Origin: Thermoplasmatota archaeon
GTDB lineage: Archaea > Thermoplasmatota > Poseidoniia > Poseidoniales > Poseidoniaceae
Length of the DNA: 34,520 bases
NCBI GenBank assembly: GCA_036162675.1
Contig: JAYYBT010000066.1
Span: 1 to 34,520, forward strand
Direction: 5' to 3'
In this document: positions 1-34,520 of the stretch, one piece after another
Position numbering within the stretch: the first letter of the stretch is position 1
How the letters are laid out: each line of letters begins with the position of its first letter
Notes under the pieces: generated by a model
Databases searched by the model: none
Told to the model about the DNA's origin: nothing
What the model saw: the letters and a program-made list of their open reading frames with translations, nothing else
Program-made: the position numbers and the translations under genes

Positions 1-1456
1 AATCACTCCAAAGCGGGGCAGGTTGGACCACAATGAAATTTCTCAGCAGGTCGATGCGCTTGCCGTCGGTCACAAGTTCAGTGGTTGAAAAGCGAAGGGT
101 CACCGGGTGGTTGATGACGGCGGATTGGCCGTTGAGGTCCACCTCAATTTTCAACTCGTTAAACGCTCTGAAATCACCCAGTAATTCCTCGGTATCCAAA
201 CCCAAACCAGCGTTCATGTACATCGGCCCAAGGTTGACCATTTGACGTTCAAATTCTGCGAGTTCAACATCTTCAACAAAGCGGCTGACACGGTCTTCAT
301 CGGTCACTGGCCCGGCCGAGAACGCCCGAAGCATGGGAGACAGGGCGGGATTCTCATCCCCGATATGGTCCATTCCCCAACGCATCCAAAAGGCGATTTC
401 GTCGTCGACGGTGATGGTGGTAACGCGTTCGAGCATGAGGCCGCCGTCTTTCTGTTCAAGCGTCATGCTGATGTCGAGGACCATGCTGCTTCCTCCACCA
501 TCGGTGCGCAACGGTTCATCTGGAGGATAGTACGTACCGGTTCCACCGCCCGTATCAAAGGTCTCAATGGTGTAGGTTGTGGAGCCGCGTAGAGACGGCT
601 GACCAGGTTGGAATTGCAATTCAACCTCGACATTGATGGTTTCTTCACCGCCAGCAGCTCCCGTCCACGTCCATGTCACACGAACCGTTTCCCCAACCGC
701 AGTTTCAATGGGGTCGCCAGAAACGGGAACACCGTTGACCTTCAGCATGATGGATTCAGCCATCGCCAAGGTGGTCAGGCCCCATGGAGAATCCAATCGA
801 ACGGCGAGGTAAACATCGGAACCCTCAACCTCAGGTTCAACCATGAAAATATCGAGCAGGGGAATGGTGGCTTCTAGACTGGAATCCTCTGATTCGCTGC
901 CCCAGAAAAATTCCAACTTCGCATCAGCGGCAGGTACGCTGAACAACACCGCCTGAACGGTCAATTCAACCTCGATGTTGGAAGAACCACTGGTGGAGAA
1001 TGAATCCACATCGATATCGAGACTCAGGGAGCCCTGCCCTTGAGCAAGGAAGGAAGACCCCGGTTGTGTTTCTGCGCTGAAACTTTTGGAACCCACGCTC
1101 ACCGTGACCGTGGCGTTCAGTTGGACACCTGCCGCGTTGGCGACCTCGTAATTGATGGAAAACGCCCATGTTGAGGAGGGAACCGTGCCCGCCCAAGTGT
1201 TTGGGAGGAGCCAACGACCAATGGTCTCTTGCGAGGTGATTGAAGTTTCAACACTGACACTTTGTGGATCTTCGGCCAAATCTGCGATGAACGGCGTCAA
1301 TCGCTTGTTGGCATCACTGCCAATGAGGTACAGTTCAACAGGCGCTGCATCACAGCACACAAGGGTGTCTTCGCTATCGCTCGCTTCCGCATGCGTGAGG
1401 AACGGTGACGCAACCGTCAGCACGAGAACAAACGTGAGAAGAAGGGCCTGTCGCAT
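1..1456 (-). CDS. hypothetical secreted protein, 3' end cut by the window edge (absent from the supplied ORF track)
   Basis: Manual reverse-complement read. ATG at 1456..1454 is preceded by an in-frame TGA (1465..1463). No stop occurs in that frame down to base 2 (485 codons). The N-terminus MRQALLLTFVLVLTVASPFLTHAEA/SDSED looks like a Sec signal peptide. The rest is acidic and beta-rich (TVRVTWTWTGAAGGEETINVEVELQF), with no family recognised. Confidence 0.6.
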   Translation of the reverse strand, partial: MRQALLLTFVLVLTVASPFLTHAEASDSEDTLVCCDAAPVELYLIGSDANKRLTPFIADLAEDPQSVSVETSITSQETIGRWLLPNTWAGTVPSSTWAFSINYEVANAAGVQLNATVTVSVGSKSFSAETQPGSSFLAQGQGSLSLDIDVDSFSTSGSSNIEVELTVQAVLFSVPAADAKLEFFWGSESEDSSLEATIPLLDIFMVEPEVEGSDVYLAVRLDSPWGLTTLAMAESIMLKVNGVPVSGDPIETAVGETVRVTWTWTGAAGGEETINVEVELQFQPGQPSLRGSTTYTIETFDTGGGTGTYYPPDEPLRTDGGGSSMVLDISMTLEQKDGGLMLERVTTITVDDEIAFWMRWGMDHIGDENPALSPMLRAFSAGPVTDEDRVSRFVEDVELAEFERQMVNLGPMYMNAGLGLDTEELLGDFRAFNELKIEVDLNGQSAVINHPVTLRFSTTELVTDGKRIDLLRNFIVVQPAPLWSD

Positions 1457-1513
1457 TGGTTCTCAAATGACCCAAGAGCCTGTGGCTCATAACTTCAACT
1501 CATGACCGTGAGG

Positions 1514-1519
1514 AAAAAA
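1514..1519 (-). terminator. oligo-T tract (T6 on the minus strand) directly after the 1523..1873 CDS
   Basis: The minus strand reads TGA-CCG-TTTTTT-CC. The T6 run starts 3 nt after the stop codon. Oligo-T runs are the known archaeal termination signal. It is the only T run of this length I saw placed immediately after a gene end. Confidence 0.3.
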
Positions 1520-1522
1520 CGG

Positions 1523-1873
1523 TCAAAGTGCCTTCTCAAGAAGGGCTCCAAGTTCCTTTTCGAACAAGGTCACCAAGGCTTCACCAACCTCTCCCTGCAA
1601 TTCATCTGGGAGAAGGCGAAGACCCAATCGAGTTGCAGCCCGAGTAGCCTTCAATTCAGCGTAAATGCTGCGTGCTTTGGAATGGAAATAGTAGGCGACC
1701 GCCTCTTTAATCTCGGCCTTGAGCTCGGGGTCTTCATCGACCTTGGTACGAATATGTGCTTTGAGTTCATCCTTGACCAAATCCTTGAAGGCTTCAATCA
1801 CCAAGTCCTCTGTTGACATCAACTCTTGGAGTTGATTTTGGATGTTCCCAGTCAGCAATCGTTCAATCGCCAT
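1523..1873 (-). CDS. small acidic helical protein, unknown function
   Basis: ATG at 1873, 116 aa, no TM segment. Charged heptad-like sequence (EDLVIEAFKDLVKDELKAHIRTKVDEDPELKAEIKEAV). Same strand as and 16 nt downstream of the preceding CDS. Competing plus-strand ORFs are shorter and low complexity. Confidence 0.6.
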   Translation of the reverse strand: MAIERLLTGNIQNQLQELMSTEDLVIEAFKDLVKDELKAHIRTKVDEDPELKAEIKEAVAYYFHSKARSIYAELKATRAATRLGLRLLPDELQGEVGEALVTLFEKELGALLEKAL

Positions 1874-1889
1874 ACCACGCCGAGGGGCC

Positions 1890-2888
1890 TCAACGGTTTG
1901 AATCCGTCGCTTCTTGGCCAGATTTCAACAAACCGGAACTCAACCACTCGTCAAGCAGGGTAGAAGCGTACAATTTCGATGCTTTCTCGTCTTCCGGCCA
2001 TTCTTCTTTGATGGCGTGTGCTTGGCTCGCGAGGTCCATTTCTGCATCACCAACCACCATTCGGTGCCAAACCAATTCTTCCAAACGAGGCGTCGAGAGG
2101 CCCTTTTCCAGTAAACAGGGGAGAATGAGTTCACTCAACGCCAGACTGCGCTGGTCAACATCCATGGTGGTCCACACCTTCGAAAGGCGTTTGAGTTGAC
2201 GCTCAGAAAGACCTGAAATCATTCCGGGGGCAGGAGCCTGTACCTCGGGAAGGGGAACGATTCGCACCGAGCCTTCCTCCTTGAGATGGTTCAACATCGT
2301 CGTGTGAACCGGGTCCATGCTGGTGTCCAAGGCACCGCGCAACCACAAGCCCAAGGAAATATACGGCCGCATCTTTCGCACCCGTCGGCCGTTTGGCGCT
2401 AACCACGCTGCCAGAGCACCGGCTTGGACCACAGGGTCAAGTGCACCGCTCAATCGTCGGTTTTTCTCACCCATCTCAACGCTCGTATTCAGTGGGACGA
2501 GATGCACGTGAGTTGTTTCAGGGCGTTCACCCACTTCCCAAGTCGCCTCCTCGACATCAGCGATGACGGTCAACCCCTTGGCCTCCTCACTCCATGCAGG
2601 CGGCGCGTCACGTGGAAGATGATGGCGAGGGGTGTAGAGACGACGTCGGTATTTGAGTCCGAGGTCCAAACACGCCGCTTCCAACTGGCCGAGTGCTAAC
2701 ACGCCCTCGAGGGAAGCGGGAGCGCTGATGTGGACCAAATCAGCCTGCTTGATTCGCTCCCCGTAGCCGATAAGCGCTGATGACACCGGCGAAAAAATCG
2801 GTGAGGCAAACACATCTCGCATGGGACCAATTGAGAGGAACGGCGGGTTCCTCATGAAGGTGTTCGTGGCGAAGAATCGCTCACTCAA
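1890..2888 (-). CDS. hypothetical protein (start uncertain)
   Basis: The longest form starts at TTG 2888 and overlaps the uS15 stop by 8 nt. In-frame ATGs at 2855 and 2822 are alternatives. No catalytic motif recognised (no DHH or GGGH). A RecJ/DHH-like identity, suggested only by its position beside rps15, is not supported by sequence. Confidence 0.55.
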   Translation of the reverse strand: MSERFFATNTFMRNPPFLSIGPMRDVFASPIFSPVSSALIGYGERIKQADLVHISAPASLEGVLALGQLEAACLDLGLKYRRRLYTPRHHLPRDAPPAWSEEAKGLTVIADVEEATWEVGERPETTHVHLVPLNTSVEMGEKNRRLSGALDPVVQAGALAAWLAPNGRRVRKMRPYISLGLWLRGALDTSMDPVHTTMLNHLKEEGSVRIVPLPEVQAPAPGMISGLSERQLKRLSKVWTTMDVDQRSLALSELILPCLLEKGLSTPRLEELVWHRMVVGDAEMDLASQAHAIKEEWPEDEKASKLYASTLLDEWLSSGLLKSGQEATDSNR

Positions 2889-3339
2889 CCATCAAGCGCA
2901 ATTCATCTCGCTTGTAGCGCCAATCGCTTGGGAGGCGCTTTTCACCGATGTAGTACGAGGCCAATCGGCGGATTTTTGCTTCCGTGATTTCCAAAGCACG
3001 CTTGTTGTGAATGTCCTTGTGGTTGCCAGAACCAAGGTGGTTGATGATGGCCACAGCTTGGCGCATGAGGTTCATCATGTCCTCGGGGTAGGTCCCGAGC
3101 ATGTCGTTTTCAGCCAGGACTTGGCCAATGCGCTTGCCGAGCACGAGGCGAACATTGGGGACAGCGTGCTTGTCTCGCAGAACCGGGCCGATTTCAGCGG
3201 TTGACAGGCCGGTCTTTGCCAAATCCAAAATGAGGGACTGCACCGTATCTTTGTCGGTTTCAGACCACTCTGGAGCTTCCTTGACGTGAGGGCGAGAGGA
3301 GCCGCTCTGACCTTTTCGGGACTTGTACATACGTGCCAT
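2881..3339 (-). CDS. rps15: 30S ribosomal protein uS15 (archaeal S15P / eukaryotic S13e type)
   Basis: 152 aa. MARMYKSRKGQSGSSRPHV...PEW N-terminal extension, LSTAEIGPVLRDKHAVPNVRLVLGKRI core, and HNKRALEITEAKIRRLASYY C-terminal helix match the archaeal S15 family along the whole length. Confidence 0.95.
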   Translation of the reverse strand: MARMYKSRKGQSGSSRPHVKEAPEWSETDKDTVQSLILDLAKTGLSTAEIGPVLRDKHAVPNVRLVLGKRIGQVLAENDMLGTYPEDMMNLMRQAVAIINHLGSGNHKDIHNKRALEITEAKIRRLASYYIGEKRLPSDWRYKRDELRLMVE

Positions 3340-3413
3340 ATCACACCACCAAGCGGCCTTCCGACTTATCTCCCCTTCTTAATCACTCCGCCAAAGGAGA
3401 GCCTCGGACTTGC

Positions 3414-5192
3414 TCAGGCCTTTTTCTTTCGCTGATGGGATTTGGCGAGCGTTCCCGGTGTACCTCCCCACTCCCAGCCGTGGGCAACAGCCCTGGCCAA
3501 ACCGATGACTTCTCCGTTCTGAAGGATGCGAAGGTCGTCGCCGAGACGAATGGAGGTATCAAAACGCTCCACCATCTGGGAAAAGACATCGCCTCGCCAA
3601 GCAGCGTCTTCTTTCAAATGGACGACGCGGAGGGCGTTGTGCTCGTGAAGCCAATCGATGGCGGCTCGAGAAAACGAAAATCCATTTCGGTCAATGGACC
3701 ATACGGCCATCTGCGTTCCGTTGTGCTCCAAGCGCCACCGGGGTAACTTTCCTTTGACACTGAGTTGCTCAAGCCAAGCATCCGTTCCGGTGGTCTTGCG
3801 GGCGATGCTCATGAATTGCTCCTTCAATCGCTGGTTGTTCTTCTGATTTCGCAATCCAAAGTCCGCCACGGCGGCTTTGACAGCCTCACTCAAGCGCTGA
3901 AGTGCGTCGAAATGCGTTGCGCCTTGCCCGTGACGGGTATCAACCACGTCGATGTGCAAGAAATCAAGGTCCATGTTCGTGTGGTTGATGATGCGTTTGT
4001 AGCCAAATCGTTCCACAAGTGAAGTGAGCATTCGCCGTACACGGGCGAGTTCGTCGGACGACCAGTCCCCGGTGACAGGTACATCATAATTCGCTGCGGG
4101 CCAAACATCCTCCAAATCTCGGGGCACAAGGCCGAGAGGTGAGGTCATCATGACCTCATGACATCCAGTTGAGGCGATGGCACGAAAGAACTGACCGTGA
4201 GATTTCGACAGACGGTAGGGCTTCCGAGCCGAACAGGGCAGGAAAATCATGACGTCTCGCACTTTTTCTGGCGCCTCATAGTCGTGGGTCATGAACCGCT
4301 CCCAATCTTCAACCAATGGGTCAACAAGAGCGCTTGATGAATAACATGGAAACTCGGTCGTTGCCGGTTGGTGCGAGGCAAGGTTGCCTTCTCGTTCACA
4401 CATCAACGCCTGATGCCGACGAAGATGTTCGACCAGACGAGGGCTGGACAAACTTTGCTTTTCGGCCAGCCCACGAAGAGTTCCGTGCTCCACAGACGAA
4501 CGCACTTCATCCAAGGCTTTCATGAAATGATAGGCTTGGGCTTCCAACGAGGTCTCCTCATGCTGCAAAGGGAGGCGTGGACCCATGGCCGTCAAGAGCA
4601 CGCCGTTGGCCTCGGCTTCACGGCAACGCGCCAAATCAAACACATCCACGCCCATCGAGGCGAGGACCCCCACGTTATCGGGACCACCAAGTCCAGGTGT
4701 CCACAAGAGCGCACCGGGGAATCGGTGCTTCAGGGTCAACAAGGCAAGGGGAAGTTTTCCGGGTTGACTCGCCAGTTGAAGTGCGTCGGTGAGGACAACA
4801 ATTTCCGGAGCAAGGGAAGTGTCGGTCAAACCTTCGTCGTGGTTCATCCGCTGCCAAGAAACGGGCAAGAGCGAAGAGGTCCCTTGCTCTTCACCGGCAT
4901 TTGCATCCTCAAGAGAAGGAGGAAGAACATGGCCGAGATTGACCGAATAGTGAGGGCCGTTTTCTTGGAATTCAGGCGGCGAAAAAGGAGCGCGAGAGGC
5001 CACGCTGAGCGTTGAGGGAAGCGAGGATGTGCTCGAGGTGGTGAATGCTGCATAGGTGAGGGGCAGGGAGGGATCATCCTCCATCAGCACAAGTGTTGGC
5101 GTCATGGCGGCCGCTGCTTTACGGTCTCCCAGTCCCCAAACACGGGCATAACGGTCCCGATGCAAGACGGTACGCCCCAGCACATCGGCCAT
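3414..5192 (-). CDS. arcS: archaeosine synthase alpha subunit (ArcS; TGT-like N-domain + DUF5591 + C-terminal PUA)
   Basis: 592 aa, ATG at 5192. Degenerate TGT-barrel region (LLWTPGLGGPDNVGVLASMGVDVFD). Hallmark DUF5591 motif IFLPCSARKPYRLSKSH. PUA-like C-terminus (VVHLKEDAAWRGDVFSQMV...LRILQNGEVIGLARAV). Confidence 0.75.
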   Translation of the reverse strand: MADVLGRTVLHRDRYARVWGLGDRKAAAAMTPTLVLMEDDPSLPLTYAAFTTSSTSSLPSTLSVASRAPFSPPEFQENGPHYSVNLGHVLPPSLEDANAGEEQGTSSLLPVSWQRMNHDEGLTDTSLAPEIVVLTDALQLASQPGKLPLALLTLKHRFPGALLWTPGLGGPDNVGVLASMGVDVFDLARCREAEANGVLLTAMGPRLPLQHEETSLEAQAYHFMKALDEVRSSVEHGTLRGLAEKQSLSSPRLVEHLRRHQALMCEREGNLASHQPATTEFPCYSSSALVDPLVEDWERFMTHDYEAPEKVRDVMIFLPCSARKPYRLSKSHGQFFRAIASTGCHEVMMTSPLGLVPRDLEDVWPAANYDVPVTGDWSSDELARVRRMLTSLVERFGYKRIINHTNMDLDFLHIDVVDTRHGQGATHFDALQRLSEAVKAAVADFGLRNQKNNQRLKEQFMSIARKTTGTDAWLEQLSVKGKLPRWRLEHNGTQMAVWSIDRNGFSFSRAAIDWLHEHNALRVVHLKEDAAWRGDVFSQMVERFDTSIRLGDDLRILQNGEVIGLARAVAHGWEWGGTPGTLAKSHQRKKKA

Positions 5193-5247
5193 GAGCAGGG
5201 CTAACGCCTTGGCTTCTTGAAGGGTTTGAACATCAAACGGGGGTGGA

Positions 5248-5254
5248 TTTGAAA
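5248..5254 (+). promoter_or_regulatory. candidate TATA-like element (TTTGAAA) for a leaderless 5277 transcript
   Basis: This is the AT-richest heptamer I noticed in the 84-nt divergent spacer. It is centred about 26 nt upstream of the ATG at 5277, the spacing expected for an archaeal TATA box on a leaderless mRNA. A purine-rich GGGGGTGGA lies just upstream. No SD precedes this ATG. Confidence 0.25.
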
Positions 5255-5276
5255 GACCCCGCCCCTACCCAAGACC

Positions 5277-7508
5277 ATGGGTTGGTCGTCTCGCAGAGCA
5301 CGTGCCGTGTTGCTGGCAACCCTCTTGATGCTGGTTCTGGTACCTTCCACCGATGCACAAAGCGAAACGCCTGCTGTGCTTGACCAAGCCATGAACAGCA
5401 TTGACCTCGTTCCAGAAGAGAGCGTGTTGGTGAACATCCAAGTTGCATCAGATTCGTCCGCTCTCCTCTCATGGTCCTGCACATCCTGCACCGTTGATGT
5501 TGACGACACCCCGAGTGGCATCACCACCACCGCTCACGGCACGTCCATGCTCAGCATTCAGGTGGAAGAAACGACCACCCTGGAAGTCTCCTTGTCTTCA
5601 ACCACTGCTGAATCAGTGACGCTCATGGTGCTCAAGGACATTGACGATGAGCACCATCACGCCGTTCGCCCTTCACCCGGAACGGAGGCCTCAACGGCTC
5701 ATCTCGGTGTGTGCGTGCAAGCCGCCGATTGTGTTGATGTGTCAACTGGTTCCCTGTCTTCTCAACTCAACCTCGCAAGCGAAGCGATGTTCTTGCATGC
5801 GGGTGATGTCCAGGCCTCAGAGGCCGAATACCTTGTATTCAACGCCTCGCAAGGTGATACGTTGGAATGGCAATGGCTCGCCACAACCCATGCCCTCAAC
5901 CTGCAGATGTATCACCAGACTGACGATGAGGAAAACGTTCTTGCAGGGAATTTCTCGTCCACGGCCTCCTATTCCCAGAACGGTCAACAACCTGTTGCAG
6001 CAGCCTATTGGACAGCCCCGGATGACGGTCGTTTCGTGGCTCGACTCTCCACAGACGACGCTTACGCCGTGTGGGGGGCGCAGGTGCTCCTTCACCCCCA
6101 CCGCGCCGTTGAAACATTGGTCGGATTGAACCTGACTGAAGGCGTCAACATCGTCGGCCACGCCAACACGACCTCACCTTTCGACTGGTCCGAGGTTGAG
6201 GCAATACACCTTCAAGCACGTGCCGGCACTGTTGATGTCAGTGTTGACCAATTACTTGACGGCGCTTGGGTGAAAGGGGCAAGTCATGTCCTCCAAGCCG
6301 GTGAAACAATCGTGGTCTATCCTTACCCGGATGTGGAGGTCGGGCGCATCAACATCGTCAACACCCCCGTGTTTTCTCTGGATGTTCACCTCGAGAGCTT
6401 CGCAGACCACAGCCATGTTGACGCACCATCCCACCTTCCCGAAAACCTCCAGGTCGACAACACCTCATGGCCCGTCCTTAATTTGACGGAAGCCACGAGC
6501 GGGCAACTTACGCTCGCCGTTCACGACACAACCGACACCTATCGACTGGTTGTTGATGGATGGGAAGACTCCATTCATTTCGTCCAGTTTGTGGTGGATG
6601 GCCCTATTGAAGGCCTAGAATTGCAACTCTGGGACATGGACCAAGCAACCTCTGAGACCCTCGCAACTGACATCACACAACCGGTTGGCGACCAACTCAA
6701 GATTGGTCTTCAAGTTGGCCGAGGTACACATTTCCTCCAGATTCGATTCCAAAACGCTTCTGAGGCCACACCTCATTTGTGGGGTGAAGATGTTGAACCA
6801 CGAACGTATGTTCTCCAAGCATCGTATTCCCTCATCGATGAGGGTGAAGAACCGTGGTTCCCTCCAAGCGATGATGCGGTCTATTGGGGCAACATCGCAC
6901 GGTGGTTCATGGGCATCCTGTTTCTTCTGCCCGTCGTGTACCTCATCATCCATGTTCAACGGTCAAAATCCTACGCTGCATCCGTTGCTGAAAAGAAACA
7001 GCGACTCGCATGGTACACCTCCCGCCTTGACAGCGGCGAAAGCAACGTCAAGCAAGCCCGAACCGACATGGCCAAAGCACTCCACGCCGTTGCTCAACTT
7101 GAGTGGCAAGACGGTCTGGAAGCGTGGGGTCCTCAGCGATTGGAACACCGAACAGAAGACGTGGCCCTCGCCGTCTGGCGTGTCGACGAACGGCTTGCGA
7201 CCACAGAAGGGGCTTGGCCTGTCGTGGTTGGCGTCCACGTCATCAACGGCACGTGGGACTTGGCTGCACTACGCTTTGACGCCCCAGAGGGGGAGGCTTA
7301 CGAAGTCGTCCATGTTGAACCTCGTTTCTTATTCCAAGGAGAGGAGGTGTTCCTTGACACCATGGGCCCTGGCCATCGAACATACCTGGTGGTTGAATTG
7401 AACGGAACCGCCGCCCAAGTCGACCTTGAGCTCAACGGTCGCATGGACGGCGAGCCCTTTGCGGCACGAATTCCAGAATCACTGGTACGAAACGACGCAT
7501 CCTCATGA
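5277..7508 (+). CDS. bitopic membrane protein: signal peptide, ~520-aa extracellular domain, one TM, ~180-aa cytoplasmic domain; unknown function
   Basis: ATG at 5277. Signal peptide MGWSSRRARAVLLATLLMLVLVPSTDA/QS. Many N-x-S/T sequons (NASQ, NFSS, NLTE, NTTS, NTSW, NASE). Single TM WFMGILFLLPVVYLIIHV. Soluble C-terminal domain. No family recognised. Confidence 0.7.
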   Translation: MGWSSRRARAVLLATLLMLVLVPSTDAQSETPAVLDQAMNSIDLVPEESVLVNIQVASDSSALLSWSCTSCTVDVDDTPSGITTTAHGTSMLSIQVEETTTLEVSLSSTTAESVTLMVLKDIDDEHHHAVRPSPGTEASTAHLGVCVQAADCVDVSTGSLSSQLNLASEAMFLHAGDVQASEAEYLVFNASQGDTLEWQWLATTHALNLQMYHQTDDEENVLAGNFSSTASYSQNGQQPVAAAYWTAPDDGRFVARLSTDDAYAVWGAQVLLHPHRAVETLVGLNLTEGVNIVGHANTTSPFDWSEVEAIHLQARAGTVDVSVDQLLDGAWVKGASHVLQAGETIVVYPYPDVEVGRINIVNTPVFSLDVHLESFADHSHVDAPSHLPENLQVDNTSWPVLNLTEATSGQLTLAVHDTTDTYRLVVDGWEDSIHFVQFVVDGPIEGLELQLWDMDQATSETLATDITQPVGDQLKIGLQVGRGTHFLQIRFQNASEATPHLWGEDVEPRTYVLQASYSLIDEGEEPWFPPSDDAVYWGNIARWFMGILFLLPVVYLIIHVQRSKSYAASVAEKKQRLAWYTSRLDSGESNVKQARTDMAKALHAVAQLEWQDGLEAWGPQRLEHRTEDVALAVWRVDERLATTEGAWPVVVGVHVINGTWDLAALRFDAPEGEAYEVVHVEPRFLFQGEEVFLDTMGPGHRTYLVVELNGTAAQVDLELNGRMDGEPFAARIPESLVRNDASS

Positions 7509-8624
7509 GCGCCTTCGCTCGTTCGTGTCATCCAGAATGCTTTGCTCGGTGTCCTTTGGTGCGAGGTCCGCCCGAAGTCCTTCCAGGCTTTTCTTGACCG
7601 CCTTTGGGACCTTCTTTGGCATGTGCAACTTGAGCAAGACGACAACATCACCACGTCCCCCTCCTCGTTGTCGTGGCAAACCTCGCTTTCGAATTTCAAC
7701 GGTCTCACCAGAATTTGAGTGGGCTGGCACCTTGATGACGAGCGGTTTTCCATCGAGATGCTCAAGCTCAACTGTGGTGCCCAACAGAAGGTCAGCATAA
7801 CCCAGCGGCAGGGACATGATGAGGTCGGAGCCGGAGCGCTCAAACCATCGATGCGGTTCAATTTCAAGTTCAATGAAGAGATCACCCGCTTCACCAACCC
7901 CGCGTGGTGCAGGCTCACCCTTTCCTCGCATTCGTAGCCGTGTTCCTCCCTCTGCCCCTTCTGGGACGTTGAAGCGCAAGGTGTTGGATTTCATCTCCTG
8001 CCCTCGGCCATCACAGGCACTGCATGGGTGCTCGGCCACCTTGCCACGACCAGCGCAGTCCTGACAGGCTTGAACCGATTCTTGGATGAAGGGGCCCACT
8101 TGCTGGCGGATACGAACTTGACCTTGACCAGAACAGGAGGTGCAGGTCTTGAGTTCTCCACCCTTAGCACCTGTACCCTCGCACGTTGAACACGGTTCGG
8201 GCAAATCAAGCACGACTTCTTGTTCGCTGCCCAAGTAAACATCTTCGAGGTCAACCGAATGACGAAGGAGGATATCGTTGCCTCGTCGTTGTTGTCTTCG
8301 CCGGGAACCTCCACCGAAGAAGGATGAGAAAAAGTCACCACCGAGGATGTCCTCGAGATTGATGTTGATACCCCCTCCGAAACCTCCGAAGGGAGAACCT
8401 TGTGGACCGTCATGGCCAAATCGGTCGTAATGTGCACGTTTTTGATCGTCAGAGAGGACGGCGTAGGCCTCTTGAATTTCTTTGAAACGGTCCTCAGCAT
8501 CCTCCTCCGTGCTTCGGTCAGGATGGTATTTTCTGGCCAACCGACGAAAGGCGTTCTTCAAATCCCCGGCCGTGGCTGATTTTTCAACACCCAAGACCTC
8601 GTAGTAGTCTCGTTTGTCGGTCAT
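7503..8624 (-). CDS. dnaJ: molecular chaperone DnaJ (type I: J domain, G/F region, four CxxCxGxG zinc motifs, C-terminal domains)
   Basis: MTDKRDYYEVLGV...YHPDR (HPD motif). GGFGGG G/F region. CSTCEGTG, CTSCSGQG, CQDCAGRG and CSACDGRG motifs. The track ORF is extended 20 codons upstream; ATG at 8624 gives the canonical N-terminus. Confidence 0.93.
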   Translation of the reverse strand: MTDKRDYYEVLGVEKSATAGDLKNAFRRLARKYHPDRSTEEDAEDRFKEIQEAYAVLSDDQKRAHYDRFGHDGPQGSPFGGFGGGININLEDILGGDFFSSFFGGGSRRRQQRRGNDILLRHSVDLEDVYLGSEQEVVLDLPEPCSTCEGTGAKGGELKTCTSCSGQGQVRIRQQVGPFIQESVQACQDCAGRGKVAEHPCSACDGRGQEMKSNTLRFNVPEGAEGGTRLRMRGKGEPAPRGVGEAGDLFIELEIEPHRWFERSGSDLIMSLPLGYADLLLGTTVELEHLDGKPLVIKVPAHSNSGETVEIRKRGLPRQRGGGRGDVVVLLKLHMPKKVPKAVKKSLEGLRADLAPKDTEQSILDDTNERRRS

Positions 8625-8680
8625 GGCCTCGTCCTCGCTCAACACGATGAGGGACCTGCTTTGAACCTCACGCCTCGTTC

Positions 8681-9616
8681 TCAAAGGTCAAGACCACAAT
8701 GCGGGCAAAAGCGTTCACTTGGGCTAACGGGGGCAGAACAGCCTCGACATTGTGGCCCGGTTGTTGCAATTTGTGTGGTGGCGGAGGGTGCTTGTCCCAT
8801 CATGGCCATGCTCTCCAGTGATTCTGAAACCGCAGGAACCTGTTTGATCGAAGAGGGAACTTCAACATCGCTTTTGACCTGTCCCGAGGTGGTCATGACC
8901 GTTTCAATCCCACCAGAATCGCTCATTGACGTCATGTTGACTTCGGAATCGTCGTTGGATTTGTTCAAGCGAAGAGGTGCAACAGGACGTTGAGCGGTGA
9001 CAGGGGCTGATGTGGCCGCTTGGCGCAACCTCGCCTGACGCTCGGCTTCACGGTCGGCACGGCTATCAAAGCCGAAGAGACCGAACAGACCGTCCAGAAA
9101 ACGATCCATTGGGCCCGCCTTTCGCTGGGCACCGATGGTACCAGTGATGACCTCATCGTCTAGACTTGCGCTTCCGGAAACACGAGCATTGGCTTTGACA
9201 ATGTGGTCAGCCTCATTGAGCATGCGAACCTCAACTTTGGCCTCATCGTCCAATTCCATTTCGGGCGCTTCACCAGAAATTTCTGAAATTGAGCGAGACA
9301 GACCCATCTGCGTTTGTTGGTCCATCGTTCCATCAAGCGCAACGTCTCTTGACCAAACACCAGCTTCCTCAGCCTCATAGACGTGCTTGATTTTCCTCAT
9401 GGCTTTGGCACGGTTGTACTCATGGTCTTTGACCACGCCTGAACGACGGTAAACAACCACGCCCAAGAGAATCGCTACGGCGTACCAAGCGTACATGAGC
9501 ATGGGCTCGATGGAAAACATGGACTGCAATGGAGGAAGGGACAGATGGGTCACCCCCATGAGGAGGAGTGGCAGCGCACTCAAACTCCGACTGGTGAGAC
9601 CCTTGTTCTCTGCCAT
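8681..9616 (-). CDS. membrane protein with acidic linker and C-terminal zinc ribbon
   Basis: The track start (9625) is GTG. ATG at 9616 is preceded by AGGTGA (9622..9627) at 5-nt spacing. Two N-terminal hydrophobic helices (LSALPLLLMGVTHL, MLMYAWYAVAILLGVVVY). C-terminal CRGCSAPVSPSERFCPHCG zinc ribbon. Confidence 0.6.
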   Translation of the reverse strand: MAENKGLTSRSLSALPLLLMGVTHLSLPPLQSMFSIEPMLMYAWYAVAILLGVVVYRRSGVVKDHEYNRAKAMRKIKHVYEAEEAGVWSRDVALDGTMDQQTQMGLSRSISEISGEAPEMELDDEAKVEVRMLNEADHIVKANARVSGSASLDDEVITGTIGAQRKAGPMDRFLDGLFGLFGFDSRADREAERQARLRQAATSAPVTAQRPVAPLRLNKSNDDSEVNMTSMSDSGGIETVMTTSGQVKSDVEVPSSIKQVPAVSESLESMAMMGQAPSATTQIATTGPQCRGCSAPVSPSERFCPHCGLDL

Positions 9617-9671
9617 GTGCTTCACCTGTGTGGTCCTTAGAGGCCCTCATGTATCTATTGGCTTCTTGTGT

Positions 9672-10709
9672 TCAGCCACGGTCGTTGGGTAAGCGACCTT
9701 TGCGAAGCAAACCGTCCACAAGACCGAGCGAGAAACTGGTGTGGAGCATCAAGAGGCAAAACGGGACGCCCAACAGAGACGAGGGACGTCGTTGACGAAG
9801 GGCTTCAAGGGCTCCACCGGCCATCAACGCAAGGCCGTAAAGGAGGAGTGGAAACAAGGCCCAGGGCGAGGAAAGGCCGAACAATACGGCGGAGAGCAAC
9901 AGACCTGCGAGCGGCAAAAATTCTTGCCATTTTGCACGCTTAGGATGTTTGAGCAGAACCTTGGTTCTCCAGAAACCATAGCGGTGACCCATCTTCCACC
10001 ACTGCTTGAGCCCGCTTCGCTTGTGCATTTTTACCGTGGTTGCTGGATGGCGATAGAGGTGGTAGCCTGCTTTCAAGAGTCGCATGGAAAGGTCACTGTC
10101 TTGGCTTGTGATGAAGGCTTCATCCCAGCCGCCAACCGCTGAAAGCGCTTCGCGACGATGCATGACAAAAGCAGGTACATTGGTCGGTTCTGCCTTGGTG
10201 AATTGACTGAATTGACCACCGCTCCTCCCGAGGGGAGATGCAAGCGCACCTTCGACCCAATCCCCGATGCGGGTGCGCTCATGCCCGTCTTCAGCAACCC
10301 GAACACCAACACCTGCCAAACGCTCTGGCACCTCGGCTTCGCATGCCTTCCAAGCCAGAAGACGTTGCTCAAGGTGGTCGGCATCAACCGTAGCGTGGCC
10401 GATCATCTCGACCATGAACTCCACGCTCTCGGGCAGCATCGTCAGCGCAAGGTTTCTCGCATGGGGAACCGTTCTTTGGGGGTTCATTTCCAAAACCAAC
10501 CGCGGCCATGCCTCTCCCTGATGTTCGGAGATGAGCCGTTCAACGGCGGCAACCGTTCCGTCCTGTGAACCACCATCAAGGACCAAAATCATGTGTTGGG
10601 AAGCGGGGAGGGATTGATTGAGTAAACTCTTGAGGCACCGTTCGATAAAGCGCTCTTCGTTGAGGACGGGAATGACCGTGGCCAGCACCGGCATCTGGTC
10701 TCCACCCAT
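9672..10709 (-). CDS. family 2 glycosyltransferase with C-terminal transmembrane helices
   Basis: VIPVLNEERFIERCLKSLLNQS...ILVLDGGSQDGT is the GT-A/GT2 N-terminal signature. Hydrophobic C-terminal third (LLSAVLFGLSSPWALFPLLLYGLALMAGGAL). The track start 10784 is TTG. ATGs at 10709 or 10694 (MPVLATVIPV) are more plausible, so the exact start is uncertain. Confidence 0.8.
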   Translation of the reverse strand: MGGDQMPVLATVIPVLNEERFIERCLKSLLNQSLPASQHMILVLDGGSQDGTVAAVERLISEHQGEAWPRLVLEMNPQRTVPHARNLALTMLPESVEFMVEMIGHATVDADHLEQRLLAWKACEAEVPERLAGVGVRVAEDGHERTRIGDWVEGALASPLGRSGGQFSQFTKAEPTNVPAFVMHRREALSAVGGWDEAFITSQDSDLSMRLLKAGYHLYRHPATTVKMHKRSGLKQWWKMGHRYGFWRTKVLLKHPKRAKWQEFLPLAGLLLSAVLFGLSSPWALFPLLLYGLALMAGGALEALRQRRPSSLLGVPFCLLMLHTSFSLGLVDGLLRKGRLPNDRG

Positions 10710-10798
10710 GGGCTCGGCTGAACCGAGGCGGTTTTCACCTCTTCGCCAATCGCGGGTGCGTGCCGCATGTTCTTTGAGGAGCAACCCGTCCCCGATAC

Positions 10799-11314
10799 AT
10801 GGAAGGCTCTCGTCTCCGACTTACGGGTACGGGTGAAGGCTTCGCCACCGTCGTACGCACCACCCTCTCAGGGGCTGATTCCCCACGAAGGATCCTCGAC
10901 GCTCTGCAGCGTATTTTCCCAGATGCGGAAGTTGATATGTTGCCAGACGAGCCTTCGTTTGGTCGCGGCTCAGACCAAACATGGTCCTTTGAAGACCTCT
11001 CCTTAGCGACCTTTCTCAACCAACTTCACGAGCAGCGAATTCTTGACACGGCCTTGGACGCCATGTCGGTCAACATGAAGGAAGAAACGACAACGTTTCA
11101 CATCGCCCGTTTGGCTGCTGTCGCTGGAAAAATTGCCTTCCCCATACCCGGAGACCGTCCCCTTGGAGGCGTGTTTGAAATCAGCATCGCAGGAAAAGGC
11201 CTGGGTGATTGGTTGCAGGCAGCGACATGGCATGCTGGCAGGAGTCAAGTTCCACGCCACATTAACGACGAGCGTTCGATGGATGAAGACGGCGAGTCAT
11301 CTACGTGGATTTGA
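10799..11314 (+). CDS. UPF0201 (COG1931) family archaeal protein, predicted RNA-binding fold
   Basis: 171 aa, ATG at 10799. ILDALQRIFPDAEV and LHEQRILDTALDAM...TTTFHIARLAAVAGKIAF...PLGGVFEISI resemble, from my memory of the family, the conserved blocks of archaeal UPF0201 proteins (FP...RILDTAR...NKQAA..G...F...PLGPI). Needs an HMM check. Confidence 0.6.
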   Translation: MEGSRLRLTGTGEGFATVVRTTLSGADSPRRILDALQRIFPDAEVDMLPDEPSFGRGSDQTWSFEDLSLATFLNQLHEQRILDTALDAMSVNMKEETTTFHIARLAAVAGKIAFPIPGDRPLGGVFEISIAGKGLGDWLQAATWHAGRSQVPRHINDERSMDEDGESSTWI

Positions 11315-12359
11315 TGCTGTCTTGCAAAAAGGCATCCATCTCCCCGTCTCGGCCGGCCCATGAAGGCGGAGATGGCGATGACGCTCCCCTCCACATGGCG
11401 GCATCATGCACCGTTAACGAGGGAACACTATCACGGTTAACCAAGCCACAGGCGATGAGGTGAATCACAAACCCGTCCCCATCTCGTTGACGGTACCAAG
11501 AACCGAGCGGGTGGCGTGGGCTGACCTCAAGGGAAAGCTCTTCTTGCAACTCCCGAGCGATGGCTTCCCTCCAATCCTCACCGGGGTCGCATTTACCTCC
11601 GGGAAATTCCCATTGTCCTGCGTCGGCTTCCTCAGGACTTCGTCGTGTAACGAGATAGCCACCATCCTGCAAGACGGCAGCAGCCACAACATGCACTGGC
11701 TCACCCTGATATGGGCGCAAGAGATGAGCAACGCAAACGTCGACAAAGGCCTCGCCAACTTCAACCGACATGTGTTTCTCGCTGGGTAAATGCAAAAAGA
11801 TGGCCGGTGGAGGTAGCGGGCCATGCGTATCAACCTCACACAAGGCTTTGAGCGTTGCATGGTACGTTTCGTTGCATATGTAGGCACCTGCATCCGTTGA
11901 GAGCGTGTAAGCCATCGGGAAAAGCGCTGGATTCCATACCGTTGTGTCCACCCAACAACCTCGGTCACCTTCTCCATCCAGTGTGGCTCCAACCACATGG
12001 CGACCCGCATTATCGGGCATCCGCATGTTCAGGTGGTCCTGTGCCAATCGCTCAACTCGGGGTACTTCGCACGAATCGCAGAGGCCGACATGAAGAATCG
12101 CGTCCCATCGTTCGCCCTCGTGAAGCCGGCCGGCTGTTCGCTGAGCACCTGTTGAATCAACCGGAAGGACATCAACTTCAACGCTGACCCGAAGAGGTTC
12201 GTTCGTCCAAGGACACGCCAGCGTTCGAGCACCAGCCATGCTTGAAACAACGAGTTGACTGATGTTGGTCTCATGACCTCCAAAGGGCTCAAACCCGGTG
12301 ACGAGCACCTTCATTGTTGAGTCCATGCTCAACAAGAGTCGCACGGGTTTTTGATACAT
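11301..12359 (-). CDS. fusion protein: pyroglutamyl (pyrrolidone-carboxylate) peptidase domain + MutT-type Nudix hydrolase domain
   Basis: N-terminal half: MKVLVTGFEPFGG, PRVERLAQD (Glu), DAGAYICNETYH (Cys) and IFLHLP (His), which is an intact peptidase C15 triad context. C-terminal half: VVAAAVLQDGGYLVTRR...WEFPGGKCDPGEDWREAIARELQEELSL (Nudix box). One uninterrupted ORF. Possible ATG starts at 12359, 12326 or 12314; 12314 gives the canonical MKVLVTGFEPFGG. Confidence 0.8.
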   Translation of the reverse strand: MYQKPVRLLLSMDSTMKVLVTGFEPFGGHETNISQLVVSSMAGARTLACPWTNEPLRVSVEVDVLPVDSTGAQRTAGRLHEGERWDAILHVGLCDSCEVPRVERLAQDHLNMRMPDNAGRHVVGATLDGEGDRGCWVDTTVWNPALFPMAYTLSTDAGAYICNETYHATLKALCEVDTHGPLPPPAIFLHLPSEKHMSVEVGEAFVDVCVAHLLRPYQGEPVHVVAAAVLQDGGYLVTRRSPEEADAGQWEFPGGKCDPGEDWREAIARELQEELSLEVSPRHPLGSWYRQRDGDGFVIHLIACGLVNRDSVPSLTVHDAAMWRGASSPSPPSWAGRDGEMDAFLQDSIKST

Positions 12360-12411
12360 CCTCCCTGTTTGCCTGCGTCATCTTGACAAGGAGTGGAGCA
12401 CACCGCACCTC

Positions 12412-12753
12412 ATGGAAGAGGAGTTGGTGGTGCAGTTCACCCCCGAAACCGAATCCAGCAAGAAAGGCATCCTCCCCGTCCGAATCGTGAAGGAGATTTG
12501 GAGAGAAATCACCTTTGGTGTAGGGACATGGGGTGCCCTACGTCCACTCGTCGCTGCCTTGCTTGCTGCAGTTCCCTTCTTGTTCTTGGGCCAACATTTC
12601 AATCGTCAACACCGACGTGGGTTTGAATGGTCGTTCCTGCAAATACCCCTTGCCTTCACCGTCCTGTTGTGGATTGGTCTCTATCTGTGGTCCATCATCG
12701 ATGCATGGCGAGATGCCGTATCGGCCATGGGACAGGTTCAGGACCAGAGTTGA
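12412..12753 (+). CDS. small two-helix membrane protein
   Basis: 113 aa, ATG at 12412. Two hydrophobic helices (LRPLVAALLAAVPFLFLG and IPLAFTVLLWIGLYLWSII) joined by GQHFNRQHRRG and followed by IDAWRDA. This G-Q-x-[FY]-N ... IDA[WY] hairpin pattern recurs in small prokaryotic membrane proteins of unknown function. Confidence 0.55.
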   Translation: MEEELVVQFTPETESSKKGILPVRIVKEIWREITFGVGTWGALRPLVAALLAAVPFLFLGQHFNRQHRRGFEWSFLQIPLAFTVLLWIGLYLWSIIDAWRDAVSAMGQVQDQS

Positions 12754-13526
12754 TCCCGAATGGCGATGCTGCCATCGGCCAATCCAGCCAAATCGGCGAG
12801 GTCGTCGGCATCAAATTCATTGGGCAATTCGCCGAATATAAAGTTGGAAAGGTCAGCCGATTCAACCGCCCAATACATGACGGATTCATCGTTGTTGGAA
12901 TGACCTGGATGTTCGTCGTCTTCATGGTCAACCGGTGACTGGTAGACCAAATTGACCAAACCGAGCAGATGCCCAACTTCGTGAACAAGAACACTGTTCT
13001 CAACATCCTCAACGGATGGACGACCGAACGGTCCGTCTGCTTCATCAATGGAGTCGCTGAACAAGGCCACGGTTGATGCATCAACAGCGACACCCAGTAC
13101 CGAATCGGTTTCGTAGGTGCCTGCAGGGAACAAGACCTGCCAGTAAAGCGTCGTCCCATCTCGTGGTGATTGGTCTTTGGTCTCCCAACCTTTGTCTCGC
13201 ACATCTTGCGCCGACCATGTACCATCGTGATTGAAGGAGACTTCGGAGTACTTGATGGATATTCCCGACGGTTTGTCACACACCTGCTCCAGCCGGTCGA
13301 CCAGCATATCCGTGCTGCTGGTGAATGGACGGTAACCGGGTTCATGGTCAATCTCGATGACCATGGACGTGTACATGCTGCTGCGAAGACAGGCCAGCGT
13401 AAGTCCGCCTGGCACACCCTTCTTTTCGGGAAGCAAATCAAGCGCCTCATCACCCAAGCAACCCGATAGCCCACATGCGAGCATCATGCTCACGAGCAGA
13501 AAGGTCAGCGGGGCACGCCGTGCCAT
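12738..13526 (-). CDS. secreted lipoprotein, HExxH zinc metalloprotease (metzincin-like)
   Basis: ATG at 13526. Lipobox-like MARRAPLTFLLVSMMLACGLSGC. VLVHEVGHLLGLVN zinc-binding helix, then HEDDEHPGHSNNDESVMY (His-rich stretch plus a Met-turn-like SVMY). The competing same-strand ORF 12695..13474 lacks any such features. Confidence 0.75.
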   Translation of the reverse strand: MARRAPLTFLLVSMMLACGLSGCLGDEALDLLPEKKGVPGGLTLACLRSSMYTSMVIEIDHEPGYRPFTSSTDMLVDRLEQVCDKPSGISIKYSEVSFNHDGTWSAQDVRDKGWETKDQSPRDGTTLYWQVLFPAGTYETDSVLGVAVDASTVALFSDSIDEADGPFGRPSVEDVENSVLVHEVGHLLGLVNLVYQSPVDHEDDEHPGHSNNDESVMYWAVESADLSNFIFGELPNEFDADDLADLAGLADGSIAIRDQLWS

Positions 13527-13562
13527 ACTCAGCGCTTGCAGAGGCGCTTTTTGAATCTCTGC

Positions 13563-14003
13563 CTACCAGTCATCAGGAACATCAAGGGGCGAGAACAGTT
13601 GACCCGGACCCGTTGCTGAAGCGAGTTGTGTGCGAGCGAGGTGTTCCCACTGGCGTAGGGCCAGAAGGGCTTCCACCACCGTCACATCAATCTCGATGAG
13701 GGTGACCCGAATCAGGGTATCGAGAATATCCATGCGCTGCTGGTCGACGATGTCCATGACCTTCTCCAGTGCAAAATTGGATTGAGATGCAGATTCTGGC
13801 ACCTCAACCGGCCATGGAGATTGAACACGCTCATTGACACGTTGGCCGGTCGCTTGCAAATGTTGGTTCAACGTTTCCATGAGTTGATTGATGTGCTTCT
13901 GAAGCACCAACGAGACCTCAACTAAGGGCATGTTGAGTTGCTTGATGAGGTTCACCGTACGCTCCGTCAGCGTCACCAAGCCGTCAACTGAATCGCTGGA
14001 CAT
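13563..14003 (-). CDS. cytoplasmic coiled-coil protein, unknown function
   Basis: ATG at 14003 lies 11 nt after the stop of the upstream giant gene. The track start 14078 would overlap that gene by 64 nt. 146 aa, heptad-like helices (TVNLIKQLNMPLVEVSLVLQKHINQLMETLNQHLQATGQ). No TM or signal peptide. Confidence 0.5.
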   Translation of the reverse strand: MSSDSVDGLVTLTERTVNLIKQLNMPLVEVSLVLQKHINQLMETLNQHLQATGQRVNERVQSPWPVEVPESASQSNFALEKVMDIVDQQRMDILDTLIRVTLIEIDVTVVEALLALRQWEHLARTQLASATGPGQLFSPLDVPDDW

Positions 14004-14014
14004 GCGAGGCACAC

Positions 14015-17000
14015 TCACTTCTTGGAAAGTGCATCGATGTATTGCCAACCGTACGAGTTCCACTGTTCCTGGGTCCATCCGTCAGGAAGACCGGTGGGCG
14101 GAACGGGCGCAGGCTTTGTTCGGTCTGGACCACTGGGGGGCGGTGGAACTGGGCTGGCCGCAGTTGGTGCGGGAGGTACGGGGCTCACCGAGCCCGGTGG
14201 TGGTGGAATGGGTCCCGTCGGTGCGGGCGGTTGCGCGAGTTCAGGGACAGCCTTGCCGGACTTCATCTCTTCAGCCACCACATCGGTCTGGTCTGCGAGT
14301 TCTTCCTCTGATTCGGGAGCGAGCATGCGACGGCGCAGGACCATGGCGTAGAGACCGAAGGAAACCGAAGCAAGCGCGATGATGAAGAGCGACACGCTAA
14401 ACACGTCTGTGGAAAGTTGTTGCGTGAGTGCCTCGCCATCTCGTACCGTCTCTTCCTTGATGAGCAATGAATCAACGGTGTGGCGATCCATTTCAACACC
14501 GTCGACCAACACCAGAACACGGTATTCAATGCTTGAGCCAACAGGGCCGTCAGCGGTCACAGGCAGGGAGGCGGTGAGCGGGTTGCCAGCAGTGGCCTGA
14601 AGCTCAACCGAAGTGACCGTTGACCAAAAGCCACCATCAACAAGTTCCTGGAGCGCAAAGGTAACATCACCGTTGCCACCGAGATTATTGGTGTTGACCA
14701 CCATCTTCGAGGTGTCACCCACATAGGGGCTTGGCACATCCCATTGCATGCTTGTGGACGGGTCTTGTAGGTCAACGCGAGGTCCGACCAGGGCCAGAGG
14801 CCACGACGCAAAGGGTTCACTCATGGAATTTGAGTCCGTATCATAGGGGTTGCCTGCTTCGTCGGAACCTGAAACCCAGACATCAACGGCATAGGAAGGC
14901 AACAAGGTCGTCGCACCGGAATCGGTTAGGTCGAGGGACCCGCTCCAGAAATACTGCTGGCCGAAGGGCGTGATGTCGGGCAAGAGCACGCTGCCTCGAG
15001 AAATTTCGGCTTCCCCTGCTTTGACCCGGTAGTGGAGGACGGCTGCCTCGCCTGTATCGAAGCCGTTCTCATCGTTGGTGATGAGGATGACCTCGAGGTT
15101 GCTGGCATCTCCGATGGAGAGAGGGGAGCCTTGAGGCACACCGTTGAGTGAGATGCTGTCAATGGTCGGCCGAGCGCTGTCAACCGCCAAGCGAACCCTC
15201 GGTGAGAACGCTGTTTCGTCAAGGGCGAATCCAGGCATATCGTCCATGCTCAACCGCAGGTCAAGACGGCCCGAGCGAACCGATGGAACGAGCAGGTCCA
15301 GACTGAATTCACCGTCTTCTCGGGTTGAGGTGCGCCAATTGTTCTCGTAGTCTCCGAAGACGACATCAAACGAGCCAGGCGGCGCCGGCGTCTCGTCCTC
15401 AGCAAAGAGAACACGTCCAGAAACACGGAGGGCCTGGCCGGCACCGATGATGGTTTCATAGTTCTCAGAATTGTAGTGATTCTCGCTGTTGCGCAGTTCG
15501 ATGGCTCGAATCTTCCCCGGCTGCGTATCAAACCGGAAGTCGTTGTCCAAACTCCACCAGTTGTCGCCCAGACCTTCCTCAACTTCGAAACAGGGCACAA
15601 CCTCGTTATCGTTACAGGGCATGTCGGTGACCTTGATACGCGGCAGGAAGTGAGCCTCGCCGTCGGTATCGTATGCTTCAGGGAACATCCAGGTCAATTG
15701 GAAGCGAGCCTCGATGATAACCACCGATTCGTTCCCTTCCTCAAGACTGACCGTCGAATAGAGGTTTGACACAGCGATGTTATCCGAACCCGATGTCATG
15801 ACCGCCATTGGTTGGCCATCATCGCCTTCGGCGAGGGAGATGAACAAGGAGGATTCATCGTCATCAAAATCACCAGCAAGCGCGACTTGAACGTATTGAA
15901 TGTCTTGCCATCCATTGGTATCGCTGAGTTTGATTCGGGCGGTGTAAGGAACACCGGGGTGAAGCGGGTCGTAATCGTCGTGGCCGAGAATGGATGAGTT
16001 GGTCAAATCAACCTCGGGTTCGAATTCTTGACGGATATGATAGGTCACCAAATCAGCGTCCCAGTCAGGGAGAACTTCACCGGGACGGTCGCCACAGGTG
16101 ATTGAGGAAACGGGGCAAACAGGACCACGCCCCATCGCGATTTCGTTGTCTTGCTCATCCTCTCCAGAGACATAGAATGAGACACGTTGTTTGTGCAACA
16201 ACATGGAATCATCGATCAGCCCCTCGAAGATGTTGAGGCCACCTGCTCGTGTTTCAGGTGAACCCAAGACGACCAGTTCGTATTCATCTTCATTGGGCAA
16301 GCCATCAAAGTTGTAGTCGGTGCAACCGATGGCTTCGCTGGCCTTGCATCCGACCCAGTAATGGAGATTGAGTTGACGAGGAGGGTCCACTGAATCTTGG
16401 ACGACCACGGAGACGGATTGACCAACGCCGGATGCACCAGCATGGCGTTCTTCACCGTCCATTGGTGTGGCACTCAAAACAAGGGGCGAGTTTCCGTCAA
16501 GAATCAAGCGGATGGAATTGTAATTGGGGTTGGTGAAGGTTGAACCGTTTTCCAAATTCACCGCCTGAACATAGAAGATCATGCCACCCGGTTGGGACTC
16601 AATGGGCGAGGTAAAGGTCATGTTGTAAGCCCCAAAGGCAGGGTTGACTTCTTCGTAGAGGACGACAGGTTCACCCAGTGGGTCACCATCGTAGGTTACG
16701 TTTTGACCAATGATTCGCAGAGAGAAACTCCCCGCAGGAGGCATCAATTGAGAATCTTGGAAGTGGATGGAACCACTGAAACTGAGGTTGAATCCACCTC
16801 GGACCCAATCCATGGGGAAGAGTTGACGGCCCGTTTCTTCCCAAACGCGTAGACCGTCGAGTTGAATGTCGTTTTCGACAACCAGTTCCATTTCTGCGGT
16901 GGTCCATTGATTCACGGCAACACCAAAATCATCTTCCACGGTGATGATAGCCTCTGCACTGCCTTCATCGTTCCAGGACCAGTTGACCTTTGTGGGCATC

Positions 17001-19468
17001 CAAATTGAGACCACACCGTCAGCATCCTCTGTTGAGGTGCAATTTGCAGCATCAAACACGACGATCTCGCCCGCATCGGAATTCACGCTGCACACATCGC
17101 CACGCTGCCAGGTGAATGAAGGGTTATCGCCGTGGGTGTGCTCAATGGCGATAACGGCCTTGGTCACATGGTCCACTTCATCGCCGGGTGCGACGCGGGT
17201 GATGAAGTTCCTGTACAACCCGTCAGGGGCGGCCAGACCGCCCTCAAACGATGCGCCAACGGCGCGTGTTTGCATAGCGTAGGTGATGTCAATATTGGAG
17301 AGTTTCACTCGGCCCGAACTCGCCGCTTTTACGGCAATGGGGATGTCAACTGAACCATCACCGTTTTCGGGGATGTGGTCGTTAAAGGCGTCCACCAATG
17401 TGGGCGCACGTTTCACCACGGCACCCACGGGTGAATCATCGGAGGCGACCACGGAGGACTCGTTAAGGAAGATATCCGATTCCCAATCATAGGTCCCGTC
17501 CCCGCCAATATCAAGCATGGGCCGGTCAGGATAACCTTCCTCGTATTCGAGAGTAAAACTGTCAATGGAAGGGGTCAGGCCGTCGTCGGTCGAGGTCATG
17601 AAGACGGCGTAGCGCAGGGTGCTCCCCGCTGCTTCGGTTGGGAAACTTCGTTCCTGATTGTTGGAAGCATCCAACCACGTGCTGCCGTTGTCGTTGGAGA
17701 CCACGACTTGCAGCGATGTTCCTGCGGGAACATCAGCCGTCCATTGTGGGCGAACTTTCCCGACCTTGGTCCCAGCGTTAAAGTGAGGCGAGGTCCAATC
17801 CCCAGATGTTTGGTAGGCGGTGGCGTATTCGATGTCAATCCACCACGAAACGGCCGATGAGCCGATGAGTTGGGCCTTCCAAACGAGTTCCTTGCCGGGG
17901 TAGTCAAAGTGGATGGTGGACTCAGATTCCACTTCTTCCCAGTGCGTTCCGTTGTCAGCCGAGATCCAGTAATCAACGCGGTCGCCGATGGAGGCTGCGG
18001 ACCAGTAGGTCTCAACATTGGCAGAGAGAATATCCTCTCCAGATTCAACGACCTCACCGTACCATGTGGTGGTTCCGGGAGCAGGCGTGGTCTCGTACAT
18101 CCAACCGGTCCCGAACTCGCGATAATACAGCGTAGCGCTTGACCATGTTGAGTAGCCACTGTCAACCGTCACGAAGCGCTCGCCGTCAAACTGGAGACCG
18201 TAGCCTAGGCGAGAAATCTGACGGGTTGTCGATTCGGGGATGAGGGAAGAGGAGGTGCCTGAGACGGACCAGGCCTCAAGTTGGTCTCGGTCGTTGTAGG
18301 GCGAGTCTTCCTGACAGCGCATGTAAAAGGTGGAGCCGTTGACTTCCAAACCACGTAGCATCTGCTTCTGGCTGCTGCTGTATGTTCCGCCACACTCCCA
18401 ACTGGAACCGGAAGCCGAGGTGTAGCTGTAGTACTCTTGACTGCGGGTGTAGGTCGAGGTTCCATCCCCAGCGAAATCATAGGAATAGAGCCGATTCATG
18501 GCGTTGTGAGCCACCCACACTTTTCCGGTGTCCCTGTCGTAGGCGATGCCCGTGTATTCACCGACAGAGGGTGAAATATCGTAGGAGTCAATGCACGTCC
18601 ATGTGTCATCACGAGAGATGTCCATCTCCATCACACGATGATAGTTGACCGGTGCGGTGGACCCGTAGGTGTAGCGATAACCAGAGAGAATTCCGAACAA
18701 GCGCTCGTCATCGGTGACGGTCCAGTCTCGGAAACCATAGTAGCCGTAATAGGAAGAGGAATGCTTCTGGGGCAAGGTGCACGACGCCTTGTCGAGGGTA
18801 ATGACCGATTCCCGTGAAGCGTTGTTTGGATACAAGCGTTCGACGATGTTGTGGAACGTGGAAGATGACCACGTGGAAAGGAACAACCAATCGTGGTGCT
18901 TGAGAATGGCCCCTTGGCTTTGAGCCATGAAACTCGACGACGTCTTCGTCAACTGCTGTGAGTAGAGCGACTCGGTGGCGTTGGACGTGTGGGGCTGCCG
19001 CAAAGCATAGGAGCCGTTGTCCAGCCAAGCATCTGAATTGGGGTCGACATAAGCGTCGTTTCCGTGGGGCAGGAAGTTGCGACTGATGTTGTCCAAGCCC
19101 AAGGTCAAGTCGCCTGAACGGTCATCGACAGCGCTCTCAGCACCGCGAATCCAATGCACCCGGTCATCGGCCACGATTTGCGACCACCCGGTGGCAGATG
19201 CACCCGAGAGGGTCATGCTCACGTCGGTCACGTAGGCACCACGGGGGAGGGAAACGGACGCACCCATGTCAGGATTGGCGCCTTGGTACAAGGCCACATG
19301 TTCGACCGAACCATCGCTGAATTCGTAGACGTGTCGCGTTCCTGCGGCCGCTTCGGCTTCATTTGAGAACAACTCTGCCATCGGGCTGAGAGGTGTCAAA
19401 AACATCAAGGAAACGAGGAGCAAAAAGACAGCCCTCGGGGGAATTCTATGCTGTCCGCCACCTTGCAT
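14015..19468 (-). CDS. giant (1817 aa) type I membrane-anchored surface protein with proline-rich cytoplasmic tail
   Basis: The track start 19486 is TTG; ATG is at 19468. Signal peptide MQGGGQHRIPPRAVFLLLVSLMFLTPLSPMA. Y/S/T-rich propeller-like N-region. Two Asp-box motifs (SADNGTHW, SNDNGSTW). Many beta-sandwich-like modules. C-terminal TM VFSVSLFIIALASVSFGLYAMVL, then an acidic segment, the proline-rich tract QPPAPTGPIPPPPGSVSPVPPAPTAASPVPPPPSGP, and LPDGWTQEQWNSYGWQYIDALSKK. Confidence 0.85.
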   Translation of the reverse strand: MQGGGQHRIPPRAVFLLLVSLMFLTPLSPMAELFSNEAEAAAGTRHVYEFSDGSVEHVALYQGANPDMGASVSLPRGAYVTDVSMTLSGASATGWSQIVADDRVHWIRGAESAVDDRSGDLTLGLDNISRNFLPHGNDAYVDPNSDAWLDNGSYALRQPHTSNATESLYSQQLTKTSSSFMAQSQGAILKHHDWLFLSTWSSSTFHNIVERLYPNNASRESVITLDKASCTLPQKHSSSYYGYYGFRDWTVTDDERLFGILSGYRYTYGSTAPVNYHRVMEMDISRDDTWTCIDSYDISPSVGEYTGIAYDRDTGKVWVAHNAMNRLYSYDFAGDGTSTYTRSQEYYSYTSASGSSWECGGTYSSSQKQMLRGLEVNGSTFYMRCQEDSPYNDRDQLEAWSVSGTSSSLIPESTTRQISRLGYGLQFDGERFVTVDSGYSTWSSATLYYREFGTGWMYETTPAPGTTTWYGEVVESGEDILSANVETYWSAASIGDRVDYWISADNGTHWEEVESESTIHFDYPGKELVWKAQLIGSSAVSWWIDIEYATAYQTSGDWTSPHFNAGTKVGKVRPQWTADVPAGTSLQVVVSNDNGSTWLDASNNQERSFPTEAAGSTLRYAVFMTSTDDGLTPSIDSFTLEYEEGYPDRPMLDIGGDGTYDWESDIFLNESSVVASDDSPVGAVVKRAPTLVDAFNDHIPENGDGSVDIPIAVKAASSGRVKLSNIDITYAMQTRAVGASFEGGLAAPDGLYRNFITRVAPGDEVDHVTKAVIAIEHTHGDNPSFTWQRGDVCSVNSDAGEIVVFDAANCTSTEDADGVVSIWMPTKVNWSWNDEGSAEAIITVEDDFGVAVNQWTTAEMELVVENDIQLDGLRVWEETGRQLFPMDWVRGGFNLSFSGSIHFQDSQLMPPAGSFSLRIIGQNVTYDGDPLGEPVVLYEEVNPAFGAYNMTFTSPIESQPGGMIFYVQAVNLENGSTFTNPNYNSIRLILDGNSPLVLSATPMDGEERHAGASGVGQSVSVVVQDSVDPPRQLNLHYWVGCKASEAIGCTDYNFDGLPNEDEYELVVLGSPETRAGGLNIFEGLIDDSMLLHKQRVSFYVSGEDEQDNEIAMGRGPVCPVSSITCGDRPGEVLPDWDADLVTYHIRQEFEPEVDLTNSSILGHDDYDPLHPGVPYTARIKLSDTNGWQDIQYVQVALAGDFDDDESSLFISLAEGDDGQPMAVMTSGSDNIAVSNLYSTVSLEEGNESVVIIEARFQLTWMFPEAYDTDGEAHFLPRIKVTDMPCNDNEVVPCFEVEEGLGDNWWSLDNDFRFDTQPGKIRAIELRNSENHYNSENYETIIGAGQALRVSGRVLFAEDETPAPPGSFDVVFGDYENNWRTSTREDGEFSLDLLVPSVRSGRLDLRLSMDDMPGFALDETAFSPRVRLAVDSARPTIDSISLNGVPQGSPLSIGDASNLEVILITNDENGFDTGEAAVLHYRVKAGEAEISRGSVLLPDITPFGQQYFWSGSLDLTDSGATTLLPSYAVDVWVSGSDEAGNPYDTDSNSMSEPFASWPLALVGPRVDLQDPSTSMQWDVPSPYVGDTSKMVVNTNNLGGNGDVTFALQELVDGGFWSTVTSVELQATAGNPLTASLPVTADGPVGSSIEYRVLVLVDGVEMDRHTVDSLLIKEETVRDGEALTQQLSTDVFSVSLFIIALASVSFGLYAMVLRRRMLAPESEEELADQTDVVAEEMKSGKAVPELAQPPAPTGPIPPPPGSVSPVPPAPTAASPVPPPPSGPDRTKPAPVPPTGLPDGWTQEQWNSYGWQYIDALSKK

Positions 19469-19531
19469 GGTTGCCACACGCTCCAAACACCATTTGAACC
19501 ATGCGGTTTGGGGTCGGCAGACGATACGCCG

Positions 19532-22500
19532 TCAACTGGTTTGTCTGGAGTCGTAGCGAATGGGTGAAGAATCGCCGCGCACACCGTCTTCTTCATCATC
19601 ACGGACCTCGAACCAATCGTTCATCCAATCACCGTCGGTATCCCAGTTAATCGGGCTACTCCCTTCGGCCAAATGGTCATCATCAAAGTCGAGCAGGTAC
19701 CAACCGTATTCGTGTTCGCCAACGCTTCTGACCGGCGCCGTTTGGGGTGAACTCGCGTAATAGATATCCCATGCATCGGTCCTGTTACCTGCCATCAGGA
19801 TCACGTCATCGGACGGGTCAACGATGAGGAAATTGGTGTCCTTATCGTCAACGATGTAGCCGTATTGGTTGTCAGGTCCACCAAATTTATCCAGTTTGAG
19901 GTAGTTCAAGACAAGCTCGTCGCTCTGGCCCAAACCGAGCAAGGCTGCTCTGAACTGCCAACCTTCGGTGACGGGTGCACCGTCGTAGGTCAGGGCACTC
20001 AAGCGAACAGCGTTTGGAGAGGAATACTCGCTGGCCGTAATGGCGTAGAATTCTTGGAAATTTGTGTAGGGCTCATAGCTGCAGCCCACACCGGTGCAGT
20101 CCCAATTACCGTCCTGGTCAGGGTCGAGGTTGGCATCGTTGGGATCGGCCGGGTCCAAGGTAAACCACGTGAACTCGGTGTCCGGACGAGCCAAGGTTCC
20201 GCCCGAGCCGTCCTGCGATAACGGCAGGCATGAGTTGGTGGCCGTTGTGCAGGCCCCGCCTGTGGCGACATCGATCCACACCACACGAACATCGAGGTAG
20301 GAACTGAAGTTGTCGTTGCTTTCGTTCCAGGCCATCTTGTACTCGTACCAGTCGGGCAACATGTCGCCGTCGGTATCGTTATCGCTCGGGTTTGAACCGT
20401 ATTTGAACACCTCACGACCGTCTGAGTAATTGTAGTCTCGAACGTGCGAGACCACCGCTCCGTTGACCACGGTGGTGATGAAGGTTCGACTGTCCTCGTC
20501 GCTATCGTTGAGGTCCGGGCGAGTTTGGTTGTCGTACTCCATGAAGTTCGTGAACGGAAGGTTGCCCACCCCGTTCTGAACAACGACGCCAGAGGGCGTG
20601 AACACACGGTCCTGCCATGTCCCTTGGGTTGCGGGGATGTCAAAGCTCGTACGGTCGTACCAACCATCGTGGTCGCCGTCGTAATCCACGTCCCACGGGT
20701 TGAGCGGGTTGGCCGCCCAGTGATTCTGGGTCGTGACATCGTCCATTCCGTAGGTAGCGTAGCAGTATTCCCAACCGTCGGGAATGCCGTCGCTGTCCGA
20801 ATCATGGTGCGTCGGGTCGGCGACGCCACGGAGGCTTCGGTTGAAATTCTCGCTGTCAAGAGAATTGATTTGCGCCATCCGATCAACCGACTCGGGTCCT
20901 TTCTTGACAAAGTCCAGATACAAGGCTTGCTGAGCCTGCACCGGCGTGAAGCCAAGTTCTTCTTGATAGGCTGCCATCGCATCTTCGCCGAAATCGATGA
21001 TGCCTAAATTCGCAGGGACGGTGTTGCGCGTCAGGTACTTCCCCCACGTCCTGGATTCCCATTCACGAAGGTTGCTGAAGGTCTCATTTGCATCAATTTG
21101 GCCATCACCATTGCAATCAAAACTGTCGTCGTCCGAGTCGAGGTTCACATCACCGTCAATAAGTGGGTTGATCGCCCAACGGTTTTGGTCAAGGTCCCAC
21201 GACGTGAACCAATACTCGAAACCGTCGAACATACCGTCACCGTCGGTGTCGGCGATGGTCGGGTCGGTCATGCCCAGCACCACTTCGATGAAGGCATTGG
21301 GTGGTTCACCTTGTTGCCATGCATTGAAATCGTTGAGCAAACGCTTCCCGCGCGTGTCTTTGGAGATGAGGATGTTAAACACGCGCTGAGCTTTCTCGGT
21401 TGGTTGTTGGAAGTCACCGTCAATGTGCATCAGTGGCGCATCGCTGGGATGGTCGATGCCGTTGTCGGGTTGTGAGGAAGCGAGGGCAAACTCTTGACGG
21501 TCGATGAGACCGTCTTCATCCCCGTCAAAATCACCATCGCCCGCCACCAACGGGTTGAGCGTCCACATGCCGGCCGAGTCGTTCCATGAAGTAAACAGCA
21601 GTTCAACACCGTCCAACATCCCATCACCGTCGGTATCGACGTTGTTCGGGTCGGACGTGAAGCCGGTCAAGTTGGTTTGATTTTCCGTGAGGAAATCGCC
21701 GAAGGAAAGGGTGGCGGTGATGCCCGGCCAATTTTGGAGCGCAAAGGCGGTGCCAATGGTCGTCACAAACCACTGCGGCGATGAGCGATTGGCGTCTGTT
21801 TCAGACAGCGACGGAGAGATGACGTTGTATTCCTCCCAATTGGTCATACCGTCATCGTCGGCGTCTTGCCAACGGTCGGTGGAATCCAGTGGATTGAGCG
21901 TCCATGCGTCGTCAAGGAGATTCCATCGTGCAAACCAAATTTCCCACCCGTCAGGCATCCCATCATCGTCGGTATCGGCGCTGAGTGGGTCTGCGGCACC
22001 AACGCTGTAAGCGGAGAGCCCCGCCGTGACGGAACCCGAGGCGCGGTTGGCAAAGGTGTCGTCAGGAAGACCCAGGTCGCTGATATGGTCAAAGAGACGC
22101 GTGGTGAAGCCCTCGGGAAGTGCATCACCGTCAAGCGTCTGATTGCCGTTGAACAAATCCGAGCGAATGTGGTATTCCAAGTAATTCACGAAGGCTTCGT
22201 CCTCTGAGAGCACGCCGTCTCGGTTGACGTCGTATCCATCGCCGTCGGGGTTTTGGAACGCATCGGAGCCGTTGAGTGGATTCACACCGACTCGAGAGGG
22301 GTCCCAAGAGCACAAGCCCTTGGATTCCCATCCGTCGGGCAAGGTATCGCCGTCAGAATCAACAAGATTCGGGTCGGCCACCGCCCATGCCTCTGCAGCC
22401 TCGGGTGTTTCGCCGTACTCATCGAACAGGTCACCGTTGATGCCCATCAACCGAACGACTGACCATTGATATTCGCACAGGTTTGGTAGACCATCACCGT

Positions 22501-25282
22501 CAGCGTCCCAGTTGGCGTCCTCGGAACGCAACGGGTCAAGGCTCCAGTTGTTACCGCCAGAGAAGCTATCTCCTACCCAGCGGCGATGTTGAATTTCCCA
22601 GCCATCGGGCATGCCGTCGCCGTCGGAGTCGTGATTGGTCGGGTCGGTGGCTGCGTCTACGTTGGCCATTGAAAGGTAGGTGGCGTTGGCGGCCGCACCC
22701 TTGGCCTCATCGCAGACATAGACCAGTTGAACGGTGTAGTGACACCAAAGGTTGCTCTGTTCATAGAAGAAGCCGTAATATTCCGCTCCATCCCCAACGC
22801 CATCGCCATCGGTATCACCTTCGCGTGGGTCGGTGGAATTGTAACCTTCTGGTGTGAGTTTGGTGTAGCGGAATTCGTCGAGGTTTGTCCACAATCGCTC
22901 CAGACTCATATCACCCGATTGGTCGAGGTCAAGACCGTCTGCATCGTTGTCGTAGAGGGCGTCCCAAGGGTCGGTGGGGTCGAGACCGTGAACCACTTCC
23001 CAACCATCAGGCATGCCGTCGGAGTCGGAATCGTTGGCCCCGGGGTCCATGAGCAGGAGGTTAGCATAGCGACCCGGAGATGCAGCACCGTAGATGGTGA
23101 CATTGCCCTCACCAACCGAGGTGGCGATGGCGACGATTTCACCGGGAAGCCTTGTTTGGTCCTGAAGACCGTAAACCGCAGTGTAATCACCTGCCAAGGC
23201 CCAAAGGCCCCACTGTGAACCAATCAACAACTCATCACCTGTGGGGTGAATGGCGTGGATGTTGTTGGATTCGCTTGAAAGTTTTCCATCAACGCCCGGA
23301 TGCGTCATCAGCCCGCTGTGTTCGATGAAATCATCGTTCAAATCCAGTTTGTGAAGACCTGATGGCGTTCCAAACCAAAGGGCTTGGGCGTTGGATGGGG
23401 CTGGGCCGTCGAGCACGAGGTCCCGAACTTCTGCTGGGTTGTCACTTGACCCGAGTGGCAAACTGCGAAGTTCGTCAACGTTGGTCGGAATCGGGTTGGA
23501 TTCTGGCGTGTAAAAGAAACGCCATGAACCGGTTGCTTCGTCCCGAGCGGAAGGGGTATCGACGATGAACAAACCTCGGTCGGTGCCCACGAAGAGATGG
23601 AACGTTGTGCCACCTGCCAGCCCGTGCGTGACTGCGCTGACGCTCGCATTGGCTTCGGCCAGACCGGCTTGCAATCCGGCACCGAGCGCATGGGTGGAGG
23701 CAATGGAAGCAACGCTGTCGATTTCCACAATGGCGCCATCGCCGGCGTGGCCCAATCCGATGGCGTGAAGGTTCACATCTTCACCGGCGAGCGGTGCGAC
23801 AGCGTGAAGTGGACCAGAAAGGCTCCAATCCCAGGCCGTGATGGAATCCAGACTGCCATCAGCCAAAAGCGGTGCAACGGCGAAGCCGATGCTCGTTCCC
23901 ATCACGAGCGCATAGGGTGCACCGTTGGAGGAGGCGAGGAAGCCGTCGTGGAGGAGGACGCCTTGTGGAAGCCAGTGATGGCTTTGCGTATTGGTTTCAT
24001 GATCAACAACACTGACCCCGTATTTCGTCAAGGCGTAAACAGACCCGTCGTGTTCCTCAAGGGCCCGAACATCATGGTGCATGATGGCAAGAACATCTTC
24101 AGGGACATCATAGACAAGCGGCAGGGTCTCAAACCCAGTTTCGTCGCCCACAAGGGTGGTTTTCAAACCAGGATAAACGGTGTTACCGTCGTCGTAGTGA
24201 ACCAAATATTCCTCAAGGGTTGACAAGGCTTCACCGAGGTCAAGCGCCGTCTGTGTACGGGCCAAGTCTTGGCTGATACCACCGTCACGGTTGGTGTCCC
24301 AACCGTCCAAATCCGGGTCTTCCAAAGCATTGGAGCGGTTCAAGGGGTCAAGTCCGAAGTGCACTTCCCACCCATCGGGGATGCCGTCGCCAAAGGAGGG
24401 GTAAAGCGGGCGGATGGAGAAGCCGTCCCACAGGTAGCGGTCAGAATCATCCAACACCGGGTCGGTGCCCAGCCAGAGGTCCTCGCCCACTGGGTTTTCA
24501 GCGCGAGAGGTGCAGGCCTTCAACAGGTTGTGGAAGGTGGCGTTCGCGCCCGATGGCAGGTAAGGCCAATTCTTCAACGCAGCACCTTCTGGCAACGTAG
24601 CGTGACACCAAAGCCCATCGAGTTCAGCGGTGAAATTTGATGGCGTTCCGTGAGCGTATTCTTCGGGAGCCGTGTAGCGCTCAGCATCGCTCAGAATGCC
24701 GTCCCTGTCAACATCAAAACCGTCGTTGTCGCCGTCCAGCGTCAAATCGCTGCCGTTCAGCGGGTCAAAGGAAGGGCAGAGGTAACGCAGCGACACGGGG
24801 TCAAATCCACCCATGCGGTGGCACATGTAGGCTTCGTACCCGTCGGGCATGCCATCCCCGTCTGAATCGGACACCCGCGGGTCAAGATAAACACGGTCGC
24901 TGTTTTCATCCAGTTGACCGGTGAGGCCGCGTGGGAAACCAGGTGCGGTGCAATTGGCAGGATATGGCCAACAGAATTCTTCTGTGGCGTTGAGGCCGTC
25001 TCTGTCTCGGTCTGTGGAAGCGTCAGAAGCGTTGTTTTTGTCAAGGCCGGGAATGATGACATCGCGTCCGTCAACAGCGGTCCAGTTCATCCATTCCTCA
25101 AACAGCGTTTCGTGAACGTCGGGGATCAAATCACCGTCGGTATCGGTGTTTGGAGGTGGCGTCCCATCGGTGTCATCGGGATGGACGTTGGAGACATTGG
25201 AGATAGCCGGGAATTGCGACATGAACAGAAGGCTTGCAATCACGGCAAGCGTGGTCAAGATGGTTGTCTGACTTCGTCGCAT
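19532..25282 (-). CDS. giant (1916 aa) secreted Ca-binding repeat protein (thrombospondin type 3-like repeats, EF-hand-like loops, central propeller-like region)
   Basis: The track start 25369 is TTG. ATG at 25282 is preceded by GAGGGTGA (25287..25294) at 4-nt spacing. Signal peptide MRRSQTTILTTLAVIASLLFMSQFPAIS. About two dozen DxDxDGxxDxxE motifs (DSDGDGMPDGWE and variants). Central aa ~400-775 carries Reg_prop-like LWFGTPSGLHKLD, HLFVGTDRGLFIVD and LLIGSQWGLWALA. No C-terminal TM. Confidence 0.9.
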   Translation of the reverse strand: MRRSQTTILTTLAVIASLLFMSQFPAISNVSNVHPDDTDGTPPPNTDTDGDLIPDVHETLFEEWMNWTAVDGRDVIIPGLDKNNASDASTDRDRDGLNATEEFCWPYPANCTAPGFPRGLTGQLDENSDRVYLDPRVSDSDGDGMPDGYEAYMCHRMGGFDPVSLRYLCPSFDPLNGSDLTLDGDNDGFDVDRDGILSDAERYTAPEEYAHGTPSNFTAELDGLWCHATLPEGAALKNWPYLPSGANATFHNLLKACTSRAENPVGEDLWLGTDPVLDDSDRYLWDGFSIRPLYPSFGDGIPDGWEVHFGLDPLNRSNALEDPDLDGWDTNRDGGISQDLARTQTALDLGEALSTLEEYLVHYDDGNTVYPGLKTTLVGDETGFETLPLVYDVPEDVLAIMHHDVRALEEHDGSVYALTKYGVSVVDHETNTQSHHWLPQGVLLHDGFLASSNGAPYALVMGTSIGFAVAPLLADGSLDSITAWDWSLSGPLHAVAPLAGEDVNLHAIGLGHAGDGAIVEIDSVASIASTHALGAGLQAGLAEANASVSAVTHGLAGGTTFHLFVGTDRGLFIVDTPSARDEATGSWRFFYTPESNPIPTNVDELRSLPLGSSDNPAEVRDLVLDGPAPSNAQALWFGTPSGLHKLDLNDDFIEHSGLMTHPGVDGKLSSESNNIHAIHPTGDELLIGSQWGLWALAGDYTAVYGLQDQTRLPGEIVAIATSVGEGNVTIYGAASPGRYANLLLMDPGANDSDSDGMPDGWEVVHGLDPTDPWDALYDNDADGLDLDQSGDMSLERLWTNLDEFRYTKLTPEGYNSTDPREGDTDGDGVGDGAEYYGFFYEQSNLWCHYTVQLVYVCDEAKGAAANATYLSMANVDAATDPTNHDSDGDGMPDGWEIQHRRWVGDSFSGGNNWSLDPLRSEDANWDADGDGLPNLCEYQWSVVRLMGINGDLFDEYGETPEAAEAWAVADPNLVDSDGDTLPDGWESKGLCSWDPSRVGVNPLNGSDAFQNPDGDGYDVNRDGVLSEDEAFVNYLEYHIRSDLFNGNQTLDGDALPEGFTTRLFDHISDLGLPDDTFANRASGSVTAGLSAYSVGAADPLSADTDDDGMPDGWEIWFARWNLLDDAWTLNPLDSTDRWQDADDDGMTNWEEYNVISPSLSETDANRSSPQWFVTTIGTAFALQNWPGITATLSFGDFLTENQTNLTGFTSDPNNVDTDGDGMLDGVELLFTSWNDSAGMWTLNPLVAGDGDFDGDEDGLIDRQEFALASSQPDNGIDHPSDAPLMHIDGDFQQPTEKAQRVFNILISKDTRGKRLLNDFNAWQQGEPPNAFIEVVLGMTDPTIADTDGDGMFDGFEYWFTSWDLDQNRWAINPLIDGDVNLDSDDDSFDCNGDGQIDANETFSNLREWESRTWGKYLTRNTVPANLGIIDFGEDAMAAYQEELGFTPVQAQQALYLDFVKKGPESVDRMAQINSLDSENFNRSLRGVADPTHHDSDSDGIPDGWEYCYATYGMDDVTTQNHWAANPLNPWDVDYDGDHDGWYDRTSFDIPATQGTWQDRVFTPSGVVVQNGVGNLPFTNFMEYDNQTRPDLNDSDEDSRTFITTVVNGAVVSHVRDYNYSDGREVFKYGSNPSDNDTDGDMLPDWYEYKMAWNESNDNFSSYLDVRVVWIDVATGGACTTATNSCLPLSQDGSGGTLARPDTEFTWFTLDPADPNDANLDPDQDGNWDCTGVGCSYEPYTNFQEFYAITASEYSSPNAVRLSALTYDGAPVTEGWQFRAALLGLGQSDELVLNYLKLDKFGGPDNQYGYIVDDKDTNFLIVDPSDDVILMAGNRTDAWDIYYASSPQTAPVRSVGEHEYGWYLLDFDDDHLAEGSSPINWDTDGDWMNDWFEVRDDEEDGVRGDSSPIRYDSRQTS
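19600..25160 (-). repeat. dispersed intragenic repeats encoding the DxDxDG-MPDGWE Ca-binding unit
   Basis: Example DNA copies, written as plus-strand text: 22595..22633 is ttcccagccatcgggcatgccgtcgccgtcggagtcgtg, and 22997..23035 is ttcccaaccatcaggcatgccgtcggagtcggaatcgtt. Similar units recur through both arms of the gene flanking the repeat-poor 23045..24172 core. Confidence 0.7.
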
Positions 25283-25286
25283 GAAC

Positions 25287-25294
25287 TCACCCTC
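25287..25294 (-). promoter_or_regulatory. Shine-Dalgarno-like GAGGGTGA for ATG 25282
   Basis: The minus strand reads GCCGAGGGTGAGTTC-ATG. This is 7 of 8 matches to GGAGGTGA, with 4-nt spacing. Confidence 0.45.
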
Positions 25295-25470
25295 GGCAAA
25301 GCCTCCGCCTCGCTCTCTTTTCACCTTGCTAAGATTGCTTATGAGGGTGATGGAACAATGTTCATACAAATCGTCGTTCCAATCGGTGGTTTCGTTCGGA
25401 AAACCATCACTTTCAGGCCGCCCTTATCGGTGCATTCAAGTCCTTTCCGCGCTGGAGTGCCGATGTTCAC

Positions 25471-26283
25471 ATGACCATGACCATCACCCACTTGGGCACC
25501 GGCAGTCGGGGCAACTCAACGTTGCTCGAGACCCCTCGTGTCAAGGTCTTGGTCGACCAAGGATTCAGCGGGGCACAACTGGCCAAACGATTGGCTCGGT
25601 TGGAACTGAAACCTGAAGATATTGATTGCGTGTTCATCTCACACCACCACGGCGACCATGGCGGCGGAGCCAAGGTCCTTCAAACTCGTTGGAACATTCG
25701 CGTTCTGGCCAACGAACGAACAGCCATGGAATTGGACCTCCTGCCCGAGCTCACCACCTATTTTGAGGCGCTTGACCTCGTTCGTGTGGGCGAAGATTTG
25801 GCGATTCTCCCCGTCCCGGTACCCCACGCCGGGTCTGACAATGTGGCCTTTGTCGCAAGCCACGGAGGCGAACGTGCCGCCATCATCACCGACCTCGGTT
25901 CGTGGACCGATGAGTTGGTCACCCACGTTCGTGGTTGCGAGCACATCTCCATCGAGGCCAACTACGACCACAACAAATTGATGTACGGACCCTACCCCTA
26001 TTCCCTCAAAGACCGCATTTCCGGCCGAGGTGGACACTTGTCCAACGAACAGACGGGCCAATTTTTGGCCGAGGTTTGCACTGAAAAAACGCGAAGCATC
26101 ACGTTGACTCACTTGAGCGAGAAAAACAACATGCCTCACCTCGCCGAATCAACGGTCTTGTACTTTATTGACGAGGTGTTTTCGGGCGACCTCCGCATCT
26201 CCGCCCAAGACGGCCCGGATTTTTCTCACTACATTGGCAAGGTCAACGAGACGGTCGAGGCCGAAAAGAAGGCGAGCAACTGA
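25471..26283 (+). CDS. MBL-fold metallo-hydrolase
   Basis: 270 aa, ATG at 25471. ITHLGTGSRGNSTLL N-terminus, VFISHHHGDHGGG (HxHxDH zinc motif), and downstream His/Asp positions (VPHAGSD, ITDLG, LTHLS) typical of the metallo-beta-lactamase fold. Substrate not inferable. Confidence 0.85.
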   Translation: MTMTITHLGTGSRGNSTLLETPRVKVLVDQGFSGAQLAKRLARLELKPEDIDCVFISHHHGDHGGGAKVLQTRWNIRVLANERTAMELDLLPELTTYFEALDLVRVGEDLAILPVPVPHAGSDNVAFVASHGGERAAIITDLGSWTDELVTHVRGCEHISIEANYDHNKLMYGPYPYSLKDRISGRGGHLSNEQTGQFLAEVCTEKTRSITLTHLSEKNNMPHLAESTVLYFIDEVFSGDLRISAQDGPDFSHYIGKVNETVEAEKKASN

Positions 26284-26300
26284 GCGTTGAAGCCCACATT

Positions 26301-26307
26301 GAGGTGA
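26301..26307 (+). promoter_or_regulatory. Shine-Dalgarno site GAGGTGA, 8 nt before ATG 26316
   Basis: Exact 7-mer complement of the canonical archaeal/bacterial 16S 3' end (CCUCC core). The 16S gene itself is not in the window. Confidence 0.6.
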
Positions 26308-26315
26308 ATGGCTAA

Positions 26316-27401
26316 ATGATACGGGGTTGTGTCAACCTTGTGAACCGACGCACCGGCCAAGTTCAGTCTCATCGCCTGCGCGATGAAGACCGTGGTGTCA
26401 GCGAGGTTCTCGGCGTGGTCATGCTCTTGGCCATGGTCATCACCATCATGGGTGGCGTCTGGGTGTTTCTCAACCCCTACCTCTCGGATTTTGAAGACAA
26501 CACCAACTGGAATTCAGCCACTGGGTTGGCCGACCGCATCGAGGACCGGCTTGAGGTCGCAGGAAACGCGCCAGATGGGACTGGATTCCGCAACACATTG
26601 GCCATCCAGTCAACATCCATTCGCACCGTGCAAAACGTCGAACATTGGAGCATCAGCGCCGATTTGACCGAACGGGAGCGCATCCAATTACGCCATGTCA
26701 ACGATACGACAGTGGCCGTGTTGGCAGCCAACGAAACAGCTCGTTCCATCTCGGTTGAGTCGCCCGGCGTCTACTTCGAGGATGACGTGACCCGTAGTCA
26801 CCTGGAGGTGTTCATCACCCACAACGCCAGCGCCTCCCACTGGATGATCATCACCGTTTACGGGGCGGATGACGAACCCCTCCACCGTCAAGTGATGTGG
26901 ACCCTTTCTGGTTTGCAAATCACCACGTCTCTTGGTCAAGGCGAACATCAAATTGCGCTGATGAATAACGCCCGGGCAGAACGGTTTCCAAACCAGGCAT
27001 GGGAGGTCAGCGCCATGCCATCGGTTGAATTTGACCGCATGGCCAACGATGAACTACGCCTCTCCATCCTGCTCACCGATGTCACCGCCAACGGCAGCAT
27101 CGGCTCGGGGTCAAACGTCGGTATGCAATTTGTATCTCAAGGACCAATGACGCTCTTCACAGGTCGGGCCTACAACGTCAACTTCAACGTCTTCAACTCT
27201 CTTCACGATGTTATCACGCCTCAATACCACAACAGTTGGCTATCTGAATACACCGTGCAACGCTCGGCAGGCACCCTGGACACCTACATCGGTTTCGCAC
27301 CTTACGAGCGGGCCAGCGGTGCAGATGGATTCAGTGTCTCCGCACAGAACCTTCCATTGTACTTTGAAGTGGACATCCAGCGCGTGGAGGTGAGTCGATG
27401 A
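26316..27401 (+). CDS. large type IV pilin-like protein (class III signal peptide, DUF1628-like N-terminus)
   Basis: N-terminus ...RLRDEDRG/VSEVLGVVMLLAMVITIMGGVWVF: a charged leader, a G at -1, then a 24-residue hydrophobic helix. This is the archaeal prepilin architecture. The mature part of ~330 aa is beta-rich. SD lies upstream. The stop overlaps the next start (ATGA). Confidence 0.75.
   Translation: MIRGCVNLVNRRTGQVQSHRLRDEDRGVSEVLGVVMLLAMVITIMGGVWVFLNPYLSDFEDNTNWNSATGLADRIEDRLEVAGNAPDGTGFRNTLAIQSTSIRTVQNVEHWSISADLTERERIQLRHVNDTTVAVLAANETARSISVESPGVYFEDDVTRSHLEVFITHNASASHWMIITVYGADDEPLHRQVMWTLSGLQITTSLGQGEHQIALMNNARAERFPNQAWEVSAMPSVEFDRMANDELRLSILLTDVTANGSIGSGSNVGMQFVSQGPMTLFTGRAYNVNFNVFNSLHDVITPQYHNSWLSEYTVQRSAGTLDTYIGFAPYERASGADGFSVSAQNLPLYFEVDIQRVEVSR
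27386..27393 (+). promoter_or_regulatory. Shine-Dalgarno site GGAGGTGA, 4 nt before ATG 27398
   Basis: Exact 8-mer match to the SD consensus, lying inside the 3' end of the preceding CDS. Confidence 0.6.
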
Positions 27402-29632
27402 ACGGGTGCATGCGCAGGGACGAGGAGGCGGTTTCCGCCGCTGTCGCAACCGTTCTCTTGTTCGGTGGCGTCCTTTCCATTATCGGGTTGATGATGGTCT
27501 CCATGATGCCGGTCATCGAGGAAATGGAAGGCTCGGTTGAACGCCACGATATGTCGTCGCAGATGAGCCTCCTCGCCCACGAAACCTCAGCACTCAGCGA
27601 GCGTGGAATGCCAGGTGATGTGGCGCAAGCGACGTTGATTCCCGTTGACGGCGAGTTGGTTTGGGACAGTTTGCGAGGAGGGATGTGGTACTCCGCCACA
27701 TGGGTTGAAGATATGAGTCTGCGAGCACGAGGAGCGCTGGATTTTGACGATACGCTGGAGATTCGACACCCCGAGAGTTTCATTGAAGCCGTGTGCATCA
27801 CGGACCTTCGCATGGGACCTGACAGACCTTACCACTACACCTTGGAGGCGGTTCTTGATGCAGCGATGGTGACCGTCACCCCTGGGTTGGCAATGCCGCT
27901 TGGTCCAATTGAGGTAGCCTTGGTTGAGAACGGCGAAGAAACGCAGACCATTTCCCTCCGAGTTGATGAGATGGCGACCTTTGACTTGGAAACCATGGGG
28001 GAAGCCGTGTTGACCTCAAGCCATGCCCTCAATGTTCTCGGGCTTGTCGGAAACAGCGGCGCAACCTATGTCCTGCCAAATTCACCCGAACCGGCGGATA
28101 AACGTGGACAAGCATGGTCCATACCGGCCATGGCAGGCCAACACACCGTTCAACTTCTCAGCGAATCAGCCAATCAAATTCACATCACTGTTAACGGTGA
28201 AACCACCATTCACTACGCCATGCCAACCGGTCTTGCACGAACCGGTGTTCATTTCACACACGAGGTTGACCTCGATGATGACGGCGTGGTCCACATCACC
28301 ACGAGCGCCCCCTCACGCTTGATATTGAAAGTAAACACAAATGCAACTGAGGGCCTAACAGCCTGGCCTTCCAGCAATGGCGCCTACTTGGGCAACACCT
28401 TCCTCCCTCCCCACCTCAACGGCACACTTCGCTTCACCAATCCCGGCGAAAGCGTGGTCACCATCACATGGAGAGGTGGGGGGATATCCGTAGCAGCCGG
28501 AGAGGTTGAGCATGTGTCGTGGCCACCGGCCTACGACGATGGAGCGGCCACGCTGGACGCCGACGGGGACGTCTTCGTCACATGGGGTGCATCAGCCTCC
28601 ACGAGCAGCACCGACGGCATCAACGGCACCATGTTGCTCCCTGCCGATGATACGGGCGCACTTTCTGGCGGTCTCTTTTCCTATGTGAACAACATGAACG
28701 AGACGGAGGAGCATGTGCTCATTCGCCTGGCAGGCTACACGTCCACATGGAACGTGAGCGGGGCAGATGTCCAAACTGGTGTGTTTTTGGAAACCAACAG
28801 GCTTCGCACCATCACCCTTGACGAGGGCACGACAACGATTCGTGTCGATTCAGGCCACCCACTGCGGGCCATGCGTACCGCAGGCGAAGCCGGTCTCCTT
28901 CACCTTCCTCACGACGGGGAACGCCGATGCACCAGCATTGGCACCCAAGCCAGTGGATGGATCAGCACCGACCTGCCATGGGAACGCATGGGTGGTCGTG
29001 GTGAAATCGATATCCGAGAAGCGTGGCGTGATGGACGGCACCCCGCAAGTTTGAGCATTGATGTGCTGGGTGACGACGGCCGTTCTTCCCACAGTTCCAT
29101 CGGCTCGGTCTGGGCCTTCCACCTCTCTCGCCTCTCCTATCAGTTTTCATCTTCAATCGACGGCATGGAAGTGGCCTTCAGCGGTGGTGCGGTGGTCACC
29201 AACCATCCCGAATTCAAACCCTACGTTGTGGTGCCGCCCTCCGACCGAGGCGGGCCCGGCCCTCGGTTCGCTGCAACAATACCCTCGCTCCACCCCACCG
29301 CATCCAGTGAGAGCGGTGCAGGTGAATTGGAATTGGACATCGAATTGGTTCATCGCACCTCGCTCGCCTCAACACCCGCCTACGAGGTCCGTCGTGGATG
29401 GTCCGAGCCATACGGCACCGCCATCGCCGATAACGCCGGCATCGGCCTCGAGGCGAGCGAAGATTGGACCGTCTATCCAGGTCGGTTGGACTTACTCACC
29501 GATTACGTAGGCTGGGTGCCCGACCCAAGCTATGGCACGGCAGAAGCCGTTTGGCACACCAACGGCGAAATCATCGAGTTCACCCTTCAATTGGCGTCCA
29601 TTGACGTAACGGCTCGGGAGGTGCTGGTATGA
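27398..29632 (+). CDS. very large (744 aa) pilin-like protein with class III-type N-terminus
   Basis: MNGCMRRDEEA/VSAAVATVLLFGGVLSIIGLMMVSMM: a short charged leader plus a long hydrophobic helix. A later block AFSGGAVVTNHPEFKPYVVVPPS parallels IALMNNARAERFPNQAWEVSAMPSVEF of the upstream protein. Translationally coupled on both sides. The -2 residue is E rather than K/R, so processing is less certain. Confidence 0.65.
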   Translation: MNGCMRRDEEAVSAAVATVLLFGGVLSIIGLMMVSMMPVIEEMEGSVERHDMSSQMSLLAHETSALSERGMPGDVAQATLIPVDGELVWDSLRGGMWYSATWVEDMSLRARGALDFDDTLEIRHPESFIEAVCITDLRMGPDRPYHYTLEAVLDAAMVTVTPGLAMPLGPIEVALVENGEETQTISLRVDEMATFDLETMGEAVLTSSHALNVLGLVGNSGATYVLPNSPEPADKRGQAWSIPAMAGQHTVQLLSESANQIHITVNGETTIHYAMPTGLARTGVHFTHEVDLDDDGVVHITTSAPSRLILKVNTNATEGLTAWPSSNGAYLGNTFLPPHLNGTLRFTNPGESVVTITWRGGGISVAAGEVEHVSWPPAYDDGAATLDADGDVFVTWGASASTSSTDGINGTMLLPADDTGALSGGLFSYVNNMNETEEHVLIRLAGYTSTWNVSGADVQTGVFLETNRLRTITLDEGTTTIRVDSGHPLRAMRTAGEAGLLHLPHDGERRCTSIGTQASGWISTDLPWERMGGRGEIDIREAWRDGRHPASLSIDVLGDDGRSSHSSIGSVWAFHLSRLSYQFSSSIDGMEVAFSGGAVVTNHPEFKPYVVVPPSDRGGPGPRFAATIPSLHPTASSESGAGELELDIELVHRTSLASTPAYEVRRGWSEPYGTAIADNAGIGLEASEDWTVYPGRLDLLTDYVGWVPDPSYGTAEAVWHTNGEIIEFTLQLASIDVTAREVLV
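29617..29623 (+). promoter_or_regulatory. Shine-Dalgarno site GGAGGTG, 5 nt before ATG 29629
   Basis: Exact 7-mer SD match inside the 3' end of the preceding CDS. Confidence 0.6.
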
Positions 29633-30108
29633 ATCGTGGAAGCCTGACCCGGGACACCAGAGCCGCAGCTACTGAATTGGGCTACATTTTCACCTTCTTG
29701 CTGGGTGTGTTGTTGATGAGCATGTTCAGTGTGTGGGCATGGGACATTGAAACAAACACCCGTTTGCGTTGGAACGAGGAAGCCATCCAAGCGAACATGG
29801 ACGACATCGCTGCCGCCGTGGAACGGGCGGATGAAGCCAGTCGCCTCGGTGGAAACATCTCCTATGCAGAGGAGATCAGTTGGCGGCCAACGGAGGCCGA
29901 TGAGTCGCTCTTTTGGTTGGAATTGCACGATACAGCCCTGATTCTCATCGATGAAGGAGGGCCTCTTGACACGGAGATTTCCCTTTCGGGGACCGGGGCC
30001 GGCACGCATGAGGGGCGAGTGCCGCTCGCTGGTGTTGAACGCTTGTGGGTGGTTCATGACGATGGCATAACCTTCCTTTCACTCGACCGGCCACAGGCCG
30101 TTCAGTGA
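29629..30108 (+). CDS. small pilin-like protein (class III-type N-terminus, resembles haloarchaeal minor-pilin families)
   Basis: MNRGSLTRDTRA/AATELGYIFTFLLGVLLMSMFSVWAW, followed by a helical segment EEAIQANMDDIAAAVERADEASRL. From memory this pattern resembles DUF7266-type proteins of archaeal pilin loci; needs an HMM check. Preferred over the antisense ORF 29587..30057 because of the SD and the ATGA coupling. Confidence 0.65.
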   Translation: MNRGSLTRDTRAAATELGYIFTFLLGVLLMSMFSVWAWDIETNTRLRWNEEAIQANMDDIAAAVERADEASRLGGNISYAEEISWRPTEADESLFWLELHDTALILIDEGGPLDTEISLSGTGAGTHEGRVPLAGVERLWVVHDDGITFLSLDRPQAVQ

Positions 30109-30109
30109 A

Positions 30110-32635
30110 TCAACGACTCATGACCGCTCTGTGGACCATGGCTTGGACTTCTCGCATTCGTGTTTTTGCACCAAGTTCCCTGAACACCGTCAATGCACGC
30201 TGCAGATATTCCATGCGGCCTTGACGGTCGGGGGCAACCCCACCAAGTCGCGTGAGAAGTTCTCCAATCTGCATCCGCAGATCATTGGCCTCAGCCAGCA
30301 CCAAGGCCTGGCTATAATGCTCCATGGCTTCATCGGTGCGCCCAGCATCGTGCAAAACTTCACCCAGAAGCATGGTGATTTCCACCAAGGATTGCACATC
30401 ACCTGCCTCGGTCATGGCCTCAAGCGCTTCGGAATAGTGGAACAAAGCCAATTCGGATTGCTCGACCTTGGAGTAGTATCGGCCCAATACGCCCTGGGCA
30501 CGAGCGTGGAGCAAAACATCACCCATTTCCGCTGTTCGTTCATGCGACGCCATGGCGTGTTCCCGAGCACGGTCAACCTCGCCGAGAGAAATGAGGGCTC
30601 GGGCGAGTGTGATTTGGCTGTTGATGAGCTCATCGTCCTCAGAATCTGCGAGAATGGCTTCCACTTCACCGTAGGCTTCCAAGGCTTTGGCACGCTCGTT
30701 TTTTCGTCGAAGCAGGTAGCCGATGTTGTTGTAGGTCCGAGCAGCCCATCGGGCGTGTCCTCGTGCGATGTAATGCTTCAGGGCTTGCTTGTGGCGACTG
30801 AGGGAAAGGTCGCTATCTCCCTGTTTTCGGCTCACGTCTGCCATTGAAGAGAGGATTTCGGCCTGTATCAATTCATCAGCGCTCTTCTTTGCTCGTTCAA
30901 GGGTCGCGCTGAGCACTTCTTCGGCTTCTTCAAGGCGACCAAGAAGAGCAAGAATATCCCCTTGCAATTGTGCCATGCGAACCACGACATCAGACGAGAG
31001 GTCGTCTGTTTCGATTTGCTCAATGAGCCCGAGCAGTTCCATGTAGCCTTGAGAGATGAGTTGCCGTCCTTCGGTGACCACGAGGTTTGAGGCCTCTTCG
31101 TATTGTGCTGCTTGGATGGAGTGGTAAATCAGTTCAATGAGCATGTCATGAGTTTGTGTTTGCTTGAGGTACCATTCCACACACTTCCCGTGAAATTCCT
31201 GACGAAGTGCAGGAGAAAGGCTACGCAAGAGGAACTCTCGAATCAAATCGTGCACATCGTATGTTTCCGAATCCGCTTGGCGGGCGAGCCCGGATTCAAC
31301 CAAACCATCCAACTCATCCGTGTCCAATTGTTGTTGAGCGAGGGCATCAAGTTCAACGGGTTCACGGAAAATGGAGAGCGCAGAGAGGACACGTTTCTGT
31401 TCGGCACTCAATTTTGAGAAAATCTCAACGGTCACATAATTCTCCAGCGTTTCGTGAAAGGCACCTGCAGATGCACCACGGTTGATGAGTTCCAAAACGA
31501 GTGGGTGGCCACGAGAAAGACCGTGAATGTGCAACCATTGCTCGTCCTCCAACGTCTCAAAGCTTGTCAATAACTTCCGACCAGATTCAGGGTCCAAACC
31601 GTCGAGGGGAAGCACCAAACTGGCGATCCGACCCTCTGCGTCCTTGGTCGGCACCACCGGCTTGAAAGAACGAGAGAAGATGACCAAACCAATCTTCTCT
31701 TCACTCCCCAGCAAAGCCAGCGACATGGCTTGGAATGTTTGATGGAGCACCATATCCGAGACCTTGTGGAAGTCGTCAATGACCAAGAGGGAGGGCGTGC
31801 CTTCCAACGCCTCGACCAAAATACGGGCAGCGTCGGCGGGTTGTGGAACCGGTGTGGCTGCGAGGTAGGTGGAGAAATCCACATTGCCCATGCTCGACAA
31901 CCAATCGGCCACCGATTCAAAGAACGAACGGGAACCTTCCCAATCCTGACATCGGTGGTAGAGGAGATTTCTTCGGTGCATGAAGCGCTCAATCAGTTTT
32001 GACGCCATCGTGGTCTTTCCAATCCCTGCAATGCCGGGTACAAGCAAGGTTGTGGCCCTCGCCTCAAGCAAATTGACCATGTTGTCAAGTTCAGTCGTGC
32101 GACCGTAGAAATGGCGCAACCGGGGTAGGTCAGCAAGTGATGTCACCAGTTGCTTCTCAACATGCTTTGACAAATCACGTTCAACCAAGTCGGCCGAGAG
32201 GTTTCGAACATCCAAACAATTCTGCTCATCGATGTACCGAATGATGTCCACCGGCCGCATCTCAAAAGGCAAAACAGACTTGGCTCCGTTCAGGGTCGTC
32301 GCCACAGCGGGTTGGTCATCGAGGATGCAACGAACGGGAAATTCTGCGAGCCTCTCCCATGTTTCGTTGGCTAGAGCGATGCCCGAATCGGTCAAAAAGT
32401 AGGCTTTGCGTTTGCGAGATACACCTTTCACGTGTGCTTGACGCTCGACGAGAATACCTTGGTCTTTCAAGCCGGCAATTGCACGAGGCACGTTGGACCG
32501 CGCAATGGCGACGGCGTTGGCAATCCCCATTTGGGAGAGCGCAAAGGGAACCTCAATGCTGTCCTTGTAGTCGGAGTAATCCAACAAGTGCAACAGGATG
32601 CGTTCCTGAACACCGGGTTTTGCCTGTGCGGCCAT
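30110..32635 (-). CDS. wHTH - STAND (NB-ARC/AP-ATPase-like) NTPase - TPR protein
   Basis: 841 aa, ATG at 32635. N-terminal winged-helix pattern (LSQMGIANAVAIARSNVPRAIAGLKDQGILVERQ...KRKAYFLTDSG). Walker A LVPGIAGIGKTT (~32008..32037). Walker B LLVIDDFH (~31766..31789). VIFSRS and LPLDGLDPESGRKLL motifs. About 330 aa of TPR-like repeats (ARTYNNIGYLLRRKNERAKALEAYGEV). Confidence 0.85.
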   Translation of the reverse strand: MAAQAKPGVQERILLHLLDYSDYKDSIEVPFALSQMGIANAVAIARSNVPRAIAGLKDQGILVERQAHVKGVSRKRKAYFLTDSGIALANETWERLAEFPVRCILDDQPAVATTLNGAKSVLPFEMRPVDIIRYIDEQNCLDVRNLSADLVERDLSKHVEKQLVTSLADLPRLRHFYGRTTELDNMVNLLEARATTLLVPGIAGIGKTTMASKLIERFMHRRNLLYHRCQDWEGSRSFFESVADWLSSMGNVDFSTYLAATPVPQPADAARILVEALEGTPSLLVIDDFHKVSDMVLHQTFQAMSLALLGSEEKIGLVIFSRSFKPVVPTKDAEGRIASLVLPLDGLDPESGRKLLTSFETLEDEQWLHIHGLSRGHPLVLELINRGASAGAFHETLENYVTVEIFSKLSAEQKRVLSALSIFREPVELDALAQQQLDTDELDGLVESGLARQADSETYDVHDLIREFLLRSLSPALRQEFHGKCVEWYLKQTQTHDMLIELIYHSIQAAQYEEASNLVVTEGRQLISQGYMELLGLIEQIETDDLSSDVVVRMAQLQGDILALLGRLEEAEEVLSATLERAKKSADELIQAEILSSMADVSRKQGDSDLSLSRHKQALKHYIARGHARWAARTYNNIGYLLRRKNERAKALEAYGEVEAILADSEDDELINSQITLARALISLGEVDRAREHAMASHERTAEMGDVLLHARAQGVLGRYYSKVEQSELALFHYSEALEAMTEAGDVQSLVEITMLLGEVLHDAGRTDEAMEHYSQALVLAEANDLRMQIGELLTRLGGVAPDRQGRMEYLQRALTVFRELGAKTRMREVQAMVHRAVMSR

Positions 32636-32656
32636 GTCCTAACCCTCAGTTCTCCC

Positions 32657-34520
32657 TCACTGTTGTGGAGGTTGCTGGTAGTTGGGGTCGGGCACCCATT
32701 GGTTGGATGCCTGGTCCCAAAGCCAGCCGGGATGTTGTGATGCAGCAGGAGCTGCTGCCTCTTGGACAGCGGGGGCCGCAGCGGCCGCTTCCTGTTGAGG
32801 AAGGCTGGGTGTTTGCTTTGCCTTGGCCCACGCATAGGGGTCCTCTTCGGCAGGTGCATCGTCTCCCGTGAGTTCATCCTCGTCAATGACGTCTTCAAAC
32901 TCGATGAAGAAGAAGGCACCAGCGCCCAACAACACCAAGACGGCCAACACGATCAGAATGATGCCGAACATTCCCGAACCACCGTCGTCGCCACTGGAGA
33001 CGACAATCGCAAACTTGGCGTTGTCCGTCTGACCTGCGAACTTGAAGATTTGACCGTCCATTTCGAAAATCACATCGGACTGTCCTTCAACGCCGCTGAG
33101 TTGACCAGCCGTCAAATCCATGCTCCATGAGCCGTCAGAAAGAACACGCGTGGAGTTCAACTTGGCGTTTCCATCCGCAAATCGAGCGATGACCAAACTT
33201 CCCGGAAGGCCCTCGCCTTGGAAATTGGCGGGGTCGTTCACGGTGATATCTCCCGTATCGGTGCGCTCTACAGTGAAGGAAACTGCTCGTACGAGGAAGT
33301 TCACCTTCAGCGAGTAGGCCTTGGATTCCTGGTCATCTTGGGCGTACAGAACAACGCCGTTGAGCGACCAGTCAGGGATATTGCTGGTCGTTTGAGCCAT
33401 GTAGGACATGGGGTCATAGGTCAGTACACCCATTGGCGTGATGGTGATGAAGTCGTCGTAGAAGTCATCCTCAAGAGTTTCCTCGTCATCGTAAACATAG
33501 AATTCAAGGTCGTTGCCTGGTGAACCCGTGCCATCAGGGTCGCTGAAGAACTCAGCGAGGTCAAACGAAACACCACCGCCACAGCGGTCGAAGGAGTTTG
33601 AGTTCTGGTCGCAGAAAATCGTCCACGTGCCTACCCATCCAGTTTCATTGAATATGGGGTCGATGTTTTCAGCGTCGAGCGGGTTGTTGATGGTCATCCG
33701 CCAGGTGACCCATTCGGAGTAGTCATCACCGTCGTAGGCACGAACAGCGACGGAATAGACGCTGTCGTGGACGAGGTCCGAGGTGTCCCAATTGGCCACC
33801 CATGAACCATCGTTGGCGAAACTTGTCACCGGCAACGGGCCGTCGTTCAACACCAAACCGTTGGCGAGGTCGGTGATTTGAATCTCAACCCGAGTCACGA
33901 ATCCACCAATGTCTCGTGCAACACCGATGATTTTGGTCTCGGGAGAAGCCCGAACCGTATCGCCGTCGATGCCACCCGATGTTTGATCGTCAGCACCAAT
34001 CCAAGAGAGTTGCAGGTTTGGTGGAACGTTGTCGTTGTTGATGGTGACCGTTCGGGTCTCCACGACGCACGCACTCGAGTTGTCGATACAGAAATCACTG
34101 TCGGCGGCCCAGACATCAACGGTGTACTCACCGGTTGGCAATTCGGCGACATTCCATTCGTATGACCAACTGGTGGAACCTTGGTTGAAGAATTGCTGCT
34201 GATTGCCGTCAGGATAGGTGATTCGGAACCAAATCTGCTTGATGTCGCTGCCCAATGTACCCTGGTAAGGGTCGGATGCAGTTCCTTGGAAGAGGACCTT
34301 GCCGTTTTGGTGAACGCTACCATCGGTTGGGATGTCAACCAAGATGGTGGGCGGAACGAGGTTGAGTTTGAATTGGCGGACCTCAACTGGAGAATAGTCC
34401 AGACCGTCATAGGAGCGAATACGGAAGGTGATGTCGCCTTCACCCTCGGGGTGAGCAGCTCCGTCCCATTCGTAGACCCAATCCTTGAACGGGTGGGTCT
34501 GCATAGTGATCTCGCCGTTT
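32657..34520 (-). CDS. Ig-like repeat surface protein with C-terminal TM anchor and cytoplasmic tail; 5' end probably outside the window
   Basis: The frame stays open upstream of the track ATG (34504) to the window edge (...NGEIT-MQTHPF). Three Big-like modules with a W-x-[YA]-x-W-[DN] ... [AY]-x-D pattern (WVYEWDGA...RSYDGLDYS, WSYEWNVA...VWAADSDF, WVANWDTS...RAYDGDDYS). TM MFGIILIVLAVLVLLGAGAFFFI. 81-aa tail ending HPGWLWDQASNQWVPDPNYQQPPQQ. Confidence 0.8.
   Translation of the reverse strand, partial: NGEITMQTHPFKDWVYEWDGAAHPEGEGDITFRIRSYDGLDYSPVEVRQFKLNLVPPTILVDIPTDGSVHQNGKVLFQGTASDPYQGTLGSDIKQIWFRITYPDGNQQQFFNQGSTSWSYEWNVAELPTGEYTVDVWAADSDFCIDNSSACVVETRTVTINNDNVPPNLQLSWIGADDQTSGGIDGDTVRASPETKIIGVARDIGGFVTRVEIQITDLANGLVLNDGPLPVTSFANDGSWVANWDTSDLVHDSVYSVAVRAYDGDDYSEWVTWRMTINNPLDAENIDPIFNETGWVGTWTIFCDQNSNSFDRCGGGVSFDLAEFFSDPDGTGSPGNDLEFYVYDDEETLEDDFYDDFITITPMGVLTYDPMSYMAQTTSNIPDWSLNGVVLYAQDDQESKAYSLKVNFLVRAVSFTVERTDTGDITVNDPANFQGEGLPGSLVIARFADGNAKLNSTRVLSDGSWSMDLTAGQLSGVEGQSDVIFEMDGQIFKFAGQTDNAKFAIVVSSGDDGGSGMFGIILIVLAVLVLLGAGAFFFIEFEDVIDEDELTGDDAPAEEDPYAWAKAKQTPSLPQQEAAAAAPAVQEAAAPAASQHPGWLWDQASNQWVPDPNYQQPPQQ

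Follow-up and report, generated by a model that had tools for sequence, protein, structure and literature searches.

Three adjacent genes of a Poseidoniales (Marine Group II, MG II) archaeon, here called B, C and D, encode proteins whose sequences support an assignment to the archaeal class III-signal (prepilin-like) architecture. They form a tight unit behind a gene for a metallo-beta-lactamase (MBL)-fold hydrolase and belong to a large surface-protein island with the same gene order throughout Poseidoniales. We consider it somewhat likelier than not (probability of about 0.55) that B-C-D make up a minor-pilin or pseudopilus-like adhesive complex, which would be processed and assembled by genes located elsewhere. 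In what follows, the window is the whole stretch of DNA analysed (34,520 nt).

Gene layout and translation signals

The MBL-fold metallo-hydrolase gene (25471..26283, 270 aa) heads a plus-strand unit and is followed by gene B (26316..27401, 361 aa, pilin-like), gene C (27398..29632, 744 aa, a large pilin-like protein) and gene D (29629..30108, 159 aa, a pilin-like protein of pilin size). All four genes lie on the same strand, the gaps MBL-B, B-C and C-D being 32, -4 and -4 nt, and ATGA stop/start overlaps join B to C at 27398-27401 and C to D at 29629-29632, a layout described in the first-pass annotation of this DNA and borne out by the ORF coordinates. The strong Shine-Dalgarno (SD) sequences noted there for each pilin-like gene are also present: GAGGTGA before B (26301..26307, plus strand, spacer 8 nt), GGAGGTGA before C (27386..27393, plus strand, spacer 4 nt) and GGAGGTG before D (29617..29623, plus strand, spacer 5 nt). 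Matches of 7-8 nt are found only at these three genes; the other 15 large ORFs of the window match over at most 5 nt, and the MBL gene is without an SD. This arrangement supports B, C and D as a single tight translational unit.

Class III-type N-termini common to B, C and D

Predicted cleavage sites (marked by a slash) are DRG/VSEVLGVVMLLAMVITIMGG in B, DEEA/VSAAVATVLLFGGVLSII in C and TRA/AATELGYIFTFLLGVLL in D, giving leaders of residues 1-27, 1-11 and 1-12, mature N-termini VSEVLGV, VSAAVATV and AATELGY, and predicted mature proteins of ~334, ~733 and ~147 aa, respectively. The mature parts had all been called oversized, which holds for B and C but not for D, whose ~147 aa (earlier put at ~130) are a normal pilin size. 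Each protein has one N-terminal hydrophobic segment, and the three follow the same pattern, i.e., a variable charged leader, A or G at position -1 and then an invariant hydrophobic segment at least about 20 residues long. In the aligned sequences (69 for B, 74 for C and 19 for D) the -1 residue is A or G only, with S seen in a few further C orthologues outside the 74-sequence alignment, and column entropy, at ~2 bits in the leader, drops to 0 right at the predicted cut; it is 1.7-2.4 bits at -2 to -8 in B, and 0 at +1 to +7 in all three families. In D, 19 to ~70 orthologues show no variation in the A/G at -1 or in the residues after it. The same boundary between leader and hydrophobic segment recurs in ~85 loci, and MGIIb orthologues keep it at 29-40% identity. 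The leaders of all three proteins carry the motif R-D-[ED/T]-x-[AG], with the predicted cut after its last position (R-D-E-x-[AG] before the invariant hydrophobic segment in the 74 members of the C family), and hhalign places them in register, finding no mutual resemblance outside this N-terminal motif. Unlike in classical FlaFind motifs, position -2 is not consistently K/R in these 69, 74 and 19 sequences.

A crude form of the FlaFind-type class III prediction that the first-pass annotation had suggested was run on every ORF of 60 aa or longer in the six frames of the window (189 in total). It selected B, C and D, together with one antisense ORF within a giant gene, and nothing else. The N-terminal sequences agree with those first quoted, and the prepilin-type architecture first proposed for the three proteins is supported. 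Family members also bear the JGI label "flagellin-like protein".

All pilin-model scores are under the curated cut-offs. Over its first 60 residues, B aligns to positions 1-62 of DUF7289 (PF23960), a Pfam family from haloarchaea whose N-terminus is pilin-like, at 26.7 bits (cut-off 27), but the remaining 176 of the 238 profile positions are unmatched; Pilin_N (PF07790) gives 18.9 bits (cut-off 25.2) and TIGR02537 16.8 bits (cut-off 20), both again restricted to the N-terminus. Across the B family, at E<=0.01, 68 of the 69 members match DUF7289 and 61 match Pilin_N. C scores 14.9 bits against DUF7289, likewise short of 27, and matches neither Pilin_N nor TIGR02537, while some of its orthologues carry a precomputed DUF7289 match. 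For D there is no match to any Pfam family, to Pilin_N or to TIGR02537, and faint DUF7266 matches appear in 3 of 19 members. In the proposed check against pilin families, B shows weak but consistent N-terminal matches under the cut-offs, and C and D are left essentially without model support.

Predicted structures and distribution of the families

The AF2 model of B (pLDDT 82) has residues 1-25 disordered, a helix of ~58 residues (26-83) and then beta domains. In that of C, a helix at residues 9-68 (helices 9-45 and 52-68) likewise precedes beta domains, of which residues 100-575 form tandem beta-sandwich/jelly-roll domains with pLDDT ~90, so both models combine a long helix with a beta-rich globular part. 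Residues 576-744 of C have a pLDDT <50, yet contain the longest runs of invariant residues of this protein. A Foldseek search of C against the PDB gave only generic beta-sandwich matches (TM<=0.13), and no sequence or structural relative was found for the globular parts of B (~280 aa) or C (~670 aa). The three families appear to be confined to Poseidoniales: a set of 1.84 billion proteins yields no more than 132 representatives of the C family, and for D 1189 clusters of public data score E<=0.1, with every named one among the 120 clusters listed belonging to Poseidoniales or to an unclassified euryarchaeote.

A conserved surface-protein island apart from assembly genes

The first-pass description of the four genes as an "orphan operon" is misleading, as they are embedded in a large surface island that is syntenic, together with the four genes, in ~95 loci from both families of Poseidoniales. 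This island contains giant Ca-repeat proteins, MBL-B-C-D, a wHTH-STAND-TPR regulator, a beta-helix giant, an S8 protease and a giant AglB fusion. Its upstream part in the window, which we regard as context only, is formed by two divergently oriented giant secreted or anchored proteins of 1823 and 1945 aa (14015..25369, minus strand) with TSP3-type Ca-binding repeats. On the other side, the regulator gene (30110..32635, minus strand, 841 aa; Pfam domains HTH_Crp_2, AAA_16, i.e., a STAND NTPase, and TPR_12) converges on D, its stop codon lying 1 nt from that of D, and it is found beside D in every locus whose contig reaches that far. We regard it likewise as context and as a candidate regulator.

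The earlier claim that no pilus assembly genes lie nearby was upheld in the window and, in relatives, for a further ~7.5 kb past its 3' end. The ORFs tested, which were 17 of the 18 large genes and five shorter ones close to the start of the window, gave no match to a T2SSE/FlaI, T2SSF/FlaJ or A24 peptidase family. The 25 kb upstream and ~12 kb downstream of the four genes hold no gene for a pilus ATPase, platform or peptidase, the ~45 kb read around the locus hold no A24 peptidase, and none of the three kinds is among the called genes in flanks of up to 10 kb per side of the ~95 loci. A complete type IV pilus or archaellum locus, with ATPase, platform and pilins in one neighbourhood, was not found among the ORFs tested in the window or in these flanks of the ~95 related loci. 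The B-C-D operon also occurs in Thalassarchaeaceae (MGIIb), most of which have been reported without an archaellum operon (PMC6461757; PMC6336850; PMC6864105). For all MGIIa genomes, by contrast, flaB/H/I/J loci have been reported, together with additional flaI/tadC genes at other sites (PMC6864105; also PMC6461757, PMC6336850), and in archaea it is usual for pilin genes to lie away from type IV pilus assembly genes (PMC4858521). The "undescribed system" envisaged at first pass is therefore not established.

The MBL hydrolase

That the leading gene encodes an HHHGDH-bearing MBL hydrolase, as first annotated, was verified, the motif occupying residues 58-63. The protein scores 59 bits against Lactamase_B_2 (cut-off 27) and 57 bits against Lactamase_B (cut-off 22.7), and matches phrog_392 "metal-dependent hydrolase" with E 1.2e-37 over residues 1-226; D29, H58xH60xD62H63, H119, D141, H189 and H214 do not vary among 11 orthologues. 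With the HxHxDH motif, the downstream ligands and Pfam scores above cut-off, it belongs to the metallo-beta-lactamase superfamily. No signal peptide, transmembrane (TM) or hydrophobic segment was found, and by sequence the protein resembles a cytoplasmic, phosphodiesterase-like enzyme. A putative kinship with MBL-fold class II phosphodiesterases (Apyc1, YhfI and RNase Z relatives) is suggested by the full set of metal-binding motifs and the strong phrog_392 match. Orthologues carry precomputed matches to Anti-Pycsar_Apyc1 (PF23023), which a Pfam scan of the window protein itself does not list; sequence matches in the PDB extend no further than the first ~90 residues, those to Apyc1 chains reaching only E ~6e-5 over 55-70 residues. 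Unlike that of Apyc1, a cNMP phosphodiesterase (PMC9117128), the gene is chromosomal and archaeal rather than phage-borne.

Wherever a locus offers enough sequence, MGIIb included (49% identity), the MBL gene adjoins B. The 32-nt gap and the absence of an internal terminator suggest that it is probably co-transcribed with B-C-D in this lineage. This spacing is lineage-specific, however: in other Poseidoniales lineages the MBL-B gap is 66, 119, 161, 181 or at least ~340 nt, whereas the B-C join stays an overlap and the C-D join is an overlap or a direct abutment. Given such variation, from 32 to ~340 nt or more, a functional link of the MBL to B-C-D is unproven. Any role in the complex would be regulatory at most. 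The adjacency of MBL and pilin-like genes noted at first pass is conserved, but no more so than that of every other island gene.

Comparison with known systems

B, C and D share with archaeal type IV pilins (Haloferax volcanii PilA, Methanococcus maripaludis major and minor pilins) the short charged leader, the small -1 residue and the hydrophobic helix, as well as the arrangement of tandem pilin-like genes apart from ATPase, platform and peptidase genes (PMC4858521). They differ from them (Pilin_N/DUF1628, TIGR02537) in the far larger globular parts of B and C, which have no relatives, in the sub-cut-off HMM scores and in the variable -2. Large, non-filament class III-signal proteins that depend on a remote type IV filament machine are also known from the Sulfolobus bindosome and from the SPIII substrate-binding proteins, which are proposed to "functionalise" such machineries (bioRxiv 10.64898/2026.04.22.720090). 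B, C and D, however, show neither the fold nor a Pfam family of substrate-binding proteins, and transporter genes are not found beside them. Purely as an analogy of architecture, a small co-expressed set of unequal sizes recalls bacterial minor-pilin and pseudopilin sets with one large member (GspH-I-J-K, FimU-PilVWX, TadE/F/G, CofB/TcpB-type large minor pilins). Members of those sets are co-expressed and differently sized, the largest having extra beta-rich domains and being thought to sit at the tip; unlike B-C-D, they are encoded within or close to the operons of their machines, and there is no sequence relationship.

Proposed function and alternative explanations

We infer that B, C and D are class III-signal surface proteins made in fixed proportion from one mRNA, and that a PibD/FlaK-type prepilin peptidase encoded elsewhere would cut the variable leader after the invariant A/G. 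The hydrophobic N-terminal helices could then pack in the membrane as a pilin-type bundle, either a minor-pilin/tip complex or a short pseudopilus in which D may be a repeating or core subunit. Such a bundle would carry the large beta-sandwich domains of B and C on the outer side of the cell, where adhesion to particles or cells is their most plausible role, and extrusion, if any, would proceed via a distant FlaI/FlaJ- or TadC-type machine.

The sub-threshold pilin scores, the variable -2, the lack of nearby assembly genes and the presence in MGIIb count against this explanation. Most of the same observations would suit N-termini that are uncleaved or machine-independent signal anchors of a membrane-bound envelope complex that belongs to the surface island and needs no type IV filament ATPase or platform, e.g., a cell-coat organiser or anchor, as would the synteny of the whole island in both families and the highly conserved C-terminal 170 aa of C, which are unfolded in the monomer model and hint at a partner. 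We regard this as a possible but distinctly less probable account, which leaves unexplained why an invariant small residue marks the variable/invariant boundary, in register, in three otherwise unrelated proteins; the Pilin_N/DUF7289 matches of 61-68 of 69 B members, and the pilin-like lollipop shape of B (its ~58-residue helix and beta domain), also speak against it. Rather unlikely, in our estimate, is a pilin-derived complex that needs no type IV filament ATPase or platform and would be a core part of the MG II envelope island, coupled to the MBL and the STAND regulator and retained across the order, including streamlined MGIIb genomes without any FlaI/FlaJ/TadC genes.

Two further proposals give the MBL a larger part. 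B-C-D as single-pass extracellular proteins, the cytoplasmic MBL and the wHTH-STAND-TPR regulator might be a sensory or regulatory module controlling the surrounding surface island, which we take to be loosely analogous to WalH/WalI/WalJ beside WalRK in Bacilli. The phosphodiesterase-like character of the MBL would fit, given that Apyc1-type MBLs hydrolyse cyclic nucleotides (PMC9117128), as would the convergence of the regulator on D with its 1-nt spacer, a position kept in all lineages examined. Yet there is no link between the regulator and the extracellular proteins, the tandem beta-sandwiches of B and C are typical of adhesins, and the MBL-B spacing is variable. We hold a module of this kind to be very unlikely. 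We give least credence to the first-pass suggestion that the MBL is an integral part of the system, with a captured substrate of the displayed proteins, or the maturation of these proteins, as its task. Its constant adjacency to B, down to MGIIb, and the co-transcription suggested here are in keeping with such a role, but an enzyme with neither signal peptide nor TM segment cannot act on a captured extracellular substrate, and its gap to B widens elsewhere where the B-C and C-D joins stay tight. We know of no prepilin maturation step that involves an MBL.

Significance

Marine Group II are the most abundant planktonic archaea of surface oceans and are uncultured. Genomic studies have so far ascribed their attachment only to archaella, thrombospondin-repeat proteins and flotillins. 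The minor-pilin or pseudopilus-like set proposed here is a known kind of system in a lineage-specific form, and what is new is the Poseidoniales-specific set of pilin-like families: three are defined, one of them of 744 aa, along with a surface-protein gene island of at least ~35 kb whose gene order is kept across Poseidoniales. B-C-D and this island are concrete candidates for MG II attachment to particles or cells and, should the complex prove to work independently of a type IV filament machine, class III signals would have a wider range of known uses.

Gene organization and translation signals

The unit reported by the first-pass annotation, i.e., a metallo-hydrolase gene (MBL, 270 aa, 25471-26283) followed by the genes of three pilin-like proteins, B (361 aa, 26316-27401), C (744 aa, 27398-29632) and D (159 aa, 29629-30108), was recovered as four plus-strand ORFs at exactly the positions described, with gaps of 32 nt (MBL-B), -4 nt (B-C) and -4 nt (C-D), both overlaps being ATGA. 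The MBL-B gap varies by lineage (66, 119, 161, 181 and at least ca. 340 nt elsewhere); in these other lineages the B-C join remains an overlap and C-D is either an overlap or a direct abutment. When 18 large ORFs were scanned over their 25 upstream nt against the anti-SD complement AGGAGGTGATC, matches of 7-8 nt were likewise confirmed in B, C and D only (spacers of 8, 4 and 5 nt), with at most 5 nt matched in all other scanned genes, that of MBL included. This fits B, C and D as internal, translationally coupled cistrons of a unit headed by the MBL gene, upstream of which no obvious TATA-like promoter element was seen. All three mature proteins had been called oversized; this holds for B and C, but the mature part of D (ca. 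147 aa) is of normal pilin size, so the oversized members are B and C only.

Elsewhere in the window, a 352-aa ORF (11301-12359, minus strand) fuses a pyroglutamyl peptidase domain (Peptidase_C15) and a NUDIX hydrolase domain, and two ORFs (5277-7508, plus strand, 743 aa; 1890-2888, minus strand, 332 aa) lack any Pfam hit at E ≤ 0.001.

Predicted class III signals and protein structures

A crude six-frame screen for class III signals, covering all 189 ORFs that reach 60 aa or more, picked B, C and D, as anticipated, together with one antisense ORF within a giant gene. The N-terminal alignments (69 B, 74 C and 19 D sequences) vary ahead of the predicted cleavage site, where most positions score 1.7-3.1 bits and -4 is usually Asp; position -1 is exclusively Ala or Gly, and positions +1 to +7 are invariant. 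This pattern recurs in ca. 85 loci and in the orthologues of MGIIb (Thalassarchaeaceae). Each protein has one hydrophobic segment, at its N-terminus, and pairwise hhalign comparisons aligned only the leader and this helix, in register at R-D-[ED/T]-x-[AG]|, leading us to reject homology among the globular parts. Matches to known pilin models are close but subthreshold for B (DUF7289, 26.7 bits against a cut-off of 27, covering profile positions 1-62 of 238; Pilin_N, 18.9 against 25.2; TIGR02537, 16.8 against 20), with 68 of the 69 B family members matching DUF7289 and 61 matching Pilin_N at E ≤ 0.01; C has one faint match and D essentially none. Some family members are labelled "flagellin-like protein" by JGI, searches of PHROGs with B, C and D gave no matches, and no papers were found on DUF7289 or on phrog_392 (see below). 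Thus, the class III architecture claimed for the three proteins stands on motif conservation though no curated model threshold is reached, and we regard this prediction as well supported.

In the AF2 model of B (pLDDT 82, pTM 0.74), a disordered leader (residues 1-25) is followed by a helix of 58 residues (26-83) and then by beta-sandwich domains; in that of C, tandem beta-sandwich/jelly-roll domains (100-575, pLDDT ca. 90) come after a helix (9-68). Both models resemble a pilin "lollipop" extended by adhesin-like parts. At the sequence level, neither B nor C drew a PDB match below E 0.29. By Foldseek, the sole PDB match of B at E ≤ 0.001 was a herpesvirus gB chain, which at a TM of 0.09 is meaningless; C gave many generic jelly-roll, CBM and cupin matches (TM ≤ 0.13) and no global relative. 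No enzymatic domain is apparent. Residues 576-744 of C (29123-29632) are modelled at a pLDDT below 50 yet hold its longest invariant runs (HLSRLSYQFSSS..., GPGPRFAAT... and DYVGWVPDP), and this conservation of a region unfolded in the model suggests that the C-terminal ca. 170 aa may need a partner to fold.

The MBL hydrolase

The metal-ligand motifs of MBL are all invariant among orthologues, and the protein scores above the Pfam thresholds for Lactamase_B_2 and Lactamase_B. Of all the libraries, PHROGs gave the best match (phrog_392, "metal-dependent hydrolase", E 1.2e-37, residues 1-226), and precomputed Anti-Pycsar_Apyc1 matches exist on its orthologues, Apyc1 being an MBL-fold class II cNMP phosphodiesterase akin to YhfI and RNase Z (PMC9117128). 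PDB sequence matches are confined to the generic N-terminal third. A known defence system was rejected, PADLOC having returned only weak matches to the N-terminal part of MBL and to TPR. Neither a signal peptide nor a TM segment was found in MBL, which is thus predicted to be cytoplasmic; the suggestion that it acts on a captured extracellular substrate is therefore not possible. In one Poseidoniales lineage of 69% GC (L092), MBL is uncalled and a 244-aa antisense ORF is called in its place; an apparent loss there (7806-8579) was rejected as a gene-calling artefact, as tblastn shows an intact gene (62% identity), and presence/absence tables built on gene calls would wrongly score MBL as lost.

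An order-wide surface island

Searching 1.84 billion cluster representatives with the C profile recovered 132 proteins, ca. 13 of them full length. The names attached to C homologues are Poseidoniales, Poseidoniaceae or Poseidonia, and the window also encodes archaeal/eukaryotic-type S15 and DUF5591, which places its source among the Marine Group II (MGIIa) archaea. An exact look-up of the 744-aa C returned no record, a scan of a genome collection with the C alignment found close Poseidoniaceae relatives only (the peptide patterns being very specific), and close relatives fill the matches listed for the D profile, with no distant ones among them. By tblastn, the 89 loci fetched around homologues share one gene order as far as each contig reaches: two giants (minus strand), MBL, B, C and D (plus), an HTH-STAND-TPR gene (STAND, minus) and a giant Big_7/beta-helix gene (minus), beyond which, past the end of the window, related loci add an S8 peptidase and a ca. 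3200-aa STT3 (AglB) fusion. The first two giants (14015-25369) are 1800-1950 aa long, one with TSP3-type Ca-binding repeats, and the Beta_helix/Big_7 protein (beyond 32657, ca. 1500 aa) carries a TM segment at its C-terminus, with a Pro-rich tail. This order is kept in both Poseidoniales families (L001-L095). One of the clusters recovered with C is named Thalassarchaeaceae (MGIIb); at that locus the same island is present, its proteins being 49% (MBL), 29% (B), 33% (C), 40% (D) and 52% (STAND) identical to those of the window. Four more divergent lineages share the gene order. The MBL-B-C-D unit is order-wide, and the whole neighbourhood equally so. The proposed MBL-pilin linkage is thus upheld as conserved adjacency, but since the neighbourhood is conserved as a whole, it is weak evidence of a functional link.

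D and the convergent STAND gene have stop codons only 1 nt apart (30106-30112). Across L001-L091 this abutment is seen in nearly all loci examined from MGIIa, with a 4-nt overlap in MGIIb (L090); two divergent lineages have gaps of 43 and 202 nt (L092 and L094). Each of the convergent transcripts must therefore terminate within the opposite gene, and antisense or interference regulation at this junction is possible. A contig labelled "Verrucomicrobiales bacterium ARS100" (L007, NZEQ01000036.1) contains this archaeal island too, 87-95% identical to the window at the amino-acid level, so that a public MAG has evidently been mis-binned at this contig. On the 1.87-Mb contig of L088, assembled from long reads, C (11083-13310) is split into 383- and 368-aa ORFs and the giant genes are fragmented, probably through indel errors rather than pseudogenization.

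Alternative explanations and significance

In agreement with the first-pass annotation, T2SSE/FlaI ATPase, T2SSF/FlaJ platform and A24 prepilin peptidase genes are absent from every window ORF tested, and none was found among the called flank genes of related loci (up to 10 kb per side). In most archaea, pilin genes sit outside T4P operons (PMC4858521), so a missing local machine is not unusual, and flaB/H/I/J loci plus additional flaI/tadC genes are reported for all MGIIa genomes (PMC6864105; PMC6461757; PMC6336850). At a probability of roughly 0.55, we take B, C and D to be prepilin-like proteins that would be processed by a remote A24 peptidase and would associate via their N-terminal helices, forming a minor-pilin/tip or short pseudopilus complex, which would expose the large beta-sandwich domains for adhesion. 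MGIIb carries the unit despite the archaellum operon reportedly missing from most of its genomes (PMC6864105; PMC6461757; PMC6336850). The main rival, a machine-independent, signal-anchored envelope complex forming part of the conserved surface island, strikes us as unlikely, and a pilin-derived complex needing no type IV filament machine as doubtful. A sensory module involving MBL and the STAND regulator is weakly suggested and quite improbable. Hardly credible is the initial idea of MBL as an integral enzyme of the complex: its adjacency is no special evidence, the entire island being conserved, and a cytoplasmic protein could not act on a substrate captured outside.

The unit works like those archaeal pilin and minor-pilin sets whose machines are encoded elsewhere, and its architecture is similar to that of bacterial minor-pilin sets that include one large member. 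Its scores stay below the curated cut-offs for Pilin_N, TIGR02537 and DUF7289, and its globular parts have no relatives outside Poseidoniales. Its designation as an undescribed system is consequently not borne out, and we class it as lineage-specific pilin-like families and not as a new system. What gives it value is how important its host lineage is ecologically, together with the surface island kept across the order.
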